NCBI GenBank assembly: GCA_020635235.1
Contig: JACKAF010000003.1
Coordinates: 76,051-140,050 of the forward strand
Origin: Pseudobdellovibrionaceae bacterium
Lineage (GTDB): Bacteria > Bdellovibrionota > FAC87 > UBA2466 > JACKAF01
Direction of reading: 5' to 3'
Length of the DNA stretch: 64,000 nt
The notes beneath the pieces were generated by a model. The model did no database searches, was not told the DNA's origin, and was given only the letters and a program-made list of their open reading frames with translations. Each line of letters starts with the position of its first letter. Positions within the stretch are counted from its first letter, which is position 1. The translations under genes were made by a program, and so were the position numbers. Positions 1 to 64,000 of this stretch are shown here, piece by piece.

Positions 1-155
1 TGGAGCGCAAGAAAGTCGGACTTTCCAAGTCTTGTTGCATCCACAAACGGAAAAAGCATGGAAAGAAAGTGACGCCGTCGGCCCAGATCAATATTAGAAC
101 AGTACTTCTTAGTCACGTTACGAAAACTGAGAACCGTCGTGGGTTTAGACGACAT
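1..155 (-). CDS. ABC transporter ATP-binding protein, N-terminal fragment (polysaccharide exporter Wzt/TagH/KpsT-like); continues beyond left edge
   Basis: Own translation of the minus strand from ATG at 155 gives MSSKPTTVLSFRNVTKKYCSNIDLGRRRHFLSMLFPFVDATRLGKSDFLAL. This is the usual N-terminus of glycan-exporter ATPases; Walker A would lie off-window. The ATG overlaps the stop of the upstream permease. Confidence 0.6.
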   Translation of the reverse strand, partial: MSSKPTTVLSFRNVTKKYCSNIDLGRRRHFLSMLFPFVDATRLGKSDFLAL

Positions 156-927
156 AATCCAATGCCGCCTTTCTAGATGATCGATAGAAGACAAATCCTA
201 GGGCAAACGCGATCAACGCAAACACTACCGAAGCCAGTACCTCAGGGGCGTGCTGTACAGCCACGGCCGCGGCCCAGTTTCGTGGCGTGTTAATCAAATA
301 CGTGAGCGGATTGTATTGGTTGATTGTATGGAGCAATCCGTCGCTCGGTGTTTGGTATAAAATGGGGGCACTCCACATAAGTGCTTGGCCTAGAAAACCA
401 ACTCCGTAGCGAACGTCCTGATAGATCGTCCCTACACTCATGAAGGGCAAACCTAGGCCGAGGCCCAACATCATGAGCATCGGGAGAAAGAGCAAAGAAA
501 GCAGGAAAGACGGGCGAAACCAAACCCCAAAGGCAATCATCACAATCGCAATTAGCGTCAACTTGACGACAAAGTTGATGAGGATTGCCCAGCACGTCGC
601 AAATATCATCGTCATGTTGCCGATGGGAACCCGCTTCAGGAGTTGACGGGTTTTAAAGGCGACGTCCATGGGAGTGATGACGGCGTCCCAGAAGACCCCC
701 CAGAAGAGAACTCCACAAAGGGCGTGGACTTCATAAGGGAGATGGGAGTCAGGGCTTCCGAAATTAAATTGTTTGCCCACGAAGATTAGAGGTATTGCAG
801 AGGCGAGTGAATTGACAATGTTCCACCCATAGCCGAAAAAAGTCAGCCTGGCCCTGAACTGGAGTTCACGGTAGAAAAGAAACCAGCCTCGATGAAACTC
901 CATCTTGATCCGATCAAGAAAGTTCAA
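145..927 (-). CDS. ABC-2 type transporter permease (Wzm/TagG/KpsM-like polysaccharide exporter)
   Basis: 260-aa ORF with multiple hydrophobic spans. The N-terminal FYRELQFRARLTFFGYGWNIVN pattern is typical of ABC-2 permeases. It is coupled to the ATPase fragment downstream. Confidence 0.75.
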   Translation of the reverse strand: MNFLDRIKMEFHRGWFLFYRELQFRARLTFFGYGWNIVNSLASAIPLIFVGKQFNFGSPDSHLPYEVHALCGVLFWGVFWDAVITPMDVAFKTRQLLKRVPIGNMTMIFATCWAILINFVVKLTLIAIVMIAFGVWFRPSFLLSLLFLPMLMMLGLGLGLPFMSVGTIYQDVRYGVGFLGQALMWSAPILYQTPSDGLLHTINQYNPLTYLINTPRNWAAAVAVQHAPEVLASVVFALIAFALGFVFYRSSRKAALDYVV

Positions 928-946
928 TGTTCTCTGCTCTCTTTAG

Positions 947-1984
947 CTAATGGATTTGGCTTCCAGCGTTTGTCTCACCCAAGATTCTTTTGCCTACTTT
1001 TCGGCGAAGCCTAGTCCAAACAGAAGGCTGCGGTGGTGGCTCCTGAAGGTCATCACGCTGTGTCTCGGGCGTAGTCAGGGAAGGGGTGCCATTGGGCTCC
1101 CAAACGAGCAAGGTTGTTGCGTTCTTCAAAAGAATTGAACAAAAGTGTTTCCGTACGCGCGTCAGTCGAATGCTTCCCTCTAGCTCCATGGATCGCAGGA
1201 TCGGATAAAGATTTAGATTTTGATCGCGTTTTGTTGCAAACGCTCGGTTGAGACTATCGATGTACTCCATTCGGTCCGGTCGCACATTCTCAAGCCATGT
1301 CGCTCCGGGTACTTGGAAACCGACAGGTTCCAAGTGAACGACGCGGATCAATCCCGGTATGCCTTTGATGGCTTCAAAAAGCCTTTCCCCTACGCTAGGT
1401 ATCTGTTCCAAGCTGTGGTGGCTGAAAACCACGGTCGGCTTTGCCTCGGCGAACATAGAAAAATCGGGCCGGTAGTAGTCAAAGGCGTGCGTGAAAAACG
1501 GCATCTTAGGGGCCGCCGACTGGGCGACGCGCTTGGCCAGATTCCGCGCCTCAGGCGTCAGCTCCAGGGCGTGGTATTCCGCATCCAGGGGAGCGCCATA
1601 GAGCCAGAGCTTAAAGAGGTTTTTTCCCCAGCCCGCTCCCAGCTCGACGATGCGTTCGGCTCCGCGGGTTAGCTCCATCAAAGTGCGCATCTTGAGGGCT
1701 TCGATCATGAGTGTGGCGGTCGGCGAATCCACCTCCACGCTACGAATGTGTTGGCGATCCAGGATGAACCCAGTCTTTCTCCGTTCTAAGTCTCGTTCTT
1801 GATTTTTCTTAATGAGAACGGGGTCGCTGAAATCGGCACCGAAGTCGCGCCGCATCATTAAAATGATTCTGTTGAGTTCGGTTTCACCCGCGCCTAAAAG
1901 CCCTTCCGCTTTTTCAGCCGTTTTGGCCCAAAGATGGCCATACTGTGACAAAACCAAGGCTTCTCGTTCAGGAGTTGGATTCAT
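947..1984 (-). CDS. class I SAM-dependent methyltransferase
   Basis: ORF 947..2014 carries SAM motif I-like VELGAGWGKN. The ATG at 1984 (MNPTPERE) is preceded by AAGAGGAA, so I prefer it to the longer ORF start. Confidence 0.6.
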   Translation of the reverse strand: MNPTPEREALVLSQYGHLWAKTAEKAEGLLGAGETELNRIILMMRRDFGADFSDPVLIKKNQERDLERRKTGFILDRQHIRSVEVDSPTATLMIEALKMRTLMELTRGAERIVELGAGWGKNLFKLWLYGAPLDAEYHALELTPEARNLAKRVAQSAAPKMPFFTHAFDYYRPDFSMFAEAKPTVVFSHHSLEQIPSVGERLFEAIKGIPGLIRVVHLEPVGFQVPGATWLENVRPDRMEYIDSLNRAFATKRDQNLNLYPILRSMELEGSIRLTRVRKHFCSILLKNATTLLVWEPNGTPSLTTPETQRDDLQEPPPQPSVWTRLRRKVGKRILGETNAGSQIH

Positions 1985-2013
1985 TGCTAAATTCCTCTTT
2001 AAAAGCAGCCCCA

Positions 2014-2042
2014 ATTAGAGTGCTGAAGGGGGAATACGTCAA
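2014..2042 (-). promoter_or_regulatory. sigma-70-like promoter candidate for the 947..1984 operon
   Basis: Minus strand reads TTGACG, 17 nt, TCTAAT, about 25 nt upstream of the ATG at 1984. Confidence 0.35.
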
Positions 2043-2062
2043 GGGTTCCGCGGGCGAGCGGC

Positions 2063-2090
2063 TTGACAGTTGCGGCCTGCTATAGATACT
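2063..2090 (+). promoter_or_regulatory. sigma-70-like promoter candidate for the plus-strand glycan genes
   Basis: TTGACA (2063-2068), 16 nt, GATACT (2085-2090). It is divergent from the promoter candidate at 2014..2042. Confidence 0.35.
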
Positions 2091-2123
2091 CAGATTTTTG
2101 TCCTTTTTTTAGGGATAGCATAC

Positions 2124-3161
2124 GTGGACGACAAGCGGAGAAGACTACAAGTCAGGCCAAGTTTGAAGTGGGAGACGCTTTCGGGGTGTCCAAACTGCGG
2201 CGGGCGTGCGACGCGTCCCTGGTGCGACGGCTCCGATCGCCTCCACCGAATGGCGGACGAGCGGTTTCACTTCGAGCGCTGTTCAAGTTGCCACGTGTCT
2301 TTCATGTCCCCCCGGCCGGAGGAAGAAAATATTGGCCGTTTTTATCCCGAGGACTACGGTCCCTACGTGCCGTCGGGCGGTGAGCCCAGAAAGGCGGTCC
2401 CCGCTCGGAAAAAGCCCCCCAAATCACCCAGATGGAAACGCGTGGTGTTGGGAGGGGTGCGCCGTCTCAATCGGGCAGCGGACGTGGTTTGGCCAAATCC
2501 TTTGAAAGGCACTCTGGATGAAACTTACGGGGAGGGCAACGGCCGCAGTTTTCTGGATTTTGGTTGCGGCTCAGACGCCTTTTTGAATCTTATGCGCAAG
2601 AAGGGTTGGACTACGACTGGAATGGACGTTTCCAGCACGACGGTCGACTTCGTTGTTAGAAGCGGGCACCGTGGGATCTTGGTAAACAGCGAATGCTGGA
2701 CACAAATCGAGGATGAATCCTTGGATCTGGTTCGAATGAACCATGTCTTGGAGCACCTATATCGGCCAAAGGCGGTCTTGCGCGAGTTGCGCAGAAAGCT
2801 GCGTCGGGGTGGAGTGTTACATATCGCCGTTCCCAATCCCGCCAGCTTCGGGGCCCAGGCCTTCAAATCGGCGTGGTATCCGTTGGAATGCCCTAGGCAC
2901 ATCATATTTTACCCCCCGGGCGCGCTTCGGACGCTGTTGGAATCCGAGGGGTTTGCTGACGTTGAGGTTTTTCAGGAGGCCTTGGGCAAGGATCTGGCGC
3001 GCAGTATTGGCTACTTCCTTCAGGAACGGGGCAAAATGATCCATTGGCACGTAGAGGATTTTCGAAAGAGCCCCTATTTTCAGGAAGCTTTGCACATCCC
3101 TGGTCTTCTTCTGTCCAGCGTGCAGAAGTCGGACCGCATCCACGCCTTTGCGAAAGCCTAA
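2124..3161 (+). CDS. SAM-dependent methyltransferase with N-terminal Cys4 zinc-ribbon
   Basis: ORF 2070..3161 has CPNCGG...CSSCH and SAM motif I LDFGCGSDAF. The TTG at 2070 sits inside the predicted promoter, so GTG 2124 (AGGGA upstream) or TTG 2163 is more likely; the start is uncertain. Confidence 0.6.
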   Translation: MDDKRRRLQVRPSLKWETLSGCPNCGGRATRPWCDGSDRLHRMADERFHFERCSSCHVSFMSPRPEEENIGRFYPEDYGPYVPSGGEPRKAVPARKKPPKSPRWKRVVLGGVRRLNRAADVVWPNPLKGTLDETYGEGNGRSFLDFGCGSDAFLNLMRKKGWTTTGMDVSSTTVDFVVRSGHRGILVNSECWTQIEDESLDLVRMNHVLEHLYRPKAVLRELRRKLRRGGVLHIAVPNPASFGAQAFKSAWYPLECPRHIIFYPPGALRTLLESEGFADVEVFQEALGKDLARSIGYFLQERGKMIHWHVEDFRKSPYFQEALHIPGLLLSSVQKSDRIHAFAKA

Positions 3162-3167
3162 AGGAGA

Positions 3168-4127
3168 ATGGTGAAGCACACAGTTTTCATACACACAAAT
3201 CGTCAACAGCTGGTGGGTGCCAAGGTCGCCACGCACGCCTTAAAGAAATTTTCACCGACTCCGGAGCGATTCGATGTCCGAATTATCTGCTTGGATGATT
3301 TCCCCCACCTGACAAAACGGGAAGGCCAGGAGTACCTGAGAAAAGGGACCACGGTTCGCTGGAACAACCGCGATCTGCAGTCGTTTAGTCCTCTACGGTT
3401 TCTTCCGCCGCAATTGATGAACTACGAGAAAAGAGCGGTGGTGATGGATCCAGACGTGTTCGCTGTCGCCGACATCTGCGAGCTGCTCGAACGCGACATG
3501 GGCGGCAAGAGTGTTCTTTGTCGTTATGTCGACTCCGGGAGGTACGCCACTAAGCGCCCGTTTTGGGCAACCAGCGTGATGTTGTTGGAGTGTTCCCGTT
3601 TAAGGCATTGGAACTGGGATCGACAGATCGATGAGATGTTCGATAAGAAATTCGACTATGGGGATTGGATAAATCTGCGCCTTGAGGATCCGGCGACTCT
3701 CTCTAAACTTGAAGAGTGCTGGAATTCGTTTGATCATCTAAATGGGGAAACCAAACTACTTCACACAACGGAAAGAAGCACGCAGCCGTGGAAAACAGGA
3801 TTACCCGCGGACTTTGACATGAACTACGAGCGGTCGATTCGCATTGCGGGGCGCAATTTTGTTCCGGGTTATTGGTTGCGCAAGCTGGGCGGTTGGACCC
3901 CATTCGGAAATCACTCTCAAAAAGCCTATCTCCCTCATCCGGATCCGAACCAGGAACGGCTCTTCTTCTCGCTTTTGCGTGAATGTTTGGAAAATGGAAC
4001 GGTTGATGAAGCATTTCTCAGGTCTGAAATGAAAAGTAACCATGTCCGCAAAGACGCATTCAGTCTGGTTGACCGTTCATCTAGCTGGAATTTTGGGGCT
4101 TCAGTTTTGGGAGGAATTCATCCATGA
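3168..4127 (+). CDS. GT-A fold glycosyltransferase, GT8-like (module copy 1, gene A)
   Basis: AAGGAG lies upstream of the ATG. It has a DxD-like VVMDPDVFAV and an SFSPLRFLPPQL motif resembling GT8 enzymes. It is a clear paralog of 4985..5908. Confidence 0.5.
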   Translation: MVKHTVFIHTNRQQLVGAKVATHALKKFSPTPERFDVRIICLDDFPHLTKREGQEYLRKGTTVRWNNRDLQSFSPLRFLPPQLMNYEKRAVVMDPDVFAVADICELLERDMGGKSVLCRYVDSGRYATKRPFWATSVMLLECSRLRHWNWDRQIDEMFDKKFDYGDWINLRLEDPATLSKLEECWNSFDHLNGETKLLHTTERSTQPWKTGLPADFDMNYERSIRIAGRNFVPGYWLRKLGGWTPFGNHSQKAYLPHPDPNQERLFFSLLRECLENGTVDEAFLRSEMKSNHVRKDAFSLVDRSSSWNFGASVLGGIHP

Positions 4128-4960
4128 AAAGCGTTGCCGAGCTCAACAATCTGCACCCAGGTGCGGACATTTACGTTATCGGTACCGGAACCAGTTTTAG
4201 AGTCTTTCCCAAAGACTTTTTCGAGGGCAAGATCACTATTGGGCTGAACTTGGCGTGGCAGTTGCTCCCCGTAACCTATGGGCTGACGACGAGACCGGAA
4301 CTCAACATACCGGAGTTTATCGATCAGAAGGCCCCGAATGAAATTGTGTGGGTTACCAAGTATCACAAGCTAATTACGGAAGAACAACGCGAGCATGGGA
4401 AAAAGCATTTCTACTTTTTCAGATCCGACGGTCAAGCGAACACCCAGCCTCCGGGTGAGCCCAGCGATTCGGGAAAAGTACTAGACTGGGTAAGAAAAAG
4501 CACAGAGGACTACCTTTACTTATGGTCTTCTGTCTCGCAGACGGCAGCCAACCTGGCGGCCAATATGGGTGCACGAAACGTCATTCTGGTGGGTTGTGAC
4601 AACGGGGCACTTGTAGGCAACCACCACGCGCAAAATCAACACACCATGTGGAAGGGGGTAAACCCGGACCACCGCTATCGCCAGTACTATGATGGGTTGG
4701 TGGAAGTGAGGCAGGCGCTGCGCAGTCGAGGCGTAAATTTACTGAGCATGACACCGTTTGTCCATTTGCTGGAACCGACGTTGGACTTTCGTTCTTTGTG
4801 CAAGGAACTCAATTGCCCGGAGTGGATTAATAACTCTGACATCTCAAAAGAGGTCGACGAGATCTACAGTTTACGTGAGAAATTCGGACATTTTATTCAG
4901 CAGAAGCAGAAGTCCGCGCGTAGTAAGTTGAAAAGCTATCTATCTAGAGTCTCTTCTTAG
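4124..4960 (+). CDS. DUF115/MptE-like (Maf / sialyltransferase-like) putative glycosyltransferase (module copy 1, gene B)
   Basis: ATGA start/stop overlap with gene A. Motifs IYVIGTGTSF and AANLAANMGARNVILVGCDNG resemble the DUF115 pattern. It is a paralog of 5905..6708. Confidence 0.45.
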   Translation: MKSVAELNNLHPGADIYVIGTGTSFRVFPKDFFEGKITIGLNLAWQLLPVTYGLTTRPELNIPEFIDQKAPNEIVWVTKYHKLITEEQREHGKKHFYFFRSDGQANTQPPGEPSDSGKVLDWVRKSTEDYLYLWSSVSQTAANLAANMGARNVILVGCDNGALVGNHHAQNQHTMWKGVNPDHRYRQYYDGLVEVRQALRSRGVNLLSMTPFVHLLEPTLDFRSLCKELNCPEWINNSDISKEVDEIYSLREKFGHFIQQKQKSARSKLKSYLSRVSS

Positions 4961-4984
4961 AAACCAAGCTTTAGAAAAGACAGT

Positions 4985-5908
4985 GTGAGAAAACCGACCG
5001 TTTACATTCATACGAACGTCAAACAAATGATTGGCGCACGGCTGGCTGCCTATTCGATGAAAACCCGATCGCGGTCGCCAGACAGTTTTGATGTCGACGT
5101 TATTTGTGCGGAACACGTTGAGTTGCTTCAATCGTTTCACGGTCAGTCCTATTTGCGGGAAGGGCGCCGAGTTCGGTGGGACATCCACGACCTACAATCT
5201 TTCACGCCCCTGCGATTTTTGCCGCCACAGCTGAATGGCTATGAGGGGAGAGCGATCATCACGGATCCCGACGTGTTTGCAGTGGGCGATGTGATGGAAC
5301 TCTTGGCGCGGGACATGAAGGGCAAAAGCATTCTCTGCAAAAAGGTACCCGCTTCGGCGTCCGGGCCCGCCTATTTTGCTTCAAGCGTGATGCTTTTGGA
5401 TTGCTCCAAACTCAAGCACTGGCGGTGGGACGAACAGATTTACGAACTCTTCGACGGGAAGTTTGATTACCGTGACTGGGTCTCGTTGCGACTCGAAGAT
5501 CCTCAGACAATTGGGGAGCTGGAAGCCGAGTGGAACGATTTTGACAGACTAACGAGCGAAACGAGGTTGCTTCACAATACGGGGCGTTTCACACAGCCGT
5601 GGAAGACGGGCCTTCCTATAGACTTTGTTTCGGGCTCCCTTCCCAAGGCAAGTGACAGGAAGTGGGGCGTAGTCCCTAGGGGATGGATTTGGAAAGCAAA
5701 GTCCGTGCTGAAGGGCGAAGACTACCTTCCGCCCGACCGCTACCAAAGGCACCCGGATCCTGTGCAGGAGCGTTTTTTTATGCGCCTCCTTCGAGAGGGC
5801 CTTGAGAACGGAGTGGTTACGGAGGAGTTTTTAACTTCTGAGGTGGAACAAAAACACGTGCGGCCGGACATCTTTAAGGTCCTAAGGGACGTGGGGGCTA
5901 CGGCATGA
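4985..5908 (+). CDS. GT-A fold glycosyltransferase, GT8-like (module copy 2, gene A)
   Basis: Collinear with 3168..4127 (TVYIHTN, IITDPDVFAV, SFTPLRFLPPQL, TQPWKTGLP, HPDPVQERFF). About half of the positions look identical by eye. Confidence 0.5.
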   Translation: MRKPTVYIHTNVKQMIGARLAAYSMKTRSRSPDSFDVDVICAEHVELLQSFHGQSYLREGRRVRWDIHDLQSFTPLRFLPPQLNGYEGRAIITDPDVFAVGDVMELLARDMKGKSILCKKVPASASGPAYFASSVMLLDCSKLKHWRWDEQIYELFDGKFDYRDWVSLRLEDPQTIGELEAEWNDFDRLTSETRLLHNTGRFTQPWKTGLPIDFVSGSLPKASDRKWGVVPRGWIWKAKSVLKGEDYLPPDRYQRHPDPVQERFFMRLLREGLENGVVTEEFLTSEVEQKHVRPDIFKVLRDVGATA

Positions 5909-6708
5909 AGCGCGTCTCCGAACTTTATGGGAAGCACCAGGGAGACGCCATCTACGTAGTGGGTAGTGGTGCCAGTCTCCGAGTTTTTCCAGTGGATTTT
6001 TTGCGCGACAAGATCACCATCGGGCTCAACATGGCTTGGAAGTGGGCTCCGGTTCAGTATGGGATCACTATCCATCCCGAGTTGAACATTCCGGAGTTTC
6101 TGGGCGTGCGCCCGGACTCTCCCATTACATGGATCACAGGCCATGAAAAATGCAAAGGCGGACTGACGGCGGAGCAACTGAAGTTTGCTGAGGAAAACTT
6201 CTACTTTTTCAACTACCACGGAAAACTAAACACGCAACCGGCCAATGAACCTAGTGATTCTGGGCGTGTGCTGGAGTGGGTAGAAAAGCCTGCGGGGGAC
6301 AACCTCTATGTATGGTCCTCCATCGCGCAGGCGGGGGTGAATCTCGCGGCCAACATGGGCGCGCGCGAGATACTACTTGTGGGTTGCGACAATGGACCTT
6401 TGGCGAAGAACCACCACGCTGGTGAACAGCACACGCGTTGGAAAGGGGTGTCGCCGGAGCACCGTTACCGGCAATACCGTGTGGGTTTGCAAGAAATTCG
6501 AGACGTACTGGAAAAGCGCGGCATTACAGTGCTGAGCCTGACTCCATTTTTGGGACTGTCTTCGGCGGAAGAGGAATTTGAAGAGGCTTGTGTGAAAAAG
6601 GGTTTACCCCCTGTCGTAAAGAGTTTTGACATTTCTCCTAGACGTGGACTCAGCGGTTTGTGGGCAAAGATTTATTCCAGGATTAGGGGGCCACTTGGAA
6701 CTGATTAG
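5905..6708 (+). CDS. DUF115/MptE-like putative glycosyltransferase (module copy 2, gene B)
   Basis: Same ATGA overlap with its gene A as in copy 1. Collinear with 4124..4960 (IYVVGSGASLRVFP, KITIGLNMAW, HPELNIPEF, NLAANMGAREILLVGCDNG). Confidence 0.45.
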   Translation: MKRVSELYGKHQGDAIYVVGSGASLRVFPVDFLRDKITIGLNMAWKWAPVQYGITIHPELNIPEFLGVRPDSPITWITGHEKCKGGLTAEQLKFAEENFYFFNYHGKLNTQPANEPSDSGRVLEWVEKPAGDNLYVWSSIAQAGVNLAANMGAREILLVGCDNGPLAKNHHAGEQHTRWKGVSPEHRYRQYRVGLQEIRDVLEKRGITVLSLTPFLGLSSAEEEFEEACVKKGLPPVVKSFDISPRRGLSGLWAKIYSRIRGPLGTD

Positions 6709-7354
6709 CGCCGAACGCCCGTACGAATCTCGCAAGCTGAACCCTCAGCGATTGGAAGCGGTGAGAAAACATGGGGGTGAGTCGGTATTGGATGTCGGTT
6801 GTGGAAACGGAACCTACGTTTTCGCGCTGAAAAACGAGAAACAGATCCGTGGGGTGGACTACCGTTTCTATGAGGAATGGAAAACCGCTCCGGAGTTGTT
6901 TGAAGTTGCTGAGGCGGACGCGCTAAAAGAGTACGCAAACGATAGCATTGATACGATCGTTTCCTTTGAGACTCTCGAACATCTCCCTGATCCGGAGAAA
7001 GCTCTTCGAGAATACCATCGGGTGTGCCGCCACAATATCGTTGTAACGGTTCCCAACTGTGCGATCACCCCGGGAATTAAAAAAAGCAATTTGCTCTACT
7101 CCCACTGGAGCGATCCGTCCCATCTAAACTTTTTTACATTGGATTCTTTGAAAGCCCTCATTGAAAGTGCGGGTTTTTCCATAAAAGAAGCGCACTACAT
7201 TAACCGCTTGGACGTGAGGCCCTTCGTATTGGAAGCGTTCAAGCTGCGGGGACCTTTAGCGAAGGTCCTATCGAAGGTCCTGCGACTTCTGCCGTCCGAA
7301 TCTTATTTCATCACCTGCCTCGTTGTGGCGGAAAAGCGAGCCCAAGGTGCTTAA
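6695..7354 (+). CDS. class I SAM-dependent methyltransferase
   Basis: ORF 6626..7354 carries motif I VLDVGCGNGTY. The in-frame TTG at 6695 is preceded by AGGGGG, which avoids an 83-nt overlap with the previous gene. Confidence 0.65.
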   Translation: MELISAERPYESRKLNPQRLEAVRKHGGESVLDVGCGNGTYVFALKNEKQIRGVDYRFYEEWKTAPELFEVAEADALKEYANDSIDTIVSFETLEHLPDPEKALREYHRVCRHNIVVTVPNCAITPGIKKSNLLYSHWSDPSHLNFFTLDSLKALIESAGFSIKEAHYINRLDVRPFVLEAFKLRGPLAKVLSKVLRLLPSESYFITCLVVAEKRAQGA

Positions 7355-8402
7355 CTTGACGAAAAGAATCTTGGGAGCGCCCATTAAGCGGGTGCGCCCC
7401 GAGTTTGCCTACTTGCCGGCGCGAGCGATCAGTCGACTATACGGATCGGAACCCTCTGGGGTTCCCGTAGCTTTTGTGGTTCCTGAGGGTTCGCAGGGCT
7501 GGATTCTTGAAGGGATTTGCAGAGAAATTGCCCGCTACATGCCCGCGAGTAGTTATGTCTTTCATGACTCTCTTCGAAGGCTTCCGGATGCACAAAGTTA
7601 CTACGTGGCCCACTATGCACTTGTGCCCGAACTTCTGAAACTTAACCCGCGGGCCTGGAACCGGAGGATCTACACTTGGTTTACCCATCCGGACAAACGC
7701 TTGTGCCAAAGAGAAATGGTTTATTCGCTCAACTGTACAGAGAAAGTCTTCTGTACGAATACCGTGTTTGCACACCAGCTCAAACTTTCTGGAGTTGCGG
7801 AAGAAAAAATTGAAGTGGTTTTGGGCGGTGCCGATCCCGCGCGTTTCCGCCGGCATGAAAGAGGCTCCGGGCTCATCGGCCTCTGTACTGCCTATTACGA
7901 TCGCAAGCGCCCCGATCTCATGCTGCGCTTGATTCAGTCGATGCCACAGCAGCCATTTCTGCTGCTAGGAAAAGGCTGGCAGGAGTGGCCGGGCTTCCCG
8001 CACCTACTCGCGTTGCCGAATTTCAAATATGCCGAGGCCCAGTACGAAGATTACCCCAGTTACTACGATCAGATGGACGTTTTCCTAAGTGTGTCGGCGC
8101 TGGAGGGCGGGCCGATTCCGATGTTGGAAGCCATGATGAGCAACGTGGTCCCCGTCGTCAGCCGCACCGGATTTGCCCACGACATCATTAAACAAGGACG
8201 CAACGGCTTCATCTTTGATATAGAAGCGCCGCCTGAGGAAATCGCTTCTTTTATCAACCAGGCCTTGCAGCTCAAAGCGGACATCCGGTCCACGGTGATG
8301 CGCTACAGCTGGGAGGCTTTTTCCGCACAAATTCAACGGGCTCTGCACGTATTGCCCGAGCGTGTAGGCGCCCCTTCGGCTCCTCTTCCTCAAGGGATAT
8401 AG
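7323..8402 (+). CDS. GT-B fold glycosyltransferase (GT4/group 1-like)
   Basis: C-terminal EGGPIPMLEAMMSNVVPVVSRTGFAHDIIKQGRNGFIF matches the E-x7-E region of GT4 enzymes. The start is uncertain (7323, 7347 or 7356). Confidence 0.7.
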   Translation: MWRKSEPKVLNLTKRILGAPIKRVRPEFAYLPARAISRLYGSEPSGVPVAFVVPEGSQGWILEGICREIARYMPASSYVFHDSLRRLPDAQSYYVAHYALVPELLKLNPRAWNRRIYTWFTHPDKRLCQREMVYSLNCTEKVFCTNTVFAHQLKLSGVAEEKIEVVLGGADPARFRRHERGSGLIGLCTAYYDRKRPDLMLRLIQSMPQQPFLLLGKGWQEWPGFPHLLALPNFKYAEAQYEDYPSYYDQMDVFLSVSALEGGPIPMLEAMMSNVVPVVSRTGFAHDIIKQGRNGFIFDIEAPPEEIASFINQALQLKADIRSTVMRYSWEAFSAQIQRALHVLPERVGAPSAPLPQGI

Positions 8403-10030
8403 AAAGTTTCAAAGCGGCTATCTTGATATTGGAGTTCCGTGTGCTGTTTCAGGAATTCGCGGTACTCGACAGCGGTGGGTCCAGGCAGGCGCGTTTTGTC
8501 GAGAACAAGGTAGCGCAAGCCGGTCTTTTTCACGAGGGGCAGCTCGGCGGCATTCTTGGTTTTCAATAGCCGCAGGACGGTTTCTCGAAGTTGCTGGTTA
8601 TCAGGTGGCATGAAGCCCGCGTAGCCGTTTGCAATCGGGTGGTTGTGATCCAGGCTATAGTACATGTAGTCGGCTTCTGCTTCGTGCAGTCCTTCGTAAA
8701 TATAAAAAACGGGAAATCGATTCTCAGTAGCTTTTAGAAAAGCAGTATTCCCATTAAAATCCGGTACAAGCTGAATCGGTATCTGTACCTGCGTATCCAA
8801 CCAAAACACCAGGCCCAAAAGGAGTCCCGCTGCTGCTAGCTGCTTTTTGCTAAGTCTTTCGTTTAGCACGTAACCGCCATAGGCCGCTGCGATGGCGACG
8901 AGAAAAAGCAGCGACAAGCCGAATCTAGCGGGGACTCGAATCCCGCTCATGCCGGGGACAATATAGAAAAGCAGATTATAAAGGCCGGCATTGGTACCCC
9001 AAGCGAGCAAGGTCAAAAATACGGCGCTCGTCACACAAACCCTGAACCAGTAGCGCGCCTCGGGGCTATGTCTTGAGTATTGTCGGAACTTTCTAAAGCC
9101 TAGAAACGCCAACAGAAAGACGCTGAATCCAAAGAATAAACACTTCTCGTGACGCGCACCCTCCTGGTAGCGGATGAAGGGCGCAAAAACACCTGCGTAG
9201 CGGTGGCGTTCAGGAACGACCAGAAAACCTTTGATGTTCGTGCTGTAGGGCCGCGCCTCACCCACGGACCGTTTCCAATTGTTGTCTTTGCTGACGCGGT
9301 AGTAGGAATAGGAAATAGGCAGGCTTACGGCTGCAAAGCTTGCGATGGCAAGCGCATAACCCTTCGCCTTGCGCCAGTCTCGTTCTTTCAGTAAGGAGTG
9401 GAGCTCAAAAGCCGCGAGGGGAAGAATGCTGAGCATCAACATCAATCCTAAATTGACGCTGAAATAGAACTGCAAGGCCAGACAGGTCCCTACAGAAAAG
9501 GCATAAGACCATTTTCTGGTCTCTTGGAACTTAAAAAGAGCATAGAAAAAAAACGGAAATCCAAATTGGGGGATCATGTGGGCGTGCCCAATCTGAGAGA
9601 GGCGGCTGAGGCTGAAAGCGAACACCGTCGCGGCAATGGCCGCTGCGTACTCATTTAGGAACAACTTCACAAAAAAGAACATGCAGCGGTAGTTCAGCCA
9701 AAAAAGAAAAAGAATAGTCAGGTTGTAAGAAAGGGCTCTATTCTGAACCAATAAGAAAAACGCGTGGTAGATCAGCGAACAGCCGAAAGTGGTTTCTGAG
9801 GAAAGCAGGCTCTCCGTATAGGGATAAAAGGCTCTCCCATCAAAAAGGGGGTTATCCGAAAAGAAGTTGCCGCTAAGCCGATCCCAAATCCAAATGAAGG
9901 AAAGCTCATCCGGAAGGATATCGCCGATAAGAGCTGTTCCCAGGTGTGTCCAAGACCCAACCGGCGCAAGAAATAGAGCGATCCCCAGCAAGGGAGGAAC
10001 CCAAAGGAGGAGAGTCGTTCTGAGTCTCAT
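8390..10030 (-). CDS. polytopic inner-membrane protein, possible GT-C-type glycosyltransferase
   Basis: 546 aa with many hydrophobic spans over the first ~400 aa and a soluble C-terminal domain. It overlaps the next GT-C-like gene by 4 nt. Confidence 0.45.
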   Translation of the reverse strand: MRLRTTLLLWVPPLLGIALFLAPVGSWTHLGTALIGDILPDELSFIWIWDRLSGNFFSDNPLFDGRAFYPYTESLLSSETTFGCSLIYHAFFLLVQNRALSYNLTILFLFWLNYRCMFFFVKLFLNEYAAAIAATVFAFSLSRLSQIGHAHMIPQFGFPFFFYALFKFQETRKWSYAFSVGTCLALQFYFSVNLGLMLMLSILPLAAFELHSLLKERDWRKAKGYALAIASFAAVSLPISYSYYRVSKDNNWKRSVGEARPYSTNIKGFLVVPERHRYAGVFAPFIRYQEGARHEKCLFFGFSVFLLAFLGFRKFRQYSRHSPEARYWFRVCVTSAVFLTLLAWGTNAGLYNLLFYIVPGMSGIRVPARFGLSLLFLVAIAAAYGGYVLNERLSKKQLAAAGLLLGLVFWLDTQVQIPIQLVPDFNGNTAFLKATENRFPVFYIYEGLHEAEADYMYYSLDHNHPIANGYAGFMPPDNQQLRETVLRLLKTKNAAELPLVKKTGLRYLVLDKTRLPGPTAVEYREFLKQHTELQYQDSRFETFYIP

Positions 10031-11547
10031 TTCCTAAGCCAGAAGTAGGAATTGGGGAGTTTGTGTCCCCAAACCACCGTAAAACCTTCCACATCTTTTA
10101 CTTGAAAAGAGACACCTTCGGCGCGTAAACGATCCAAAAAAGCCTGCACGTGCTCAGGTTTTTCGGAAAAGAAAATCTCAGCCCGATCGGGATCGGCATC
10201 TACCGCCTCGCGGTATTTGTGATAGCGCTCTTGCTCCGGGTTTCGGGAAACCACAATAGGATCTTCATCAAAGAGATAGGTGAGCTGATACGCTACCCAA
10301 TAGTCGGACAGGGCGTGGTGGATATTATTGGCGGTCAGAAAATCCTCAAGCGCCGCGACTCGTTTACCAAAGTGCCGTTGAACGGGTGGGTAACAAACCC
10401 AGATGATGGCACCCACCGTCAGGCTAAACCAGGAAAAGACAGCAGCGAATCTTAGTCGGCCAATCTTCCAGGCGACTGGGGCGAGAAGAAACGGAGCCCC
10501 CCAATAGATAGGCGTCATGTAGCGCGACGACCACATGTCGACGGCAACTGGAGATCCTGCGGTAGCAAGAATGCTGGTGAATATCGAGAGGCCGCCGAAA
10601 ATTCCGATGCGGCGCAGACCCTCCGGCAGAGTCTTATCCCGCCAGCATAGGTACAGGCCATAGAAGAACCCGGCGAAGAGTACGAGCCCGGTAAGCGTCA
10701 GTAATATCCCCCAAGCCAGACGCTCCCGCGTTCCCGGGATGAGGTTCCAGTTGAGGCCCATGATATGCACAAAGGCCGAGTAGAAAACTTCATAGTGTTT
10801 GGCACTGAAGAGAGTTTTTAGAGAAAAAGTCAGCGGCGCCTTCTGGGCTAAAGACATACGAACCAGGAGTAAGAGAATTCCACCGGAGCCAAATCCGTAG
10901 AGAAACGGTAGAGCTGGCTTGTAATTAGAGAGTTTTCGCCGGTCCTCTACCAGGCAAAGAGCGGCGTAGACGAAAGTCGCCGCTAAGAACTGAATGGCAT
11001 AGAAGTCGAGGTAGTGGGCGAACGCAATCAAACAACCTGCAAAAAAGAGGCTTCCTTTCCTGGGTGCTTGGGCATTTCGTTCCAAGATTAGGACAGAAAG
11101 AAACATGACAGTGATCGACCATTGCCGGAAGGGGTACAGGTTAATGGTCAGTACATCCTCGGGCACGAAGATATAAAACAGGCAGAGGAAGAAGCAGGTT
11201 ACGGGATCCAGGTAGCGTCGGAAGAGGGCTAGACTGATAGTAATCAGTGCAATGAGTCCCAGGAGTGGCTCCATCATCAGCACGACGGGCGAGTCTCCAA
11301 ATACCTTGAATAGGGCCCCGATGGCGAGAGGCTCCACAACCCCTTGATAGGAGGATCCCCAGAGGTGCCAAAACCATTCCCCCGCCCACATTCTTTTGGC
11401 CTGTAGGGCGAGGAAGGCGAAGTCCGAGTTCACCTCGGCGGCATTCATCAAAAACGGGAGTCGGTAAATAAGGATAAGCGCTACGACCAGAATCCAGATG
11501 GGCAGCCAAGATCGAGAAAGCAGAGGGTTCGATTGGCGTGTTTGCAT
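10027..11547 (-). CDS. GT-C family glycosyltransferase (ArnT/PMT-like)
   Basis: 506 aa, polytopic. The N-terminal region (IYRLPFLMNAAEVNSDFAFLALQAKRM...) resembles ArnT/PMT_2 enzymes. Confidence 0.5.
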   Translation of the reverse strand: MQTRQSNPLLSRSWLPIWILVVALILIYRLPFLMNAAEVNSDFAFLALQAKRMWAGEWFWHLWGSSYQGVVEPLAIGALFKVFGDSPVVLMMEPLLGLIALITISLALFRRYLDPVTCFFLCLFYIFVPEDVLTINLYPFRQWSITVMFLSVLILERNAQAPRKGSLFFAGCLIAFAHYLDFYAIQFLAATFVYAALCLVEDRRKLSNYKPALPFLYGFGSGGILLLLVRMSLAQKAPLTFSLKTLFSAKHYEVFYSAFVHIMGLNWNLIPGTRERLAWGILLTLTGLVLFAGFFYGLYLCWRDKTLPEGLRRIGIFGGLSIFTSILATAGSPVAVDMWSSRYMTPIYWGAPFLLAPVAWKIGRLRFAAVFSWFSLTVGAIIWVCYPPVQRHFGKRVAALEDFLTANNIHHALSDYWVAYQLTYLFDEDPIVVSRNPEQERYHKYREAVDADPDRAEIFFSEKPEHVQAFLDRLRAEGVSFQVKDVEGFTVVWGHKLPNSYFWLRK

Positions 11548-11563
11548 GAGTGGTTCCTATCTC

Positions 11564-12133
11564 CTAATCGGATGCGCCCGATCCCGCTTTTTCCAGTGAC
11601 TCGGCGAGATCCAAAAGATTCGGGAAAGCTTTGTAAGCCGTGTTCTCGGCGCCAAGTTTTTCCTTAGTTTTATTGCCTTCGCCGGTCAGCACTAGAAAGG
11701 ACGTCATCCCTAAGTTGGACCCTAGTTCTAAATCACTTAGTTTGTCGCCCACCATGAAGCTTTGGCCATGGGGGCTCTGGCGCAGATAGCTTTCGACCAG
11801 TCCGGTTGCCGGCTTGCGGCAGCTGCACCCATCATCAGGGTGGTGGAAACAATACAGGTACTGATCGATCCGAATGCCGGCCTCGGCAAGTAGGGTGTTG
11901 AACCGGGCGTGTACCGCTCGGAACTGATTGCGAGAAATGATCCCGCGGCCAACGCCTGCCTGGTTACTGACGACGACGAGGCGGTAGCCTTTTTTGCGTA
12001 GCAGTCTTAGACCCTCAGATGCATTGGGACATAGGGAGACGATAGAAGGATCTCGGGGGTAGCCGGTATCCTCCATAATGGTTCCGTCTCGATCCAAAAA
12101 AGCTGTTGGACCGTTAAGATTAATTTCATCCAT
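11564..12133 (-). CDS. gmhB: D-glycero-D-manno-heptose 1,7-bisphosphate phosphatase (HAD-IIIA)
   Basis: FLDRDGTI, VVVSNQAGVGRG, the zinc-site-like CFHHPDDGCSCRKP, and MVGDKLSDLE. Confidence 0.8.
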   Translation of the reverse strand: MDEINLNGPTAFLDRDGTIMEDTGYPRDPSIVSLCPNASEGLRLLRKKGYRLVVVSNQAGVGRGIISRNQFRAVHARFNTLLAEAGIRIDQYLYCFHHPDDGCSCRKPATGLVESYLRQSPHGQSFMVGDKLSDLELGSNLGMTSFLVLTGEGNKTKEKLGAENTAYKAFPNLLDLAESLEKAGSGASD

Positions 12134-12148
12134 CGATTACGGGTCCCG

Positions 12149-13054
12149 TTAAGTATTTGGAAGAAGGCGCGGTTGGGAACCTACCAGTTTTCGAATCTCC
12201 AGAAGTTGCCGCACAAACGTTCCGGCGTGTTCGAGATAAAAGGCGTTCGGTCCATCACTCTTTGCCCGCGAAGGATCGGGGTGGCATTCCATGAAGAGAC
12301 CATCCGCGCCTGCCGCAATGGCAGCGCGTGCGAGGACCTCGATATTTTCGCGCTTCCCGCCGGTAGTTGTGCCGCCAGCGCCGGCGCCGGGTGACTGAAC
12401 AGAGTGGGTGGCGTCGTAAATTACCGGTGCTCCCAGTTTCTGGATGGTTTGGAAAGCGCTCATGTCGACGATGAGCGTATTGTACCCGAAAGAAACCCCT
12501 CGTTCGGTTATCCAGTACCAGTTCTTGTCAGACGGGGAAAAATCTTCTGCAACCTGATCTAATTTTTGGACGATGTTCTTGGCATCCCACGGAGCTAGAA
12601 ACTGCCCTTTCTTAACGTTGATTTTCTTTCCGCGTTTGAGCACGGCCTGTGCTCCCGCAACGATCATGTCGGTCTGGCGGCAAAGGAAAGCCGGTACCTG
12701 CAAGAAGTCCACGACCTCGGCGACCGGCTCCGCTTGCTCCGGCAAATGGTAGTCGGTTACTAGCTGAACACCGCTGCGTGCTTTAGCTTTAGCGAGGATG
12801 GCGAGGCCTTCCTCAAGTCCGGGACCCCGAAAGCTCTTGATGGACGTTCGGTTGGCCTTATCAAAGGAGGCCTTGAAATAGAAATCGATGGGTAGCCCTT
12901 CGAACTGGCGCTTTAATTCCGCCGCTGTTTCCAATATCAGCCCCTCGTCTTCAATGACGCAAGGGCCCGCAAGAACGATCATTCTTTGGTCTCCACTAGT
13001 TATGGGGGTTGGTGCCATCGGCACTAAGGTAGTCCTTGGTCCGGGCAAAAGCAA
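12149..13054 (-). CDS. kdsA: 3-deoxy-8-phosphooctulonate (KDO-8-P) synthase
   Basis: LAGPCVIE, FKASFDKANRTSIKSFRGPGLEEGL, VPAFLCRQTD, INVKKGQF and DATHSVQ are collinear with E. coli KdsA. The true start is probably ATG 13018. Confidence 0.9.
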   Translation of the reverse strand: MLLPGPRTTLVPMAPTPITSGDQRMIVLAGPCVIEDEGLILETAAELKRQFEGLPIDFYFKASFDKANRTSIKSFRGPGLEEGLAILAKAKARSGVQLVTDYHLPEQAEPVAEVVDFLQVPAFLCRQTDMIVAGAQAVLKRGKKINVKKGQFLAPWDAKNIVQKLDQVAEDFSPSDKNWYWITERGVSFGYNTLIVDMSAFQTIQKLGAPVIYDATHSVQSPGAGAGGTTTGGKRENIEVLARAAIAAGADGLFMECHPDPSRAKSDGPNAFYLEHAGTFVRQLLEIRKLVGSQPRLLPNT

Positions 13055-13207
13055 TTAACCGTGTGCAGCGAGAAGATTTCGTGCGGGTTGTCGCAAAGCG
13101 TCTTTGATTTCAGTAGTTTAGGCTACAGATCCGAGCTCCTATACCCGATAGGTAATATAGGAACACTCGCTTCTCACCGCCACGCTAATAGCAGACAAGG
13201 AGACTCA

Positions 13208-13507
13208 ATGGCCACGAAGAAAAAGACTTCCGGAAAATCTTCTCACGGAAGAAAAACCCAGGCGGAATTGCACGCAATGGTAAAGGTAATCGTGGCCGAA
13301 AAGAAAAAGCAGGGTCTGCTCAGCGGTGACAACAGTCGAAAGATTCGCCCGTACAGCCCGAAGGTCCGTTTTGACTACGGCGATCGGATCGAACACCCGC
13401 AATTCGGCTCCGGCGTAGTGAGCCAACTCATAAACACCCAAAAAATCGAAGTCGCGTTTCCTGATAGAACGCGCGTTCTGATACACGCCCTTCCCAAAGC
13501 AGCTTAA
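13208..13507 (+). CDS. small basic hypothetical protein
   Basis: ATG at 13208 is preceded by AAGGAG (MATKKKTSGKSS...). The longer ORF start at 13061 has no support. Confidence 0.45.
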   Translation: MATKKKTSGKSSHGRKTQAELHAMVKVIVAEKKKQGLLSGDNSRKIRPYSPKVRFDYGDRIEHPQFGSGVVSQLINTQKIEVAFPDRTRVLIHALPKAA

Positions 13508-15681
13508 TAGCGCGTGAACCACTCCAGGAAGCTGGACATCGGCGTACTCTGACTGGTTTCGTCTAGATCTAGCTCCGTCGAAACTGCCCAATTTTTTCCT
13601 ATTCTTCTTCGCAAGCCGATTCTGTTTGGACCGGATCCGGTGCCGGTTGCGCTGATTACCGTTTTGTCACCCAAACGAACTCGTACCGTGATCCCTTTGG
13701 TGTTCGGATTGTAGCTCACACTTTGGATTGGAGTTTTTGCAAAGAAATAAAGCGAAGCCAACCCAATGCTCCGCTCGGCAAGAGCGGCGTCCATGTTTTG
13801 GATAGATTCGTTCTTGTCAAAATCCAGGCCTGCCGGAACCTCTCCAAAGAGTAGCAACGCAATGATTTCGCGCTGGGAAAGCGGCGGGGAACTCTGCAGG
13901 TTTACGCGAGGCGACTTCGACGAACCGGATATCTTGATATCGACCGAGTAATCCGGGTACTCCACGTTGAGTAGTCCCTCAATGTCGAGCAGGGTCTGAT
14001 CCGAACGCTCTTTGAGCAAGGTCGCACGAAAGTTTTTCACGGTGGCAGTCCGTCGAAACAGTTCTAGTTCCAAGGGCAAAAGCTGAATGTAACCCGCCGG
14101 TGGAGCGTCAGAGGCGAGGGCCATCTCCGTTTTAAGACGAATCGGCTTAGCCGTAAGGTTGCTGCGCAAGCGGACGACGCTACTTTCCCGTGTGCTCAAT
14201 TTCACGCGCCAAGGAAACGCGGGAGCCGTTTCTGTTTCTTTGGGGGGCTCGTATTTGGCGGCGCTGCCGATGCGTGGATCGGGAGCCAGTTGCGGCGGTT
14301 CACTGAGCGTCAACGGTGGCAGATCTAGCACCACATCCTTTAGGTCGGAATCAACATCCAGCGCATAGTCTGCATTCGGTAAGCACCCGCCCATTCGAAA
14401 GCTTCCCTTTACCTCGGTAATGAGTTTCTGGGTTTTTGAGATCAACTCGGTCTGCAGTGAGATAGGGAAGGTAATTCGAGAGTCCTCCTTTTGGATGCCC
14501 TCGGCGTTAAGGAATACTTTCCCGTGGAGGGTATTGAGCGGGGCCGGAATGGCCCATTGGGTTCTACTGAGCGCATTCACAATATCTTGGTACTCCGAGA
14601 GTTCGAAACGTAGCGAGCTAGAGGGGCGAACATCAAGAGCCACACCGTCTTTACATGGAGAAAAGTCCGCCTCGATGGTGCCTTTGGCGGTAAGACTCTT
14701 TGCGCCCGACGCATCGATTTGTATTTTCGCATTTCCCTTCCGCTCGATAAGGTGCAGGCGGCCTTCAACAGAGAGGTCCATCTTGATATCGATGTTTTTG
14801 ACAGTGCGTACAATGGGAGAGAGTTTGCAGTGCTCGATGCCCAGGGTATCCCCTCGGAAACCGGAGATTTTGCAACGTTCGACACCTAGTTTTATCGGTA
14901 AAGGAGTGTCGGAGCGAATGTCTCCAGTAAACTCAAGCGAGTCGTACTCATTTTCCAAGTGGCCGTCGATATTGACGTGCTTCATAGGGATATTGGGATC
15001 CTTGAGCGTGGCCTCGATCTTTATGTCGCCGGCGAGACGATCCCTTGGTTTTAGTAATTTGAATGCCACTCTCAGGTTGGTTTTTTGTTCTACCTCGCGC
15101 AGCGCCAGGGTGAGGGCTCCTGAACAACGCAGTTGATCTGCTTGCTCGGGCGTACACTGGATCGAGGCGTTTGCCTGGGTGAGTTCGCCATTTGTCGAGG
15201 GCGCTTCAAGAAGGAACTGCTCTACCTGCACACGACCTATAGTCGTTATCCAGGACGGAAGCTGGAATCCGGGATCGGATTCGGGGCTGTCGGATGCGTT
15301 TGTTGGCGAGGTGGGCTCGAGCTTTAGTTTCGCGTCAGCGACGTCCAGGTTGCGGATCTCCAGAATGTCGAACGGAAACAACTGGAGTTGACCGTCGACG
15401 TGGGCCTTGTTTAGGCAAAGTTCTTCGATACCTTCGGTGCGAAGGCAGAAGTGTTCTAGACTTAGATCTACATTCAGTTTCGCCCACCCGGACCAGCTCA
15501 ACTTGCCGCTCTGCAGTTTGTAATCCAGGTGAACTCCCGCAGAGTCTAGGTACGTGTTCACTCGATTCAGAACCGTTGGGCGCAGTAGCCAACTAGGAAA
15601 AGCCAATAAATAAAGGAGGACCAGGAGGGCGACCGCCAAGGTAATTCCGGTCACACGTCGAAATAGAGCGGATCGGAACAT
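13504..15681 (-). CDS. tamB: TamB-like translocation and assembly module protein (DUF490-like C-terminus)
   Basis: ATG 15681 overlaps the stop of the Omp85 gene (TAATG). It has an N-terminal anchor ITLAVALLVLLYLLAF and a long beta-rich body. It sits directly downstream of the TamA-like gene. Confidence 0.55.
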   Translation of the reverse strand: MFRSALFRRVTGITLAVALLVLLYLLAFPSWLLRPTVLNRVNTYLDSAGVHLDYKLQSGKLSWSGWAKLNVDLSLEHFCLRTEGIEELCLNKAHVDGQLQLFPFDILEIRNLDVADAKLKLEPTSPTNASDSPESDPGFQLPSWITTIGRVQVEQFLLEAPSTNGELTQANASIQCTPEQADQLRCSGALTLALREVEQKTNLRVAFKLLKPRDRLAGDIKIEATLKDPNIPMKHVNIDGHLENEYDSLEFTGDIRSDTPLPIKLGVERCKISGFRGDTLGIEHCKLSPIVRTVKNIDIKMDLSVEGRLHLIERKGNAKIQIDASGAKSLTAKGTIEADFSPCKDGVALDVRPSSSLRFELSEYQDIVNALSRTQWAIPAPLNTLHGKVFLNAEGIQKEDSRITFPISLQTELISKTQKLITEVKGSFRMGGCLPNADYALDVDSDLKDVVLDLPPLTLSEPPQLAPDPRIGSAAKYEPPKETETAPAFPWRVKLSTRESSVVRLRSNLTAKPIRLKTEMALASDAPPAGYIQLLPLELELFRRTATVKNFRATLLKERSDQTLLDIEGLLNVEYPDYSVDIKISGSSKSPRVNLQSSPPLSQREIIALLLFGEVPAGLDFDKNESIQNMDAALAERSIGLASLYFFAKTPIQSVSYNPNTKGITVRVRLGDKTVISATGTGSGPNRIGLRRRIGKNWAVSTELDLDETSQSTPMSSFLEWFTRY

Positions 15682-17450
15682 TAGAACTCCTCCCCAAGCC
15701 CGATGTAGAATTGCCAGTGCGGGTTGATAGTCAGTGGGCCGCTTCCCCAAACTATGCCATGAGCCAGAGTACTTCGAATCACGCCGATGGGAGAGTCCCA
15801 ACGTAGCCCGAAACCTGGAGAGCCAAAAACCTGACTTCCCAGGCTAAAGGGCTGAAATCCCGCCGCACCAAAATCCATAAACACCAAGGGCTGCAGTTTC
15901 CATGGAAGCAAGTTGAGCAGGCGTTGCTCCAACCCAAAGTAAAGGCTCGTTTGGGCGGCCTGTCCCGGACCTGGTAGTTCTAAGCGCGAAAACCCCCTCA
16001 GGGAGTCCGATCCACCTAAGAAGAACCGGTAGATATCTGACAGTGTACCTCCCCAGTGGGCCGTGGTGCCAAACGCGAAACGTACACCGAACACATACTT
16101 TGCAGGCTTTAGCCCTCCCAGATTCCAGAGTTTTTTCCCAAGGAGCTGCAGTCTAAGAAACGACACGTCCGAAAACAGTTTTTGATCTGAATAGGAAAGG
16201 CTGAGCTGCCCGAGTGTTCCTTCCGTTGGTTTATCGAGTGCCAGCTCGAGATCATGTGTCAAATAGCCCAGCGAAAGTTTGAGCATGGGCAACAGAAAAA
16301 GTCCGACTCCGGATCCGCGGACAGTTTTGGTGAGTTCTACGGACGGCCCGAGGCTAAAGCGGATTCTTTCGTTACGGGTATCCCAGCTATAAGAAGGCAA
16401 TATCGACGCCAACAGCGTATAACTCTCATAATGTTGTTCACTGTTGCGCCTAAACTCCAAATCGGGTTGCAGGTAAAACCTTGGGTGAGCTTCAAAAAGG
16501 AACCAGTTCATACTTCCTTTGAAGGACTGGAGGTATTTTGAGGCAAGCAAACTAAATTCCAAAGAGGAAGCGTTGTCGCCAAGGCGCGCGTGCCGCCAAG
16601 AAGCCCGTACCTTGAAAATCCCTTCGGTGTCGACTCCCATTCCTATCGTGGTCAGTCGAGGTGGGCTTATTGAACCTCGTAGCTGCAGCTCAGATAGCTT
16701 TCTCTTCGAACAGCCGCTCAGAAAGTAGCCAGAGTCCACGATTCCCGATTGCTCCATGCGCTGCGTGGAGAGGTTAAGTAGATCCTCATCAAACTCCTGA
16801 CCATCCTCAAAAGCGTAATAACGCGACAGCATTCTCTTGGAGTAGGCTATTTCTAATTCCGGCGACAGCGTGACGCGCTCGTAAAAGAGCAGGCTCTTCT
16901 CGCCCGGAGTTACATCAACAAAGACCTGACCGTCCGCAGGGTTGGGAACCGTGGCGCGCGCCTCCGCGCACGGGTAGCCACGCTTTTGCAGCTCTTCTCC
17001 GGCGGATTTCTCTATTTCATCCAGTATCTCAGGAGTGATGGCCCGCCCCAGCCAGTTCCATTGGATCTGAGGAATGCGGACTTCTCCCGCAAGCCGCATG
17101 GTGATGTTTTGAACTCTGGAGATCGGGCCGGGAAAAATGATCAAGTCTCCCTCTGGAGAAGTTCGAAACACGGGCTGGTTGTAGCCGCGGGCTTGCAGGA
17201 ATCGGATAAGGTGAAAACGTCTTTGGCTCGGAGGTATGCGGCTCCAGGCTCCCTCTTTTTCGCTCGGACAGACCAGACTCTTTTCGTTCTTAGCGAGTGG
17301 TGGGTCAATCGGAGACAGAAAGTGGAGCCCGTGACATGGGTCCTCGGCCCGCACAATGGCGCTGCCAATCATTAGGCCGACCACAGATAGAAATCCCAGT
17401 CGATTTATGAGCTTGCGTGGGGGAAAACGCATTCCTACAACATACCTCAA
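15681..17450 (-). CDS. tamA: Omp85-family outer-membrane protein (TamA/BamA-like)
   Basis: Signal peptide, a POTRA-like N-terminal part, a barrel ending ...YIGLGEEF with terminal Phe, and pairing with the TamB-like gene. Confidence 0.7.
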   Translation of the reverse strand: MRYVVGMRFPPRKLINRLGFLSVVGLMIGSAIVRAEDPCHGLHFLSPIDPPLAKNEKSLVCPSEKEGAWSRIPPSQRRFHLIRFLQARGYNQPVFRTSPEGDLIIFPGPISRVQNITMRLAGEVRIPQIQWNWLGRAITPEILDEIEKSAGEELQKRGYPCAEARATVPNPADGQVFVDVTPGEKSLLFYERVTLSPELEIAYSKRMLSRYYAFEDGQEFDEDLLNLSTQRMEQSGIVDSGYFLSGCSKRKLSELQLRGSISPPRLTTIGMGVDTEGIFKVRASWRHARLGDNASSLEFSLLASKYLQSFKGSMNWFLFEAHPRFYLQPDLEFRRNSEQHYESYTLLASILPSYSWDTRNERIRFSLGPSVELTKTVRGSGVGLFLLPMLKLSLGYLTHDLELALDKPTEGTLGQLSLSYSDQKLFSDVSFLRLQLLGKKLWNLGGLKPAKYVFGVRFAFGTTAHWGGTLSDIYRFFLGGSDSLRGFSRLELPGPGQAAQTSLYFGLEQRLLNLLPWKLQPLVFMDFGAAGFQPFSLGSQVFGSPGFGLRWDSPIGVIRSTLAHGIVWGSGPLTINPHWQFYIGLGEEF

Positions 17451-17502
17451 TCCGCATCCCCCGACGCGCGCAATCTAACACAAACGACGGCGACGATGAA
17501 GC

Positions 17503-17976
17503 CTAGGAACGGGCGCTACACTCGCCGGGCGACACCCTGGCATTCCAGAGGGTTGCCTCTACCCGTCGGTTATACTGTTCAGCTAGTGGATCGGGCTCCT
17601 TTGTTGCTTTCTCGGAGACGACGAGCGTATCAATGTTTATCCGGCCCGGATCCACACCATTTTTCACAAAAGCGGCCGCGACCTCCAGCGCCCTTTTTTG
17701 GGCTAGCTCCTTCGCGCTTTGGTGCGCCTGCGAAGAAGCGTAGGCGGTGAGCGACAGGCGCAACCGGTCATCCGTTTTTAGAAGTTTTGCAAAAGACCGG
17801 ATCTTTTCTGCGCTCCATGGGTTTACCCGTGTTTCCTCGGGTTCAAAGTAGGCTACGGACTTTGTGATCAGATAATCAGATCCATCATCACACCTTTCTT
17901 CCAAATACTCTCGGTCGCGCGAGAGTATCTGCTTAATCCGGTTTTCAATTCGATTTAAGCGCGCCTTCCTATCCAT
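17503..17976 (-). CDS. OmpA-like (peptidoglycan-binding) domain protein
   Basis: The C-terminal half (LTAYASSQ...LAQKRALEVAAAFVKNGVDPGRI...NRRVE) resembles the OmpA_C/MotB domain. No obvious signal peptide. Confidence 0.5.
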   Translation of the reverse strand: MDRKARLNRIENRIKQILSRDREYLEERCDDGSDYLITKSVAYFEPEETRVNPWSAEKIRSFAKLLKTDDRLRLSLTAYASSQAHQSAKELAQKRALEVAAAFVKNGVDPGRINIDTLVVSEKATKEPDPLAEQYNRRVEATLWNARVSPGECSARS

Positions 17977-17984
17977 GATGCCTT

Positions 17985-18779
17985 CTAGCCTCCCTGACCT
18001 GCATTTTGAGTTCCGCGATCTTCAAAATAGTAGGCCAGGATTTCGGAATCCTTCCACTCCTGGATGTTTTCGGGCTTTGCGAATTCGGCGCTACGTACCA
18101 CACGCTCCGCGGGCAACAAAACGGAGAGCCGTCGATCGGCCCACTGAATAGAGGTCACCATGACCGTTGGCACAATACGCATTTCGCTCTTGAACCACGA
18201 CCCTGTGTTTACAACCAAATGGAGGAGATGACCGTTCTCAAGATCAAGGATCACATCCTCCACTTTTCCCACACGTTGACCGAGACCTTCCATGTGGTAC
18301 CCACAGATTTCATCCACGCTACGTAAGTGAGCCTCTTTCTTTTTTAGCCTCTTCTCCAAGGTCTCTGCGACCGGAACGGGCAAGTCTTCTCCGGGCATTC
18401 GATAGGGGTATAGGCGGATCGGGCTGATGGTGTCTGGGACCCAATATTGGGGCCAGCCATAATATCGGTGGAGTGCGTCCTCAAGCTGACGGGAAACCGG
18501 TTTTGCCATGTCAGCATTTGGGGCCGCCTGCACGTGCTCGGCGTTGAGTGCGAAGTCAATCACTCGGTCCGCTCTGTCAATTCCGCTCAGCGCGAGAGGG
18601 GAGAGCAGAACTTTTTTTCCCGGCAGCCATTTGTGGGTATCTACGACAAAGTAACGGGCCATCCAATGAATATCATCGAAGTAAATATCCTGAAGTTTAC
18701 CGAGAATTTTATTGTCGGACGTGCGGATATGGTAATCCCGAAGAGTCGAAAAAAACTCAATGTTCCTATTTTCGTACAT
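17985..18779 (-). CDS. PRC-barrel domain protein (two repeats)
   Basis: Two segments fit the PRC-barrel pattern: KLGKLQDIYFDDIHWMARYFVVDT and RVGKVEDVILDLENGHLLHLVVNT. AGGAGG lies upstream of the ATG. Confidence 0.6.
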   Translation of the reverse strand: MYENRNIEFFSTLRDYHIRTSDNKILGKLQDIYFDDIHWMARYFVVDTHKWLPGKKVLLSPLALSGIDRADRVIDFALNAEHVQAAPNADMAKPVSRQLEDALHRYYGWPQYWVPDTISPIRLYPYRMPGEDLPVPVAETLEKRLKKKEAHLRSVDEICGYHMEGLGQRVGKVEDVILDLENGHLLHLVVNTGSWFKSEMRIVPTVMVTSIQWADRRLSVLLPAERVVRSAEFAKPENIQEWKDSEILAYYFEDRGTQNAGQGG

Positions 18780-18824
18780 GGGCTGCGTCCTCCTAGTCTC
18801 TTAAGTTGTTCTGCCTTTCAAGAT

Positions 18825-18840
18825 TGCAAAGCGAGTGCCA
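18825..18840 (-). promoter_or_regulatory. sigma-54 promoter (-24/-12) for the PRC-barrel gene string
   Basis: Minus strand reads TGGCAC-TCGCT-TTGCA with exact GG-N10-GC spacing, about 45 nt upstream of the ATG at 18779. Confidence 0.6.
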
Positions 18841-18910
18841 CTGCGGCTGGAAAACTCAGGCACGGCCGTGCTACAGTTTGTGCCCTTTGGTTACGAGGAA
18901 GTTGCGCTTT

Positions 18911-18926
18911 GTAACCAATTTGTTAC
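18911..18926. promoter_or_regulatory. palindrome GTAAC-N6-GTTAC, candidate activator (UAS) site
   Basis: GTAACCAATTTGTTAC lies about 70-85 bp upstream of the 18825..18840 promoter, in the divergent region next to the activator gene. Confidence 0.25.
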
Positions 18927-18987
18927 AGTGGGCCCGTTTTTTAGCGATGGTGAAGGGCATTTCAGCGGTTTTTATGGAGGTAAGTGC

Positions 18988-20400
18988 TTGCCACCCTTAA
19001 ATATTTCCCAATATTCCGGTCAAATCCTTGTGGTTGACGATGATCCCATCGTTTCGAAGGCCATTGAAACAGAACTGGAAAAAGTTGGCTTTAGAGTAAG
19101 CCGCGCAAGTTCTTTCAGCGAAATGTGGGAGCGATTGGGTGAGCGCGTCTACGACGCTATTTTGCTCGATCTTTTTCTGGACGGGGAAGACGGCCTGCAA
19201 GAGTTGCCGGCGATAGTGCGAGAGTGTCCGTTTAGCAAAGTAGTGGTGATGTCCTCCTATGGCACTGTAGAGGTCGTAGTAGATGCAATGGAGATGGGTG
19301 CCACAACCTTTGTCAGTAAATCCGATGATCTGCGCGAAGTCGTTGCTTCGTTGAAAGAGCGCCTTTTGGGCAGTGTTCTTCCGGCCGACGAATATGTGAA
19401 CGTTGCCGATGGTACCCCACTTGGCATCATCGGTCGAAGCCCCGCCGTCCAAAAGCTGCTCGCGAAAATTAATCAGGTAAAAGATGTGGATTCTACGGTT
19501 CTGATAACGGGAGAATCGGGTACGGGCAAGGAGCTGGCAGCGCGCGCCATTCATCGCACCTCGATCCGGCACAAGAATCGCTTTGATGCGATCAACTGTG
19601 CTGCGATACCGGAAAATCTGCTGGAGTCTGAGCTCTTTGGGCACCGCCGGGGTGCCTTTACCGACGCAAAAACGGATCGCAAAGGGCTCTTCGAACTTTG
19701 CTCCGAAGGGACGCTGTTCTTGGACGAGGTAGGAGAGCTCCCGCTTCACCTGCAGGTTAAGTTGTTGCGTGCTCTCCAAGAGAAGGAAATTACCCCGCTC
19801 GGTTCAAGTACGTCTATTCCGGTAAACACACGAATTGTCGCAGCCACCAATAGACACCTTGTCGACCTTGTTCGCGACAGAATGTTCCGTGAAGATCTCT
19901 TTTATCGTCTAGCCGTCCTGCATATCGAATTGCCGCCCTTACGGGATCGGCGGGACGATATCCCGCTTCTGACGGAGCACTTTGTGCAAAAGTTTTGTAA
20001 GCGGTTTTCACGCAGGATTGCTCCCCCATCTGCAGAATTGCTTGCCCGTCTTCACGCCTACCACTGGCCCGGCAATGTACGTGAATTACAAAATGCCGTA
20101 GAGCGTGGGGTTGTTCTGGCGCGCACGGAAGATCTGCGATTTGAAGATATGTTCGACTCCGAGCTCCGTCCCGATCTCCGCGAGGCATCGGGAGCAGGCG
20201 GCGCGCAGCACCAGGAGGCGTTTTGGACGCACCCGCTTTCTGAAGCCAAGCAAGAATTCGAAAAAGAATACCTGAAGCATCTATTGGAGCAGACGCGGGG
20301 AAACATCTCCGAAGTCGCTCGCATCTCTGGTCGATACCGTACCGATGTCTACCGACTGCTATCCAAACACGGTGTTGATTGGGAAGACTTCCGTCCTTAG
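18988..20400 (+). CDS. sigma-54-dependent response regulator (NtrC family: REC + AAA+ + Fis-type HTH)
   Basis: REC (ILVVDDD...LLDLFL), Walker A GESGTGKE, sigma-54 contact loop GAFTDA (variant of GAFTGA), and a C-terminal HTH. The in-frame TTG at 18988 is preceded by GGAGG. The longer ORF start at 18835 would overlap the divergent sigma-54 promoter. Confidence 0.9.
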   Translation: MPPLNISQYSGQILVVDDDPIVSKAIETELEKVGFRVSRASSFSEMWERLGERVYDAILLDLFLDGEDGLQELPAIVRECPFSKVVVMSSYGTVEVVVDAMEMGATTFVSKSDDLREVVASLKERLLGSVLPADEYVNVADGTPLGIIGRSPAVQKLLAKINQVKDVDSTVLITGESGTGKELAARAIHRTSIRHKNRFDAINCAAIPENLLESELFGHRRGAFTDAKTDRKGLFELCSEGTLFLDEVGELPLHLQVKLLRALQEKEITPLGSSTSIPVNTRIVAATNRHLVDLVRDRMFREDLFYRLAVLHIELPPLRDRRDDIPLLTEHFVQKFCKRFSRRIAPPSAELLARLHAYHWPGNVRELQNAVERGVVLARTEDLRFEDMFDSELRPDLREASGAGGAQHQEAFWTHPLSEAKQEFEKEYLKHLLEQTRGNISEVARISGRYRTDVYRLLSKHGVDWEDFRP

Positions 20401-20407
20401 ACAGTCC

Positions 20408-20423
20408 TGGACTGGATCTTGCA
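20408..20423 (+). promoter_or_regulatory. sigma-54 promoter candidate for the 20449 gene
   Basis: TGGACT-GGATC-TTGCA with exact GG-N10-GC spacing, in the 48-nt gap after the activator gene. Confidence 0.45.
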
Positions 20424-20448
20424 AGTCCGTGACAAGTAGGAATTTGCA

Positions 20449-22335
20449 ATGGCTAACTTTAATAGTTTCAGGGTTCACGCCCGCAAATGGATTTTGGGAC
20501 TGGCATCAGCTTACTTATTGTACATAGCAGCGAGCGTGCTGTTACTGAATGGTGCATTTGTTCGTAACCAGGTAAACAATCACTGGAACGATGGCTATAT
20601 AGATTACCGCTGGGCCTGGTCACCGTTCCCGGGAGCTCTCGAGATTCATGGCTTTGAGCTGCGCCATGAAGATCAAAACGTTCATTGGCACCTGACAATG
20701 GATCGTCTTTGGACGGCAGTGGAGTTTAGCGACCTCCTATTTTCCAATCTAAGTTTTGAAGAAGTTATTGGGACGGATGTCGGCTTCCATTTTTACGAGA
20801 AGCGCTTGCGTAGTGATAAACGCTGGGCCAGATATTTGCCCTCGGTTCCCCCCGTCCCTGGTAGAAAGGCGTTTGTACCACCAAAGCACAAAAAGTACCC
20901 GCTCCCGGCGAATCCGTGGCAAGTACGTGTCAGAGGAATCAAACTCCGAGGCTTCAAAGAGCTATGGTTTGATCAGTTTCGTTACCGGGGGCAGCTAAAT
21001 ATTGGCGGTGAATTTGTACTTGCGCCACAAATACGTGTTGGAGTTGGGCCGGTAAAACTGGGTGCCCAATCAGGTGAGCTGTTCATCGGCGAGCGGCCCA
21101 TTGCTACCGGGATCGCGCTTGATCTATCCGGGAAAATTATTCCCTTTCCGGCCGATTGCGTGCCCGGCAACCGAATTTTTCACTATATTAATGCGAGGTC
21201 CGATCTTCTTGCTAATGGTGATTTGGCAAACGCCTTGAACCTTTACCTAAGTGGCAAGTGGCCAATGGTCGCGCATTCTGGCGAGGGGAAGCTCCAGGCG
21301 GGCGTGCTGATGGAAAGAGGGGAATTCAAGAATCCCAGCCGAGTGTCGTTTGCCTCAAAGGATATGGAGTTTTCCTTAGCCTCGGCCCGAATAATGGGGG
21401 AGGCGGAGTTTTTGTGGGAGGTAGAAAAGAATTTTGGGAGGTACCGCGTTGAATTTGCTGATTTTAAGATGGCAAACTGGCGCCGGAAGGCCGAACGCCC
21501 ACTTCTTTCCGGAAATTACCTCCACCTCAGCGGTAGCCATTTGGGCGTCTCGATGGAGAGCGGTTTCGCGCAGGGAGGGCGGCGAAAGCTGTTGCTTAAG
21601 AACGCCAAACTGGATTTGCAAGCGGTGCAGTCTTTCCTTCCTCGGCAAACCCCGGTCCAGTTTCTTGACGGGGATGCGCGACTGAACCTGGATATCCGTG
21701 GTGCCGCTGACGGATTGGACGAAGGAAGATTGGAACTCCAAGCAAGAAAAACCCAAGTGCAGTACAAGAAAACCCGGCTTGTCGGCGATTTGTCGCTAAA
21801 GACGGACATCATGGCGGATTCTTTGCCTTCGGGTGATTTGAGTCTTGGTAACCTTGAAGTTGGGGTGAATAATTTTTCCGTGCGGCAATCGCAGACGGAA
21901 ATGTCTTCCCGCTGGTGGGGCAAGGTCAACGTTATGGCGGGCGCCGTGAATCTTGGAAAGAAACCTGTAGTAGTGCTGCCTGCGAAGTTTGCCCTAAAAA
22001 ACGCTGCCCCGCTACTTGCGGTTTTTGGTTTGGACAACAAGATCCCTGGGTTTGTGGAAGACGCTTTGACTGAAGAAGGGCTTCGGGGCGCCGCAACCGT
22101 GAAAATTGACCACGATCTATTTTCAGTGAACGAGGCGTGGGTGAAGAATGAGCGCCTTGAGTTGCGAGGCCGCTACCAAAGTGCTCCTTGGGACACGCGC
22201 GGTGTCTTGCTAGCGAAGTGGGAACCGTTCGCTGTCGGGCTTGAGGTGGTCGGGAAACAAACCCACCTGGTGCTTAACGATGCCATCGATTGGTATAGAA
22301 AATACCCGCCTCTAAGCGAACCCAAAGTTGAGTAA
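20449..22335 (+). CDS. membrane-anchored large hypothetical protein (AsmA/DUF748-like N-terminus?)
   Basis: 628 aa with an N-terminal anchor WILGLASAYLLYIAASVLLL followed by a long beta-rich region. The family assignment is tentative. Confidence 0.5.
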   Translation: MANFNSFRVHARKWILGLASAYLLYIAASVLLLNGAFVRNQVNNHWNDGYIDYRWAWSPFPGALEIHGFELRHEDQNVHWHLTMDRLWTAVEFSDLLFSNLSFEEVIGTDVGFHFYEKRLRSDKRWARYLPSVPPVPGRKAFVPPKHKKYPLPANPWQVRVRGIKLRGFKELWFDQFRYRGQLNIGGEFVLAPQIRVGVGPVKLGAQSGELFIGERPIATGIALDLSGKIIPFPADCVPGNRIFHYINARSDLLANGDLANALNLYLSGKWPMVAHSGEGKLQAGVLMERGEFKNPSRVSFASKDMEFSLASARIMGEAEFLWEVEKNFGRYRVEFADFKMANWRRKAERPLLSGNYLHLSGSHLGVSMESGFAQGGRRKLLLKNAKLDLQAVQSFLPRQTPVQFLDGDARLNLDIRGAADGLDEGRLELQARKTQVQYKKTRLVGDLSLKTDIMADSLPSGDLSLGNLEVGVNNFSVRQSQTEMSSRWWGKVNVMAGAVNLGKKPVVVLPAKFALKNAAPLLAVFGLDNKIPGFVEDALTEEGLRGAATVKIDHDLFSVNEAWVKNERLELRGRYQSAPWDTRGVLLAKWEPFAVGLEVVGKQTHLVLNDAIDWYRKYPPLSEPKVE

Positions 22336-22339
22336 CAAT

Positions 22340-22355
22340 TGGTACCATCTTTGCA
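22340..22355 (+). promoter_or_regulatory. sigma-54 promoter candidate for the SOD-family gene
   Basis: TGGTAC-CATCT-TTGCA with exact spacing, about 55 nt upstream of ATG 22411. Confidence 0.45.
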
Positions 22356-22410
22356 ATATTACTCTGTAGAGATTGTAAAAATGTATCCAATTGCAACAAG
22401 GAGGTTCTAA

Positions 22411-23070
22411 ATGTCTTATGAGGCGCGTGACTACACGCATTTGCTTGGCAATCTTCCAGGATTCAGTGATGAACAGCTGAAAGCTCACCTCGAACTCTAC
22501 CGAGGCTATGTAAAAGGCACGAACGAAATTATCGACAAATTGGAAAACCGCGATAGAAAGGCGGCTGCCTACGCGTTTGGTGAGTACAGCGAGTTGAAGC
22601 GTCGGTTACCAGTGGCTTACAACGGCATGTGGTTGCACGAGTTGTACTTTGACAATCTAAAACCAGATGTCGATGACGATGGCAGCTTCAGAGAGGCAGT
22701 CCAGAAACAGTGGTCTAGTGTAAAAGATTGGAAAGAAGGTGTTGTTGCGACCGCCAAGACCGGGCCCGGTTGGGTGATTACAGCTCTGGAACAGACAACG
22801 CACCAACTGCGGACCGTCTTCGTTGCCGAACACCATATAGGATGGATGGCTAACCACACACCAATCATGGTTCTCGATATGTGGGAACACGCCTACATGA
22901 TCGATTTTGGGATAGAAAAAACGGCCTACCTAAATGCTTTCATGGAGAACCTAAATTGGGAGATTCTTGACCGGCGCTACAGAGCTGCCGCGGCGGAGGT
23001 TCACAAAAACGTCAGTGACGCCCCGAGAAATCTAAACTACGTTCACGCGGCAGGAGGCGGAATAGGCTAA
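22411..23070 (+). CDS. Fe/Mn-family superoxide dismutase
   Basis: Metal-ligand contexts KAHLELY, WLHELYF and DMWEHAY. AAGGAGG lies upstream of the ATG. Confidence 0.8.
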   Translation: MSYEARDYTHLLGNLPGFSDEQLKAHLELYRGYVKGTNEIIDKLENRDRKAAAYAFGEYSELKRRLPVAYNGMWLHELYFDNLKPDVDDDGSFREAVQKQWSSVKDWKEGVVATAKTGPGWVITALEQTTHQLRTVFVAEHHIGWMANHTPIMVLDMWEHAYMIDFGIEKTAYLNAFMENLNWEILDRRYRAAAAEVHKNVSDAPRNLNYVHAAGGGIG

Positions 23071-23071
23071 T

Positions 23072-24133
23072 ATGGCGCGATCTAATAGTCAGGCACCAAA
23101 CAATCATATCTTTGCTCAGCGGGTGGGACTGGGGATCTTTTTTGTAATCCTACTTTTCCTCACCCGTGAGTTTCTGGCTCCTTTGGCGGTCGGAGCGATC
23201 TTTACCGTCGTTTTCTTTCCGCTCTATGAGCGTCTCCGGAAAAAGTTTAAGGAAGGTCCAAGGCAACGTCGCCTGGCTTCGGCTCTTACGACCGCACTCT
23301 TTTGTTTAAGCGTGCTGTTGCCCCTGGGGGGGATGATTTTTGCAGGTGCGGACGCCGGACTGGATCAACTCGAGGCGCTCAAAAAGACTTCGGAACAAAA
23401 TGGTGGGGATCTATCGAGTTGGATGGATTCTTTGCACATTGCTGAGAAAATTTCGCAGTGGTTACCCATGGAGGAAGAACAGCTTAACGAGTCTTTGAAG
23501 GCCGGGCTTGGCGCCGTCGCCGGAGGACTCGCCAAACTCCTGCAAGCGGTACTGGCTCAAATTCCGTACGTACTGGTTTCGGGTTTGGTAGTTTTGCTGG
23601 CGGTCTATTTTCTGCTCATAGACGGCGAGCGAAGTGTGCAGCTGATACAGGAACGTTCTCCGTTCCCAAAACGCCAAACGTCTATCGTCCTTAAGTCTGT
23701 GCGGGCCTCATGCAATTCGGCGATCTTGGCCTCGCTGGTAACTGGCCTCATTCAAGCGCTGTTGATGGTGCTTGCCGCCATAATTTTTGGCGTACCCAAC
23801 GTGGTGTTGATCGGACTAGGCACCTTTATTTCTTCGCTCGTCCCACTTCTCGGAACTGCGCCGATCACGCTGGGCATTGCCTTAATGTTTTTTATTGAGG
23901 GCGCGAGTGGCAAAGCCATCGGAATCCTTCTGGTAGGTGTTTTTGTCGGGATTGTTGATAATTTTGTTCGTCCTCAGTTGGTGCGAAGCGGGACCCGCAT
24001 CCACCCATTGAGCGCGTTTGTGTTTACGTTCGGTGCGGTGAGTACCATCGGTTTTTATGGGCTCTTTATTGGGCCGGTCGCTGCAGGGATTCTATCAGCG
24101 ATGATCCGTTCGTGGCGGGAAAACGGGGCTTGA
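23072..24133 (+). CDS. AI-2E family transporter (PerM/UPF0118)
   Basis: 353 aa with about 8 TM spans. The C-terminal motif ...DNFVRPQLV... is typical of the family. Confidence 0.8.
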   Translation: MARSNSQAPNNHIFAQRVGLGIFFVILLFLTREFLAPLAVGAIFTVVFFPLYERLRKKFKEGPRQRRLASALTTALFCLSVLLPLGGMIFAGADAGLDQLEALKKTSEQNGGDLSSWMDSLHIAEKISQWLPMEEEQLNESLKAGLGAVAGGLAKLLQAVLAQIPYVLVSGLVVLLAVYFLLIDGERSVQLIQERSPFPKRQTSIVLKSVRASCNSAILASLVTGLIQALLMVLAAIIFGVPNVVLIGLGTFISSLVPLLGTAPITLGIALMFFIEGASGKAIGILLVGVFVGIVDNFVRPQLVRSGTRIHPLSAFVFTFGAVSTIGFYGLFIGPVAAGILSAMIRSWRENGA

Positions 24134-24167
24134 GGGGACTTGCCCCTCAAGCTCAAAACCGTCTGAT

Positions 24168-24359
24168 TTAGTGGCTTTCACCGGTGGCTTCGTCCATTTC
24201 TTCACCGGCGGCTTCGCCCGCTTCCTTCATGGCGTCGCCGGCTTCTTCAACGGCATTCTCCATATGTTCTTCCGCTTTTTCGGCCGGACTCTTCTTCACG
24301 CAAGCCGGAAAAGCAGAAAGGAATAACAGACCAACTAGGCTAACCAGAACCATCTTCAT
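24168..24359 (-). CDS. small acidic secreted protein / probable lipoprotein
   Basis: ATG 24359 is preceded by AGGAGG. Sequence is MKMVLVSLVGLLFLSAFPAC followed by an E/A-rich tail; 63 aa. Confidence 0.55.
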   Translation of the reverse strand: MKMVLVSLVGLLFLSAFPACVKKSPAEKAEEHMENAVEEAGDAMKEAGEAAGEEMDEATGESH

Positions 24360-24652
24360 AAGTAGTAACCTCCTAATAGTAGCCCTTAAGCAAACTGGTT
24401 TTGCACAAGGAGCGCACATTCTATATCACGTTTTTTCATCGATGAAAGAGACATTCTGAGACCATCGAGGTCCCATTTGGTTCTCGGGCGTGTCCGATTT
24501 CCTAAGCCGCAGAGACTGGCTTGGCCTTAGGCCCAAGGATTGACAACCTGAGTCGATCCACGCTCTCATCAAGGTAGCCGTTCAACTTGAAAATCGGTCG
24601 GGAGCGCGAGGTTGTCGTGATGCGCCCCGGTCGGGCACTACCAGGGGGACTC

Positions 24653-26101
24653 ATGCGTCTGCTTTCGCGTTTGTTGTTTGTAGCTTTGTGCTTTGGTGCG
24701 TTTGCACCTCTGCTCCGGGCACAGAATGCCGCCCGCGAGTTTTACAGCGAATATAGTCGTCCCAACGACGATCGTTTCCAAAATGCTGCGGGTGGATCGG
24801 GAGAGCCTTACGAAGTTTCGCGAATTCGCATCACACTCGTTGCTACCCCTACCAATAATGGCCACCAATTAAGTCTGCGTTGGGTCTCCAAGATGGTGAC
24901 CGGCCGACACGTCGAGGCCGGTAAGCACGTGGTGCTGCGGGAGTCTCGCAGCAGCCTGAAAGGTGAAACCGAGATCTTGGATCCCGGAAGGCGCAAAGAA
25001 GAAGTTATCCGAGACCTTGAGATCGTTTACCCGAAGGGAGTGGACGCCAACTCATCAATTGAGGACAAGATTGGGAGCGAGCTGAAAACCTCGCTCGTTT
25101 TGGGTGAAGTGACCGAGGACGGCGAATACTCTGGCGATCTTCAAATGCGTACCCGCGCTTCTCAGAAGGGAGATTTGATTACAGAGAGCTCACAAGGTGT
25201 AACCCATTTTGTCGGACAGAAGGTTTCCGTATTTCACAACATTAGCTGGAAGGTAAAAATTGAAAACGGCAAGGCAATTGACGGCGAGGTTAAGGCCGCC
25301 CGCCCGACCGTGCCGCAACTGAAGCTTGTGGATAGCAACTGCTTGTATTGTGATTCGGAACTCAAAGAAAATCAGCCCTACCCCAAGCAGCCCAAAGCCG
25401 CCAAGTGCAAAAGCGAAACCGTAGGGCACAAGGGCGAAGAGATTGCGGAAGAGACCGAGTATGACAAGTTACAAAAGCGTATGGCCAAGCTGATCGACGC
25501 CGCGGGGTGCACCAACTGCCACGGTGAGGGGAGTGCGGCTAATTTTCGCTTTTGTGACGACGGGACTCCAATCTACCCGAAAGAGGATGCCCATAACATT
25601 TACGCGCTACTCACCAACGCCAAAGAAGTGAAGTGGGACCGCTATCCGTCTGGAATGAAGGAGGCAGTAGACGATTTGCGCGAGGCGGAAAAAGAGAGTC
25701 ACTCCATTTCTGCCTGGGCTTACAAGACCGGCGTAGCACCGGGTTTGGACGTGGTCTTCGCAAAAGGAGTGGTGTGTACCTATACCTTGCGGTTTTCTAC
25801 GCTTAGTGGAAAGGCGGTTTACGAAGCGGCAATGGACGCTCCACCTAGCGAGGGGGACTTTAACTCCGCGCTATCGAAATCCTGTTCGGACTGCCTACGC
25901 CAGCTACGCAATAAGAAAATCGAGCTTTTGGACAAGGGAATCTCGTTTGCGTCCTATGGATGCGTTCTCACGCGGGAAAGTTGCCAGGACGCAGCAGCCG
26001 GAACGCGTTTCACAATTGGGTCGCGGTCTTTGCGCAAAGCGCTCGCTAGCGTTGCGGACGAAAACACGGACTTGATTAGCTATTGTCGGACGGACGAATA
26101 A
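24653..26101 (+). CDS. secreted CXXCH-motif protein (paralog A), unknown function
   Basis: ATG 24653 is preceded by AGGGGGA. It has a signal peptide (LLFVALCFGAFAPLLRA) and a single CTNCH motif. It is collinear with 32803..34206. Confidence 0.7.
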   Translation: MRLLSRLLFVALCFGAFAPLLRAQNAAREFYSEYSRPNDDRFQNAAGGSGEPYEVSRIRITLVATPTNNGHQLSLRWVSKMVTGRHVEAGKHVVLRESRSSLKGETEILDPGRRKEEVIRDLEIVYPKGVDANSSIEDKIGSELKTSLVLGEVTEDGEYSGDLQMRTRASQKGDLITESSQGVTHFVGQKVSVFHNISWKVKIENGKAIDGEVKAARPTVPQLKLVDSNCLYCDSELKENQPYPKQPKAAKCKSETVGHKGEEIAEETEYDKLQKRMAKLIDAAGCTNCHGEGSAANFRFCDDGTPIYPKEDAHNIYALLTNAKEVKWDRYPSGMKEAVDDLREAEKESHSISAWAYKTGVAPGLDVVFAKGVVCTYTLRFSTLSGKAVYEAAMDAPPSEGDFNSALSKSCSDCLRQLRNKKIELLDKGISFASYGCVLTRESCQDAAAGTRFTIGSRSLRKALASVADENTDLISYCRTDE

Positions 26102-26270
26102 GTAGGTTCGTGGAATCTTTCCTAGAGTCGGTGAACCAGTCCGATGTTTGCGAGAGAGCTTTGTTTGATACCGCTCCCAGAAAGTAATGGGTTTTGTCTT
26201 TCTCCGCGGCTTCTAGTGAGAACGGAGTGGACATCGCCGCCCAACAGAGCAAAACCAACAAAACTTTCAT
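26076..26270 (-). CDS. small secreted hypothetical protein
   Basis: ATG 26270 follows GGGGG. Signal peptide MKVLLVLLCWAAMSTPFSLEA. It overlaps the 3' end of paralog A convergently; weak call. Confidence 0.3.
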   Translation of the reverse strand: MKVLLVLLCWAAMSTPFSLEAAEKDKTHYFLGAVSNKALSQTSDWFTDSRKDSTNLLIRPSDNS

Positions 26271-26359
26271 TTTTTCCCCCATTGAAAAAGTGTACCCCCC
26301 GTGTGCCGGGGATACAAAAATTCTTTCTCTTTTCAAGCATACCAGTGTAACTCCATTGG

Positions 26360-27292
26360 ATGGGGGAAAAAGACGCCATTCTGATTAGTAAAGAACTCAA
26401 AAAGAATTACGGCAAACTCGTCGCTGTAGACGGGGTTTCGCTTGAAATTCAACCGGGCCAGTGTGTCGGGCTTTTGGGGCCCAACGGCGCAGGAAAATCG
26501 ACATTTATAGGCATGGTCTACGGGGCGACACCCCGCTCCGGTGGCGAACTAAGTGTTTTTGGTTTGGATCCTCAGACAAATAGCCGCGACATCAAGAAGC
26601 GAGTCGGGGTCGTAACGCAAGAAGACTGCTTGGACGAGGCCATGACCGTTCAAGAAAACATGTCAATGTTTGCCCGCTTTAGCGGCGTCCCAAGCCACGA
26701 GATAGAAAGGCGGGTGCGCAAGCTCTTGGAGTTTATGGCGCTTGATCACAAGAGAGACGCTTCCATTCGGGCGCTCTCAGGTGGAATGAAGCGGCGCTTG
26801 GTCTTTGTGCGAGCGTTGCTGGCGCAGCCTGAGCTCATTATTCTAGATGAACCCACTACGGGTCTCGATCCGGCGGTAAGGCACTTGCTTTGGGAAAAAG
26901 TGTTGGAGCTCAAAGAGGCCGGCACCACTATCCTATTGACGACGCATTATATGGATGAGGCAGAAAGGCTTTGTGAGCGGCTCATAATTATGGACCAAGG
27001 CAAGATTCGTGAAGACGCTCCCCCGCGGGAACTGATTGAGCGGCATTGTCCCGGATACGTGGCTCATTTCAGGAATCGGGAAGTGGGCAACACGCTACAC
27101 CATTACCTGAGTGAGCACCCGGAAGGTGTCGTGTACGAAGATTCTGCTGGGGTCGGTGTAAGAGGTCCAGACTTACCTTGGATTAGTGCAATGGTTTCAA
27201 AAATTGAAACCGCACCCGAAGTAGTACGTCCCGCGAATTTGGAGGATGTTTTTTTGAAAATTACTGGAAGAGGGCTTGGCAGCCATGCTTGA
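26360..27292 (+). CDS. ABC transporter ATP-binding protein (ABC-2/DrrA/NodI-like)
   Basis: Walker A GPNGAGKST, signature LSGGMKRR, Walker B IILDEPTTGLD. Confidence 0.9.
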   Translation: MGEKDAILISKELKKNYGKLVAVDGVSLEIQPGQCVGLLGPNGAGKSTFIGMVYGATPRSGGELSVFGLDPQTNSRDIKKRVGVVTQEDCLDEAMTVQENMSMFARFSGVPSHEIERRVRKLLEFMALDHKRDASIRALSGGMKRRLVFVRALLAQPELIILDEPTTGLDPAVRHLLWEKVLELKEAGTTILLTTHYMDEAERLCERLIIMDQGKIREDAPPRELIERHCPGYVAHFRNREVGNTLHHYLSEHPEGVVYEDSAGVGVRGPDLPWISAMVSKIETAPEVVRPANLEDVFLKITGRGLGSHA

Positions 27293-28052
27293 GACCTTCT
27301 CACTGTCGTGGCGGGTTGCTGTTCGTCACTGGTTGATCTTTCGCAAGGATCTCTTTGCGAATGTTTCTCCCACCATTATTGATCCGACACTCTTTCTGAT
27401 TTGTTTAGGATTGGGTCTCGGAGCTTACGTTAACCAAGTAGAAGGGCTCAGTTACGCCAGATACGTGGCACCCGGCTTAGCAGTCTCTACTGCGCTTTTC
27501 ACCGCTTTTTTTGAGTGCTCTTATAACTTCTATGTCCGCTTGACCTTCGAAAATATTTACAAGGCTATCCTTACGACACCCATTGGTCCGCGCGAGATAC
27601 TTTTTGGTGAATTTATCTGGATAGTGCTCAAAGGAATGGGGATGACCTCGATGGTTACGCTTTGGTTGGTTGTTTTCGGCTTTTGCCATTGGGAGTATGC
27701 GCTGCTGATGCCGATTCTAGGAGGACTCGTTTCTTTTGCCTGCGGGGCATTGGGGCTCATTGCGAGTTCGCTCGTAAAAAACATCAACCAGTTCCAAACA
27801 GTTTACAGCCTGGTTATCAGTCCGATGTTTTTCTTTTCGGGGATTTTCTTTCCCATCAAAGATCTCTTTTGGCCGCTGCGCTGGCTCGCCAATTTATCCC
27901 CGTTCTACCATGGTGTGAGTCTAGGTCAGCATATACTTTGGGCGCGTGAATTGGGTGTGGGTCTGGCCATTCACGGTTCCGCCCTGCTTGCCTTGTCGTT
28001 CTTGCTAGGCGCCATTGCGTACCGGCGTGTGCACCCGCTACTGTACAAATAG
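27285..28052 (+). CDS. ABC-2 type transporter permease (NodJ/YadH-like)
   Basis: ATG 27285 overlaps the ATPase stop. It has 6 hydrophobic spans. Confidence 0.8.
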   Translation: MLETFSLSWRVAVRHWLIFRKDLFANVSPTIIDPTLFLICLGLGLGAYVNQVEGLSYARYVAPGLAVSTALFTAFFECSYNFYVRLTFENIYKAILTTPIGPREILFGEFIWIVLKGMGMTSMVTLWLVVFGFCHWEYALLMPILGGLVSFACGALGLIASSLVKNINQFQTVYSLVISPMFFFSGIFFPIKDLFWPLRWLANLSPFYHGVSLGQHILWARELGVGLAIHGSALLALSFLLGAIAYRRVHPLLYK

Positions 28053-28177
28053 AGGCGGCTCCGCCAGCGCTTATCTAATATGCCGAGCTTACTAGGTTTT
28101 TACTTCTACCTCCCTTTTTGAAGACTTCGCTAACGAACCGCGTTAGGGTGGGTCCGTTGAGCTACCAACGACGAAAA

Positions 28178-29170
28178 ATGAAACTATTCTTGCTGGTTCT
28201 AATTTTTTTGGGGATCTTGGGCGTAGGCTTTTTCGCGGGTCACTATACGGCCAATTTGGGGAAACCGGCCGATCGCCACCCGGTCCGAATTGCGGAGGTC
28301 GGCATTCCGGAAGGCGCGCTGCTTTACGTAGCGTATGCCAAGGACTTTTTCGACAGTGAGGGAAATGCAGTAACGCTTACTCCCTATGTTGCGGGTAGGG
28401 ATGCGCTCCAGGCGCTTGTGGAAGGCAAGGCGGATGTTGCAACTGTTGCCAACACGCCGATTGTTCACAATGCGCTCGAGGGCAAGCGGTTCAAGGTGCT
28501 CGCTACATTGGGGACGTCCCGGGTAATGGGAATTATGGCCGACCGCAAGTTGGTTGCCAGTCCCGCGGATCTGATTGGGAAAAGAATTGGGGTTCCATTT
28601 GATACAGCAGGCGAATATTTTTTGGATCTGCTTCTGGCTCGCTACAATATCCCGGCTGAAAAAGTCTTCCGAGTGAACGTGGATCCGAACGGCATGTTGA
28701 GTGCCCTGCTGCAGAATAGAATTCAGGCTGCCGTGACATGGAATCCCTACATCAGCCAAATCCGCCAGGCCTTTGGCAAAGGTTACGCTTTTTATTCCGG
28801 CGATGAATTTTACGTCCTCTCTTGGAACTTGGTCGCCACTGAAGCCTTTGCCTCAGATACGCGCAGATCAAGCAGTTTGTTAAGAGCTTTTGATCGTGCG
28901 CGCGAGTTTATGGAAAGCTCGCCAGAGGAAGCCAAAATTTTGGTTTCCAACGCTTTGCGAGTTGAAAATCGACTTTTGGATCCTTACTGGCCCGATATGG
29001 AATTTGATACAACCCTCGATCAAAGCTTGATTCTAGCGATGGAAGCGCAAGCCCGATGGTATGCGCAGAAAGAACGCTACAAAGGTCAGGCCGTTCCCAA
29101 CTTTCTGGATTACCTGAGTTTAGATCCCCTGACACAGGTCAGTCCCGAAAAAGTAGGTGTGATTCGTTAG
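28178..29170 (+). CDS. membrane-anchored periplasmic solute-binding-like protein (NMT1/SsuA/PhnD-type fold)
   Basis: ATG 28178 (MKLFLLVLIFLGILGVGFF). An alternating alpha/beta SBP-like pattern (GRDALQALVEGKADVATVANTP..., GKRIGVPFDTAGEYF). The stop lies 2 nt before the kinase start. Confidence 0.65.
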   Translation: MKLFLLVLIFLGILGVGFFAGHYTANLGKPADRHPVRIAEVGIPEGALLYVAYAKDFFDSEGNAVTLTPYVAGRDALQALVEGKADVATVANTPIVHNALEGKRFKVLATLGTSRVMGIMADRKLVASPADLIGKRIGVPFDTAGEYFLDLLLARYNIPAEKVFRVNVDPNGMLSALLQNRIQAAVTWNPYISQIRQAFGKGYAFYSGDEFYVLSWNLVATEAFASDTRRSSSLLRAFDRAREFMESSPEEAKILVSNALRVENRLLDPYWPDMEFDTTLDQSLILAMEAQARWYAQKERYKGQAVPNFLDYLSLDPLTQVSPEKVGVIR

Positions 29171-29172
29171 CT

Positions 29173-31467
29173 ATGAGACACTTGGGGCGCACAATTGATT
29201 CCAAGCTGCGGTACGCGACTGCACTCATCCTTGTCCTCGCGCTCACGTCGATAGGGTTGATGTATGTCTCTCTGCACTCCCTTTCTGAAGAGCGACAGCG
29301 AGTAAGCACGGCGAGGCGGATCACTAAAGGGGTCTTCGAACTTACCATTTTGGCGAAGGATTATATTACCAGCCCCTCTGAGCGGGCTGCGAAGCAGTGG
29401 AACGATCGGGTAAATTCCATCCAGCACTTGGTGGAACGCACGCGATCTTTCCCCGGTAGCCAGAGGGTTGGCGATAGACTTCGGGATGGCCTCTTAGAAA
29501 TGAACTCAGCATTCAGTGAACTGAAGTTTCTTTCTAAGAAAGTTTCTGCGGCCGAGTCGGGATCCGGGGCGGCGGCGCGGCTTGCGCAACTCGAAATCTC
29601 TTTGGTTTACATGGGGCACCGAACGTCGGGTCTTGCAAAGCAGATCGCCGATGCCACCGAGGAGAGAGCGGAGGCGCTTGAAGGCCAGGCATTTTATGTA
29701 GTTGTTTTGACATCCCTGCTCCTGTCCGCGTTCATCGTGGCTCTGCTTCTAGTGATTCGTTTTCGTCTCAGGGACTCTTTCGCGGCGCTGCTTGAGTCCA
29801 TTCAAATGGTTACCGATGGCAAGTCGTCGAGGCGACAACGATGGGAGTTTGGTGAGGACGAAATCGGCACGTTGTTCAGCAAGTTTCAGGAGATGTCCGA
29901 AAAAATCGAATCCCGCTACTCGAAATTGGTTTTGGAATTGAGGGAAGCGAAACAGAAGGCCGACGCTGCAAACCAGGCCAAAAGCAATTTTCTCGCAAAT
30001 ATCAGCCACGAAATTAGGACTCCTCTGTCTGTTATCGATGGCTATTCCACCCTGCTTAGGGAAGGCAACGACGACGAAAAGACCGAAAGCTTGGCCAAGA
30101 TCCATTGGAACGTTCGCTACGCTACCAACCTTATCAACGATATTCTAGACCTCGCTAAAATTGAGTCGGGAAAGCTAAAGGTACTCAAAGAAAGTGTCGT
30201 CCTAAAACGCGAGCTTCCAATAATATTAAGTAGCTTGCGCGATCGCGCGATGGCGAAGGGACTGGTTTTCAGAGCCTCGGTGGAAGGAACCATCCCGGGG
30301 ACCATCTTCACCGATAAGATGAAGTTGGAACAGATCCTCCTAAACCTCGTTGGAAATGCCATCAAATTCACCGAAAAAGGCGAAGTGACTGCAGTGTTTT
30401 CGTTGGACGAGGAAGGCAAGCTACGGGTTCTAGTCTCGGATACGGGCATAGGACTAACCCCCGAGCAGGCCAAATGCCTTTTTGCGCCGTTTTCACAGGC
30501 CGATCCCTCTATTACCCGACGGTTTGGTGGAACTGGATTGGGGTTGGTTCTCTCGAGGCGAATGGCACGTCTATTGGGTGGGAACGTTAGCCTGGTGAGA
30601 AGCGAACCCGGCGAAGGCTCCTCATTTTTGTTCGAGCTCGATCCAGGGAGCCTCGAGGGCGTCGAAGGTATTACGGAATTGAGTGAGGACCTTAGTTACG
30701 TCAAGACGGAAAGACGTCCAGATGAAGGAGAACTCTATGGCTTGAGACTTTTACTGGCCGAAGACAACGAAGACCTACGGGATTTGTTTCGTGTGCGGCT
30801 GGAGTCCGCGGGGGCTAGTGTTCTTATTGCAACAAATGGTCGTGAAGCTGCTGAAGCAGCGATGGATCCTACGCGTAATTTTGATCTTATCTTGATGGAT
30901 ATTCAGATGCCTGAGATGGATGGTTACACAGCGACAAAGTTGCTGCGGGAAAGTGGAGTTCAGATACCTATCGTTGCGTGTACGGCAAGATTGATGAAGG
31001 AAGAGCGCATACGTGGGGCGGAGGTAGGAATGTCCGCGTATCTAGAAAAGCCGGTTCAGGTGGATCAGCTGATATCTCTCTGCAGACGCCTGACTCTCGG
31101 GGCTGGGGATGACTCGGCGACATCCAATAAGCTTAGTAGCTATTCCGATTTCCACGGCAATGCTAAGCTACACCCTCTACTGATACAGTTTGCGCGCAGA
31201 GTTCCGGCGTACGAAAAGGAAATTCGAGAAAGTTCCAAGGTAGGAAGCTTGGCCTTTATCCATTCGTTGGATCGCTGTCGCGGGGTGCTCTCAAGTTTTG
31301 GATTTTACGCCGTGGCGGATCGGGTGGCAGAAATAGAGAGTCTGCTGGAAGGCAATCAATCCTCAGAGAGTATTGAAGAACTCGTTCAGCGAATTAGCCT
31401 GGATCTTCAAGCCATCTACAAGACTTACGCCATGGACGAGCGAGGGGCGTCTAACCTGACGCACTAA
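29173..31467 (+). CDS. hybrid sensor histidine kinase (2 TM + HAMP + HisKA + HATPase_c + REC + HPt-like)
   Basis: ATG 29173. H-box SHEIRTPL, N/G boxes (LNLVGNAIKFT, DTGIGL, GGTGLGL), receiver DLILMDIQMPEMDGY, and a C-terminal helical HPt-like tail. Confidence 0.9.
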   Translation: MRHLGRTIDSKLRYATALILVLALTSIGLMYVSLHSLSEERQRVSTARRITKGVFELTILAKDYITSPSERAAKQWNDRVNSIQHLVERTRSFPGSQRVGDRLRDGLLEMNSAFSELKFLSKKVSAAESGSGAAARLAQLEISLVYMGHRTSGLAKQIADATEERAEALEGQAFYVVVLTSLLLSAFIVALLLVIRFRLRDSFAALLESIQMVTDGKSSRRQRWEFGEDEIGTLFSKFQEMSEKIESRYSKLVLELREAKQKADAANQAKSNFLANISHEIRTPLSVIDGYSTLLREGNDDEKTESLAKIHWNVRYATNLINDILDLAKIESGKLKVLKESVVLKRELPIILSSLRDRAMAKGLVFRASVEGTIPGTIFTDKMKLEQILLNLVGNAIKFTEKGEVTAVFSLDEEGKLRVLVSDTGIGLTPEQAKCLFAPFSQADPSITRRFGGTGLGLVLSRRMARLLGGNVSLVRSEPGEGSSFLFELDPGSLEGVEGITELSEDLSYVKTERRPDEGELYGLRLLLAEDNEDLRDLFRVRLESAGASVLIATNGREAAEAAMDPTRNFDLILMDIQMPEMDGYTATKLLRESGVQIPIVACTARLMKEERIRGAEVGMSAYLEKPVQVDQLISLCRRLTLGAGDDSATSNKLSSYSDFHGNAKLHPLLIQFARRVPAYEKEIRESSKVGSLAFIHSLDRCRGVLSSFGFYAVADRVAEIESLLEGNQSSESIEELVQRISLDLQAIYKTYAMDERGASNLTH

Positions 31468-31469
31468 TT

Positions 31470-32219
31470 TTAGTAAAAAGTTCCCGCAACAAAGCGCTTC
31501 AACGGAGAAGGTCGGTGTATAGAGTTTCGGTCGAATCCCCCCTCGTATTCCGAGCGGCTGATCGTAACCCCTGCATAGGGATCGGCGACCAGATCAAAGT
31601 CAGGGAGATACACCCATAAATGCCGACCGACTTCTTCGATTTCTCCGTCCTGCAGTATTGCTTCGATCCCAAGATCATTCAGTAGCCCTGCAAGGATGGA
31701 AGCCCGGTGTCGGCAGTTACCCCGATTGGTGTTGTTTGAGTTCAAGTAGTCTGAGGCGTAGCGGGTTTTTGGAAACCAGCGCCAGTCACCATCTTCATCA
31801 CCGTCCGTGCCGCCGAGCTTTTTCGTGAACATGTCAATGACCGCTCGTGGGTTCTCATCTCGGTTATCTAGGATTTGTAGCTCTTCGTCGTTGAGGCCGC
31901 TGCGGATATTGCCCCAATCCAAATAGATGCCATGACCGACGTGCTCGACGCCAGTCACTTCGCTCTTCACATTGTGATAAACCGCAGGTGAGAGGTAGCC
32001 CAAGGTGATGGCACCTACCGCAGCGAGTGAAATAAGAAATCCGCAACTTCCAAAACGCTTCTTGTTCTTTTTTGTCGGCTTAGTTGGAGCGGTTTTGAGT
32101 TCGATGATCTGACTTTGGGTGGATTCCAAAGTCGCCGGATAAGTTGCGGCGACGACAGAAGTCGGCCGGAACAGGACGCAAAGCGCCCACAAAAGAAGAT
32201 TAAGTTTTCTTGCCCCCAT
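31470..32219 (-). CDS. transglutaminase-like (Cys-His-Asp) domain protein, secreted or membrane-anchored
   Basis: Core triad context GNCRHRASILAGLLNDLGIEA ... GRHLWVYL ... DLVADP. It has an N-terminal signal/anchor. The start is uncertain (32219 or 32246). Confidence 0.55.
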   Translation of the reverse strand: MGARKLNLLLWALCVLFRPTSVVAATYPATLESTQSQIIELKTAPTKPTKKNKKRFGSCGFLISLAAVGAITLGYLSPAVYHNVKSEVTGVEHVGHGIYLDWGNIRSGLNDEELQILDNRDENPRAVIDMFTKKLGGTDGDEDGDWRWFPKTRYASDYLNSNNTNRGNCRHRASILAGLLNDLGIEAILQDGEIEEVGRHLWVYLPDFDLVADPYAGVTISRSEYEGGFDRNSIHRPSPLKRFVAGTFY

Positions 32220-32264
32220 ACCTACGAACCAGCAAGCCACGGGCACTGCGGCTTGTCAATGGGT

Positions 32265-32696
32265 TCAATCGAGCAAAGGGACCTCTATGGGCAGAGCACC
32301 GGCAACTCGGTAGCGTACATCTGTAGGATCAATGAAGAGTTTGTGTGAGTGGCCTGCTACCTCATCTGTTTGTACGTACACGCGCTTAAGTTGCTTGAGG
32401 TCAGCAAAATGTTCTGGAAGCAGAACGAACCGGTGGTTTCGCCCGCCGTGCCCGTGCCAAAATTCCATCTCTACGGGTTCGTTCGCCAGTATGTATTCGA
32501 CCCGTACGATTCCGGTCTTGGGGCCTAGTCCGCCGTCAAAGTACAGCGCCATGGCGTGGGTATCGTAAAGCGTGACTGTACCCTCATGCAGTCCAAATAG
32601 CGTCGATACCTTGGAAGTGTCGTTGCCGCAGCGGTTTAATCCCACGACAACAAATCCAAAACCAATGGCGCGTTTTACGAAGGTGCGTCGGTTCAT
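32265..32696 (-). CDS. Tat-signal small His-rich protein, unknown function
   Basis: ATG 32696 follows GGAG. Twin-arginine motif MNRRTFVKRA. His clusters FWHGHGGRNHRF and AGHSHKLF. Confidence 0.55.
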   Translation of the reverse strand: MNRRTFVKRAIGFGFVVVGLNRCGNDTSKVSTLFGLHEGTVTLYDTHAMALYFDGGLGPKTGIVRVEYILANEPVEMEFWHGHGGRNHRFVLLPEHFADLKQLKRVYVQTDEVAGHSHKLFIDPTDVRYRVAGALPIEVPLLD

Positions 32697-32802
32697 ATGA
32701 GGCTCCACGGAAAGAGAAATGCAGGTTATCTAATGATGATAGACCGTGCGGTGGAGCCCGTCGGTAGGGCGTGTGTAGCTTATCTTAACAGTTGTTACTA
32801 AA

Positions 32803-34206
32803 CTACTCTATGCGGCACAGGGTCGCCGCCTCAGGCTCGTCCAGAGTTGCCAAAGCCCGGCGCAATTCTTTTGGGCTTACCGAGTAGGCTACCCCGTCTG
32901 ATTTGGCAACACAGGCCTCACGTGGCAAAACACATGCGTAGGTCAAAAAAGTACTCGATTCGGATTCCGTGAGTATTTTCTTTTTCTGTTGCAACAACTC
33001 ATTGACACAGTTTCGACAACTCTGAGCGACCGCTTTGGTGATTGTATCTTCGGTTGGGACCGCGTTAAGCCCGGCCTCGTAAAAAACTCTGCCGCTAAGA
33101 TTTCTGAAAACGAGGTTAAAGTCGCACGCTATGCCATCTTTGAAGTTGAAATTTGGGCCAGGAGAGACTCCGTGCTTAAATGCCCATTTAGAGATGACAC
33201 CGCTGTTCTTTTCACTAGCGGTTAGGCGTTCAATGGCGCGCTTCATTCCAGTCGGGTAGTTATCCCAGTTGGTTTCACTTGGGTTAGTAATCAGAGAAAA
33301 AATATTGTGTGAATCTGTTTCCGGAAATATTGGTGTCCCATCGTCGCAAAATCTGAAGTTGTTTTCATTCCCCTCAGCATGGCAGTCGAGGCAACCCGCA
33401 TCCGAGATTAAAGGGGCGAGCTGTTCTGTAAGTTTTTCGATCTCGGTTTTTTTTGTTTCGAGAGTTTCTCCTTCTTTACCCACGATTTCTGATTTGCATT
33501 TGGCCGCTTTTGGTTGATCGGGGTAGGGCTGATTCTCTCGCCTGGTAGAGTCCACCCGAAGCCAGTTGCTCTCGACAAGTCGCATGAGCGGTTCCACAAA
33601 ACGTTGGCACTCAACATTTGCTGAGCGTACCTTCCCATCCACAATCTCGACCCGCCACCGGGCAGTTTGGAAGGCGGAGGCGTTTCGTCCCGTCAGCTGG
33701 CCAATCCCTTGAGTGTTTTCTGCTTCGGTGGATACCCCCTTGCTGCGGATTTGGAGTTCGCCCGCATAGGTTCCGTCCCTTTCTATGGTTCCTAAATCTA
33801 GTTCGGCCGACAGAATGCTGCCTACCTTCCTTTCGACAGAAGATTGGGCGGTGGCGCCTTTCGGATAAATTATTTTGAGATCGACAGAACGTCCGGCCCG
33901 CACGCCGGCAAGATCGGTTTTGTTTTCGAAAAGATGGAAGTAGGAACCAGCCTCAACGTGGCGGCCCGTCGTCATGGACGCCGCCCATTTGAACTTAAGC
34001 TTTACACTGTTGGCGTTCTCCTCGGCATCCAGTGTGACTCGGATACGCGAAACTTCGTAAGGTTCTCCGCTCGCCCCGGCCGCATTTTGAAAGCGGTCAT
34101 CATTGGGGCGACTATAGACGTTGTAGAATTCTTTTGCCGCCGCAGTCGATTGAAAAGAAATACATAAGAATAGAGTGAGATACCCCACCAACCCAAAAAC
34201 GCGCAC
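32803..34206 (-). CDS. secreted CXXCH-motif protein (paralog A'), unknown function
   Basis: GTG start follows AGGGGG. It has a signal peptide and a CLDCH motif. Blocks shared with paralog A: EFY..YSRPNDDRFQNAAG.SGEPYEVSRIR, NQPYP.QPKAAKCKSE, NFRFCDDGTPI. Confidence 0.7.
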   Translation of the reverse strand: MRVFGLVGYLTLFLCISFQSTAAAKEFYNVYSRPNDDRFQNAAGASGEPYEVSRIRVTLDAEENANSVKLKFKWAASMTTGRHVEAGSYFHLFENKTDLAGVRAGRSVDLKIIYPKGATAQSSVERKVGSILSAELDLGTIERDGTYAGELQIRSKGVSTEAENTQGIGQLTGRNASAFQTARWRVEIVDGKVRSANVECQRFVEPLMRLVESNWLRVDSTRRENQPYPDQPKAAKCKSEIVGKEGETLETKKTEIEKLTEQLAPLISDAGCLDCHAEGNENNFRFCDDGTPIFPETDSHNIFSLITNPSETNWDNYPTGMKRAIERLTASEKNSGVISKWAFKHGVSPGPNFNFKDGIACDFNLVFRNLSGRVFYEAGLNAVPTEDTITKAVAQSCRNCVNELLQQKKKILTESESSTFLTYACVLPREACVAKSDGVAYSVSPKELRRALATLDEPEAATLCRIE

Positions 34207-34348
34207 CCCCGGCCCCCTAACGACGACTATAGTCCAGCATTCCGATGCCGCGGAAATCTGAACATGCCTAAGTCAATACTTTGAGAATTTGCGACCCAAC
34301 GCGATTTGTCAACGGGGCGCGGCATGGAGCGCGGCTTTTGGCGGGCAT

Positions 34349-34390
34349 AAAAAAAGCCCTCTTACAACGCCTTGTAAGAGGGCTTTTTAT
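34349..34390. terminator. strong bidirectional intrinsic terminator not attached to any CDS
   Basis: A7, a 13-bp perfect stem AGCCCTCTTACAA/TTGTAAGAGGGCT with a 4-nt loop, then T5. Both flanking genes are transcribed away from it. Confidence 0.7.
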
Positions 34391-34653
34391 TGCAACTAGG
34401 AGTCATGGAATCTAACGATTTCTTATATTCTCTCAGGCTTGCCTCTCGATCGGCACCCATAGGAGTGACGCGAAAGCGCCTTTCAGTAAGTATTTGAAAT
34501 TGCTTGTATAATGCGGTTTCCGCTCGTGGGGAGCGCCCGGTGCCGGCCTTGGGAGAAGGGAAATCCCTGGTGGAGGGCCCCAATACGGTGTATTAACAGA
34601 GATTAAGCCCGAAGTTTTGCAGTTAATCGCCTTTATCCAAGAGGACAAATACT

Positions 34654-35136
34654 TTGAGTATCAAAAAAAATTCTGTGGTTTCGATCTCCTACGTTCTCAC
34701 CAATGATGCTGGTAAGCAGCTGGACGCCTCTCCGAAGGACGAACCGCTTACCTACCTCCACGGAGCGGGCAATATTATTAGAGGACTGGAGACGGCCCTG
34801 GAGGGTCAAACCAAGGGCGAAAAAATGAAGATCAGTGTCCCTCCTGAAGAGGCCTATGGTCTTCGCGATGAGGCATTAGTGCAGTCCATCCCGCGGGATC
34901 GGTTTCCCGATGCCAGCGAAGTCAAAATTGGGGCCCAATTCCAGGCAAGTACTGAGAACGGTCCCGTCTTGCTCACCGTTACGGACATTCGGGACAACCA
35001 GGTGACGGTTGATGCCAACCACCCGCTTGCCGGTTCCACGCTTCATTTCAACGTGGAAATCGTAGAGATTCGGGAAGCCACGGCTGAGGAGCTGCAGCAC
35101 GGTCACGTCCACGGACCCGACGGCCACCACCACTAG
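34654..35136 (+). CDS. slyD: FKBP-type peptidyl-prolyl isomerase / metallochaperone SlyD
   Basis: Collinear with E. coli SlyD (YLHGAGNIIRGLETALEG, VDANHPLAGSTLHFNVEIVEIREAT). His-rich tail HGHVHGPDGHHH. TTG start follows AAGAGGA. Confidence 0.85.
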   Translation: MSIKKNSVVSISYVLTNDAGKQLDASPKDEPLTYLHGAGNIIRGLETALEGQTKGEKMKISVPPEEAYGLRDEALVQSIPRDRFPDASEVKIGAQFQASTENGPVLLTVTDIRDNQVTVDANHPLAGSTLHFNVEIVEIREATAEELQHGHVHGPDGHHH

Positions 35137-35243
35137 ACGGCGTCTGACAAATTTTCCCAATTCGTATTCCGTGCCTTGCCAGAATTCGGCGGGCCTGCGC
35201 GGCGACGTTGTCGTTTGACGCCGCTTGGGCTAAGTTTACACCC

Positions 35244-35669
35244 ATGCGTGGTCCGCACTTTCTTTTTGCAGCCTGGGTTTTGAGTGCAATGGGTACATTT
35301 GGCAGCCTTTTTTTTAGCGAGGTCATGCAGTTTGCTCCTTGTACGCTGTGCTGGTACCAGCGCATCTTTATGTACCCGTTGGTTGTTACCCTCGCTGTAG
35401 GCTATGCGTGCCAGGATCCCCGGGTGTACCGTTATAGTATGCCGCTCGTTCTTTTGGGATTGATCGTTGCCGTTTATCACAACCTTTTGTTTTACGGAGT
35501 CATTCCTGCAAGCTTGGCGCCCTGTACGCAGGGAGTTTCCTGTACGGAAGCGCAGCTGGAAGGTTTTGGTTTCGTTAGTATCCCGCTGCTTTCTTTGGTG
35601 GGATTTGTCTGTTTGGCTACACTCCTGCAACTCTTTAAGAATCGAGGAACGTCATGGGCTCTAAACTAA
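35244..35669 (+). CDS. dsbB: disulfide bond formation protein B (BdbC-type)
   Basis: GSLFFSEVMQFAPCTLCWYQRIFMYPL is the CxxC region typical of BdbC/DsbB. It has 4 TM spans. The start is 35208 or 35244. Confidence 0.75.
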   Translation: MRGPHFLFAAWVLSAMGTFGSLFFSEVMQFAPCTLCWYQRIFMYPLVVTLAVGYACQDPRVYRYSMPLVLLGLIVAVYHNLLFYGVIPASLAPCTQGVSCTEAQLEGFGFVSIPLLSLVGFVCLATLLQLFKNRGTSWALN

Positions 35670-36301
35670 AACCTGTTTTGCTGACAACCGTGTTGCTGGT
35701 TGCGGTCTTTGCCGGCGGCAGCCTTTGGTACAAAGCTTCGCAGCAGGCAAAGCGCGAAAAGGCCATCGCAGAAACCAAAGATCTACTCGAACGACCGGAA
35801 AGCCCTTTTATGGGCCCTTCCGATGCACCGGTGCGCGTGGTGGAGTTCTTGGATCCAGAGTGCGAAGCCTGCGCCGCGTTTTATCCGGTAGTGAAGATGG
35901 TTCTAAAGGACTATCCGAACCAGATTAAATTGATTGTCCGCTACCTTCCGCTGCACGGGAACTCGGCCTACGCGGCGTCCATTTTGGAAGTCTTGCGTGC
36001 GAGAGGGAAGTTTTGGGAAGGTCTGGAGATGTTCTTCGCAAAGCAACCGGAGTGGGGAGACCATCAGACCCCGAAACCGGAGCTCCTCAAAACCTACGCG
36101 GCGGCATTGGGTGTGAGCAACGAAGAGCTCGAGGCGGCGCTTAAGGATTCTATGTACATGAACCATGTGAAACAGGATCATTCTGACGCTCGGGCTTTGG
36201 GTGTTCGGCGTACGCCCACCTTTTTTGTAAACGGCAAGCCACTAGAAGATCTCAGCTACAAGGCCTTGAAAGAAATGATTGGTCGAGAACTAGCGGAATA
36301 G
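35654..36301 (+). CDS. DsbA-family thiol:disulfide oxidoreductase (BdbD-like)
   Basis: N-terminal anchor and thioredoxin-fold active site FLDPECEACAAFYP. It overlaps the dsbB end. Confidence 0.8.
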   Translation: MGSKLKPVLLTTVLLVAVFAGGSLWYKASQQAKREKAIAETKDLLERPESPFMGPSDAPVRVVEFLDPECEACAAFYPVVKMVLKDYPNQIKLIVRYLPLHGNSAYAASILEVLRARGKFWEGLEMFFAKQPEWGDHQTPKPELLKTYAAALGVSNEELEAALKDSMYMNHVKQDHSDARALGVRRTPTFFVNGKPLEDLSYKALKEMIGRELAE

Positions 36302-36317
36302 GTTTGAGGGGTTTTTT

Positions 36318-36923
36318 ATGATTAGAATCTTTATCCTTTCTCTTTTTCTTTTACCGGCTAGTGGCCTTGCGGCCAACTTTTCCGACAAAGAGCCTATTGA
36401 GTTAAAAAAGTACCTTGGCCTGTGGTACGAACTGGCGCGTACCCCAAACGACAACCAAGACAATACTCCAACCATTGATGGAAAAAAGTTTTCGATTTGC
36501 TACGAGACCACCGCGACCTACTCCAGTGGAGACGAAGGCTACGTGAACATACGAAACGTGTGCAACCGTTATGCGGAAGATGGCACACGCTTTGAGGATG
36601 CCATTACAGGTGCCGCGAAGATTTTTGAGGATCCCACGCAAAGAAAACTAGGAATTGCTTTTGGATCCGGATTCGCGCAGTTTTTTCAGCGCCTGATTTC
36701 CGGAGGGGGATTTGACTACTGGATTTATCAAGTTGGGCCCGAGACTCCCGAAGGGCTCTATAGCTGGGCCTTGGTAAGTGGGGAATCACGCAATTACCTT
36801 TTTGTACTTGGGCGCACCCCCACATTAAGCGCCGGCGAAAAAGCGAAGATCCTTAAGGCGGCTGAGGAAGAGGGCCTACCCGTTTCGAAACTGGTCTTTG
36901 TTCAGCAATATCCAAAAAAATAA
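36318..36923 (+). CDS. blc: bacterial lipocalin (Blc-like)
   Basis: Signal peptide plus the lipocalin signature YLGLWYELARTPN. Confidence 0.8.
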   Translation: MIRIFILSLFLLPASGLAANFSDKEPIELKKYLGLWYELARTPNDNQDNTPTIDGKKFSICYETTATYSSGDEGYVNIRNVCNRYAEDGTRFEDAITGAAKIFEDPTQRKLGIAFGSGFAQFFQRLISGGGFDYWIYQVGPETPEGLYSWALVSGESRNYLFVLGRTPTLSAGEKAKILKAAEEEGLPVSKLVFVQQYPKK

Positions 36924-37024
36924 CCACACTCTGCTAGTGTTTTGGCTCCGCAACAAAAAGCTAGGGACCGGGTTTACGACGTGATTCAACGCGTGGCACC
37001 TTAGAGGAAATCTTGGGAGTGCAT

Positions 37025-38533
37025 ATGCTTGTTCGAAAGTCGTTTCTGGCTTGGGCTTTTTCTCTCTTTTTCTTGTTGCAGTTACCGGGTCTCTCCGCTG
37101 AAAAACCGGAAAAGTGTGAACTTGCTGTCATTGGTGGGGGGCCGGCGGGTGTGTACCTGAGCTACCGTTTGGCGGATAGCTATGGGCGCGGCCTCTGCTT
37201 GTTTGAGATAAGTGACCACCTGGGTGGCCGTATGACGGACGAGGAGCTTGGCGGTGCTTTCGTAGGTACCGGCGCACGCCGGGTCAATGAAAAGCAAGAC
37301 TATGTGATTGAATTGGCTAGGGAGCTTGGCGTGACCTTGGAAGCCGTTCCCCAGCGAAGCCAATTGATTTTTTACAAAGGTGTTCATGGCTACGCCTCTA
37401 AGGACTTCGTTGCGCTCTACCCTCGACTAAAGGCATTTGGTCCACTTGATGACGATCCGAATACCGCACTGGACGACGAGTTGTGGTCGCTCCTGTCGAG
37501 CTCCATTAAGCAGGATCCAGAACTTGGTAAGAAGTATCCGCTCCTCAACGACTATATCCTGCACGTTTTTGAAGCGCGGTTTAAGGACAGAAACACAGCC
37601 GAGGACGCCTTTTCTTACTTCCGGGGAATGAACCGATTTCAGGCCGAGTTCAAACTTCCAACTGCGACAGCCAACTACTTCGAATACATTGAGAAGGAAA
37701 ACGAAACGGGTCCCGAAAATTTCTACCCTAAGGGCGGCATGCACACATTCGTAAAACGAATGGACGAAGCTGTTCACGACAAGATCCGCATTTTTCTGAA
37801 AGAAGGACTTAAACAGCTTGAGAAAGCGCCGGAAGGTTATGAGCTAAGAACTACCGCCGGTAATGTGTTCGTGGCCGGCAAAGTGGTTTTGGCCATTCCC
37901 AAGGTTAGCTTGAGTAAGGTCGGAGGGGGATTGATAGCGGAGATTCGAAAGGCCCCGCAATTTGAGAGTATCCTCCCCGTTCCCATTGTGGTTATTAACC
38001 AATTATGGAAAGACGCGTGGTGGGAAAAGGCAAAGGATCCAAACAATACCAGCGCTTCAGGGCAGGTGTGGCGTGCGTGGAGCAGCGACTCGTGCGTGAA
38101 TCACGTTGAAATTCCTCAGGAGGCCTACCTTTCCGAAAGAGAGAAAAAACCAACGCGTTCGGTTTACAGTGATGATCCTAACTGTAATGCGCTTTGGACC
38201 AAACTTTTTTATGAAAAGGGAATTGCTGGCGTTGAAGAGGAAGTCGTAAAAGGGCTTCAGGAAGTCTTCAATCATCCAAAACACCCACTCAAAGTTCCAA
38301 AACCACTCGCGACGACGTTTCACTACTGGCCCGCTGGTTGGTACTATGCCCACAAGAACTCCAAGTATAGCAACGCCGAGATTGCCGAGTGGTCGCGTCA
38401 ACCGCTTAAAGATCACCCAGATTTGATGCTCGTCGGGGAAGGTTATTGGCTCGATAGACCAGGTTGGAGCGAGGGTGCCTATTTTTCTGCCGATGCGCTA
38501 ATAGAGTCTCGAAAACTGAAAAGGCAAAAGTAG
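37025..38533 (+). CDS. secreted FAD-dependent oxidoreductase (amine-oxidase-like)
   Basis: Signal peptide and dinucleotide-binding motif AVIGGGPAGVYLSYRL...FEISDHLGGR. Confidence 0.65.
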   Translation: MLVRKSFLAWAFSLFFLLQLPGLSAEKPEKCELAVIGGGPAGVYLSYRLADSYGRGLCLFEISDHLGGRMTDEELGGAFVGTGARRVNEKQDYVIELARELGVTLEAVPQRSQLIFYKGVHGYASKDFVALYPRLKAFGPLDDDPNTALDDELWSLLSSSIKQDPELGKKYPLLNDYILHVFEARFKDRNTAEDAFSYFRGMNRFQAEFKLPTATANYFEYIEKENETGPENFYPKGGMHTFVKRMDEAVHDKIRIFLKEGLKQLEKAPEGYELRTTAGNVFVAGKVVLAIPKVSLSKVGGGLIAEIRKAPQFESILPVPIVVINQLWKDAWWEKAKDPNNTSASGQVWRAWSSDSCVNHVEIPQEAYLSEREKKPTRSVYSDDPNCNALWTKLFYEKGIAGVEEEVVKGLQEVFNHPKHPLKVPKPLATTFHYWPAGWYYAHKNSKYSNAEIAEWSRQPLKDHPDLMLVGEGYWLDRPGWSEGAYFSADALIESRKLKRQK

Positions 38534-38543
38534 CCGATCCGTA

Positions 38544-39197
38544 CTACAGTTTTTCCAAGATATAGACCGTCTCCTTCGATTGAACCGCCGCCAGTTTGGG
38601 TTCTTTTGCGAGACGGGTTTCGATCGTTTTGATCGAAAATCTTTGCGAATATAGGGTTTCAATGTCTTTGGTAGACACACTAAACGGCGGCCCTTCCATC
38701 TTGCTTTGATCATAGTCAAAGGAGATGAGGAGTTGTTTGCCTCCTGGTTTTAGCGCGGCCGTCAGCTTATCCACATAGCTTCTACGCATTTCTTTGGGAA
38801 GCGCGACAAGGGCGGCTCTGTCATAAATGAAATCGTACTGCTCTATTTCAGCGAACTCGAAAAAGTCTCCACAACTGAGTTCGAGGTCTCCCGAGACGTA
38901 GTCCGTAAACACTCCCCTCTTTTTGGGTTCGGGTTTGGGTAGCGTATTCTCATCAAAGAAGGCCTCTATCGCCTTTTCATACAGCTCAAAACCGTGAACC
39001 TTCAGTCCCGCCTGACGTAGCCAGAGAAGGTCCAGGCTTTTCCCGCACAGCGGGACCAGGACTCTCTGACCAGGCTGTGCACCCAACTTACTCCAGTACT
39101 TCACCAGAAATTCGTGAAAGTCTTTTTGGTGAAAGGCTGTACTGCCTTCCTCCCACCGCTCTATCCAAAACTTAGGTTCCATGTTTGAATTGTACAA
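38544..39197 (-). CDS. tpm: thiopurine S-methyltransferase family protein
   Basis: FWIERWEEGSTAFHQ and VLVPLCGKSLDLLWL are typical TPMT motifs. Confidence 0.8.
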   Translation of the reverse strand: MYNSNMEPKFWIERWEEGSTAFHQKDFHEFLVKYWSKLGAQPGQRVLVPLCGKSLDLLWLRQAGLKVHGFELYEKAIEAFFDENTLPKPEPKKRGVFTDYVSGDLELSCGDFFEFAEIEQYDFIYDRAALVALPKEMRRSYVDKLTAALKPGGKQLLISFDYDQSKMEGPPFSVSTKDIETLYSQRFSIKTIETRLAKEPKLAAVQSKETVYILEKL

Positions 39198-39254
39198 GAT
39201 AACGCCGATTACTACCTGCCGGCAATCGCCCCTTGGACTAACGGAGGAAAACCC

Positions 39255-39476
39255 ATGATGGAACTGCTCTCGCGGTTACCTTGGAAACTCATCATCCTGC
39301 TGTGCCTGACCTTGGGACTCGCCCCTTTCAGGCCGCCCCATATCGTTGAAAAACTCGGTATGCTCTTTCGCGGCGAGCTTAGCCGTCCCATCGACTGGTT
39401 CGACCTGTTCTTGCACGGGACTCCTTGGATCTTGCTGTTCTTGAAGGCTGTAACGGCAATAAAGAAGAATGGGTGA
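39255..39476 (+). CDS. small membrane protein, unknown function
   Basis: GGAGG lies upstream of the ATG. 73 aa with two hydrophobic spans. Confidence 0.5.
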   Translation: MMELLSRLPWKLIILLCLTLGLAPFRPPHIVEKLGMLFRGELSRPIDWFDLFLHGTPWILLFLKAVTAIKKNG

Positions 39477-39481
39477 GAAAG

Positions 39482-39554
39482 TGGAGGCGAGGGGGATCGA
39501 ACCCCTGACCCCTAGCTTGCAAAGCTAGTGCTCTCCCAGCTGAGCTACGCCCCC
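39482..39554 (-). tRNA. tRNA-Ala (anticodon TGC)
   Basis: Reverse complement GGGGGCGTAGCTCAGCTGGGAGAGCACTAGCTTTGCAAGCTAGGGGTCAGGGGTTCGATCCCCCTCGCCTCCA folds as a cloverleaf with a G3:U70 pair. No encoded CCA. Confidence 0.9.
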
Positions 39555-39683
39555 ACAGTGAGTCTCCCTGCTCACGAGAAACAGAGATACTTAAGTGGTT
39601 CCCATTAGTTAATTCAGGCAAGCCTCTTTGTCCAGCTTTGTTGCTTCCAGTGGAGGGCACTTTGTGCTATCTCCGGCAGGGTC

Positions 39684-40541
39684 ATGAGACAGATACTCGG
39701 CTCTTTGGGCTTGTTTTTTGTAGTGGTTGGCGCCTTCGGGTGCCCGGATGGGGACGATTTTGCCCGGGCGGGCTTTTCCGAGGTGTATGCGCGCATCCAT
39801 GCGGCCACACTAGCGCGTCTTCAGGAGATGGATCCCAGGATTGTTGGGGTGCGCCCATTTGATGCCCAGGAGACGGTCGTCAAGGTAGAGATCGACTACG
39901 GCAACGAAAAAAAAGTTTTAGTGCACACCTATTTTATGGGCTTTGCCGACAAACACCTACTCTCCTACGACGTCCAGGTGGATGAAGGCTTCAGAGAGCG
40001 CGGCCTTTCCAAGCTCATGCTGGCCCACTTTCTTCTTACCCGCCCTGACGTGGCCCACGCGGAGGCTCAGCTTCTTGAAACCAGTGAAGTGGCTTTTCTT
40101 GTGGCCGTCCAAGAAAAAAGAACCGGAAGAGATCTTATAGATAGGGTGAAAAGAATCGACCCGAATGGGCCCGAGGTAACCGCCCTCCGAAGAAGCTTCA
40201 TACGTGCCAACATCCGTTTTAGCGAAGTCGATGATGTGGCTAAGACGAGAGAGAACATTTTGATCGCGGCGCTGGATAACCCACTCACCCACGCACAGAT
40301 CGCCGTCGGGATGGGCAGGCTAAAGCGTGTTATTGTCGCGATGCCGGACAACGAGGAGCGCAACCTCGACATCCGCCTCGAATTCGATCGGGGCGTCTTG
40401 GCGGAAGGGGATCATGGCAAAGTAGAAGTGATCCTTGCCGAACTTGGAAGCCACGAAACTATCCGTGGCCCCTCGGTACCCTTCTTGCGATTGCTACCAT
40501 CTGGACTCATCCAGCAGGGCATTGAACAGCTGCTCCGCTAA
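39684..40541 (+). CDS. hypothetical protein with lipoprotein-like signal
   Basis: MRQILGSLGLFFVVVGAFGC. The internal FRERGLSKLMLAHFL vaguely resembles GNAT motif A, which is not enough to call. Confidence 0.45.
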   Translation: MRQILGSLGLFFVVVGAFGCPDGDDFARAGFSEVYARIHAATLARLQEMDPRIVGVRPFDAQETVVKVEIDYGNEKKVLVHTYFMGFADKHLLSYDVQVDEGFRERGLSKLMLAHFLLTRPDVAHAEAQLLETSEVAFLVAVQEKRTGRDLIDRVKRIDPNGPEVTALRRSFIRANIRFSEVDDVAKTRENILIAALDNPLTHAQIAVGMGRLKRVIVAMPDNEERNLDIRLEFDRGVLAEGDHGKVEVILAELGSHETIRGPSVPFLRLLPSGLIQQGIEQLLR

Positions 40542-40559
40542 GGGCAGTTTCTGAAAAAC

Positions 40560-41699
40560 CTAATGGATGCCTAGAACTCTTCGTCCTATTTTTTGAAAAC
40601 GTCGTTCGACCACTTCGTAATATACAACCGACACCAGCAGATTCCCCGCGATGAAAAGCGCACCGGGCAGTAGCGGGCTAGCTACTAGAGCCCTGTGGTA
40701 GCTATCGGGTAAGAGTCTGTCGAGAACCATGTGAAAAATATAAAGGGCGTAGCTTGCGTTGCCTAAGACGACGAGTGGTCGAGAGCCAAAAAATCTGGCC
40801 AGGACGGTATCCGGAAACATCGAGACCATCAACAATAGAATTGCCGCCAAAGGGGCCATCAGGCCGTTGTGAAGAAGAAAATACGGGATTTGTGGACTCA
40901 CCGAGCAGATGCCCACGATTAAGCCTGCGGAAAGCCATTGAAGAGCGCTGCCAATACGTTCTGAGAAAAAGGCGAGCTCTGTTCTTAATGTCAAAAAGCG
41001 GCTTGCAAGCAGACCAATCAGGAACTCGTGAAGATGCATCACCGGAAAGAACTTTACGAATTCTGTGGAGAAGTCGCCCAGCGTGGAATTTGCCGCAAGA
41101 TATTCGCTGAGCGGTTTATTATGAAGGAAAACCAGAGTTTCGCTGAGTCCGAGACAATAGAGAACAAGTATCAAAAGAACGATTCGCCCCGGCCTTTGCA
41201 CGCGAAGCACCGATCCCGCAACAAAAGGGAATAGCATGTAAAAGAACGCTTCTACCGACAGGGACCAGGCCGGTGGATTCCAAAGCATGGCGATTGGAGG
41301 GTACCAGCTCTGGCCTAGAGCGAGGGCCAAGCTTGCGCCGCCAAAGGCCCTAGGATTGAATGCACCGGATGAAAGCTGGAACCAAATGAAGGCTACGAGT
41401 CCGGGAAGGATACTGATGAAGTAGCTCGGGTAGATGCGCAGCAGACGTGCCTTCCAAAACCGTCGGCGCGCCTTCGGAAGCGGTAGCTGCCCCAAATAGG
41501 AGTAGCCAATCACAAAGCCTGAAAGCACGAAAAAAAAACTGACGCCCGTGTAGCCGGCGCCTACCCAATTTCGCAGCCATTCATTCTCCACCAATTTTCC
41601 TGCCTGGAAAGTGTGGAATGCTATGACATGAAAAGCCGCAAAAAAACGTAGGCCGGAAACGGCTCTCAGAAAAGGCCTAACGGTAGATGCTCCCAACAT
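40560..41699 (-). CDS. acyltransferase family 3 (OafA-like O-acyltransferase)
   Basis: About 10 TM spans, with FAAFHVIAFH and GVSFFFVLSGFVI motifs. Confidence 0.8.
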   Translation of the reverse strand: MLGASTVRPFLRAVSGLRFFAAFHVIAFHTFQAGKLVENEWLRNWVGAGYTGVSFFFVLSGFVIGYSYLGQLPLPKARRRFWKARLLRIYPSYFISILPGLVAFIWFQLSSGAFNPRAFGGASLALALGQSWYPPIAMLWNPPAWSLSVEAFFYMLFPFVAGSVLRVQRPGRIVLLILVLYCLGLSETLVFLHNKPLSEYLAANSTLGDFSTEFVKFFPVMHLHEFLIGLLASRFLTLRTELAFFSERIGSALQWLSAGLIVGICSVSPQIPYFLLHNGLMAPLAAILLLMVSMFPDTVLARFFGSRPLVVLGNASYALYIFHMVLDRLLPDSYHRALVASPLLPGALFIAGNLLVSVVYYEVVERRFQKIGRRVLGIH

Positions 41700-41766
41700 A
41701 AGTATCCGTAAGCTCGAAAAGAGTAGAGTGTTTTTATTGTACTTGCTACGGTGCTGGGGCGAAACA

Positions 41767-42048
41767 CTATTCCACAGGTTTCGTGCTGGGTCCTTCGTCT
41801 TCCAAAGAAGTGATGAACTTCAGAGTTTCCTCGGGGCTCAACTCTAAACCCAGAACAATCCGGCGCACGGACGAAATGGAAAGAGCGGTTTTTCCGGACA
41901 TGATTCTGGAGAGTGACGCCGCACTGAGCTCCAAATCCCGGGCCAAGGCTCGCAAGGAATAGTGCGGGTTCCTCTCTTTGCGACGACCTAGCTCCTGCAT
42001 CAATACCATTCGATAGAATTTATTTTCTTTTTCCACCTTTAGCTCCAA
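41767..42048 (-). CDS. short HTH DNA-binding protein (resembles only the N-terminal HTH of longer TIGR02147-like proteins)
   Basis: YSLRALARDLELSAASLSRIMSGKTALSISSVRRIVLGLELSPEE is a helix-turn-helix pattern; 93 aa. Confidence 0.55.
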   Translation of the reverse strand: MELKVEKENKFYRMVLMQELGRRKERNPHYSLRALARDLELSAASLSRIMSGKTALSISSVRRIVLGLELSPEETLKFITSLEDEGPSTKPVE

Positions 42049-42148
42049 CTTCTGCCGCCTGCCCAGTCTCCAGTATAGCTAGCGTCTGTTGCATTTAAAC
42101 ACCCATGGAGTTGTCGCGAAAGATAGTATTCGGGCTGTCTTCGGCTTT

Positions 42149-42216
42149 GTTACAAAACCGAAAGTGCTAGTTACAACTCAGAAACAAAGTCGCGGGAGTT
42201 GTTACGATTCGGAAAC
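42149..42216. repeat. three direct 16-bp repeats GTTACrAnnCrGAAAs upstream of the HTH gene (candidate operator array)
   Basis: GTTACAAAACCGAAAG (42149), GTTACAACTCAGAAAC (42170) and GTTACGATTCGGAAAC (42201). Start-to-start spacing is 21 and 31 bp. Confidence 0.5.
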
Positions 42217-42223
42217 AAATGGG

Positions 42224-42259
42224 ATAGAAAAAAAGGAAAGGGGCGGCCTTAGCCGCCCC
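42224..42259 (-). terminator. intrinsic terminator of the 42268..42792 gene
   Basis: Minus strand reads GGGGCGGC-taag-GCCGCCCC followed by TTTCCTTTTTTTCT. Confidence 0.65.
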
Positions 42260-42267
42260 GGAAGGAA

Positions 42268-42792
42268 TTAGTGACTGGAAACTGCTTGATGGGTCAATGC
42301 GTTTAGCTGACCGATCAATTGGTAGGCAATAAGCTTTAGGTGTTCTTGCTCAGGCGTTACGTGCAGATGCGCCCAGCAACCTCGCTGAGTCTGTACCTGA
42401 CGAAGTTCACCTGTGAATCCAATCTCCCGATCGTAGCCGGAACGCACAGAAAGATCTTCAGAGGGGCCCGGAGGTGCGATCATCATGCAAACAATATCCT
42501 GTCTTCGAATGTCTAGTTTGGCGTTGCTGAGTTGAATGCTTTCAAAAAGCATTTTTGTGTAGAGCTCATCGGTGAGCGAAACCCGGATAGTATCTTGGGT
42601 GATCACATCTTCTTGAAACAGGTTTGCGTTCTGCACCAAGTGAGTCGAGATGATGAGTTCGCGGTTGTCATCAAGCTGGGTGATGGCATAACGATCGTAA
42701 CTCAACTTTACAGGCAACTGGGCAATTGTCTGTGCGAAAACATTGTTGGAAAATCCGACTAGGATGAAGAGAGAAAAAACAAACTGCTTCAT
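42268..42792 (-). CDS. secreted hypothetical protein
   Basis: AGGAG lies upstream. Signal peptide MKQFVFSLFILVGFSNNVFA. Confidence 0.6.
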   Translation of the reverse strand: MKQFVFSLFILVGFSNNVFAQTIAQLPVKLSYDRYAITQLDDNRELIISTHLVQNANLFQEDVITQDTIRVSLTDELYTKMLFESIQLSNAKLDIRRQDIVCMMIAPPGPSEDLSVRSGYDREIGFTGELRQVQTQRGCWAHLHVTPEQEHLKLIAYQLIGQLNALTHQAVSSH

Positions 42793-43001
42793 GGCAAAAA
42801 CTCCTAAAAAATCTTGCCGCGTGTTTGCGGCTTGAGTCCTTTATAGGCCTGCTCGAACATAATCAAAAATTATTAGTTCTCATGTCGGGTGATTAATTTT
42901 TCTTCTGATATGTGGGACGAGTTTGGCACCGGTTCCAGATTGGCGGGGCCAAAACGCGCCGGGTCAAGTTCGTTTCGTGCGTGGCGATCGGGAATTTTCG
43001 T

Positions 43002-43017
43002 TGGCATCGTATTTGCT
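43002..43017 (+). promoter_or_regulatory. sigma-54 promoter for the 43068 gene
   Basis: TGGCAT-CGTAT-TTGCT with exact spacing, about 50 nt upstream of ATG 43068. Confidence 0.6.
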
Positions 43018-43067
43018 TTTTGGCCTATGCGTTCCCGCTAACGGGAAAAATTTTTAGGAGAACGAAA

Positions 43068-43577
43068 ATGAAGAAACTTGGATTACTAGCAATTAGCTTG
43101 AGCGTTTTGGCCAGTGCAACATCTTTTGGAATCTATGATCCCACTTGGGAGCGTCCGGTTCAGCGTGCTGGCTTGAATGAAGCCTTCACACACGAAGCTT
43201 TCGAGTATCCGGTCGCGAGCGAATTGACCTTGCACAAACGTGATGGACAGCGCAAGGCCACCGTTTTCTCTCTAACGGAAGATACAGGGATACGTTGCGT
43301 AATGGCGCCTTGCCCATCTTTCAAAACTTCACTCTTTCAGATCGTTGGCGTTCGTAGAGTTGATCGCCTTCGCGTCGAATACAAAGCAGTCGAACTGCCG
43401 CGCGTTGAAGACAATGGGAAAATCGTGAATGGCGGCCGTAGTTTGGATGTCGTCGACTTCGCTGGTTTTCAACAGCAGTGGAATGTACGCGTCAGAGGGA
43501 TCGAAGGCCGTAGCCGCAACTATGTCGGGTATCCCGAAGCGGTGGTTACCATTCAATCACTCGAAGCGGGCGAGTAA
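43068..43577 (+). CDS. secreted hypothetical protein
   Basis: ATG 43068 follows TAGGAG. Signal peptide MKKLGLLAISLSVLASATSFG. The longer ORF start at 42912 would include the promoter. Confidence 0.6.
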   Translation: MKKLGLLAISLSVLASATSFGIYDPTWERPVQRAGLNEAFTHEAFEYPVASELTLHKRDGQRKATVFSLTEDTGIRCVMAPCPSFKTSLFQIVGVRRVDRLRVEYKAVELPRVEDNGKIVNGGRSLDVVDFAGFQQQWNVRVRGIEGRSRNYVGYPEAVVTIQSLEAGE

Positions 43578-43594
43578 GTCTCTCGCGTTATTCC

Positions 43595-43630
43595 AAAAGC
43601 CGATCCTCTCTGCGAGGATCGGCTTTTTTC
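43595..43630. terminator. bidirectional intrinsic terminator between convergent genes
   Basis: AAAA-GCCGATCCTC-tctgc-GAGGATCGGC-TTTTTT. Confidence 0.7.
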
Positions 43631-43634
43631 TTTT

Positions 43635-44096
43635 CTAGGCGACCTTCTTTTTTCCGTGCATGTTACGCCGGAAAAGTTTCTCGTTGTGTGCGGTAGAGAC
43701 GACGGACAGTTGAGCCAGTTCATGAGCGAGCAACTCGAAAACGTCGGCCATGGATACCATGCCTACCGGTCTATTCTTCTTGTCGATTATTACTAAGCGG
43801 CGGATCTCCTTCTCTTTCATTTTCTCGGTGAGCTCGAGGATTGAAGCTTCTTCACTGATGGTTTGGACGGGAGAGGACATGATATCTTGGGCGCTAACGC
43901 CTTCGCAGTCGACTTCGTCGCTGAGACAGCGGACAACGAGGTCTCGATCGGTGATAAATCCGATGGCCTCGGGGCCCTCCATGACGACGACCGCACCGAC
44001 TTTTTCCTTCTTCATCAAACGGGCAATATCAGTCCCCGTTGCGGTAGGTTTGCAAGAGATTATCTCCAAATTTTCGACAAAGTTTTTCAAAGACAC
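43635..44096 (-). CDS. CBS-pair domain protein
   Basis: GTG 44096 follows AGGAGG. Two CBS repeats (VGAVVVMEG.EAIGFITDRDLV ; IRRLVIIDKKNRPVGMVSMADV). Confidence 0.75.
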   Translation of the reverse strand: MSLKNFVENLEIISCKPTATGTDIARLMKKEKVGAVVVMEGPEAIGFITDRDLVVRCLSDEVDCEGVSAQDIMSSPVQTISEEASILELTEKMKEKEIRRLVIIDKKNRPVGMVSMADVFELLAHELAQLSVVSTAHNEKLFRRNMHGKKKVA

Positions 44097-44133
44097 AGTA
44101 GACCTCCTAGAAAATGGTTCTAGGTCTTTAATT

Positions 44134-44149
44134 TGCAAACTTTGTACCG
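44134..44149 (-). promoter_or_regulatory. sigma-54 promoter candidate for the CBS gene
   Basis: Minus strand reads CGGTAC-AAAGT-TTGCA with exact spacing. The first T is replaced by C and the leader is short. Confidence 0.3.
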
Positions 44150-44261
44150 CCGCCAGAAAGAATATAGGCGTTCTGAAGGTTGATTCTGTCCTCGAACTGA
44201 TACAAAGCGCCTCAAAAAGTAACAACAACAATCCACTCTTCTGTGGATTAAGGTGGATTGT

Positions 44262-44528
44262 TTAGGGCGTTGATGTCTTCGGCTTGGTTTCTGTGATCGA
44301 TTTGGGCTTATCGGCAGGCATGGGTAGCGTGCCCAGGGCGAACCCCGCAATGAGACCCGCCAGAAAGGCGAAGAAAAGTAGGTAGAGTTTGGGGACTTCT
44401 AAAAAGGTCCAAAAAAGAACGCGTACGTTTGCGGGCTCCAAGTTTTGCAGGCCGATGATCAGGAGCATCAGGCACAGGAAAAGGATGGCTGTGAGTTTAG
44501 GGCCCAATAATTTGAAAAACTTCTTCAT
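44262..44528 (-). CDS. small membrane protein (LapA/DUF1049-like)
   Basis: Two TM spans (LTAILFLCLMLLIIGL ; LYLLFFAFLAGLIAGFALG). The start is uncertain. Confidence 0.45.
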   Translation of the reverse strand: MKKFFKLLGPKLTAILFLCLMLLIIGLQNLEPANVRVLFWTFLEVPKLYLLFFAFLAGLIAGFALGTLPMPADKPKSITETKPKTSTP

Positions 44529-44635
44529 AGATATGCGGCACACCGTATCACTGCCCGAGAGGCGGATCTACTGTTTTTGTATCGACCCAAGTTCTTGATG
44601 TTTGAGGGTTTTTCCCGCACTATGGGAGCTTGGCG

Positions 44636-45109
44636 ATGAAAAAGAAGAAAGAAAAACAGCTGATTGGCTGGCGCGAATGGATTGCGCTGCCCGACCTGGG
44701 GATCGAGAAGCTTAAGGTCAAGGTGGATTCCGGTGCCCGTACTTCAGCACTGCACGCCACCGACATCGAGTACTATGAGCGAGCGGGTCAGCCGATGGTG
44801 CGATTCAAGGTGTCCCCACTTCAGGACACTTCGCGGGGGCAAAAGCTCGTCCACGCCCATTTGGTCGGCAAGAAGGTGGTCAAGAGCTCCATCGGCATCA
44901 GCACACGACGCCCGACCATCCTGACAAGTGCTCGGATCGGCGAGCGGAAGTTTGAAATCCACGTCACCCTCATCAACCGCGACATGATGGGTTTCCGGAT
45001 GCTTTTGGGGAGAGAGGCCTTGCGCGGGCGGTTTTTGATTGATACTGAGCAATCATTCCTGCAGAACCCGGAGCGCAAGAAGAAGCTTCGAAAAAGAGGG
45101 TCCAAATGA
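44636..45109 (+). CDS. RimK-associated retropepsin-like protease (DUF785, 'ATP-dependent zinc protease')
   Basis: [32 protein letters not shown] is the DUF785 signature. It is directly coupled to rimK. Confidence 0.75.
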
Positions 45110-46011
45110 AGATTATCGTGATGTCCCGGAACCGGAACCTGTATTCCACGCGCCGGCTCGTGGAAGCCGGGGAGGTCCGAGGGCACGAGATGGTGGTGGT
45201 CGATCCGCTCAAGTGCTACATGAACATCACCTCCCACCGGCCGATGGTGCATTATAAAGACCTTACGTTGGAAAATGTGGACGCCGTCATTCCCCGCATC
45301 GGGGCTTCGGTTACCTTTTACGGAACGGCGGTTCTTAGGCAGTTTGAGATGATGGGAAGTTTTTCGCTAAATGAGTCGGTGGCGATTACGCGTTCCCGCG
45401 ATAAACTTCGTTCCCTACAAATTCTCGCAAAAAAAGGGATCGGCTTGCCGGTCACCGGCTTCGCACATTCCACGAAAATGACGGACGATCTGATCAAGAT
45501 GGTTGGCGGGGCGCCGCTTATCATCAAGTTGCTTGAAGGCACGCAGGGAAAAGGCGTCGTTTTGGCCGAAACTCATAAGGCGGCAGAAAGCGTAATTGAC
45601 GCGTTTAGGAACCTGAGTGCGCATTTTCTTGTGCAGGAGTTCATCAAAGAATCTGCGGCAACTGATATCCGAGCTTTTGTGATCGGCGACAAAGTCGTGG
45701 CGGCGATGAAGCGCACCGGCAAAGAAGGCGAGTTTCGGTCCAATTTGCACCGAGGGGGCACTGCTGAAGTCATCAAAATTTCTCCGGAAGAGCGCTCTAC
45801 GGCCATACGCGCTTGCAAAGGCATGGGGCTAAACGTTGCGGGCGTGGATATCATGCGCTCAAATCATGGGCCCCTCGTATTGGAAGTGAATTCCTCGCCG
45901 GGTCTAGAAGGCATAGAACGCGCCACCAAGAAAGACGTAGCCGGCATGATTGTAGGCTATTTGGAAAAAAATGCCGTACGGGGCAAAACCAAAACAAAAG
46001 GCAAGGGTTGA
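45106..46011 (+). CDS. rimK: ribosomal protein S6 / alpha-L-glutamate ligase RimK (ATP-grasp)
   Basis: [22 protein letters not shown]..., with ATP-grasp motifs and [18 protein letters not shown] overlap with the upstream gene. Confidence 0.9.
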
Positions 46012-47024
46012 TGGGGGAGATTCGAATAGGCGATACCGCCATAGCCTTGGGGGAAAGTAAGACTGCCAACCTTTTTGTCGCGCGTCTTTATGATTATACC
46101 GACGTCAGTATTCCGATCCGGGTGATACGAGGGCGCGAAGATGGCCCGGTGCTTTTCGTCTCTGCCGCGCTTCACGGAGATGAACTCAATGGCGTGGAAA
46201 TCATTAAGCGCTTACTAAGAAGCCCGTCTTTGAAAAAAATTTGTGGAACGCTCATTGCTGTTCCTATCGTCAACGTTTTTGGATTTAACAACCGCTCTCG
46301 ATATTTGCCGGACAGACGCGATCTCAACAGATCGTTTCCGGGGCGCGATGACGGTTCCTTGGCCTCGCAAATTGCGTATCTTTTTAGAACTGAAGTTGTG
46401 GAAAAGTGCACGCACGGCTTGGACTTGCATACGGGCGCCTTACACCGCACAAACTTGCCGCAAATCCGTACTAACTTCCAAGACAAGGAGCTGGTAAAGC
46501 TTGCCAAAGCATTCGGGGCCCCGGTGGTGTTGGACGCCTCTTTGCCAGACGGCTCGTTGCGGGCAACTTCAGGGAAAGTTCCGGTGCTTCTGTATGAAGG
46601 CGGTGAAGCGCTTCGTTTTGATGAATTCGCCATCAAGGCGGGCCTGGCAGGCACGATCCGCTTAATGCGCCATCTGAAAATGTTACCGCCTTCGACGAAG
46701 CCAAAGCCCACACGTCGCAGTTTCCTTGCTCAGTCGAGTTACTGGGTGCGTGCTCCGCAGAGCGGAACGTTGAGGGTCTTGCGGCATATTGGCGATTGGG
46801 TGCGCAAAGATTCGTTACTGGGCGTGATTTCCAACCCGTTCGGGGAAGACTCCGTAAAGATTTTCTCTAAAGAGGCCGGTGTAGTTATCGGAAAAACTAA
46901 TATTCCTCTCGTCAACAGAGGGGATGCACTCTTTCACCTAGCAACGGCAGACAAGATAGATCCGAGGATAATGGACTTTCCAGGTTTTGCGGATCTGGCG
47001 GTGGAGCAGCAGTTCGACGATTAG
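46011..47024 (+). CDS. succinylglutamate desuccinylase/aspartoacylase (AstE/AspA) family zinc hydrolase
   Basis: ATG 46011 overlaps the rimK stop (TGATG). Motifs SAALHGDELNG and DLHTG. Confidence 0.8.
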   Translation: MGEIRIGDTAIALGESKTANLFVARLYDYTDVSIPIRVIRGREDGPVLFVSAALHGDELNGVEIIKRLLRSPSLKKICGTLIAVPIVNVFGFNNRSRYLPDRRDLNRSFPGRDDGSLASQIAYLFRTEVVEKCTHGLDLHTGALHRTNLPQIRTNFQDKELVKLAKAFGAPVVLDASLPDGSLRATSGKVPVLLYEGGEALRFDEFAIKAGLAGTIRLMRHLKMLPPSTKPKPTRRSFLAQSSYWVRAPQSGTLRVLRHIGDWVRKDSLLGVISNPFGEDSVKIFSKEAGVVIGKTNIPLVNRGDALFHLATADKIDPRIMDFPGFADLAVEQQFDD

Positions 47025-47278
47025 TCTCTGCTAAGAGGTTCGAGGAACGGCGGAATGGAGTGTCGCTCCATTCGCCGCCTCAATTCTTCAAGGGAGATCC
47101 CCAATCGGTGGGCAGCGGCCTCCAGATTGAACTCGGTGCTTCTGAGCGTTTTCACCAAATGAACACACTCCACTTCATCGAGTGTTTTCTGTGCTCCGCC
47201 CGTAAGGGCCCGATTGGGATTGATCTTAATCGACAAAGTAAATCCGATGCTACGCACGGCCCGGTTTGCGGGGTGCAT
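47021..47278 (-). CDS. orphan Fis-type (HTH_8) DNA-binding ORF without AAA+ domain
   Basis: KTLDEVECVHLVKTLRSTEFNLEAAAHRLGISLEELRRRMERH resembles the C-terminus of the neighbouring activator (MTLDEVECIHIVRILEAMNFNVSKAAEALGIDRGTLYRKAEKY). The start is unclear because the frame stays open up to about 47390. Confidence 0.5.
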   Translation of the reverse strand: MHPANRAVRSIGFTLSIKINPNRALTGGAQKTLDEVECVHLVKTLRSTEFNLEAAAHRLGISLEELRRRMERHSIPPFLEPLSRD

Positions 47279-47396
47279 TGCTATTAGGCGTTCCCTTTTG
47301 ATTGTTGGTCGATTGCGGGAACGGCTGGTTCTTTTGCTGATTTGTATTCGGGGTTGTATTGGTTTTTTCTGCTTTAGGTTTATTCTGGGATTTCAT
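47250..47396 (-). CDS. 48-aa N/Q/T/P/K-rich small protein (not in ORF track)
   Basis: Own translation gives MKSQNKPKAEKTNTTPNTNQQKNQPFPQSTNNQKGTPNSNAPRKPGRA. The ATG is preceded by AAGGAGG at 6-nt spacing and by a consensus sigma-54 promoter. Confidence 0.5.
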   Translation of the reverse strand: MKSQNKPKAEKTNTTPNTNQQKNQPFPQSTNNQKGTPNSNAPRKPGRA

Positions 47397-47453
47397 GATT
47401 AGCCTCCTTATGGCTTTAGAAGATTGGGTATTGCGAATTCTGTAGATTTCTTA

Positions 47454-47469
47454 TGCAACGGCGGTGCCA
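47454..47469 (-). promoter_or_regulatory. sigma-54 promoter downstream of the activator gene
   Basis: Minus strand reads TGGCAC-CGCCG-TTGCA with exact spacing, about 58 nt upstream of ATG 47396. Confidence 0.6.
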
Positions 47470-47527
47470 GCGGCATTACGTGCCTGTGGAGTCAGAGCCG
47501 AGTGTGAAAAATCGCCACAGCGTTTGA

Positions 47528-47540
47528 TTTTGCCACACTC
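47528..47540 (-). promoter_or_regulatory. 13-mer GAGTGTGGCAAAA, candidate activator-binding site
   Basis: The identical 13-mer occurs at 49024..49036 (+). Each lies about 50-70 bp upstream of a sigma-54 promoter. A related TGTGGCGATTTTTCACACTC follows at about 47500-47519. Confidence 0.35.
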
Positions 47541-48918
47541 AGGAGGCGCTTTTTTTTAGGGAGATCTTATATTTCTCGGCCTTACGGTACAGCGTTCCGC
47601 GATCAATTCCCAAAGCCTCAGCGGCCTTGGAAACGTTGAAGTTCATAGCTTCCAGGATGCGAACGATGTGGATGCATTCTACTTCGTCCAGAGTCATCGC
47701 GGACGAGGGTGTCTCTAACAACTCGGCTGGCGCCGAATGTTTTACCGATTCAAGGATTTCGGCAGGAAAGTCTTCGGGAAAAAGCACGGGAGTTGTCGTC
47801 ATGGAAACAGCGTGACTGATGGCGTGTTCTAGTTCTCGCACATTCCCCGGCCAGTGGTACGCTTTCAAGAGTGCAATGGCTTCATCGGAGACGTAGTTTA
47901 CAGTCTTATTCTCGTCAGACGCCTGGCGGAACAAAAAGTGGTACACGAGTTCTTCGATGTCGTCCACGCGCTCCCGCAAGGGTGGGATCTTCACTGTGAT
48001 GACACGCAGTCGATACAAAAGATCATCGCGGAATAGATTCTTGCGCACAAGTGATTGAAGGTCGCGGTGGGTGGCGCTGATTACGCGGACATCCACCGAG
48101 CGGTTTTCCGATGAGCCCACACGGCGCACCTCACCTTCTTGAAGCACCCGCAAAAGTTTTACCTGTAGACTCGGGCTTATGTCCCCGATCTCATCTAGAA
48201 AAAGCGTGCCGCCGTCGACCTCTTCAAAAAAGCCCTTCTTGTCTGTGGTTGCTCCGGTAAAGGCCCCTTTTTCGTGACCAAATAGTTCAGACTCGAGCAA
48301 AGTGTCAGTCAGAGAAGAACAGTTGATGGCGAGAAACTTTTTCGATTTCCTACGGCTATTGCTGTGGATCGCACGTGCGATTAGCTCTTTGCCGGTGCCT
48401 GTTTCCCCAAGAATCAGGACGTCTTTGTCAGAAGCTGTAGCTTTGGCAACGGCCCGGTAGACTTCTAGCATTCCCGGAGACGTTCCAACGAGAACTTTGG
48501 GGGCGGACGGTACTCCTCTCAAGACTGGCGCATTCTGTTTTGAGTGGCTTGCAAGCGCCGAATAGCGCGCCTCTGCCCGGTGGGCAGTCGCGAGCAAGTC
48601 ACTAAGCGCGAAAGGTCGAGTCAGGTAGTCAAAGGCCCCGCAACTTACTGCTTCGATGGCCGCTTCCAAGCTCCCCACTCCTGCGAGCAGTATCACCATC
48701 GCAAACGGGTCCACTTCTTTTGCCGCGCGAATCAACTCGAAGTTTGCTTCGTGTGCCGGTTCGATATCGCTGATGATGAGCGGGGGCGCTTCGCGTGTGA
48801 GCTCGCCGATTGCTTCTTGGCGCGAAGTTGCACGCACTACGCGAAATCCCTCGTGTTCAAAAAACTGCGCAAGTTCTTTGAGCCGGGAAGCGTCGGGATG
48901 AACAATCAAAACAAGCAA
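47539..48918 (-). CDS. sigma-54-dependent activator (atypical REC + AAA+ + Fis-type HTH)
   Basis: Walker A GETGTGKE, GAFTGA loop, C-terminal HTH. The receiver keeps the Asp (IISDIEP) but lacks the usual acidic pair, Thr/Ser and Lys (HPD, LLAGVG, LTRPF). Confidence 0.9.
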   Translation of the reverse strand: MLVLIVHPDASRLKELAQFFEHEGFRVVRATSRQEAIGELTREAPPLIISDIEPAHEANFELIRAAKEVDPFAMVILLAGVGSLEAAIEAVSCGAFDYLTRPFALSDLLATAHRAEARYSALASHSKQNAPVLRGVPSAPKVLVGTSPGMLEVYRAVAKATASDKDVLILGETGTGKELIARAIHSNSRRKSKKFLAINCSSLTDTLLESELFGHEKGAFTGATTDKKGFFEEVDGGTLFLDEIGDISPSLQVKLLRVLQEGEVRRVGSSENRSVDVRVISATHRDLQSLVRKNLFRDDLLYRLRVITVKIPPLRERVDDIEELVYHFLFRQASDENKTVNYVSDEAIALLKAYHWPGNVRELEHAISHAVSMTTTPVLFPEDFPAEILESVKHSAPAELLETPSSAMTLDEVECIHIVRILEAMNFNVSKAAEALGIDRGTLYRKAEKYKISLKKSAS

Positions 48919-49023
48919 GAGAAAATCTCTAATAATGTTGGGACGTTAAAGACTACCACGGGCGTTCTTTATTTAAAAGTCCTTTGCGTCAACGTTGTGG
49001 AAAGCTGCTACAAGACAACGGGG

Positions 49024-49036
49024 GGAGTGTGGCAAA
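49024..49036 (+). promoter_or_regulatory. 13-mer GAGTGTGGCAAAA, candidate activator-binding site
   Basis: Identical to the minus-strand 13-mer at 47528..47540 and 49 nt upstream of the -24 GG at 49085. A related TGTGGAAAGC lies at 48996. Confidence 0.35.
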
Positions 49037-49083
49037 AACCCCCAAAACATCCAAATATTTGAATGCTTTAGCCTCAGAGTTCC

Positions 49084-49099
49084 TGGCATCGGCTTTGCT
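49084..49099 (+). promoter_or_regulatory. sigma-54 promoter divergent from the activator gene
   Basis: TGGCAT-CGGCT-TTGCT with exact spacing, about 50 nt upstream of ATG 49148. Confidence 0.6.
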
Positions 49100-49147
49100 T
49101 TACTAATGGGTGAGTAGTGAACTCGATCCCTTAGGAGGATTTTGGGA

Positions 49148-49399
49148 ATGCAAAAGCGATCGTATCTTATCGTACTTGGTTTGGCGGTTTTGATCGGCGT
49201 GGGCGTTAGCGTTCGCGCGCAACACAACGCAGCAAGCAACTTCGGCCAAAATGGGTATTTGGTAGCCGAGTCAGATGGCTATGATGATGCTTACGGATCC
49301 GATTCCTCCACGAGCGAGGACTCGGGAACAACGACGACCGACACCGGCACGACCGACTCCGGCACGTCGAACGACGACTATTCTTCCGAAGACTTTTAG
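49148..49399 (+). CDS. small secreted, strongly acidic D/S/T/G-rich protein
   Basis: AGGAGG lies upstream. Signal peptide MQKRSYLIVLGLAVLIGVGVSVRA. Mature part includes ...SDGYDDAYGSDSSTSEDSGTTTTDTGTTDSGTSNDDYSSEDF. Confidence 0.55.
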   Translation: MQKRSYLIVLGLAVLIGVGVSVRAQHNAASNFGQNGYLVAESDGYDDAYGSDSSTSEDSGTTTTDTGTTDSGTSNDDYSSEDF

Positions 49400-49436
49400 T
49401 CCTCGGTGAAACCCTAAACCCCTGAAGGAGATTCAA

Positions 49437-49730
49437 ATGAACTGGTTCTTGAAACTTGCCTTGCTAGCGTCCCTAGTGATGGTCGTCGCGCCCGTGATGG
49501 CCGATGATTCTGAATGGAACGAAGAGCCCGCCATGGAAGAAGGCGTGGATACCGCCCCTCCGGCCGCCCAGGCGCCCGAAGCGGCCAAGCCGAAAAAAGC
49601 TCGTGCTAAAACGGCCAAGGCAGCCAAAAAAGTCAGCCACAAATTGGCCAAGAAAGAATGTTTGAAGGAAAACCCGAAGCTTAAAGGCAAAGCGCTGAAA
49701 GAGTGCATCAAAGGCAAACGCGCTTCCTAA
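49437..49730 (+). CDS. small secreted protein with acidic N-part and Lys/Ala-rich basic C-part
   Basis: AAGGAG at 6-nt spacing. Signal peptide MNWFLKLALLASLVMVVAPVMA. The basic part reads ...AAKPKKARAKTAKAAKKVSHKLAKKECLKENPKLKGKALKECIKGKRAS. Confidence 0.6.
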   Translation: MNWFLKLALLASLVMVVAPVMADDSEWNEEPAMEEGVDTAPPAAQAPEAAKPKKARAKTAKAAKKVSHKLAKKECLKENPKLKGKALKECIKGKRAS

Positions 49731-49752
49731 TAAGCAAAGTTTTGCTGTAAGG

Positions 49753-49785
49753 ACCCAGGCGTCTTCGGATGCCTGGGTTTTTTAT
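49753..49785 (+). terminator. intrinsic terminator of the two-gene small-protein operon
   Basis: ACCCAGGC-gtcttcggat-GCCTGGGT followed by TTTTTTATTTT. Confidence 0.7.
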
Positions 49786-50804
49786 TTTCTGGAAGCTGTT
49801 CTCTTTTCTTTTAGAAGGTGATCGTAGAGGAATTGCGCGTAGGCCCGGTTCATTTCTGCCTTCGGGTGCCCGTCCGGTTGGCGATCCAAGGATAAACTCC
49901 GCTCAGCGGCCACGTTTGGAAGAGCGTCTACCGCCGATATGAAATCCAAGTTCCTGGCGCGCAACGCGGGCTCAAAGCTACTTGGAAGTTTGCCATCCAA
50001 ATGAAGCAGCAATACCGGGGCAGGGGCGTAGGCGACCGCCTGGGCCAAGATTGCGGGTCCCAGTTTTTCGCGACAATGCTGGCGTTGGAAGCTAAGCGGG
50101 AGTTGGGCGCCAAGGGCGTATACTCGAGAATGGCTCAATAGTGTCTTAAGGCCGCCGGTCACCCAAGCAAAGAAATTCTGATTCTCCAAAAAAACTGCGC
50201 GCCTTGATTTCGCCGGTATTCCCTCCAAACTTAATTCTCCGCCTCGCTGTTTGAAGTAGGGTTTTCGAAACTGGAAAGAGAAGTCTGTGCAGCTCCTATC
50301 GAGATCATCCGCGATGAATCCAAATACGATGCGCTCAGGGTGATACGCCGGGAGTATATGAGTGGTAACCAAAGCGGCTTGATCTATGCCGAACCCTTGT
50401 ACGCCGAAATTCAGTACTTCATATTCGGTTCCAAGCTTTTCCTGTAGAAAGTGGGGTAGGGTTTCTTCGTTCGCGACGCCCACTCCAAACACGAACGAGT
50501 CGCCCACAAAAGCAATGCGCCGTTTGGAACTTCGCAACGCGGGTTCTCGCTGCTGGCGCCAACCGTTCTCCGTGACGCCGCTTTCCACTTTGTTGCGCCA
50601 GCCCAGAAGGGGGTCCTGATTCTTGTCTTCCGGGGGAGCCTCCGTTAATGAAAAAAAGTAAGGGGCTTCCGCAGAAAATCTGTGGACCAGAAAAACGGTG
50701 TCGATGGGGTACGCAAGCGCAAAAAGTGCCAAAAAGCCTTCTGAGATAGCCGCGCCCAGCGCTGCCGACAGACATCCGAATAAGATTTTCTTGGAAGTTT
50801 TCAT
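49782..50804 (-). CDS. SGNH/GDSL-family hydrolase, membrane-anchored
   Basis: N-terminal anchor and block I motif IAFVGDSFVFGVGV. Confidence 0.6.
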   Translation of the reverse strand: MKTSKKILFGCLSAALGAAISEGFLALFALAYPIDTVFLVHRFSAEAPYFFSLTEAPPEDKNQDPLLGWRNKVESGVTENGWRQQREPALRSSKRRIAFVGDSFVFGVGVANEETLPHFLQEKLGTEYEVLNFGVQGFGIDQAALVTTHILPAYHPERIVFGFIADDLDRSCTDFSFQFRKPYFKQRGGELSLEGIPAKSRRAVFLENQNFFAWVTGGLKTLLSHSRVYALGAQLPLSFQRQHCREKLGPAILAQAVAYAPAPVLLLHLDGKLPSSFEPALRARNLDFISAVDALPNVAAERSLSLDRQPDGHPKAEMNRAYAQFLYDHLLKEKRTASRK

Positions 50805-50839
50805 GAGAAGCGCTTGCTTCTCAAATTATAGCCTAGAGG

Positions 50840-51823
50840 CTAGGGAGGATCGATCCGGAATCGCTCACCGTTTTGCACGGACGCGCCCGCACCTAGACGG
50901 GCCAGCGGGAGGACTTCCTGATAGAGGAAGCTGCCCAAAGTCATTTCGGCGTAGGTGCCGCCGACCGCGGGGCCATCCAGTCCGTTTGCGAAAGTTCGCG
51001 AGTTTTCAAGCAATCTGAGGAGTGCCACCGCAAAAACTCTGTCAAAGCGCTCCATTTGGGTTTCATCGGCGCGCTTCAGAAAATCGCGAATTTTGCCAAA
51101 GCTGTCTCCGATGAGTGCTCCTTCTACAAGGCCTTCGCGCTCGGCGGCGTCTGAAACGCTCCCATCCGAGTCGGCCTCGTACAAAACTCGCCAGAGCCCG
51201 TTTGGGATTTTTCCTTTTCCGTCCCCGGTTGCTAGTTCTGTGCGGACTACGGATCCGAGTGAGGCAAGTGTCGGAAGTAATTTGGCCTGGTCGAATTCTC
51301 CAGCTGGGTTTTCAAACGTCTTTACCTTTTGACTCATCACCAATTGGGCCGTCGCCACTTGGGTTTCGTCGTAGGCTACGAGCTTTTTCTCGACCGAAAT
51401 CTGATCCGCCAAGGGGTGTTCGCCACCCCCGAGAAAAAAAGCGCCGACTATACCGACGGAAACAAAGGCGAGTACGCAGGTGTAGAGCACCTTGGTGGCG
51501 CGCCGTTGGCTTCGCCGGTCGTCTGCTGCCTTCTGCACTTCTTCAAAAAGTCTTCGGTTGTTTGCTTCTGTTCCTTCGTGGTAACGGGAGAGCTCGTCAC
51601 GCATTTCCCGCAGTACCCGATCCGCGTTCTTTTCTTTGGTCGAACCGTCTCGCTGTTGCTCCCCGTCCGCTACCGGTTTTTCTGTTTCTCCGGAGCGTTC
51701 GGCGGGCTCATCGGGCAACAAGTGATCCCAGTCTTCAGAGGCCCGAAGAGGGTGAGGCAGTAATAGGACCAAAAGGAGCGCCCATGTCACACCCGTGCTT
51801 AGTTTTTGCCGCATTGCGCACAT
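50840..51823 (-). CDS. hypothetical secreted/membrane protein
   Basis: Signal peptide (WALLLVLLLPHPLRA), a charged region, and an internal TM span (LYTCVLAFVSVGIVGAFFL). No recognisable domain. Confidence 0.5.
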   Translation of the reverse strand: MCAMRQKLSTGVTWALLLVLLLPHPLRASEDWDHLLPDEPAERSGETEKPVADGEQQRDGSTKEKNADRVLREMRDELSRYHEGTEANNRRLFEEVQKAADDRRSQRRATKVLYTCVLAFVSVGIVGAFFLGGGEHPLADQISVEKKLVAYDETQVATAQLVMSQKVKTFENPAGEFDQAKLLPTLASLGSVVRTELATGDGKGKIPNGLWRVLYEADSDGSVSDAAEREGLVEGALIGDSFGKIRDFLKRADETQMERFDRVFAVALLRLLENSRTFANGLDGPAVGGTYAEMTLGSFLYQEVLPLARLGAGASVQNGERFRIDPP

Positions 51824-51964
51824 CGCGGCCTAGCGATTAACAAGTATTTGGGATTGGAACAAGAGGAAAACCTAATATTTATAGCAATTTAACACCATCT
51901 TTACTGCTTCTTAACACGCCGCTGCTACCTACTGCCCTGAGTCATAGACTTTGCGGTGGAGTGA

Positions 51965-53053
51965 ATGACCTTTTCAAAACTTGTATTTCTTTCCCTCATT
52001 TTGAGCGTCTCGGCGTATGCCCTCACGCGTGAGCCGGGTCTGGATTTGAGTCTGGAGTTCGAGGGGCGTTGGGTGGAAGAAACATTTCATCGCGCTCAGA
52101 CAGGTGGCCTTGATGTCGGAGCGCAGTTCGATCACAACCTTTCTGACTCCTTAACCGTTTCGATTGATGCCATCGGGCGATTGCAAACGGGTGCCTACGT
52201 TTCCTCGTTTGTGGATGAGTATGGCGCGCAACAGGGTTTGGTTTTACGAGAGGCTTCGATGCGGTGGACGCCCTTCGTGCCGCTTCAGCTGCGTTGGGGC
52301 GTTCTCCCTCACAACACTTTGCCGACCTTGATCCATGACAAGGCCTTTACTGGGGTGGGTGAGCGGCTCAGTCTGGACGCAGGTGCCTGGCGCTTTTCCA
52401 TTGATGCCGAGCAAAGCTTCGCGTCGAGCCCGAGTCGGACTCTATTTCCCACGTTTGCAAATTCGCAGTTTCCAGCCTTCCTGAAGGAGGCGGCCTCTGT
52501 GAACTACTGGTGGCAGGACGGAAGCGCAGGCCTGTATGTCCAGCACTTTGCCTTCTTGAACCTAAGTCGCGAGGTGGAGTACCGCAGCCGGTTCTTCGGA
52601 AACTCCGGTACAGGATCGACTCGCGAGAACGCTTCGCTTTCTTACAATTTCCACGGAATTGCACTTGGGGGTAACTGGGAAGCCCGTTGGGGCAGCCTCC
52701 GGTCAAACTTACAGTTCGATGCGCACCGAAATTTCGATCCGCCCCCTGGAAAAAGGGATGCGTTACTCGGTACCGTGGGCCTCGCTTGGCAGTGGTCTCC
52801 AGCAGTGGTTTCCGGTCTCACTGTCAGTCTGTTTCACATCGAATCCGATGCTGGACCTGGCTTTTATTCCAACAAGTTCTTGGGGCATAACAACCGTCGG
52901 GGATTAGGCGCCTCAGTGTACTTGGATTTCCCGACAACTCCTCTGCGCGTAGAGCTTGGCTATACCAATGCGGAGCCGATCGATGCGAACGCGTTTCAGA
53001 ATCGTTTCCAACAGGCTTTCTTATTATTCGAGACGTCTTATGACTTACTCTAG
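51965..53053 (+). CDS. putative outer-membrane beta-barrel protein
   Basis: Signal peptide MTFSKLVFLSLILSVSAYA and alternating-hydrophobicity strands throughout. The C-terminus is not the canonical aromatic residue. Confidence 0.4.
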   Translation: MTFSKLVFLSLILSVSAYALTREPGLDLSLEFEGRWVEETFHRAQTGGLDVGAQFDHNLSDSLTVSIDAIGRLQTGAYVSSFVDEYGAQQGLVLREASMRWTPFVPLQLRWGVLPHNTLPTLIHDKAFTGVGERLSLDAGAWRFSIDAEQSFASSPSRTLFPTFANSQFPAFLKEAASVNYWWQDGSAGLYVQHFAFLNLSREVEYRSRFFGNSGTGSTRENASLSYNFHGIALGGNWEARWGSLRSNLQFDAHRNFDPPPGKRDALLGTVGLAWQWSPAVVSGLTVSLFHIESDAGPGFYSNKFLGHNNRRGLGASVYLDFPTTPLRVELGYTNAEPIDANAFQNRFQQAFLLFETSYDLL

Positions 53054-55454
53054 GCTTATACAGATTCTTACTTTGGCGGTGGTCTTGTCGGCCTGTACGC
53101 CCGCCAGCAAACAGACACCGGTCCCTCCGGGACGTGCTGCTACCGGCGCTGAGGCGAGTGTTCAGAGCGGACAATACGATCCCTCGCAGGTAGGTTTCTA
53201 TTTTGACGAAGACAAGACCCAGATCCTCAGAAAACCCATTCCCTCGTCCGATAAGCCGGCCTATGAGAGAGAAACTCACCTGGTTTTTCGAATTTGCCTG
53301 AAAAATATTTACGATACGGCTTTGCAGCAGGGAACTTACGAGGTCGCTTTTGAATCGGATCCCTCAAAATTTACCGTCTTAGAGGAGGGCGTGCCCCAGC
53401 GTGACGGTTGTTTCCACACGAGTAAAGAGGTCGTACTCAAGCACAACGTAGATGAAACTGAGAATTACCGCTCCTATTTCTTAGTCGTCCGCGACAAGAA
53501 CGCGCCCGATCGCAAAGTGGCGCTGAAAAAAGATCTGAACGTCTTTCAGGCAGGCAAACTCTTTGAGTGGGATGCCCGCAACGGGGCGCCTGTCGCTGCA
53601 GTACCGACGGGTCCCGTGCTGCGCCTTGGGATCGACAAGCTTTCCTATTTTTATCCCGGACAGAAGGCGGACTACGAAATTGATACCTGGGCCCACCTTA
53701 CCCTTAAGCAGTTTTCCAGATTCCGTTTTACTCCCAAACTGAAAAGGCAGTTGAGCTTTACTTTGCAGGGGCAGCCACAACAGGTTGAGGATAAATTGTG
53801 GCCTGGGATGAAGCTCAATGTGCGCGTCGTCTTTGTAGCGAGTGAAATGAGCCAGTCGGAGCTGGCCACGAAGAAGATAAGCGATAAGCTTGTACACTTG
53901 CGATTTCTGAGCGAGTACGAGACCGAAGCGACGGTAGGGCAGTGGGGTGAGGTCGATATTCCAGTAGGCTTTGCCTACGACTTTAGCGAAGGTCCACTCT
54001 TGGAAACCTTCACGCAGGTGTTTTTGGAAATCCGGTCTGTTGAAAGCCGAGCGGTGGGATCGTTCGTCGGAGTTTTCCCCTTCGCCGCTGTAGATGGAGA
54101 CTCCAAGGAAGTTGGCGTTACTGACATGACAGATGACGATCCAGAGTTGCTTAAGAATTTAGAGCGCGAATTGGTAACGGCAAACGATCGCAGCCTAAAG
54201 GAATTGAAGTTCTCGGAAAAGAAGCTTGCAAGCCTCTTGCCCACCAAAGTTCCGGCCACACACCAGCTGCGCAAACCGCGACGTCCGGAACCGATGGATC
54301 CAGATACGCATCTCAAGTACAGTCCGACCGATTATTTCATCGCGTCCGCTGCTGGGATTCCCAAGAATGTGCTTAACCTTTCCCTTTCCAGCTCGGAGTG
54401 GGAAAAACGTTGGCCCTCTGATTTGAACAAGGATCTTCACCGACTTCTTTCCAACCGCCTTGGGCGCAAAGACCTCTTTTATCCGCTCAATGAAAAAGAC
54501 CTTAAGCCTCTAACCAAACAGGAAGAAGCGCTTCGCCGACAACTTCGATCCCCCCACGGAATCTACCGCGCCTTTGCTCCGCTTGTTGGATATTTTTGTA
54601 GTTATTTTTACGAGGGGGAACAGTCGAAAGCGTGCACCGCCTCGAGAGACAAGACACCCTTTGAGTTCATAGGTATGGAGGTTTTGGAGTTTATTAATGG
54701 CCCTCCGACTGTTGAAAAGAAGTTTGATGAGCTCGACATGTTTCAGGCGATGGCAGAATACTTTCGTGAAGATCTCACTTCGCTGAAGACCTCTGAAGGG
54801 CAGCAGCGCACAACTACAAAGCGTGCTGAGAGCGGGTGGGACGCTTCGCCGAAGTTTTTTGGAATTGGTGGAGGTATGGGGGGCGGCTGGAGCTATAACA
54901 ACGGCCAGTACTGGCACTCGGATTTTGCCCATGTTTTGGATGAGCGCGTTCGGGGGCGTACGCGCCAGTTTGGTCAGCTCTTTGTCCAGATAGCCAAGTT
55001 ATACCTCTCTGCCGACGTCAGCACTTGCTTGCTGGTTTCACCAAAAAAAATGAAGACCCCCAACAAGGGACTGCTCTTTTGTTTTGATCAGCACAAAGAC
55101 GGTATTGAGCACAACTGGTACTACGTCGATCAAGAGCAGCAGTACCGCGGTTTCTTTAGACCCTCGTCGCGCAATCAGGGCGACCGAAAGTGGCTGAAGA
55201 TCATGCGCGGAAAAGAATTCTACGACAGACTCAAGAGGTTGATGAAGGCCCGTGTAGTACTCATTTTGCGCCAATCAGATGGCTCTATCAACGGCGTGGA
55301 TCACATCATCAGCGGGGCCTTGTCCGAGCTCGACCAACTGACTTTTCAGACGCACTCGCTCGGGAAGCATCGGGATTCCGGGATTTATCCGGGAGTTGTT
55401 TTCTATCGAGATGTGGAACGGGTGTACGACGATCTCCTGACGCCGGAGAATTAG
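53040..55454 (+). CDS. large (804 aa) lipoprotein, unknown function
   Basis: ATG 53040 overlaps the barrel gene end by 14 nt. Canonical lipobox LAVVLSAC. No recognisable domain. Confidence 0.6.
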   Translation: MTYSRLIQILTLAVVLSACTPASKQTPVPPGRAATGAEASVQSGQYDPSQVGFYFDEDKTQILRKPIPSSDKPAYERETHLVFRICLKNIYDTALQQGTYEVAFESDPSKFTVLEEGVPQRDGCFHTSKEVVLKHNVDETENYRSYFLVVRDKNAPDRKVALKKDLNVFQAGKLFEWDARNGAPVAAVPTGPVLRLGIDKLSYFYPGQKADYEIDTWAHLTLKQFSRFRFTPKLKRQLSFTLQGQPQQVEDKLWPGMKLNVRVVFVASEMSQSELATKKISDKLVHLRFLSEYETEATVGQWGEVDIPVGFAYDFSEGPLLETFTQVFLEIRSVESRAVGSFVGVFPFAAVDGDSKEVGVTDMTDDDPELLKNLERELVTANDRSLKELKFSEKKLASLLPTKVPATHQLRKPRRPEPMDPDTHLKYSPTDYFIASAAGIPKNVLNLSLSSSEWEKRWPSDLNKDLHRLLSNRLGRKDLFYPLNEKDLKPLTKQEEALRRQLRSPHGIYRAFAPLVGYFCSYFYEGEQSKACTASRDKTPFEFIGMEVLEFINGPPTVEKKFDELDMFQAMAEYFREDLTSLKTSEGQQRTTTKRAESGWDASPKFFGIGGGMGGGWSYNNGQYWHSDFAHVLDERVRGRTRQFGQLFVQIAKLYLSADVSTCLLVSPKKMKTPNKGLLFCFDQHKDGIEHNWYYVDQEQQYRGFFRPSSRNQGDRKWLKIMRGKEFYDRLKRLMKARVVLILRQSDGSINGVDHIISGALSELDQLTFQTHSLGKHRDSGIYPGVVFYRDVERVYDDLLTPEN

Positions 55455-56143
55455 TTGGGCGGGAGTTTTCCTGCATAGCTTCGGAAAAGCCGGCTGGATC
55501 GTGCTTGATACCGACGGCGCAGCCGTGCGATTTCCGCTTCACTCAGATCACCGCCGAGCCCAAGCGCTTGACGCCGCTCATGGACCACGTATAGAGCCAG
55601 AGCCGCAGCCACCGAAACGTTGAAGCTGCGGGTAAAGCCATACATCGGAATATGGAAGCGGTAATCCGCCAGTTTTAACGCTGCCGGCGAAACGCCGTCC
55701 TTTTCATTTCCAAAAATCAAAACAAGAGGGCGATCAAATGGAAGGTCCTCGATGGGAACGGAGTCCTCAAAGCTGGTGGCCGCAAGCGCGTAACCACGCG
55801 CTGATAGGGCCTGCAGGCACGCTTCAGTGTCGTTCCATCGCTGGATCTCCATCCATTGGTGCGCGCCCTGAGTGATACGCTTAGACGAACGGAAACGACG
55901 CATTTCTGCAATGATATGACATTCCAAAAACCCAAAGCTCTCCGCGCTTCGAAGCACCGCGCTGATATTTCCCACATCGTATATCTGGTCAAGGACCGGC
56001 ACTACCGAGCGTGTCCGCTGCGACAAGACCTTGTCTATGACCTGTCGACGCGATTCGGTTAGTAGTTCTGCCATGGTGGAATCGGCCGAAACGCGGGCGA
56101 AGCGCTTCAGAAGGCGGTGCAGGTGGCGGCGTTCGGCGTCCAT
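55451..56143 (-). CDS. trmH: SpoU/TrmH-family RNA 2'-O-methyltransferase
   Basis: VLDQIYDVGNISAVLRSAESFG, LIFGNEKDGVS and IPMYGFTRSFNVSVAAA are SPOUT motifs. Confidence 0.8.
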   Translation of the reverse strand: MDAERRHLHRLLKRFARVSADSTMAELLTESRRQVIDKVLSQRTRSVVPVLDQIYDVGNISAVLRSAESFGFLECHIIAEMRRFRSSKRITQGAHQWMEIQRWNDTEACLQALSARGYALAATSFEDSVPIEDLPFDRPLVLIFGNEKDGVSPAALKLADYRFHIPMYGFTRSFNVSVAAALALYVVHERRQALGLGGDLSEAEIARLRRRYQARSSRLFRSYAGKLPPN

Positions 56144-56190
56144 TAGGCTGTCCCCATGGCGGCTAGCTTAGCGGGACGGGAGGGCGGAGT

Positions 56191-56862
56191 CTATTCCTTC
56201 TCGAGGACGGTCCACACAAGGCGTTTGGACTCGGCGCCCGGTTGGTCTTTGGGATCCACGTTAAAGACGAAGGGGGCGCTAAAATCGATCCGAGGGCCAC
56301 ATACGATGTCCGCAGTAGAGGAGCCAAAGCCCAGTGTATTGCGTACCTGACTTCGATAGCTCGTCGGTAAATAATCTTCAAGAAGGCGTTTTTGTACGCG
56401 GTAGTAGGAGCTGTCGCGTACATCCTTTTGGAGCCGGGTCGCGGTCAAAGCCTTCTGGCCGTCATTGTGGTAGCTGAGGGCGTAGGCGTGCCGGGTTTGC
56501 TTTTCGCCCGTGATCTCACTGACCACCAGATAAAAGCAGGAGCGGTTTGAAGCGAAAGCGTTTGTTAGCCGGACAATGAGGCGGCGGGTTTCCTCAGACG
56601 AACACTGGCGTTGCCGGCACTCCAGGGCCGCGATACGGGCGATGAGCGGGACCGTGAGCGGCGTGACGACGGTTCTAAAGCCTTCCGACCAGACTTCGCG
56701 AGTCAGATCCCGGTCCATGACATCTACAGGGACTCCCGGGAGGTTTGCCGGGCGCAGGAACGCCGCCCGCGACGGGCGTTCTGCGAGTAGCAGCTCCGGA
56801 GGAACGGAAGCGCAGGCTCCCAGCAAAGCTATCGCAGAGAGAAATATGAGCTGTCTGAACAT
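56191..56862 (-). CDS. lipoprotein, unknown function
   Basis: ATG 56862 gives MFRQLIFLSAIALLGAC, a canonical lipobox. The longer ORF start is unsupported. Confidence 0.55.
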   Translation of the reverse strand: MFRQLIFLSAIALLGACASVPPELLLAERPSRAAFLRPANLPGVPVDVMDRDLTREVWSEGFRTVVTPLTVPLIARIAALECRQRQCSSEETRRLIVRLTNAFASNRSCFYLVVSEITGEKQTRHAYALSYHNDGQKALTATRLQKDVRDSSYYRVQKRLLEDYLPTSYRSQVRNTLGFGSSTADIVCGPRIDFSAPFVFNVDPKDQPGAESKRLVWTVLEKE

Positions 56863-57046
56863 ACCGGTCTTTCCTAGCATAGGTGGTCCTTTAAAAGAAG
56901 GGGCGCTGGTCTCTTTCGGGGCCCTAATCGCTAAACGCGCGGCGGGTCGGGCTTGTGACATCGGCCTCGGGTGTCCAGGCCGTTTACAGTCCCTCTTTTC
57001 CGCCATAGGCCTGCGATCCAGAGTCGGATAGTGCTATACTACCTCT

Positions 57047-57391
57047 ATGCGTCAATTAATGCTTGTGGGCCTGTTGCTCACCCTCACCCAGTGTGCGCAC
57101 CCTCGGGTGGCACGGTACCGATCCACCATTGAACCGCACCTGAATAAGAGCAAGAAGGCGGAACTGGATGCTCTACTCGGCAGTCCCGTCTCCTGTGCGC
57201 CGGCCAAAGAAGGCCTGGAGCGCTGCGAATACCGGACGGCCAGTGAGAGGAACCAGAAAGTCCCAGAAATTTATCGACGCAACTCCGCCATGGGGCCGGA
57301 CGTTTCTCCGTATGAGTTTTTCGATGTCCTGCATCTCTATTACGATAGCTTCGGGACATTGAAAGAGTGGACCCCAGTTGTGGTTCACTGA
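57047..57391 (+). CDS. small secreted / lipoprotein-like hypothetical protein
   Basis: MRQLMLVGLLLTLTQC is a signal sequence. Confidence 0.5.
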   Translation: MRQLMLVGLLLTLTQCAHPRVARYRSTIEPHLNKSKKAELDALLGSPVSCAPAKEGLERCEYRTASERNQKVPEIYRRNSAMGPDVSPYEFFDVLHLYYDSFGTLKEWTPVVVH

Positions 57392-57975
57392 TTGGCGAAA
57401 AACTTGATCACGCGCCCAAAGTTCTTTTCCCGATATGGAATCACGTCGGGGATGCGGTAGAGCGCCACCTGATTGGGCCCCATTCGATTGAAGGCGATAT
57501 CGCCCCAACGGTAAAAGAGAGCGTGAGATCCCAATCTACCGCCGGTAGCTTCCTGCACCGGCTTGCCGAGTTGCCGGATCAAATCCTCTCGCCACGAATC
57601 CTGCCTCGCGAGTGAAAAACTGAACAACGGATCGTTGCGGCCAAGTATGTAACCGGGGAATGGGTCCTGGATTTCGATCAGCGTTACGAGCTGTCTTTTG
57701 AAATACACTTTTACCCCGATTTCGGGCATCTCCACGATTCGCTCTACGCCCAGGTTTTTGGCTGAGCTGTCGGAAGAAACGGCGACTTCGTTGAAGCGCC
57801 ATTTGCGACGCATGACTTGGCTTTCGTGTTCCCCTAGGTAGGCGACATCTGCAATCCCCGAATAAAGATTGATGTACATCGGGGGCAAGGAATTGAATTG
57901 TCGGCGGATACAGGACGACGTTAGTGCTGCGGTGCAAAAAATGAGGGCAAGCGTCCCCCGAAGTCGGAAAGGCAT
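57385..57975 (-). CDS. lipoprotein-like hypothetical protein
   Basis: MPFRLRGTLALIFCTAALTSSC is a signal sequence. Confidence 0.5.
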   Translation of the reverse strand: MPFRLRGTLALIFCTAALTSSCIRRQFNSLPPMYINLYSGIADVAYLGEHESQVMRRKWRFNEVAVSSDSSAKNLGVERIVEMPEIGVKVYFKRQLVTLIEIQDPFPGYILGRNDPLFSFSLARQDSWREDLIRQLGKPVQEATGGRLGSHALFYRWGDIAFNRMGPNQVALYRIPDVIPYREKNFGRVIKFFANQ

Positions 57976-58108
57976 GGAATTATTTTAGCATAGCCGCCAG
58001 AATGCCGTTGATCAGGGTAGGAGAAGTTCCACGGATATCCGTGACACGGGATTGAAACTTCGCCCATGACCGGCTATATAGACTCTTTGCTCTGATTATT
58101 GATGCAAT

Positions 58109-58181
58109 GGGCCGCTAGCTCAGTCGGTAGAGCACCTCCCTTTTAAGGAGGGGGCCGTTGGTTCGAGTCCAACGCGGCTCA
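58109..58181 (+). tRNA. tRNA-Lys (anticodon TTT)
   Basis: GGGCCGCTAGCTCAGTCGGTAGAGCACCTCCCTTTTAAGGAGGGGGCCGTTGGTTCGAGTCCAACGCGGCTCA folds as a cloverleaf with anticodon loop CTTTTAA. No encoded CCA. Confidence 0.9.
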
Positions 58182-58272
58182 CTTTAAAGTCTAAGTAGGG
58201 ACTCGTTCCCTTCGGGGTCGAGTCCAACGCGGCTCACTTTAAAGTCTAAGTAGGGACTCGTTCCCTTCGGGG
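58163..58272 (+). repeat. perfect 2 x 55-bp tandem repeat: last 19 nt of tRNA-Lys plus 36-nt trailer
   Basis: 58163-58217 and 58218-58272 are identical (tcgagtccaacgcggctcactttaaagtctaagtagggactcgttcccttcgggg). The unit starts at T-loop position 55. Confidence 0.95.
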
Positions 58273-58386
58273 TACCCAAGTTTCTCTCCCTTAACACATG
58301 TAACCTGCATTTTTGCTCTGGCGTGGTGTCTGCGCTGAAGAGCGTTTTTAATCATAATATAGAGGTCCAAAAAACTAGGGGGCGAT

Positions 58387-59172
58387 ATGCGATTCCTTTC
58401 GGTTGTGATGCTGTTTTTGGCGATTGGCGTTAATGCGCGGGCGGAGCGCGGCTTGGATGCGCTGCGCGGGGAATACCCAATTCTTGAGTATGATGGGGAC
58501 ACCTTAGCTTCTGGGTACGTGCAGATAATCTCCGATGAAAACGTGATCGGCGTGTACGTCAGTGGATTGGCTCTGGCTTCACGGCCAGCCCTCAACCTGA
58601 GCGTTCTTACCCCCTCAGCGAATACCGATGTCTCGGAGGACTCCGATCGGGTTACCCAGCGGTACAGTGATGGCCGCGGTTCTTCAAGAATAGAGTACAC
58701 GCGCCACACGGGTTATCTGGAGATCCAAACAGAAGTCTGCGTCGAAGGTGACGGCTGTGAACGCAATACGATCTTTGCGGGTCAAACCGGCTCTCCGGGG
58801 ACAGAAATCGATTACGATACGTTTTTTCTCGCGACGGCGGGGATGTACAAGATTCAATCGGCCGGCGGGGCACCTCCAAAACCGGAGAATGAAGGGGCCA
58901 TCGTCGACGGGAACTTCGGCTATCTTATGCTTCCCTACTGCGAACCAGGTGGCGCGTGCAATCCGGGATATATTTTTGTCGATCGAGCCTCCACCCGTTT
59001 CTTCCGTCGGGAAGGCACTGCCGGGACTCAGTTGGATATGGTGCTAAGCCAAAACGGAGCCGTTCGTTACTACAGTTGGACGGAGCGAGGGGACGGTGAA
59101 GTTTTGTTTCGGGATTTCCAGTACCGTCTAAACGAAGCCCGCGTCTGCATGGAGCACGTGCTCATCCGCTAG
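58387..59172 (+). CDS. secreted hypothetical protein
   Basis: Signal peptide MRFLSVVMLFLAIGVNARA. No recognisable domain. Confidence 0.55.
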   Translation: MRFLSVVMLFLAIGVNARAERGLDALRGEYPILEYDGDTLASGYVQIISDENVIGVYVSGLALASRPALNLSVLTPSANTDVSEDSDRVTQRYSDGRGSSRIEYTRHTGYLEIQTEVCVEGDGCERNTIFAGQTGSPGTEIDYDTFFLATAGMYKIQSAGGAPPKPENEGAIVDGNFGYLMLPYCEPGGACNPGYIFVDRASTRFFRREGTAGTQLDMVLSQNGAVRYYSWTERGDGEVLFRDFQYRLNEARVCMEHVLIR

Positions 59173-59174
59173 TT

Positions 59175-59639
59175 TTACCAGCGGTGGTAGGCGGGGTGTC
59201 CGGGCGTTACCGCAACGAAAACACCTTCGCACAAGGCACAGGTTTTTCCACCTGCGATTAACTCCGCTTTGATGGTTGCCTTGTCGTCGCTAGAGTCCAC
59301 CACACGAGAAACGAGTTCCACCTTGCCAGACGTTGGCGTCGGTCTAAGCAGCTTGATGCTATAGCTTGCGGTTACCGTACAAGGTGGTGTGGCGGCTTTT
59401 GTTTTTTGCATCAGGTGCCAAGCTGCGGTCCAGTTGGAATGGCAATCCAATAAGGCTCCAACGATCCCACCGTTCAGTACCCCCGGGAACGCCTCATATT
59501 TTTTTTGAGGGGACCACACCGCTCGGACCTCATCTCCCACAACAAAACTCTTTATTTGCAGGCCTTCCCCATTGGATGGGCCGCAGCCAAAACATTCGTT
59601 GTGAGGGGCATACTTGTCTTGAAGGGCTTGGTTTTCCAC
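59175..59639 (-). CDS. hotdog-fold thioesterase (PaaI-like) with N-terminal CxxC
   Basis: NECFGCGPSNGEGLQ and PGVLNGGIVGALLD are typical of PaaI/4HBT-type thioesterases. GTG start follows GGAG. Confidence 0.7.
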   Translation of the reverse strand: MENQALQDKYAPHNECFGCGPSNGEGLQIKSFVVGDEVRAVWSPQKKYEAFPGVLNGGIVGALLDCHSNWTAAWHLMQKTKAATPPCTVTASYSIKLLRPTPTSGKVELVSRVVDSSDDKATIKAELIAGGKTCALCEGVFVAVTPGHPAYHRW

Positions 59640-59666
59640 GATCTCCGCCCAGAAGGTTTGGGCAGG

Positions 59667-59759
59667 GAACGAATCACCGCCCTAAAAACTGGGCGGTAAG
59701 GGATTCGACCGCGAAGCGAACGAATCACCGCCCTAAAAACTGGGCGGTAAGGGATTCGA
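59667..59759 (-). repeat. 2 x 42-bp perfect direct repeat (51-bp period): last 19 nt of tRNA-Arg plus 23-nt trailer
   Basis: 59667-59708 and 59718-59759 are identical (plus strand gaacgaatcaccgccctaaaaactgggcggtaagggattcga), separated by a 9-bp spacer. In tRNA sense the unit starts at T-loop position 55. Confidence 0.95.
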
Positions 59760-59814
59760 ACCCCTGACCCCGTGGTTCGAAGCCACGTGCTCTATCCAAC
59801 TGAGCTAACCGCCC
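59741..59814 (-). tRNA. tRNA-Arg (anticodon TCG)
   Basis: Reverse complement GGGCGGTTAGCTCAGTTGGATAGAGCACGTGGCTTCGAACCACGGGGTCAGGGGTTCGAATCCCTTACCGCCCA has anticodon loop CTTCGAA. No encoded CCA. Confidence 0.9.
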
Positions 59815-59916
59815 GCCGTTTAAGAATCTACTTGATAGACCATCGTTGCGCCTAAGGCAAACATCTCCCAAGCCCGGTGACACTCGCACGGGAAAAATGT
59901 TAGTCTCGCGAGCCGT

Positions 59917-60498
59917 ATGGACGCGACAAGCACGCTTATTGCCCTGGGTGCGGGGGCCTACTTGATTGGGAGTTTCCCCACGGGAGTCGTACTCTCCCGC
60001 CGCAAGTATCGAATAGACGTCCGGGAAATGGGCAGTGGCAATATCGGAGCGACTAATGTCACGCGCGTTTTTGGCTGGTACGCAGGCGCGCTGACCCTGG
60101 TTGTCGACTTCGTAAAAGGCTTTGTCCCCATGTACCTTACCCGGCGCTATTTTCCGGGATTGGAGTGGGCGCCGACCGTGGTGGGCCTGGGCCTCGTCGT
60201 GGGGCACTGTTTTAGCGTCTACTTAGGCTTTCGGGGGGGGAAAGGGGTGGCCACCGGATTTGGCTGTGTCGCGGCCTTCGACCCGCTTTTTTCTTTGGGG
60301 TTGGCCGCAGTTTACGTCATTTTGCTCCTGGTGACGCGCATCAGTGCCGTGGGCTCCCTTGGCGGAGTGGCTGCGAGTCTCGCCTACCTCTTCATGAAAA
60401 AACCCGCCCCACCGTTTTCCTCAATGCTTTTAGGTATCTGTGGGATAATTCTGATTCGCCACGTCAAGAATATCCGGCGTCTGATCGGGTGGGAATGA
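59917..60498 (+). CDS. plsY: glycerol-3-phosphate acyltransferase PlsY
   Basis: GSGNIGATNV and GGKGVATGFG motifs; 193 aa polytopic. Confidence 0.9.
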   Translation: MDATSTLIALGAGAYLIGSFPTGVVLSRRKYRIDVREMGSGNIGATNVTRVFGWYAGALTLVVDFVKGFVPMYLTRRYFPGLEWAPTVVGLGLVVGHCFSVYLGFRGGKGVATGFGCVAAFDPLFSLGLAAVYVILLLVTRISAVGSLGGVAASLAYLFMKKPAPPFSSMLLGICGIILIRHVKNIRRLIGWE

Positions 60499-60595
60499 AC
60501 CCGAAAACTTCTGTTTAGCGCAGCGGAACTTTCTTAGTGAAATTAAAGATTTAAATGGGTTTTGCCGATGAGTTGTTCGGAGAGGTATCGTACGC

Positions 60596-62578
60596 GTGAG
60601 CGGACCGGACACACAAAAAGCGCAAGTACCCATCAAGTACAAATTCTTGGCGGTGTTATTTTCGATCATGATCACGTGTCTCAGTGTGTTCTTTTTCTAC
60701 GCCTTTCAAACCTTCTCCGAAGACAAGCGCATGTTCATCATGGACTTGAACCTTAGCTTGTTAAAAGCCGCAACTGCCGAAGTGCGATCCGGAATCGAAC
60801 ACCGTTTGGAAGCTGTGCAGGGTTTGATCCCTCGTGTCTACAACCGCGTCGGGGGATCCAACACCGATTCTGACATCTATGCCGGTTTACCCGAGAGTTT
60901 GAAAAGCGAAGTACTTGGGGTGAACTTCTATAGGGAAAACCAGCAGGGCGCTTTTGAATCTATTCGTTCGTACAACAATACCGAGCTACTTGGAAAACTC
61001 ACACTTCCCGCGAACTTTTCGCAGGTTTTGGATTCGCGGCTGCCACCACCGCTGCAACTTTTTAAGAACAAGAAGAATTTTGAACTCCTCAATCGTTCCA
61101 TCATGCTGGAGGTGGGCGGCAAACAAGTTAAGACGGGCGTCTTGACGGTTCTTTTTAGCGGGAAATTTATTGATAGAAACTCTACTGGGGTCGTAATTGT
61201 CGTCGATTTCGTGCAAGATTTCATCCGTAGCGTTTTGAATAAGTCCGGCGTAGCAGAAGTCTTCCTGATCCGTTCGGATGGCCGTGTTTTGGGACATCCA
61301 AATTTGGATACGCTCATCCAGTACGCCAACCAGGCGTTTCCTCATCCGGTGGTGTCTCGTTTGAAGTCTGCGACGTTCCCGCGTGAAAGTATTGAATTGG
61401 ATGTTAACGGAGAGGATTATCTTTGCAACATCGGTGAGTCCGGATTTCCTGACGTCTTTTTCATCTCACAAGTTCAAAAAAGGCAGGCGTTTGTTGCGCT
61501 TTATCACCTGGCGTCCCAGAGTTTGATGATCATGGGCATTCTCCTTTGCCTTTCGATTATAGCTAGTATCATTTTCACCAATCGCTTGACTGTGAATATT
61601 ACGAAGCTTCAAAGTGCGGCTGAAGAAATTGGCAAAGGTAATTTGAACCTTAGTCTAAACGTTAAATCCAACGACGAATTGCAGAGCGTTGCCGAGAGTT
61701 TCGAGTGGATGTCCTCGCGCTTGTCTGATCTAATTTTTGAAACCGCCAAAAAAGCACGCTTGGAAGGCGAGCTAAAGACCGCGCGATTAGTACAGTCGAC
61801 GTTACTGACGATCCCGCGAATTGCCACCGATGATGTGGAAGTTGATTCTCATTTGGTGCCGGCAACGGATTTAGGGGGCGACTTTTGGGACGCTTATCTC
61901 ACAGGCCGGACGCTGACCATCATTATCGGTGATGCCACTGGTCACGGGGCCCCAGCCGCCTTGGTGACGGCGATCGCAAAAAGTTGTTTTTCGACACTGA
62001 ATACCGTGTACCACGCTCACCCGCTGGAGCCCGAACAGGTCACCTCTGCTTTGAACTTCATTTTGCACAGCAGTTGCCAGGGAAAACTCCTGATGACCAT
62101 GTGTATCATCCAAATCAACTTAGATACCGGGGAGATAGGTATCTGTAATGCAGGACACGAGTCTCCGATGGTGCTCCGAGCAAGTTCCTCAAGCTCAGAT
62201 GGTACAGCATCCGATAAGAAGGCTAAGAAAGCTGAGATCCTTTTTGCACGAGGCGAACGCTTAGGTTTTTCTCCGGAGGCCGAGTTCAAGACTGTGAAAT
62301 TTCAGCTAAATCCCGGTGACACGCTCATGCTCTACACCGACGGCATTACGGAAGCGAAAAGTCGGCAGGGCAAAGAGTGGGGAGAGCGCCAGTTGAGGAA
62401 AGTGTTCTCTGCGGGGGGCGAGCGGGCGCTCAGCCAGATCAAGAAAGAGCTCGTTGGTGCGGTTGGTACTCACATGGGTGGAGCCGAACAGGAAGACGAC
62501 ATCACCTTTGTATTGATCAAGTGGCTTGGGAAGCACGCTAAAAAGGCGACTCCCCCGCTTCCAAAGAAGGTGGGATAG
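60596..62578 (+). CDS. membrane sensor PP2C-type phosphatase (periplasmic domain + HAMP + SpoIIE/RsbU-like)
   Basis: Two TM spans flank a ~270-aa extracytoplasmic region. HAMP region (ITKLQSAAEEIGKGNLN). PP2C motifs GGDFWDAY, GDATGHGAPAAL and YTDGITEA. Confidence 0.85.
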   Translation: MSGPDTQKAQVPIKYKFLAVLFSIMITCLSVFFFYAFQTFSEDKRMFIMDLNLSLLKAATAEVRSGIEHRLEAVQGLIPRVYNRVGGSNTDSDIYAGLPESLKSEVLGVNFYRENQQGAFESIRSYNNTELLGKLTLPANFSQVLDSRLPPPLQLFKNKKNFELLNRSIMLEVGGKQVKTGVLTVLFSGKFIDRNSTGVVIVVDFVQDFIRSVLNKSGVAEVFLIRSDGRVLGHPNLDTLIQYANQAFPHPVVSRLKSATFPRESIELDVNGEDYLCNIGESGFPDVFFISQVQKRQAFVALYHLASQSLMIMGILLCLSIIASIIFTNRLTVNITKLQSAAEEIGKGNLNLSLNVKSNDELQSVAESFEWMSSRLSDLIFETAKKARLEGELKTARLVQSTLLTIPRIATDDVEVDSHLVPATDLGGDFWDAYLTGRTLTIIIGDATGHGAPAALVTAIAKSCFSTLNTVYHAHPLEPEQVTSALNFILHSSCQGKLLMTMCIIQINLDTGEIGICNAGHESPMVLRASSSSSDGTASDKKAKKAEILFARGERLGFSPEAEFKTVKFQLNPGDTLMLYTDGITEAKSRQGKEWGERQLRKVFSAGGERALSQIKKELVGAVGTHMGGAEQEDDITFVLIKWLGKHAKKATPPLPKKVG

Positions 62579-62580
62579 CC

Positions 62581-63300
62581 GTGTTGGGTGCGCTTAAAAA
62601 GAAAAGGCCGCTCACCGCTTATGGTCTTTTTTCAAAGCCGGAAGCGGCGGAAAAGATTTTCGGTGGAGCCCGGCACGTGCATTCCTCGAACCTGGGTGCG
62701 CACGATCCGCTGGTTCAATTGACCGAGAGCGGAAATGGCCTGGGCGGGGAGTTCCGTTTCCCTTGGGAGTTGGCCGCCGAGGCAAGATACGTGGACGTGC
62801 AATCCGCAGAGGATCGGCACCGGGTTTTGAAAGATTTTTTGCATGGATTGGGCTCGGAGGTCCATCGAACGTTCAAGGACGTTGTGGGCACAGTATTGGA
62901 AGAGCTTATTAGCAATGCGATTTATCATGGTTTGAGGTTGGAGAACGGGGAGCGGAAGTTCGCAAGACTTCAAAAACCGCGGCTCCAGCCGAGTGAATAT
63001 ATAAAGGTAGGAACGGTGGCAGCACCTGACGGAGTTTATCTCAGGGTAGAGGACTCCGGTGGTCGCCTGGGTTTCGATGAAATCCGGGAGGCCTTTCACC
63101 GTTGTTATCAGCAAGGTGTGGATCAGATTCAGCAAAAGGAATGTGGAGCTGGTCTCGGACTTTATATGTCTTTCGAACAGGCGAGGCACCTGAGAATAGA
63201 TGTATGGCCTGGGAAGAAAACAGTGGTTTCATGCTGGATAAACCGAAAAAGAGTCCCTAACGAGGATAATTTTTCATTCAACTACTTTGAACGCACGTGA
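62581..63300 (+). CDS. GHKL ATPase-fold protein (RsbW/SpoIIAB-like kinase) with ~100-aa N-terminal extension
   Basis: N-box VLEELISNAIYHG, G1 EDSGGRLG, G2 GAGLGLYM. GTG start follows GAAGGTGGGA. Confidence 0.6.
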   Translation: MLGALKKKRPLTAYGLFSKPEAAEKIFGGARHVHSSNLGAHDPLVQLTESGNGLGGEFRFPWELAAEARYVDVQSAEDRHRVLKDFLHGLGSEVHRTFKDVVGTVLEELISNAIYHGLRLENGERKFARLQKPRLQPSEYIKVGTVAAPDGVYLRVEDSGGRLGFDEIREAFHRCYQQGVDQIQQKECGAGLGLYMSFEQARHLRIDVWPGKKTVVSCWINRKRVPNEDNFSFNYFERT

Positions 63301-63767
63301 ATATTACTAACGACAGATTCAAGATAGTCCGAGCGGAACACGAGGGCCGAATCGTATTCTATCTCCAGGGCGACATTGACGAGGACGCCGTCTTCGATCA
63401 AATCGCTCAGGAGTCGGGCGAGGTGATTATCAATTGGAAGGGCGTTACGTCCATCAACTCCTGTGGAGTGCGCAACTGGGTCAATTTCATCAAGACCGTG
63501 GCGGATCGTACGATTTACTACATAGAATGCCCGCCCCTAGTCGTGAAACAGATGAACATGATTCCCAGCTTTCTCGGGACGGCTACCGTTTATTCTGTTT
63601 ATGTCCCCTACGTCTGCGATAATTGCGACGCCGAAAAACTTGTACTCGTTACCGCGGAAAAATTTGGCTCGGTAGAGGAAACCATACAGTGCGATCAGTG
63701 CCAATCTCCTGAAATGGAGCTCGACGGGCATCCCAAGCACTACTTTACTTTTGGGAGGGCGAAATGA
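63297..63767 (+). CDS. STAS-domain (anti-sigma antagonist-like) protein fused to a C-terminal Cys4 zinc-ribbon
   Basis: FYLQGDID...INWKGVTSINSCGVRNW...PPLVVKQMNMIPSF fits the STAS pattern, including the phospho-acceptor-position Ser. The C-terminus has CDNC-x22-CDQC. Confidence 0.6.
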   Translation: MNITNDRFKIVRAEHEGRIVFYLQGDIDEDAVFDQIAQESGEVIINWKGVTSINSCGVRNWVNFIKTVADRTIYYIECPPLVVKQMNMIPSFLGTATVYSVYVPYVCDNCDAEKLVLVTAEKFGSVEETIQCDQCQSPEMELDGHPKHYFTFGRAK

Positions 63768-64000
63768 GTGCTGCTCCCAAATTTGATCCCAACGCCAATG
63801 ACCAGTTGATCTGTGGTCTATTCTCAAAAAAAGAAGCTGCGCAGCTTATTGCGGATGGGGGAACTCACATCCACTCGACGACAGAAGGTTATCGAGATGA
63901 GATGGCACGTTTCACCAATGCGCTTTTAAACGAAAAGAACCCGCAGCCCCACCCTTGGCAACTGTTACCGAACTGTCGTGAGGTTTCCCTCGCTTCAAGC
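63764..64000 (+). CDS. second GHKL-like protein, N-terminal fragment (paralog of 62581..63300); runs off the right edge
   Basis: ATGA overlap with the STAS gene. GLFSKKEAAQLIADGGTHIHSTT and PHPWQLL are parallel to GLFSKPEAAEKIFGGARHVHSSN and RFPWELA in 62581..63300. Confidence 0.5.
   Translation, partial: MSAAPKFDPNANDQLICGLFSKKEAAQLIADGGTHIHSTTEGYRDEMARFTNALLNEKNPQPHPWQLLPNCREVSLASS

Follow-up and report, generated by a model that had tools for sequence, protein, structure and literature searches.

The window, a stretch of 64,000 nucleotides, carries on its forward strand a tRNA-Lys(UUU) gene of 73 nt (58109-58181), which is recognized by ARAGORN (anticodon ttt, 58109-58182) and by Rfam (RF00005, 70 bits), and is the sole credible tRNA-Lys(UUU) gene in the whole-genome list of tRNAs of the assembly. 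The gene ends at the discriminator nucleotide A73, and the CCA is not encoded. Given that the D-loop (8 nt) and the variable loop (5 nt) are of standard length, the canonical numbering is the same as the position in the gene, and nucleotide 58163 is thus T55. A repeat unit of 55 nt, recovered by Tandem Repeats Finder and by a repeat search, begins at this nucleotide (58163-58217, forward strand) and is composed of the tail of the tRNA from T55 to A73 (positions 55-73, 19 nt, 58163-58181) and a trailer of 36 nt (58182-58217). It is followed head to tail, on the same strand, by a second unit (58218-58272), formed by a copy of the tail (58218-58236) and a copy of the trailer (58237-58272), which is 100% identical to the first.

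Tandem Repeats Finder describes the segment 58163-58273 as 2.0 copies with a period of 55, 100% matches, no indels, and a score of 222, and a perfect tandem pair of this length cannot have originated by chance. The description of the locus in an earlier sequence-only reading, as a tRNA-Lys with a perfect 55-bp tandem repeat that begins at nucleotide 55 of the T-loop, was thus borne out, the gene by ARAGORN and Rfam, and the repeat by Tandem Repeats Finder. At the junction of the two units, the copy of the tail is preceded by a G, where the tRNA itself has T54, and T54 is absent at this point. The repeat unit, at 55 nt, is too short to contain a reading frame of the tpr type.

In the comparisons, the present genome is referred to as G000, while G001 belongs to the same genus, G002 to a sister genus, and G007, from a neighbouring family, served as the control. 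Upstream of the tRNA-Lys, a promoter-like block read by eye (TTGAAA, a spacer of 17 nt, and TATATA, 58052-58080, forward strand) is near-identical in the alignment with G001. The consensus scan made no call here, and the block is a candidate promoter only. The first 9 nt beyond the array, TACCCAAGT (58273-58281, forward strand), are found in the alignment at the position of a probable degenerate copy of the tail in G001. Their interpretation as the remnant of a tail was rejected, given that the resemblance of the 9-mer is not significant. A terminator-like hairpin followed by a T run (58332-58353, forward strand), recorded by the consensus scan at 58332-58345, lies 60 nt past the array, and represents a pattern match only. 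Further downstream, a protein of 261 aa with a signal-like hydrophobic N-terminus and no Pfam match (58387-59172, forward strand) belongs to a group of only three proteins, including itself, among 5.8 billion clustered proteins, all from Bdellovibrionota MAGs. An open reading frame of 832 aa on the same strand (52956-55454) matches no Pfam family at E values of up to 0.001.

The trailer contains two further components, which recur in both units. The first is the heptamer GGACTCG (58199-58205, with a second copy at 58254-58260, forward strand), an anti-T-loop arm detected as an inverted repeat, which is complementary to CGAGTCC at positions 56-62 of the tRNA. The second is a 12-nt linker, TTCCCTTCGGGG, which contains a small GC hairpin (58206-58217, with a second copy at 58261-58272, forward strand). 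Together with the start of the second tail copy, the arm and the linker make up a junction hairpin (58199-58225, forward strand), the energy of which is -17.6 kcal/mol (z -3.3) when folded as RNA and -10.0 kcal/mol (z -3.5) when folded as DNA. The terminal unit, which has no tail copy behind it, lacks this fold (z 0.07). Behind the junction hairpin comes the remainder of the tail copy, rather than a T run, and the hairpin does not have the form of an intrinsic terminator.

The Lys locus is one of many. Tail arrays, in which the 3' part of a tRNA and its own trailer are repeated head to tail, are found behind nine of the 37 tRNA genes of this genome. Seven of these arrays (Ser-GCT, Ser-GGA, Asn, Ala-CGC, Gln-CTG, Lys-UUU, and Arg-UCG) start at T55 and share the same junction design, that is, the arm, a short GC-rich linker, and the copy of the tail, while a larger part of the tRNA is copied in the Leu-TAA and Val-CAC arrays. 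The arm is complementary to the T-loop of its own tRNA at each locus, and covaries with it across the loci, with GATTCG being found with TTCGAAT, GACTCG with TTCGAGT, GGTTCG with TTCGAAC, and GACTTG with TTCAAGT. Over the seven canonical junctions, 84% of the cells of the hairpin pair, compared with 22-43% when the partner is slid, and three of the pairs, two from the arm and one from the inner stem, have changed on both sides. A conserved GTG is found 5' of many of the arms, and is not accounted for by the pairing.

The linkers are not specific to individual loci. The linker TTCCCTTCGGGG is common to the Lys and Ser-GGA arrays of this genome and the Gly-CCC array of G001, whereas TTCGCTTCGCGG is found at Arg, in both species, as well as at Thr, Asn, and Gln. 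A third type is found at Ala-CGC, and the version of its loop that is specific to G001 is also present at Leu-TAG, a locus which has an array in G001 and none in the present genome. The presence of identical linkers of 12-16 nt at non-homologous loci implies that the linker has been copied from place to place, while the arm and the tail are of local origin. The module formed by the arm and the linker was never found away from tRNA genes, and the idea of a free-standing mobile hairpin element was rejected, given that the module occurs only beside the tails of tRNAs.

A companion array is found 1.5 kb from the tRNA-Lys, behind a convergent tRNA-Arg(UCG) gene on the reverse strand (gene 59741-59814, array span 59667-59814, period 51 nt), and an array of the same arrangement is present in G001. 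Here, on the reverse strand, the arm GTGATTCG and the linker TTCGCTTCGCGG occupy 59709-59728, and the copy of the tail runs downward from 59708. The Arg trailer also contains the heptamer GGGCGGT, which is identical to the 5' acceptor strand of the tRNA and is conserved in G001 at six of the seven positions. Judging from the sequence, the extra Arg tail could close an acceptor-like stem of 7 bp with this heptamer. An acceptor-stem mimic upstream of the arm is not a general feature of the arrays, however, being present at Arg and absent at Lys and most other loci.

Two other loci of this genome depart from the common design. The tRNA-Leu(UAA) array (G000:C5:214927-215011 and downstream; L053 in G001) has a unit of 97-98 nt in both species, and its copy starts at the 3' strand of the anticodon stem. 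The segment GATTTTAAGTCC of its trailer is the exact reverse complement of the stretch of the anticodon stem-loop that ends where the direct copy starts, and is an anticodon-arm analogue of the anti-T-loop arm. The tRNA-Ser(UGA) gene (G000:C1:102749-102837 and its trailer) is followed by an arm-containing trailer, GGTGATTCGTTC, with neither linker nor tail copy, while its counterpart in G001 has a degenerate tail copy after just 13 nt, and no arm. These two states may be different products of the decay of one old array.

Across the whole genome, all the long-period tandem arrays with 98-100% identity adjoin the 3' ends of tRNA genes. The remaining long-period arrays have lower identity and periods that are multiples of three. 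A general tendency of this genome to form minisatellites was rejected, with these other arrays being taken, from their periods and identity, for probable protein repeats.

The stretch that contains the Lys array was recovered from runs of activated sludge and wastewater that belong to at least nine studies. The junction between the two units (58217|58218) was found in Logan contigs from three DNA runs, each from a different wastewater or activated-sludge study, and in contigs from one metatranscriptome run. In addition, a contig from an independent NCBI assembly (L061) contains the last 21 nt of one unit, two full units, and the exit from the array. The presence of the junction in independent runs and in L061 excludes an artefact of a single assembly.

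The number of units is also not constant. It is at least three in L061 and two in the window, and the last arm has lost 1 nt in an ENA contig (L063). In one run (X2), the k-mer depth is 21.8 inside the unit, 13.6 over the junction, and 7.6-9.1 in the flanks, so that the depth of the unit minus that of the junction equals that of the flanks, as expected for n and n-1 copies. The depth ratios give a mean of approximately 2.6 Lys units in X2 and a range of 2.4-3, although these estimates from contig depths are a rough guide, and not true copy numbers. Taken together, the depths of the contigs, L061, and L063 point to an array that varies in copy number between samples. The contigs that bear the gene upstream of the array all stop before it or just inside it.

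The metatranscriptome contigs, which come from one run and have a depth of approximately 4, extend over the leader and the tRNA to unit 1 and the junction, and include neither of the flanking genes. This coverage is consistent with the co-transcription of the Lys array with its tRNA.

Tail arrays of this type are restricted to a narrow group of relatives. In G001, they are found at eight of the 42 tRNA genes, with approximately five other degenerate cases, and the T55 junction with arm and linker is found at seven loci; some are at tRNAs other than those affected in G000, namely Val-GAC, Thr-CGU, Gly-CCC (five copies), and Leu-TAG. The genome of the sister genus, G002, has arrays at four of its 27 tRNA genes, three with the T55 boundary, and with different linkers. 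None of the 31 testable tRNAs of the control, G007, has an array, and the only match there is a genuine neighbouring tRNA-Ser gene. No duplicate is present at the tRNA-Lys locus in nine other genomes of the order.

Searches for the motif itself gave a similar picture. Among 40 relatives, the motif of linker and T-loop was found only in G000 and G001, except for one match with a single mismatch, with one match being found in the controls as well. A stricter version of the junction motif was recovered from only one other genome, that of G001, among 185,579 species genomes, and had no match in the metagenome contigs of JGI, while protein-guided scans of metagenome and genome contigs revealed no more relatives with the Lys locus. 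The source records label the organisms as Bdellovibrionota or Bdellovibrionales MAGs. The process is confined to tRNA genes and to members of this lineage, its frequency in other prokaryotes being judged from the one control genome and the one strict motif. In G001, two unrelated tRNA genes, tRNA-Gln-CUG (L043) and tRNA-Leu-AAG (L056), have in common a 34-nt element a few bases past the tRNA, which starts with GGTACCACGTTCCC and ends with CCTGTGGAT, and is distinct from the module of arm and linker.

The history of the Lys locus can be followed in part through these relatives. The orthologous tRNA-Lys of G001 is identical, its trailer is homologous, and its linker is of the same type. The trailer is followed in G001 by a segment of 22 nt that resembles the tail of the tRNA (14 of 19 positions, with gaps, shuffle p of approximately 0.05), and the downstream region shared by the two genomes joins directly after this segment. 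The homology of the trailer and the linker implies that the Lys array, or at least its linker, is older than the split of the two species. The same arrangement of genes, from Arg to Lys, is present in G002 without arrays. While the Lys trailers of G000 and G001 differ at 10 of 36 positions, the two units of G000 differ at none of 55, which indicates that the G000 pair results from a recent duplication or from ongoing homogenization. This fits the variation in copy number and the decay of the distal copies, which is observed at the Ser-GGA locus of this genome and the Lys locus of G001.

The 55-bp duplication is best interpreted, with about an even chance of being right, as a tandem array of variable copy number, a member of a family-restricted class of hairpin-joined tRNA-tail arrays, seeded by template switching and maintained by slippage, and not as the scar of an integrase att site. 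At the seeding stage, DNA synthesis through the trailer would switch template at the T-arm, which is prone to forming hairpins and nearly palindromic, and would thus gain a short inverted copy of the T-loop, together with a linker. The source of the linker would probably be a pre-existing array at another tRNA, reached through the homology of the T-loops. Synthesis would then restart at T55, and the tail and trailer would be copied again. Units would subsequently be gained and lost, either through slippage during replication or through unequal recombination, which would keep them identical, while the copies at the far end decay. The array would presumably be co-transcribed with the tRNA and removed by the normal maturation of the 3' end, with no function of its own.

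This particular pathway, from the switch at the T-arm and the borrowed linker to the restart at T55 and the later slippage or unequal exchange, is put forward tentatively, at somewhat below an even chance. The exact linker cannot be derived from any simple series of template switches, and the T54|T55 join lacks microhomology. Simple self-priming or fold-back was rejected as the origin of the junction, given that it predicts an A or AA opposite T55/T54, where the sequence has a T. The two intact Arg modules are identical between the species and the changes in the Ala linker are confined to the loop, which could reflect selection for the hairpin. The covariation of the hairpin would be expected to the same degree from selection and from a templated origin.

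Selection is central to the main alternative, itself rather unlikely, in which the hairpin and the mimic of the tRNA tail act as an RNA element in the primary transcript. This element could be a processing or decoy site in the maturation of the 3' end of the tRNA, a protective structure at the 3' end, or a small stable RNA like the rtT of E. coli. The stability of the junction hairpin, which is well preserved in intact arrays, together with the pairing that different loci maintain despite changes on both sides, favours this possibility, as does the Arg module that is identical in the two species. The inner loop is often UUCG, a loop type typical of structured RNA. Contigs from the RNA library span the junction, this evidence being derived from a single run of low depth, and the similarly built tyrT repeats of E. 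coli yield a processed RNA. At least five tRNAs, however, differ in the presence of an array between two species of one genus, the number of units varies, and the distal copies and the whole Lys junction of G001 are decaying, all of which argues against an essential role. In addition, there is no T run behind the hairpin and no match in Rfam, and a templated origin alone can yield the covariation.

More broadly, either a dedicated process of this family, whether an enzyme that acts on the folded T-arm or an RNA-templated step, may write the hairpin-linked tails at T55, or the arrays may be kept for the tail-mimic or hairpin RNAs that they encode. Either version would be a fairly improbable outcome, and would imply a new type of site-specific rearrangement of tRNA genes or a new class of small RNA linked to tRNAs. 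The genomes of G000 and G001 are 79-81% complete, and an enzyme responsible for the arrays could be encoded in the missing sequence.

The sequence-only reading, which noted neither the junction hairpin nor the recurrence across the genome, had suggested the footprint of a tyrosine integrase as an explanation of the duplication, and one feature of an att site is indeed present, given that the direct repeat of the 3' end of the tRNA, a 19-nt tail copy from T55, begins in the T-loop. The fixed, non-random position of this boundary, also claimed there, was confirmed by the relatives, with T55 being kept in both G001 and G002, which is contrary to the slippage repeats without a fixed T-loop boundary that this reading had named as evidence against itself. 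It was also right that nothing is inserted between the copies, the 36 nt there being the trailer of the gene itself, which recurs after the second copy and is homologous to that of G001. Equally, the window has no integrase, and no match to PF00589 is found on its contig. Most of the other defining tests went against an att site. The search of the present genome, which is 79% complete, for PF00589 returned one Xer-sized gene, on contig C1, and the trailer, which the same reading had proposed to look for elsewhere in the genome as an attP, occurs at the Lys locus only. The Lys unit had no match in viral contigs, phages, or plasmids. The comparison of relatives that had been suggested revealed a probable degenerate tail copy in G001 and a Lys locus with no array in G002.

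Whereas an integrase normally targets a single tRNA gene, nine tRNA genes are involved in G000, and partly different sets in G001 and G002. An att scar was therefore rejected as the main reading of the locus, based on the lack of an insert, an integrase, and an attP, and the many tRNAs affected. A wider version, in which an integrase or another recombinase with a core in the T-arm made the first duplicate, as an att scar or the remnant of a mini-element, and amplified it through the T-loops of sister chromosomes, is distinctly unlikely. The left boundary falls at one position of the T-loop in every T55-type array, and T-loops are known crossover sites of integrases (PMC1762012), which favours a recombinase of this kind. 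A phage-type integrase is also encoded in G001, approximately 4 kb from a tRNA-Met that is followed by a degenerate array. The lack of foreign DNA between the copies tells against it, however, as does the duplication of the trailer together with the tail. The one Xer-sized recombinase of G000 is far from any array, no attP-like match is found in its own genome or in the viral contigs, phages, and plasmids, more than 15 tRNA species are affected, and the distance of 13 nt between the arms is too great for the core site of a recombinase. As regards the integrase of G001, it has 415 aa (G001:C13:7050-7574), and the neighbouring tRNA-Met (C13:11654-11726, L038) has a degenerate arm-linker-tail junction in its trailer. 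A similar integrase is found in G002, approximately 10 kb from a tRNA, and the integrase region of G001 could be a true island that adjoins an array.

The participation of a lineage-specific enzyme that cuts and joins the folded single-stranded DNA of the T-arm, such as an HUH/Y1 (RAYT-like) transposase, a nuclease, or a reverse transcriptase, is very unlikely. The hairpin junctions, with their shared linker and often a GTG 5' of the arm, resemble the small hairpin repeats of such enzymes, and RAYT-like genes are present in G001 and G002, with one of the G001 genes lying beside the 3' end of a tRNA-Val(TAC), at a site that is empty in the syntenic region of G000. Against this, no Y1 gene, reverse transcriptase, or Cas1 was detected in the G000 assembly, 32 relatives out of 40 have genes of the Y1 family, although the motif is absent from most of these 32, and the module of arm and linker is confined to tRNA genes. 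The involvement of a reverse transcriptase or Cas1 in particular was rejected, with neither being detected in G000 or G001. The two RAYT-like Y1 genes of G001 are located at G001:C12:17568-18374 (L129:769-1575) and on G001:C4 (L130:653-1387), with 53-56 bits against the NCBIfam model REP_Tyr_transpos, which is below its cut-off. The C12 gene ends 38 nt from the 3' end of the tRNA-Val(UAC). The genes that flank the two sites are adjacent in G000, and the RAYT-like genes are thus either insertions in G001 or losses in G000.

An artefact, in which the assembler made the duplicate by collapsing or expanding reads, is vanishingly improbable, for while the source genome is metagenome-assembled and the short contigs of other assemblies break at the Lys repeat, junction k-mers are present in three independent DNA sets and one RNA set, the junction is found in two other assemblies, and the same design recurs at eight other loci, by which this explanation, foreseen as a possible refutation in the sequence-only reading, is effectively refuted.

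A tandem array of hairpin-joined tRNA tails, presumably seeded by template switching, can be compared with four known systems. The resemblance to minisatellites or VNTRs lies in the perfect head-to-tail units, the number of units that varies between samples, and the homogenized inner and decayed edge units. Ordinary minisatellites, however, have neither a boundary fixed to a position of a functional RNA nor a junction design shared by unrelated loci, both of which are found here. Like the REP and REPIN sequences associated with RAYTs, the arrays contain short intergenic modules that form hairpins, and two genomes of the family, out of the three, contain RAYT-like genes. Unlike those sequences, the module is found only at the tails of tRNAs, once per unit, and is not dispersed, and no RAYT was found in G000.

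The duplications produced by tyrosine integrases with T-loop sublocation are also direct repeats of the 3' end of a tRNA, have their 5' boundary in the T-loop, and can accumulate, as in the tandem arrays of att repeats at the ssrA locus of Dehalococcoides (PMC3146451). The present arrays differ from these att arrays in that the copies are not separated by an element or its remnant, the trailer of the host is duplicated as well, neither a neighbouring integrase nor an attP is found, numerous tRNAs are involved, and a conserved hairpin linker is found at the junction. The likeness is sufficient for the arrays to mimic att sites, and they will mislead the predictors of genomic islands and prophages, while they also break short-read assemblies at tRNA genes. 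Two sources of tRNA gene fragments in prokaryotes have been named, the integration of mobile elements and CRISPR spacers (PMC9897764). The Lys locus represents a third, in which a tail is reiterated locally from an anchor point in the T-loop, with a hairpin at the join.

The closest known case is that of the tyrT/tyrV repeats of E. coli (unit of 178 bp, approximately 3.1 copies, with the rttR/rtT RNA, RF00391, and tpr), for which the classical papers are reportedly those of Egan and Landy (1978), Rossi et al. (1981), and Bosl and Kersten (1991). There, too, head-to-tail units follow the gene immediately, each formed by the last 19 nt of the tRNA, from the T-loop, and the trailer, and the region is described in a preprint as encoding the rtT RNA. 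In K-12 MG1655, the 19-nt tail of the tRNA recurs three more times at a spacing of 178 nt, with a GC-rich sequence that forms a hairpin before each junction. The present arrays have no similarity in sequence to the tyrT locus, and no homology to the RtT RNA (RF00391) was found at the Lys locus, where cmscan, at E values of up to 1, gives two tRNAs and one chance match. The tail copy starts at A58 in E. coli and at T55 here, the unit of 178 bp at one locus contrasts with units of 47-98 bp at approximately a quarter of the tRNA genes, and the abutting anti-T-loop arm, present here, was not seen at the tyrT junction. The searches of the literature found no description of a hairpin-joined construction of tRNA tails, and the arrays are apparently an undescribed, family-restricted variant of tRNA-tail tandem repeats. 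They provide many parallel and young counterparts of a single old oddity, the tyrT repeats of E. coli, which makes the origin of such repeats amenable to testing.

Follow-up and report, generated by a model that had tools for sequence, protein, structure and literature searches.

Two tRNA genes face each other near one end of the window, as we call the whole 64,000-nucleotide stretch of DNA that was analyzed. tRNA-Lys(UUU) lies on the plus strand at positions 58109 to 58182 (ARAGORN; Rfam, 70 bits; sequence), and tRNA-Arg(UCG) lies on the minus strand at 59741 to 59814 (ARAGORN, Rfam, and sequence). Neither gene encodes its CCA, a feature common to all tRNAs seen in the clade, so endonucleolytic processing of their 3′ ends is obligatory. 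Both genes are trailed by partial copies of themselves. As the original prediction stated, each duplication begins at the boundary between tRNA positions 54 and 55 and copies 19 tRNA nucleotides: positions 55 to 73 recur with 19 of 19 identities at 58218 to 58236 (plus strand) behind tRNA-Lys and, on the minus strand, from T55 at 59708 to A73 at 59690 behind tRNA-Arg. The Arg copy is also present in an independent assembly (L017). The third tRNA gene of the window, tRNA-Ala at 39481 to 39554, has no such repeat or module structure, and no further copies of tRNA 3′ ends were found above chance in the window; in the flanks of relatives the search returned only a weak match with four errors inside an open reading frame (ORF) (L006, 1946 to 1967).

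Behind tRNA-Lys, the native 3′ segment (R, T55 to A73; 58163 to 58181) is followed on the plus strand by the trailer CTTTAAAGTCTAAGTAG (t1, 58182 to 58198; sequence and repeat detection) and by a junction module at 58199 to 58217 that was recognized from the sequence, the fold, and a covariance model. The module consists of an anti-T-loop arm, GGACTCG, and a spacer, TT-CCC-TTC-GGG-G, and the first 7 to 8 nucleotides of the copied segment (R′) form the 3′ arm of its hairpin. A second copy of the trailer (58237 to 58253) and a second complete module (58254 to 58272) fill positions 58237 to 58272, with a covariance model match at 58252 to 58285; this module has no tRNA copy 3′ of it. The adjoining TACCCAAGT (58273 to 58281, plus strand) may be the relic of an older, decayed tRNA 3′ copy; it aligns with the decayed copy TCATAGCCCAGCGTGGCGCTCAT of a related genome, BC2.86, at the same site before the conserved flank TTCTCTCCCTTAACAC. 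Seen as a repeat, the array is a 55-nt unit in tandem (58160 to 58214 and 58215 to 58269) with 98% identity, the sole difference being T54 versus G.

The Arg array runs on the minus strand. Its native R segment (59759 to 59741) is followed by the trailer GTTTTTAGGGCGGT (59740 to 59727) and the module GATTCG-TT-CGC-TTC-GCG-G (59726 to 59709), which together span 59709 to 59740 and were assigned by sequence, fold, and covariance model; R′ again supplies the 3′ arm of the hairpin. A second trailer (59689 to 59676) leads into a truncated, CCC-type module, GATTCGTTCCCT, of the second unit (59675 to 59664), and then into GCCCAAACCTTCTGGGCGG (59663 to 59645), which is probably the relic of a third copy and its trailer. 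The array contains a 45-nt repeat (59715 to 59759 and 59664 to 59708) at a spacing of 51 nt, and BC2.86, when aligned with it, is without the 32 nt of the truncated module and the GCCCAAACCTTCTGGGCGG relic.

These arrays share one layout: tRNA positions 1 to 54, then n units of the form R-t-A-S, then R′-t′ and the flank, where R is tRNA 55 to 73, t is the local trailer, A is the anti-T-loop arm (GGT)GA-N-TCG, and S is the spacer TT-CSC-TTC-GSG-G. The general module, GA-N-TCG TT CSC TTC GSG G, pairs with the copied T-loop. The hairpins proposed originally, GGACTCG TT CCC TTC GGG GT CGAGTCC for Lys (58199 to 58225) and GATTCG TT CGC TTC GCG GT CGAATC for Arg (59726 to 59702, minus strand), match the sequence exactly, and both occur in the predicted minimum-free-energy folds. 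A degenerate 25-mer, searched with up to three mismatches, hits only these two sites in the window and none in 100 shuffles. The N of the module always complements the T-loop base and takes three states (C:G, T:A, and A:T), while the inner stem exists in two versions, CCC/GGG or CGC/GCG. Overall, pairing holds in 95% of the hairpin cells; one position shows three types of pair and another shows two, and the stem positions T.T and T.G are invariant. The GGTGA part of the module is unpaired in Lys and Thr. The compensatory changes had been taken as a sign of selected structure; the covarying pairs are real, but they do not by themselves establish selection, since template switching creates and repairs hairpins with apparent compensatory changes and yields double changes in one step (PMC8794818).

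The module occurs behind tRNA-Lys, tRNA-Arg, tRNA-Thr(CGU), and tRNA-SeC across the window and two related Bdellovibrionota metagenome-assembled genomes, HKST-UBA01 and BC2.86, and all four kinds of array share the junction S-GG|T55. The 20-nt junction is identical in Thr and Arg, and likewise in Lys and SeC. Since the same module stands behind two further tRNA genes in relatives, with N tracking the T-loop base, the architecture shared by Lys and Arg is not a coincidence, and the search behind other tRNAs bore out the prediction. In the 171 kb searched with a covariance model, all matches with E<0.01 lay at the 3′ flanks of tRNAs. With Rfam covariance models, at gathering thresholds and at E≤10, the tRNAs alone scored.

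An exact-pattern scan of a genome collection returned five true loci plus one chance match in coding DNA of Natrinema. The same scan gave two matches in the JGI metagenome collection, both in sequence without a tRNA nearby and taken as chance, and none in IMG/VR viral contigs. When the units were compared by blastn with 50,697 phage genomes, only chance matches, in coding regions, came up. In viral contigs, the generic pattern of T-loop, anti-T-loop, and T-loop picked up for the most part neighboring full-length tRNA genes in phage tRNA arrays; the sixth such viral locus (L027), where AGTCGAATC motifs recur close to a tRNA-like 3′ end, has a different architecture. The tRNA-Arg trailers of two outgroups (L019 and L020) are plain and carry no module, and tRNA-Arg of HKST-UBA01 is also plain, without the repeat. 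The arrays are restricted to a small Bdellovibrio-like clade, and we found no described counterpart of such recurrent site-specific duplication in the full-text literature.

Behind each affected tRNA gene there are from one to three extra copies, a number that differs between assemblies of one species and is uncertain in its exact value because the assemblies are of short reads. Thr arrays have two to three copies (three in HKST-UBA01), a contig of the window species (L008) holds at least one Lys unit more than the window, and L017 shows a strain variant. The units lie head to tail, are 49 to 55 nt long, and are 98 to 100% identical; identical head-to-tail units that vary in copy number are what a slippage-type tandem repeat looks like. 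Several contigs terminate exactly at unit boundaries. Within a genome, proximal and distal trailers are near-identical (Thr, AAYTTYTAAGG; Arg, GTTTCTT(G)AGGCGG; SeC, GTTATTTTYGGTGAATCG), whereas orthologous trailers of different genomes share 40 to 77% identity overall and 47 to 67% for Lys. The duplicated DNA is therefore local and not imported, and the 17 to 36 nt that separate the copies are paralogous to the host's own trailer. Decay is seen in distal units, namely, the Lys copy and module of BC2.86, its second SeC copy, and the truncated second Arg module of the window.

Against these variable trailers the module stands out. In three orthologous comparisons it is 95 to 100% conserved (59/60 nt), compared with 40 to 77% for the adjacent trailers and 84 to 86% for the intergenic flank; the Lys module of the window is identical to that behind tRNA-Lys of HKST-UBA01, and its Arg module matches that of BC2.86 at 20 of 20 positions. 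Because the module is conserved while the neighboring trailers diverge, the pattern suggests purifying selection, i.e., function, rather than a neutral scar. An intrinsic terminator is not the explanation: a T-stem/acceptor copy and no T-run follows the hairpin, and a terminator scan calls none at the modules, the extended Arg fold being the sole one that ends beside a T-run. The same scan placed a terminator-like hairpin with a T-run 3′ of the Lys array at 58332 to 58345 (plus strand), with a core, GCGTTTTTAATCA, kept in all three species and a variable upstream stem arm. As this site lies downstream of the array, the array would be part of the primary tRNA-Lys transcript. We also considered the spacer as an inside-out T-arm derived from the local T-stem and rejected the idea, as its versions mismatch their present hosts. 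CCC/GGGG fits the Arg T-stem and CGG the Thr T-stem, an unproven hint of transfer among tRNA loci.

Between the two tRNA genes lie a lineage-restricted secreted protein of 261 aa (58387 to 59172, plus strand) and a hotdog-fold thioesterase of 154 aa (59175 to 59639, minus strand; weak Pfam match to 4HBT_2) that is codirectional with tRNA-Arg; both are context, outside the repeat system. Only three homologues of the secreted protein were found among 5.8 billion proteins, all in the clade and all adjoining tRNA-Lys. The repeats had been thought to bracket a 1.4-kb two-gene segment that might be present or absent as a unit. Gene order speaks against this: the thioesterase directly abuts a repeat-free tRNA-Arg in an outgroup (L020), all three species have the secreted-protein gene, and HKST-UBA01, with its plain tRNA-Arg, keeps the secreted-protein gene and is missing the thioesterase alone. 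Each repeat set sits between its own tRNA gene and the two protein genes, and beyond those genes there is no further copy. Judging from the relatives, the convergent tRNA-Lys/tRNA-Arg layout is ancestral synteny and the place of the thioesterase beside tRNA-Arg is ancestral as well. A genomic island bounded by the two tRNAs is thus contradicted by synteny, and its repeats would come from different, convergent tRNAs; the arrays do not delimit a mobile two-gene island.

There is no integrase or foreign DNA between the copies, and Pfam detected no integrase or transposase in 30 window ORFs of at least 180 aa or in 9 flank ORFs of relatives, many ORFs having no Pfam hit at all. The precomputed Pfam lists of the fetched contigs, including the called genes of one sibling contig, contain none either, and no HUH domain occurs among the Pfam-scanned ORFs of the 64 kb of the source genome. 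Gene content at the tRNA 3′ ends does change: between conserved flanks on the 3′ side of tRNA-Thr, the genes differ and occupy 2.1 kb in one case and 4.0 kb in the other, and the thioesterase deletion of HKST-UBA01 falls exactly at the end of tRNA-Arg. By this comparison, the tRNA 3′ flanks of the clade are rearrangement hot spots that appear prone to breakage.

We postulate a clade-specific tandem partial duplication of tRNA 3′ ends by a T-loop-directed process at the DNA level, followed by slippage expansion and distal decay, an explanation to which we give even chances. The founder event would have placed A-S and a fresh copy, starting from exactly T55, behind the tRNA gene. We infer that a nick, break, or strand exchange specific to the T54/T55-C56 edge of the T-loop's palindromic TCGA set it off; the likeliest agent would be a recombinase or nuclease that targets the T-loop, or else template switching by a polymerase at the T-arm hairpin. 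The resulting direct repeats of about 50 nt would then expand, contract, and homogenize by slipped-strand mispairing or unequal exchange, which would leave units identical within a genome and variable in copy number. Distal units, lacking an anchor in the selected tRNA gene, would decay or be truncated. The pairing of A with the T-loop and of CSC with GSG would be properties of a DNA palindrome, kept by templating or constraint.

Several points weigh against this explanation. No responsible enzyme was identified in the 64 kb of the source genome or in about 110 kb of relatives. A local mechanism alone leaves a near-identical 20-nt module, including the unpaired GGTGA, at four unrelated tRNAs unexplained; for this, the loci must have shared a template or passed the sequence on in some way, and the module may have spread between different tRNA genes. 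The near-perfect conservation of the module beside diverging trailers, with the function that it suggests, also counts against a neutral scar. Invariant T.T and T.G are not expected from ongoing palindrome correction; RNA tolerates them. Classical integrase recombination, for its part, would leave kilobases between the copies, compared with some 30 nt here. A more specific formulation, which we hold only tentatively, is that an undescribed DNA transaction directed at the T-loop has the module as its footprint or its moving part, or else that hairpin and tRNA 3′ half form a functional pre-tRNA trailer device. In the former case, a miniature element or an enzyme (candidates are a recombinase, an HUH nuclease, or a Cas1-like integrase) would cut tRNA genes at T54/T55, copy the next 24 to 36 bp in the manner of an unusually long "target duplication," install the self-complementary junction, and work on several kinds of tRNA gene within a single Bdellovibrionota clade.

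An alternative hypothesis, which we regard as rather unlikely, is that the arrays are under selection as an RNA element in the 3′ trailer of the pre-tRNA. The A-S hairpin, paired with the T-loop copy, would then act at the RNA level, possibly to block a 3′ exonuclease, to signal processing, or to serve as a decoy that spares the real T-loop from the anti-T-loop arm, and the duplication would only have supplied the partner strand. The conservation of the module relative to its surroundings, the extent and variety of the pairing, and the predicted transcription of the Lys array are all consistent with such an element, as are the invariant U.G wobble, which is acceptable in RNA and a mismatch in DNA, and the obligatory endonucleolytic processing of tRNAs without an encoded CCA. 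The Arg unit is predicted to fold at −22 kcal/mol (z = −4) into an acceptor/T-like minihelix that ends at the discriminator, but this minihelix is confined to Arg, and the Lys and Thr units fold like shuffled sequence (z = −0.5 to −0.9). The element is also dispensable, being decayed at tRNA-Lys of BC2.86 and absent at tRNA-Arg of HKST-UBA01, at tRNA-Ala of the window, and in all outgroups; in the SeC array of BC2.86 the inner spacer is swapped for a non-hairpin variant. Function would explain neither the tandem amplification nor the precise junction at T55, and the element matches no Rfam family.

We consider it improbable that the A-S-R′ stretches are instead attR-type junctions, each left by a phage or island that had entered through a crossover in the T-loop and whose body was afterward deleted. 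The form of the repeat fits: it starts in the T-loop at T55 and includes A73 and the trailer in Lys, Arg, Thr, and SeC, the block of identity expected from a T-loop crossover, and Williams's 2002 survey of integration-site sublocations in tRNA genes reportedly describes such T-loop-to-3′-end blocks. No kilobase-scale foreign DNA with an integrase separates full and partial copies; their interval of only 17 to 36 nt is a paralogue of the host trailer, and the same trailer/module junction (GG|TGA) everywhere would demand identical, precise interior deletions many times over. Neither an integrase nor a distal att copy was found, and no attP with the module was found in IMG/VR or, beyond chance hits, among the phage records. 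The variable gene content directly distal to the Thr array would suit a history of integration, as would the polarity of decay, since newer insertions displace older copies distally (bioRxiv 10.1101/2020.12.28.424599). Partial tRNA copies are a known integration signature (PMC9897764), and in mycobacteriophage Ms6 the recombining attB core lies in the T-loop of tRNA-Ala (PMC1762012).

Least probable are independent slippage or template-switch accidents that used no dedicated machinery, served no function, and gave like products because the same hairpin and palindromic TCGA are available in every T-arm: the tandem units, the variable copy number, the junction microhomology (GG|T), a spacer resembling stuttered T-loop copies (TCG-TTCGC-TTCGC-GG-TCGA), and the extension of the Arg and SeC A arms as inverted tRNA 3′ copies (GGGCGGT..GATTCG and GGTGA..ATCG(AACC)) would fit, but accidents would not yield an identical 20-nt junction in Thr and Arg or in Lys and SeC, the inner stem is uncorrelated with the local T-stem, and the restriction to a small clade and the above-neutral conservation argue for something specific.

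Partial tRNA copies are routinely taken as the borders of mobile elements, and here the same signature, with essentially nothing between the copies, occurs at four or more tRNA genes, joined by a conserved palindromic junction matched to the T-loop in each case. If the T-loop-directed duplication that we favor is the work of a dedicated mechanism, it would be a new route of tRNA gene targeting and remodeling, and it could account for the gene flux hot spots at the tRNA 3′ flanks of the clade. Should the hairpin instead serve as a trailer device, it would have consequences for the 3′ maturation of tRNAs that do not encode CCA. The arrays also break short-read assemblies and can mislead island-finding and tRNA annotation software.

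Among known systems, the att repeats of prophages, integrative and conjugative elements, and islands share with these arrays a tRNA 3′-end repeat that runs from a loop through the discriminator into the trailer, an intact gene on the proximal side with older copies distal and decaying, and a position at gene content hot spots (PMC9897764; bioRxiv 10.1101/2020.12.28.424599). Known cases have 9 to 23 kb or more of foreign DNA and an integrase between the copies, whereas here there are 17 to 36 nt of local trailer and a conserved 20-nt palindromic module, in up to three head-to-tail units, with the integrase absent. Template-switch (quasipalindrome) mutagenesis likewise produces inverted copies of neighboring sequence and two-sided "compensatory" changes in one step (PMC8794818), but its events are idiosyncratic; here the same junction, with its invariant T.T and T.G mismatches, stands at four genes and is conserved across species. 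REP/REPIN sequences are also short, GC-rich, imperfect palindromes in 3′ intergenic DNA, and GTAG precedes the Lys module of the window. A genome carries REPs by the tens to hundreds, dispersed and with no tie to tRNAs; our module was confined to tRNA 3′ flanks in the 171 kb searched with the covariance model, which revealed no multitude of dispersed extragenic copies, a tRNA copy supplies half of its stem, and its other instances are without GTAG. In form only, and with no membership claimed, CRISPR repeat duplication offers an analogy: a polarized array in which a "repeat" of about 24 to 36 nt by a fixed "leader" (tRNA 1 to 54) is duplicated along with an insert of about 20 nt and whose terminal repeat is degenerate, although here all "spacers" are the same self-derived palindrome, the repeats are locus specific, and no cas genes were seen. 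Minisatellite-like repeats share the head-to-tail units of 49 to 55 nt, homogenized within a genome and variable in number between strains or assemblies, but here the unit boundary is fixed at a functional tRNA coordinate and the first repeat lies within the gene itself.

The two hairpins reported in the original prediction, downstream of tRNA-Lys (58199-58225) and tRNA-Arg (59726-59702), are present exactly as described; they are the only two sites in the window that match a degenerate 25-mer, which had no match in 100 shuffles, and the predicted folds contain both. At tRNA-Lys(UUU) (58109-58182, + strand), a 55-nt unit occurs twice in tandem (58160-58214 and 58215-58269) and consists of tRNA positions 55 to 73, the trailer CTTTAAAGTCTAAGTAG, and a 19-nt module, GGACTCG-TT-CCC-TTC-GGG-G. 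At tRNA-Arg(UCG) (59741-59814, - strand), the trailer GTTTTTAGGGCGGT is followed on the minus strand by the module GATTCG-TT-CGC-TTC-GCG-G, a perfect copy of tRNA positions 55 to 73 (59708-59690), the trailer again, and a truncated module, GATTCGTTCCCT. In both arrays, the first arm of the module is complementary to the first 6 to 7 nt of the copied T-loop. Elsewhere in the window, matches to the 3' end of either tRNA do not exceed chance, and the window's third tRNA, tRNA-Ala (39481-39554), is without any comparable structure. None of the three genes encodes the 3' CCA, and each has a T-rich trailer. The tRNAs of the relatives are alike in both respects, so all must depend on endonucleolytic 3' processing and CCA addition.

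A scan of 185,579 species-representative genomes for the exact pattern GANTCGTTCNCTTCGNGGTCGANTC returned six loci. Five belong to two related Bdellovibrionota MAGs and lie directly 3' of a tRNA: tRNA-SeC, tRNA-Lys, and tRNA-Thr(CGU) in HKST-UBA01 (the last with three 3'-end copies) and tRNA-Thr(CGU) and tRNA-Arg(UCG) in BC2.86. The sixth, within a Natrinema gene (L005 6726-6750), is a palindrome that arose by chance in coding DNA. The 25-nt palindrome has another chance occurrence, also in coding DNA, at L012 250-274, where it appears to encode ...RLVLFGVES... in what we take, from the translated sequence alone, to be a radical-SAM gene. The JGI metagenome collection gave two exact matches, neither near a tRNA, and these were likewise read as chance; viral contigs held no exact match. 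The palindrome pattern is thus not diagnostic without its tRNA context. The scan also undercounts, because it missed a variant array at BC2.86 tRNA-SeC that we found through a neighboring gene; this array retains the outer stem (GGTGAATCG/CGATTC) and has the spacer TTCGCTCGCTACGCTCCCGG, a decayed second copy, and the distal trailer GGTGAATCGAACC.

The clade is small: for the secreted protein whose gene lies between the two window tRNAs, just three homologues exist among 5.8 billion proteins, all from these species. In a fourth lineage (PlsY 70% identical), the sole contig stops exactly at the trailer/module boundary 3' of tRNA-Arg, the appearance expected of an assembly break caused by a repeat. 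When a covariance model of the hairpin was run over 171 kb (the window plus 12 loci), it scored all known instances as well as the SeC variant and the truncated terminal modules, but no other site.

Every array fits one arrangement, in which tRNA positions 1 to 54 are followed by n units of R-t-A-S and then by R'-t' and the flank. Here, R is T55-A73 and R' its extra copy, t is a trailer of 7 to 17 nt and t' the trailer after R', A is the anti-T-loop arm (GGT)GA-N-TCG, and S is the spacer TT-CSC-TTC-GSG-G; A and S together form the module. The base N complements T-loop position 59 and takes three states: C with GAG loops (Lys and Thr), T with GAA (Arg), and A with GAT (SeC). The inner stem is CCC/GGG in Lys and SeC and CGC/GCG in Thr and Arg. 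Across six distinct sequences, 95% of the stem cells are paired, and no shuffle matched the observed covariation. The junction S-GG/T55 is identical at all four tRNA species. The claim of a shared, non-coincidental architecture is therefore upheld: the hairpin covaries, and the same module lies 3' of other tRNAs in relatives, a test that the original prediction had itself proposed.

The duplicated DNA is local, because the proximal unit and the distal, ancestral copy have matching trailers within one genome. This holds for HKST-UBA01 tRNA-Thr (AATTTCTAAGG versus AACTTTTAAGG), BC2.86 tRNA-Arg (GTTTCTTGAGGCGG versus GTTTCTTAGGCGG), and BC2.86 tRNA-SeC (GTTATTTTTGG versus GTTATTTTCGG); orthologous trailers from different genomes share just 40 to 77% identity, with indels. 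The R copies at tRNA-Thr number two in BC2.86 and three in HKST-UBA01, and a contig of the window species (L008) has one Lys unit more than the window, with the reservation that arrays fragment assemblies and MAG copy numbers are therefore uncertain. One trailer differs in strain L017. Short-read contigs from several public assemblies begin or stop exactly at Lys or Arg unit boundaries (L008 1-130, L009 1-30, L010 1-70, and L018 1-11), and L010 also carries a variant module that lacks 1 nt (GGGACCGTTCCC).

Distal units are degraded. BC2.86 has a single extra Lys copy, which is degenerate (TCATAGCCCAGCGTGGCGCTCAT) and follows a decayed module (GGGTTTCGTTCCCTTCGAGG); it occupies the place of TACCCAAGT in the window, immediately 5' of the conserved flank. 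The distal Arg unit of the window is truncated and is followed by a probable remnant that is missing from BC2.86. The module is more conserved than its surroundings in three of five comparisons: identity is 19/20 for Lys (window versus HKST-UBA01) and 20/20 for Thr (BC2.86 versus HKST-UBA01) and Arg (window versus BC2.86), compared with 84 to 86% in the Lys downstream intergenic flank. In the other two, it is only 84% (Lys, window versus BC2.86) and 61% (SeC).

The two genes between the window tRNAs, which encode the lineage-restricted secreted protein (58387-59172, +) and a hotdog-fold thioesterase (59175-59639, -), had been viewed as a segment bracketed by the repeats, a reading that synteny does not support. 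In one outgroup (L020; PlsY 60% identical), the thioesterase gene directly follows tRNA-Arg, with no module and no copy, and another (L019) has a plain tRNA-Arg trailer; the thioesterase gene beside tRNA-Arg is thus ancestral, and the module and copy were inserted between them later. In HKST-UBA01, tRNA-Arg is plain, its 3' end directly adjoins the secreted-protein gene, and the thioesterase gene is missing, whereas BC2.86 has the complete Lys-secreted protein-thioesterase-Arg order. The HKST-UBA01 secreted-protein orthologue (L002 5311-6129) has 272 aa versus 261, its frame extends into the opposite-strand tRNA-Arg 3' end (L002 6102-6177), and the thioesterase gene has been lost exactly up to the end of the tRNA.

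The DNA just beyond the arrays is unusually variable, which hints at past breakage or recombination at these sites. At tRNA-Thr(CGU), BC2.86 and HKST-UBA01 have common genes on both sides, with unrelated genes straight after the array: 2.1 kb in BC2.86 (L003 3580-5715; an unknown 314-aa protein and a 2OG-Fe(II) oxygenase) versus 4.0 kb in HKST-UBA01 (L006 670-4716; a 480-aa unknown, an XRE-type HTH protein, and a DAO oxidoreductase). Neither region showed an integrase or a distal att copy. Within the 480-aa ORF, 1.3 kb downstream of the array, TTGAAGTCCGGTCGTGCAGGCT (L006 1946-1967) resembles the tRNA-Thr 3' end (4 edits, 10-nt exact core) and could be a decayed att copy or chance. The SeC neighborhood is also rearranged. 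Scans of the flanks of all loci, of 30 window ORFs, and of the contig gene lists revealed neither an integrase nor a transposase. Elsewhere in the window, a partner-switching-type regulatory cluster downstream of plsY (60596-63767; a HAMP-SpoIIE [PP2C] phosphatase, a HATPase_c kinase-like protein, and small ORFs) is conserved in BC2.86 and the outgroup, and positions 1-11500, with methyltransferase and glycosyltransferase genes among several ORFs without a Pfam match, are probably a surface-polysaccharide locus.

We favor a DNA-level origin, to which we give an even chance. A founder event would have installed A-S and a new copy starting at T55. In four different genes the coordinate stays the same, on the edge of a palindrome, TCGA (T55-A58). 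This points to the T-loop as the target of a site-specific nick, break, or strand exchange, or else to a polymerase that switched at the hairpin of the T-arm. The ~50-nt direct repeats would then expand, contract, and homogenize through slippage, and distal units would decay. Slippage turnover and distal decay are directly supported; the founder event we infer. The anti-T-loop arm resembles a short stretch of the neighboring tRNA 3' part copied in inverted orientation, longer in Arg (GGGCGGT..GATTCG) and SeC (GGTGA..ATCG(AACC)), which fits a "there-and-back" template switch. Purely local models explain neither why unrelated tRNAs carry a nearly identical 20-nt module, with a GGTGA that pairs with nothing in Lys or Thr, nor why the inner stem does not match the host T-stem (GGGG suits Arg and CGG suits Thr; Arg carries CGC, and Lys and SeC carry CCC). 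These features imply that the module was transferred from one tRNA locus to another or had a common template. That a previously undescribed T-loop-directed mechanism or device underlies the arrays is possible, if doubtful.

The compensatory changes had been taken to argue for a selected structure or a common recombinase or mobile-element origin. The covariation is present, but it is weak evidence for RNA selection because template switching can co-mutate palindromes (PMC8794818). A selected pre-tRNA trailer structure would account for the conservation and for the RNA-compatible U.G and U.U positions, but would not explain why the module is dispensable, why the Lys and Thr folds are weak, why the spacer varies at SeC, or how amplification arose, and we consider it unlikely. 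The suggested decoy role of the duplicated copy is speculative. Deletion scars of classical integrative elements would agree with the polarity and with the coordinate in the T-loop, but not with identical junctions or with DNA of local origin between the copies; we consider them improbable. Independent slippage accidents are the least probable, as they could not produce the same junction four times. The explanations are not fully exclusive, and a DNA-level origin with later constraint is plausible.

No Rfam family matched the module. A canonical intrinsic terminator was rejected because no T-run lies 3' of the hairpin; a separate terminator-like site lies downstream of tRNA-Lys (58332-58345), and all three species conserve its GCGTTTTTAATCA core. 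The 171-kb covariance scan likewise rejected a REP-like dispersed repeat. No phage attP carrying the module was found among viral contigs and phage genomes; one IMG/VR viral contig (L027 2263-2531) has repeated AGTCGAATC motifs beside a tRNA-like 3' end (...CCACCA), a different, att-like arrangement unrelated to the module. A full-text literature search found no description of hairpin-joined tRNA 3'-end arrays. The nearest published case is that of partial tRNA genes at the ends of 9- to 23-kb integrated elements (PMC9897764), and in accretion at tRNA hot spots, newcomers displace older partial tRNAs distally (bioRxiv 10.1101/2020.12.28.424599). The arrays described here are also partial tRNA 3'-end repeats, but unlike the known ones, they are joined by hairpins, carry essentially no cargo, occur in tandem, and recur at several tRNAs of one clade.

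Follow-up and report, generated by a model that had tools for sequence, protein, structure and literature searches.

Repeated tRNA tails joined by a T-loop-matched palindromic linker in one genus of Pseudobdellovibrionaceae: a possible DNA-level module

The tRNA-Arg(TCG) gene in the window, by which we mean the whole 64,000-nucleotide stretch of contig JACKAF010000003.1 analyzed here, is followed by an exact 42-nt direct repeat that brings a second copy of the end of the gene, and the same arrangement of a palindromic linker and a copied tRNA tail recurs behind other tRNA genes of the same genus. We found that the linker types are common to unrelated tRNA loci, that two species carry their arrays at different tRNA genes, and that the arrays expand to two to six units and also decay. 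The reading we prefer, with a probability of about 45%, is that the tail array is a genus-specific, gene-less module at the DNA level, which would target T-loop-coding DNA, duplicate the tail, and then vary by slippage. The features of the window on which the analysis is based are as follows.

59741..59814, minus strand: tRNA-Arg(TCG), 74 nt, without an encoded CCA (ARAGORN; Rfam RF00005, 70.6 bits)
59718..59759, minus strand: repeat unit 1, the tRNA tail T55-A73 (59759-59741) plus a 23-nt trailer (exact string match)
59727..59733, minus strand: GGGCGGT, "mimic 1," a copy of the 5' acceptor strand (sequence; found at Arg only among the 13 junctions listed)
59702..59726, minus strand: 25-nt junction palindrome, made of the anti-T-loop GATTCG, TT, CGC-TTC-GCG, GT, and the CGAATC of the tail copy (folding)
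59717-59709, minus strand: linker core GCTTCGCGG, the sole non-duplicated bases between units 1 and 2 (sequence)
59667..59708, minus strand: repeat unit 2 (exact string match), with the tail copy at 59708-59690, mimic 2 at 59682-59676, anti-T-loop 2 at 59675-59670, and TTC at 59669-59667
59645..59666, minus strand: CCTGCCCAAACCTTCT and GGGCGG beyond unit 2 (alignment with the sister species G001)
59175..59639, minus strand: hotdog-fold thioesterase-like ORF with a GTG start, directly downstream of the tRNA-Arg array (ORF list)
58109..58272, plus strand: tRNA-Lys(TTT) array, a perfect 55-bp x 2 tail repeat (58163-58272) of the CCTTCGGGG linker type (TRF score 222, 100% matches)

A script located the 42-nt string at 59759-59718 and 59708-59667, exactly two occurrences with GCTTCGCGG between them and a 51-bp period, as the earlier note had described. 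Chance cannot be the source of such an exact repeat behind tRNA-Arg. Also in agreement with that note, the first base of the unit is canonical T55 (gene index 56) and the discriminator A73 is included, and the tail copy equals the last 19 bases of the gene. The 23-nt trailer consists, in order, of GTTTTTA, GGGCGGT, GATTCG, and TTC, of which GGGCGGT (59733-59727 and 59682-59676) reproduces the 5' acceptor strand of tRNA-Arg letter for letter. Beyond unit 2, the segment 59645..59666 and the preceding 10 bases form a 32-nt stretch that is absent from G001 and holds the second anti-T-loop; what follows this anti-T-loop may be a decayed third unit. The GGGCGG within 59645..59666 is native trailer beside the ribosome-binding site of the thioesterase-like ORF, whose Pfam 4HBT_2/4HBT matches are below the cut-off. 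The sole RNA run with this organism covers 59201-59448.

The two-copy form is spanned by contigs of two other wastewater/sludge samples (X4 and X6), and these strains differ from the window by two changes, an A to T at 59734 and an extra G at 59730-59731 (tRNA strand), both in the first trailer only. Because these contigs span both copies and carry the two differences, the tRNA-Arg repeat is no assembly artifact and is present in other strains, and the restriction of the changes to the first trailer means that the two units are not identical in all populations. One contig from run X2 skips exactly 51 nt at the repeat. This skip is probably an assembler collapse of the 42-nt repeat at k=31 and not a one-copy allele, and the depth of the X2 bin suggests that the second copy is present there too. 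Among the assembler contigs of the public runs, no clean case of a filled versus empty polymorphism within the species was seen, the lone 51-nt skip being ambiguous.

We scanned every tRNA gene of the source genome (G000; 2.6 Mb, 11 contigs, 52.8% G+C, 79% complete) and found a linker with a T55 tail copy at 7 of the 37, namely, Ser-GCT (x3), Ser-GGA (x3), Asn (x2), Ala-CGC (x2), Gln-CTG (x3), Lys-TTT (x2), and Arg-TCG (x2). The earlier note had placed the same kind of 3'-end duplication at another tRNA of the window, and tRNA-Lys(TTT) indeed carries it, with the same linker type in its two 55-bp units. A terminator-like hairpin with a T-run lies past this array at 58332-58345, and the array, upstream of this first terminator-like site, is probably co-transcribed inside the tRNA transcript. 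Between the two convergent tRNA genes of the window lies a 261-aa ORF (58387-59172, plus strand), which has a hydrophobic, signal-like N-terminus by eye and no Pfam or NCBIfam match.

The extent of the duplicated segment varies among loci. At Ser-GCT, Ala, Arg (of G001), Val-GAC, and Thr, the layout is insertion-like: the identical stretch begins at T55, ends 1 to 9 nt past the gene, and is followed by the linker, the tail, and the native flank, while the units of Lys, Ser-GGA, and Gly-CCC have fully duplicated trailers. In the Gln-CTG array (G000:C4:354700-355000), both extra tails show a G-to-A change of the discriminator relative to the gene; the linker, the tail, and the first 9 trailer nucleotides are identical among the units, and the mid-trailers differ at about one-third of positions, a mosaic conservation centered on the junction. 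G000 also has a second kind of tail array, at tRNA-Leu(TAA) (97-bp period, 3 copies; G000:C5:214650-215011) and tRNA-Val(CAC) (94-bp period, 2 copies; G000:C5:237580-237841), where the partial copies start in the anticodon/variable region and have no linker hairpin. Behind tRNA-Ser(TGA) (G000:C1:102838-102870), a solo GGTGATTCGTTC stands 8 nt past the gene, followed by a T-rich run, with neither hairpin nor tail copy; this is an array that has collapsed or else the trailer motif in its primary form.

Across the family, the linker is laid out as GGTG, a 6-nt anti-T-loop, TTC, a small GC hairpin, and then G, and the palindromic linker measures 19 to 40 nt. The anti-T-loop, that is, the 6 nt before TTC, complements positions 56 to 61 of the T-loop of its own gene, exactly or nearly, at every locus, and the pairs observed are GATTCG/CGAATC, GACTCG/CGAGTC, GGTTCG/CGAACC, and GAATCG/CGATTC. 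Eight of 11 independent loci show a perfect match, with four different hexamers, and when the arms were shuffled among loci such a result was reached in about 1 of 10,000 trials (permutation p ~1e-4). In the inner stem, a C-G to G-C swap separates the linker types. All 13 junctions listed fold, with energies of -5.5 to -13 kcal/mol that are about equal on both strands. The Arg junction palindrome, which is identical in G001, reaches -9.6 kcal/mol in sense and -8.4 in antisense, and its hairpin between the anti-T-loop and the T-loop of copy 2 has a pairing probability of 0.96 to 0.99 in every folding context. The strand asymmetry of hairpin stability was rejected as a discriminator between the RNA and DNA levels, sense and antisense being alike. 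The junction hairpin is a real, maintained palindrome, and its strand symmetry is silent on whether it acts as RNA or as DNA. The complementarity of the anti-T-loop could be kept either through palindrome correction via template switching or by selection.

Linkers are shared among unrelated tRNA loci, with 15-nt linkers that match exactly between non-orthologous genes and between the two species. Of the 15 occurrences of the linker motif TTCG-S-GGTCGA in G000, 10 lie at tail arrays, and the core GCTTCGCGG is also found at the Asn and Gln arrays of G000 and at the Thr and Arg arrays of G001. The copy starts exactly at T55 in 13 of the 13 listed junctions. Microhomology at the borders amounts to only ~1 nt, on which ground microhomology-driven slippage was rejected as the origin of the arrays. 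An origin of the linker from the anticodon/variable region of its own gene by internal deletion was likewise rejected; it fits Arg, Ala, and Lys loosely, fails at Asn, Gln, Ser-GGA, Ser-GCT, and Thr, and is contradicted by identical linkers at different tRNAs.

The sister species G001, of the same genus, has at least 6 tRNA genes with the same build, and its arrays stand at Gly-CCC (~6 tail copies, some with indels), Val-GAC, Thr-CGT, Arg-TCG, Ala-CGC, SeC, and Lys-CTT, a set largely different from that of G000, where Val-GAC lacks an array and nothing but a decayed remnant stands at Gly-CCC. Degenerate copies are also seen at Lys and SeC in G001, in which the orthologous Lys-TTT copy has decayed. 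As the array sets and their decay differ between the two species, the arrays have been gained, expanded, and lost on the time scale of species divergence. A search of 35 other genomes of the order for the exact linker gave no match. A 19-nt linker motif gave more than 116 matches in ~185,000 species genomes, a number that fits a rough chance estimate, and among the 80 matches listed only two adjoin a tRNA, both in the Bdellovibrionota metagenome-assembled genome (MAG) that is G001; a wider spread of the linker was rejected on these grounds. The 25-nt palindrome pattern had no match in JGI metagenome contigs. A loose spaced linker pattern gave counts close to those of the reversed-pattern control, and an excess in G008 looked like chance at the one locus examined.

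Comparison of the Arg locus dates the insertion. Both G002, from another genus of the same family, and G015, from the same order, have the thioesterase-like gene 20 to 26 nt behind tRNA-Arg(TCG), and neither has a copy or a linker there. The pairing of the two genes, seen in G001, G002, and G015, is conserved across the order, and the sites without a copy imply that the unit was inserted within this genus. The ancestor of both species of the genus thus acquired the module in the interval that separates tRNA-Arg from the thioesterase-like gene. In G001, the locus reads tRNA, trailer, the same linker, the 19-nt tail, and native trailer into the start of the thioesterase-like gene, and the sequence between the duplicated parts is ~19 nt long there, compared with 9 nt in G000. 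Alignment of the two species reveals an identical 46-nt block that begins with GCGG, takes in the anti-T-loop, hairpin, and tail copy, and ends with GTTT, against which identity is ~50% in the 16-nt 5' leader and ~78% in the coding region. This block and the Gln mosaic point to constraint, which a purely neutral scar would not have, and they are the chief observation that such a reading leaves unexplained. The junction block could be kept intact by selection, by a gene-conversion hotspot at the hairpin, or by a requirement of the copying process.

The earlier note had further proposed that the copied tail closes an acceptor-like helix with GGGCGGT, giving a minihelix-like fold, and this reading of the acceptor-stem mimic is partly supported, in that the fold is possible but reflects no family design. 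The isolated 44-mer 59733-59690 takes the proposed shape (-25.1 kcal/mol, z -5.3); however, the GGGCGGT/ACCGCCC helix is not directly stacked on GATTCG/CGAATC, a 4-nt bulge (CCUU) intervening. The fold comprises 7 bp, the 4-nt bulge, 6 bp, a mismatch, 4 bp, and a 3-nt loop UUC, so that the 44-mer contains no continuous ~12-bp acceptor/T helix with a 7-nt T-loop cap. In a 175-nt transcript, the acceptor-like helix has a predicted probability of 0.22 in free folding and 0.02 with the cloverleaf enforced, and it has 0.02 in the trailer alone; for an RNA cut exactly after the discriminator of the copy, and only then, the value rises to 0.997, and otherwise the acceptor strand of the copy pairs with downstream GGGCGG sequences. 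With the T-loop bases of the copy paired in these models, no T-loop elbow would be offered to RNase P, RNase Z, or the CCA-adding enzyme. Nor is the mimic a feature of the family: it covers 7 nt at Arg and 6 nt at the Arg locus of G001, and at most 3 nt at the other 11 listed junctions. In both species GG(G)CGG lies in the native trailer beside the ribosome-binding site of the thioesterase-like gene, and since it is native to both trailers, the mimic looks like duplicated native sequence plus one linker base (the first T). It appears that the Arg mimic is native GGGCGG caught inside the duplicated segment.

We therefore regard it as highly improbable that the tail and GGGCGGT form a tRNA-like minihelix that is processed by RNase P, RNase Z, or the CCA-adding enzyme into a functional small RNA. 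The shape and stability of the isolated 44-mer speak for such a product, as does the retention of 6 of 7 mimic nucleotides in G001 and of the mimic in the X4/X6 strain variants, and the helix would be the first to form during transcription. Weighing more heavily are the low probability of the helix in the full transcript, its bulge and lack of a free T-loop, the absence of the mimic from the other 11 listed junctions, and the duplication of native trailer, which accounts for it. In a cmscan of Rfam with E up to 1, two tRNAs and one chance riboswitch match were returned and nothing else, and the tail copy drew no tRNA or tRNA-like match. With tRNA acceptor/T-arm minihelix substrates the element shares a 7-bp helix of the tRNA's own acceptor sequence that ends in the discriminator; it differs from them in the 4-nt bulge, the paired T-loop bases, the UUC loop, and the lack of conservation in the family.

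The search for a responsible enzyme covered both species and yielded none, which counts against the module that we prefer. G000, which is 79% complete, has only one tyrosine recombinase, of the Xer type and on another contig, and no phage-type integrase, Y1 transposase, or reverse transcriptase, absences that carry little weight at this completeness. Against the integron-integrase model (cut-off, 265), the Xer-type protein reaches 114 bits; as to integron attC sites, G000 gave no IntI-level match and the array units hold no ORF. In G001, a 415-aa integrase has no tRNA within 1.5 kb on either side, and neither this gene nor the RAYT/IS200-like (HUH-type Y1 transposase) genes are linked to any array. 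The latter encode 268 and 244 aa with weak Y1_Tnp matches (G001:C12:16000-20000; G001:C4:113800-117000) and have no counterpart at the syntenic sites of G000; one of them terminates 35 nt behind tRNA-Val(TAC), and the other lies between perfect ~23-nt inverted repeats. They were rejected as the likely engine of the arrays, being present in G001 only and having ends without similarity to the linker. A phage attP with the linker was rejected as well, the 6 viral-contig matches all being chance-like with no tRNA nearby.

In the DNA-level module that we prefer, there would be two parts, the conserved palindromic linker and the direct tRNA copy from T55 to a few bases past the 3' end. Its birth would be an event in DNA aimed at the T-loop-coding sequence, and it would duplicate the tail in the manner of a target duplication or an att core. 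Slipped-strand or unequal recombination among the repeated tails, aided by the hairpin, would later change the copy number, and the tail copy would be a by-product and no working part of a tRNA. The equal stability of the hairpin on both strands is as expected of a DNA palindrome. A more specific version, distinctly unlikely in our estimation, takes the linker as the cis part of a tiny self-propagating module, in which a 6-nt guide-like segment is set in a constant scaffold (GGTG ... TTC-hairpin-G) and is used by a putative enzyme that recognizes single strands or hairpins. The guide-like segment would pair with the T-loop-coding DNA (56 to 61), so that the module could land behind any tRNA gene and copy its tail.

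A different possibility is that the junction hairpin serves the host as a cis-acting RNA element in the pre-tRNA trailer, either as a processing or stability signal or as an insulator against a trailer that invades the tRNA fold, with the tail copy kept since it supplies one arm of the hairpin. We consider this unlikely, but the conservation pattern keeps an RNA role in play: the linker and tail are identical across species between diverged flanks, the Gln array shows the same mosaic, and the anti-T-loop covaries with the T-loop, although this covariation could also come from palindrome correction at the DNA level. The high pairing probability, the folding of every listed junction, and the base-pair swap in the inner stem also suit an RNA structure, yet the equal sense and antisense stabilities leave no G-U signature of one. 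The position of the Lys array before the first terminator-like site, and its probable co-transcription, accord with a role in the transcript, and a precedent exists in Methanopyrus kandleri, where a lineage-specific palindrome lies ~10 bp after tRNA genes and the authors guess at a maturation signal (PMC5217627). Against such an element, it is present behind a minority of tRNA genes only, the two species have arrays at different ones, and several are decaying; moreover, the hairpin needs only positions 56 to 61, and yet the whole tail, often with the trailer, is duplicated.

The arrays might also be scars or miniatures of tRNA-integrating elements, each made of attL, a tiny remnant, and attR left by a tyrosine integrase with its crossover point in the T-loop; the linker would then be the core arm on the element side, with these att-only mini-elements mobilized in trans. 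MAG assemblies often lose integrative elements, and the block of identity from the T-loop to just past the 3' end, with foreign sequence between the copies, has the expected form. The Leu-TAA and Val-CAC arrays start in the anticodon/variable region, a classic att position, and T-loop crossover is established for phage integrases, such as that of mycobacteriophage Ms6 (PMC1762012). We nevertheless hold this idea to be quite improbable, because the "element" is only 19 to 40 nt long with the same linker at 13 or more tRNA genes, which independent deletions would not yield, and because the Lys, Ser-GGA, and Gly-CCC units are tandem duplications and not serial integrations. The lack of a phage-type integrase in G000, the distance of the G001 integrase from any tRNA, and the failure to find a viral contig with the linker beside a tRNA tail point the same way. 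Very doubtful, finally, is a pure replication-slippage minisatellite without any element, in which fork stalling at tRNA genes, helped by the TTCGAA core and hairpins, would lead by template switching to inverted and direct tail copies, the linkers being alike by convergence. Perfect arrays of two to three units do look young, a pause-and-misalignment model has been proposed for tandem repeats of vertebrate mitochondrial genomes (PMC3599147), and the inverted-plus-direct layout recurs with an unrelated module at tRNA-Arg of another family (G032); but random slippage would not be expected to give identical 15-nt linkers at non-orthologous loci and in both species, or an exact T55 start at every listed junction with so little microhomology.

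Among known systems, the E. coli tyrT/tyrV loci (RtT RNA, rttR, tpr; RF00391) are the closest analogue. There too, tandem units stand directly behind a tRNA gene, each opening with the last 19 nt of the gene from within the T-loop, the first unit overlaps the gene, and a different sequence follows the last copy; in MG1655, the final 19 nt of tyrV (from A58) are followed by three further copies with 178-bp spacing under rttR/tpr. The unit is 51 bp here and 178 bp in E. coli, and the start is T55 here and A58 there. Our arrays have no tpr-like ORF and no RF00391 match (cmscan, E up to 1), and they involve many tRNA genes and a palindromic linker with a T-loop-matched arm, which the E. coli junction lacks. 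In G032, a genome from another family of the order, a 178-bp module lies behind tRNA-Arg(TCG) (G032:C63:10242-11991) and contains a T-arm piece in inverted orientation (11 of 12 nt) followed by 18 nt of directly copied tail, with a second, truncated module after it.

Likeness to mobile elements is partial. Like attL/attR duplications and att-only cis-mobilizable elements, the arrays have a direct repeat from the T-loop to past the gene end with foreign sequence between, but the intervening DNA is 9 to 40 nt long and gene-less, the same linker is found at 13 or more tRNA species, and no integrase is linked. With REP/RAYT and IS200/IS605 ends they share a small GC hairpin and a short 5' segment complementary to a site 3' of the hairpin, and the linker hairpin would match in topology the pairing of guide and cleavage site at IS200/IS605 ends. 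They differ in having no GTAG or CGTC tag and no Y1 transposase in G000 (79% complete); the RAYT/IS200-like genes of G001 have no sequence link to the linker, and IS200/IS605 elements make no target duplication. Our literature searches found no description of this family of linker and tail arrays.

E. coli (tyrT/RtT) has for decades been known to carry tail repeats behind tRNA genes, and we know of no accepted mechanism for them. With its shared linker, locus-matched 6-nt arm, empty sites, and expanding and decaying arrays, the young multi-locus family described here offers a route to the birth of such repeats, and if the self-propagating form of the module were true, the E. coli RtT repeat would be a product of the same general mechanism. 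In practical terms, the arrays mimic att sites without islands, by which island finders would be misled, and they break short-read assemblies at tRNA genes.
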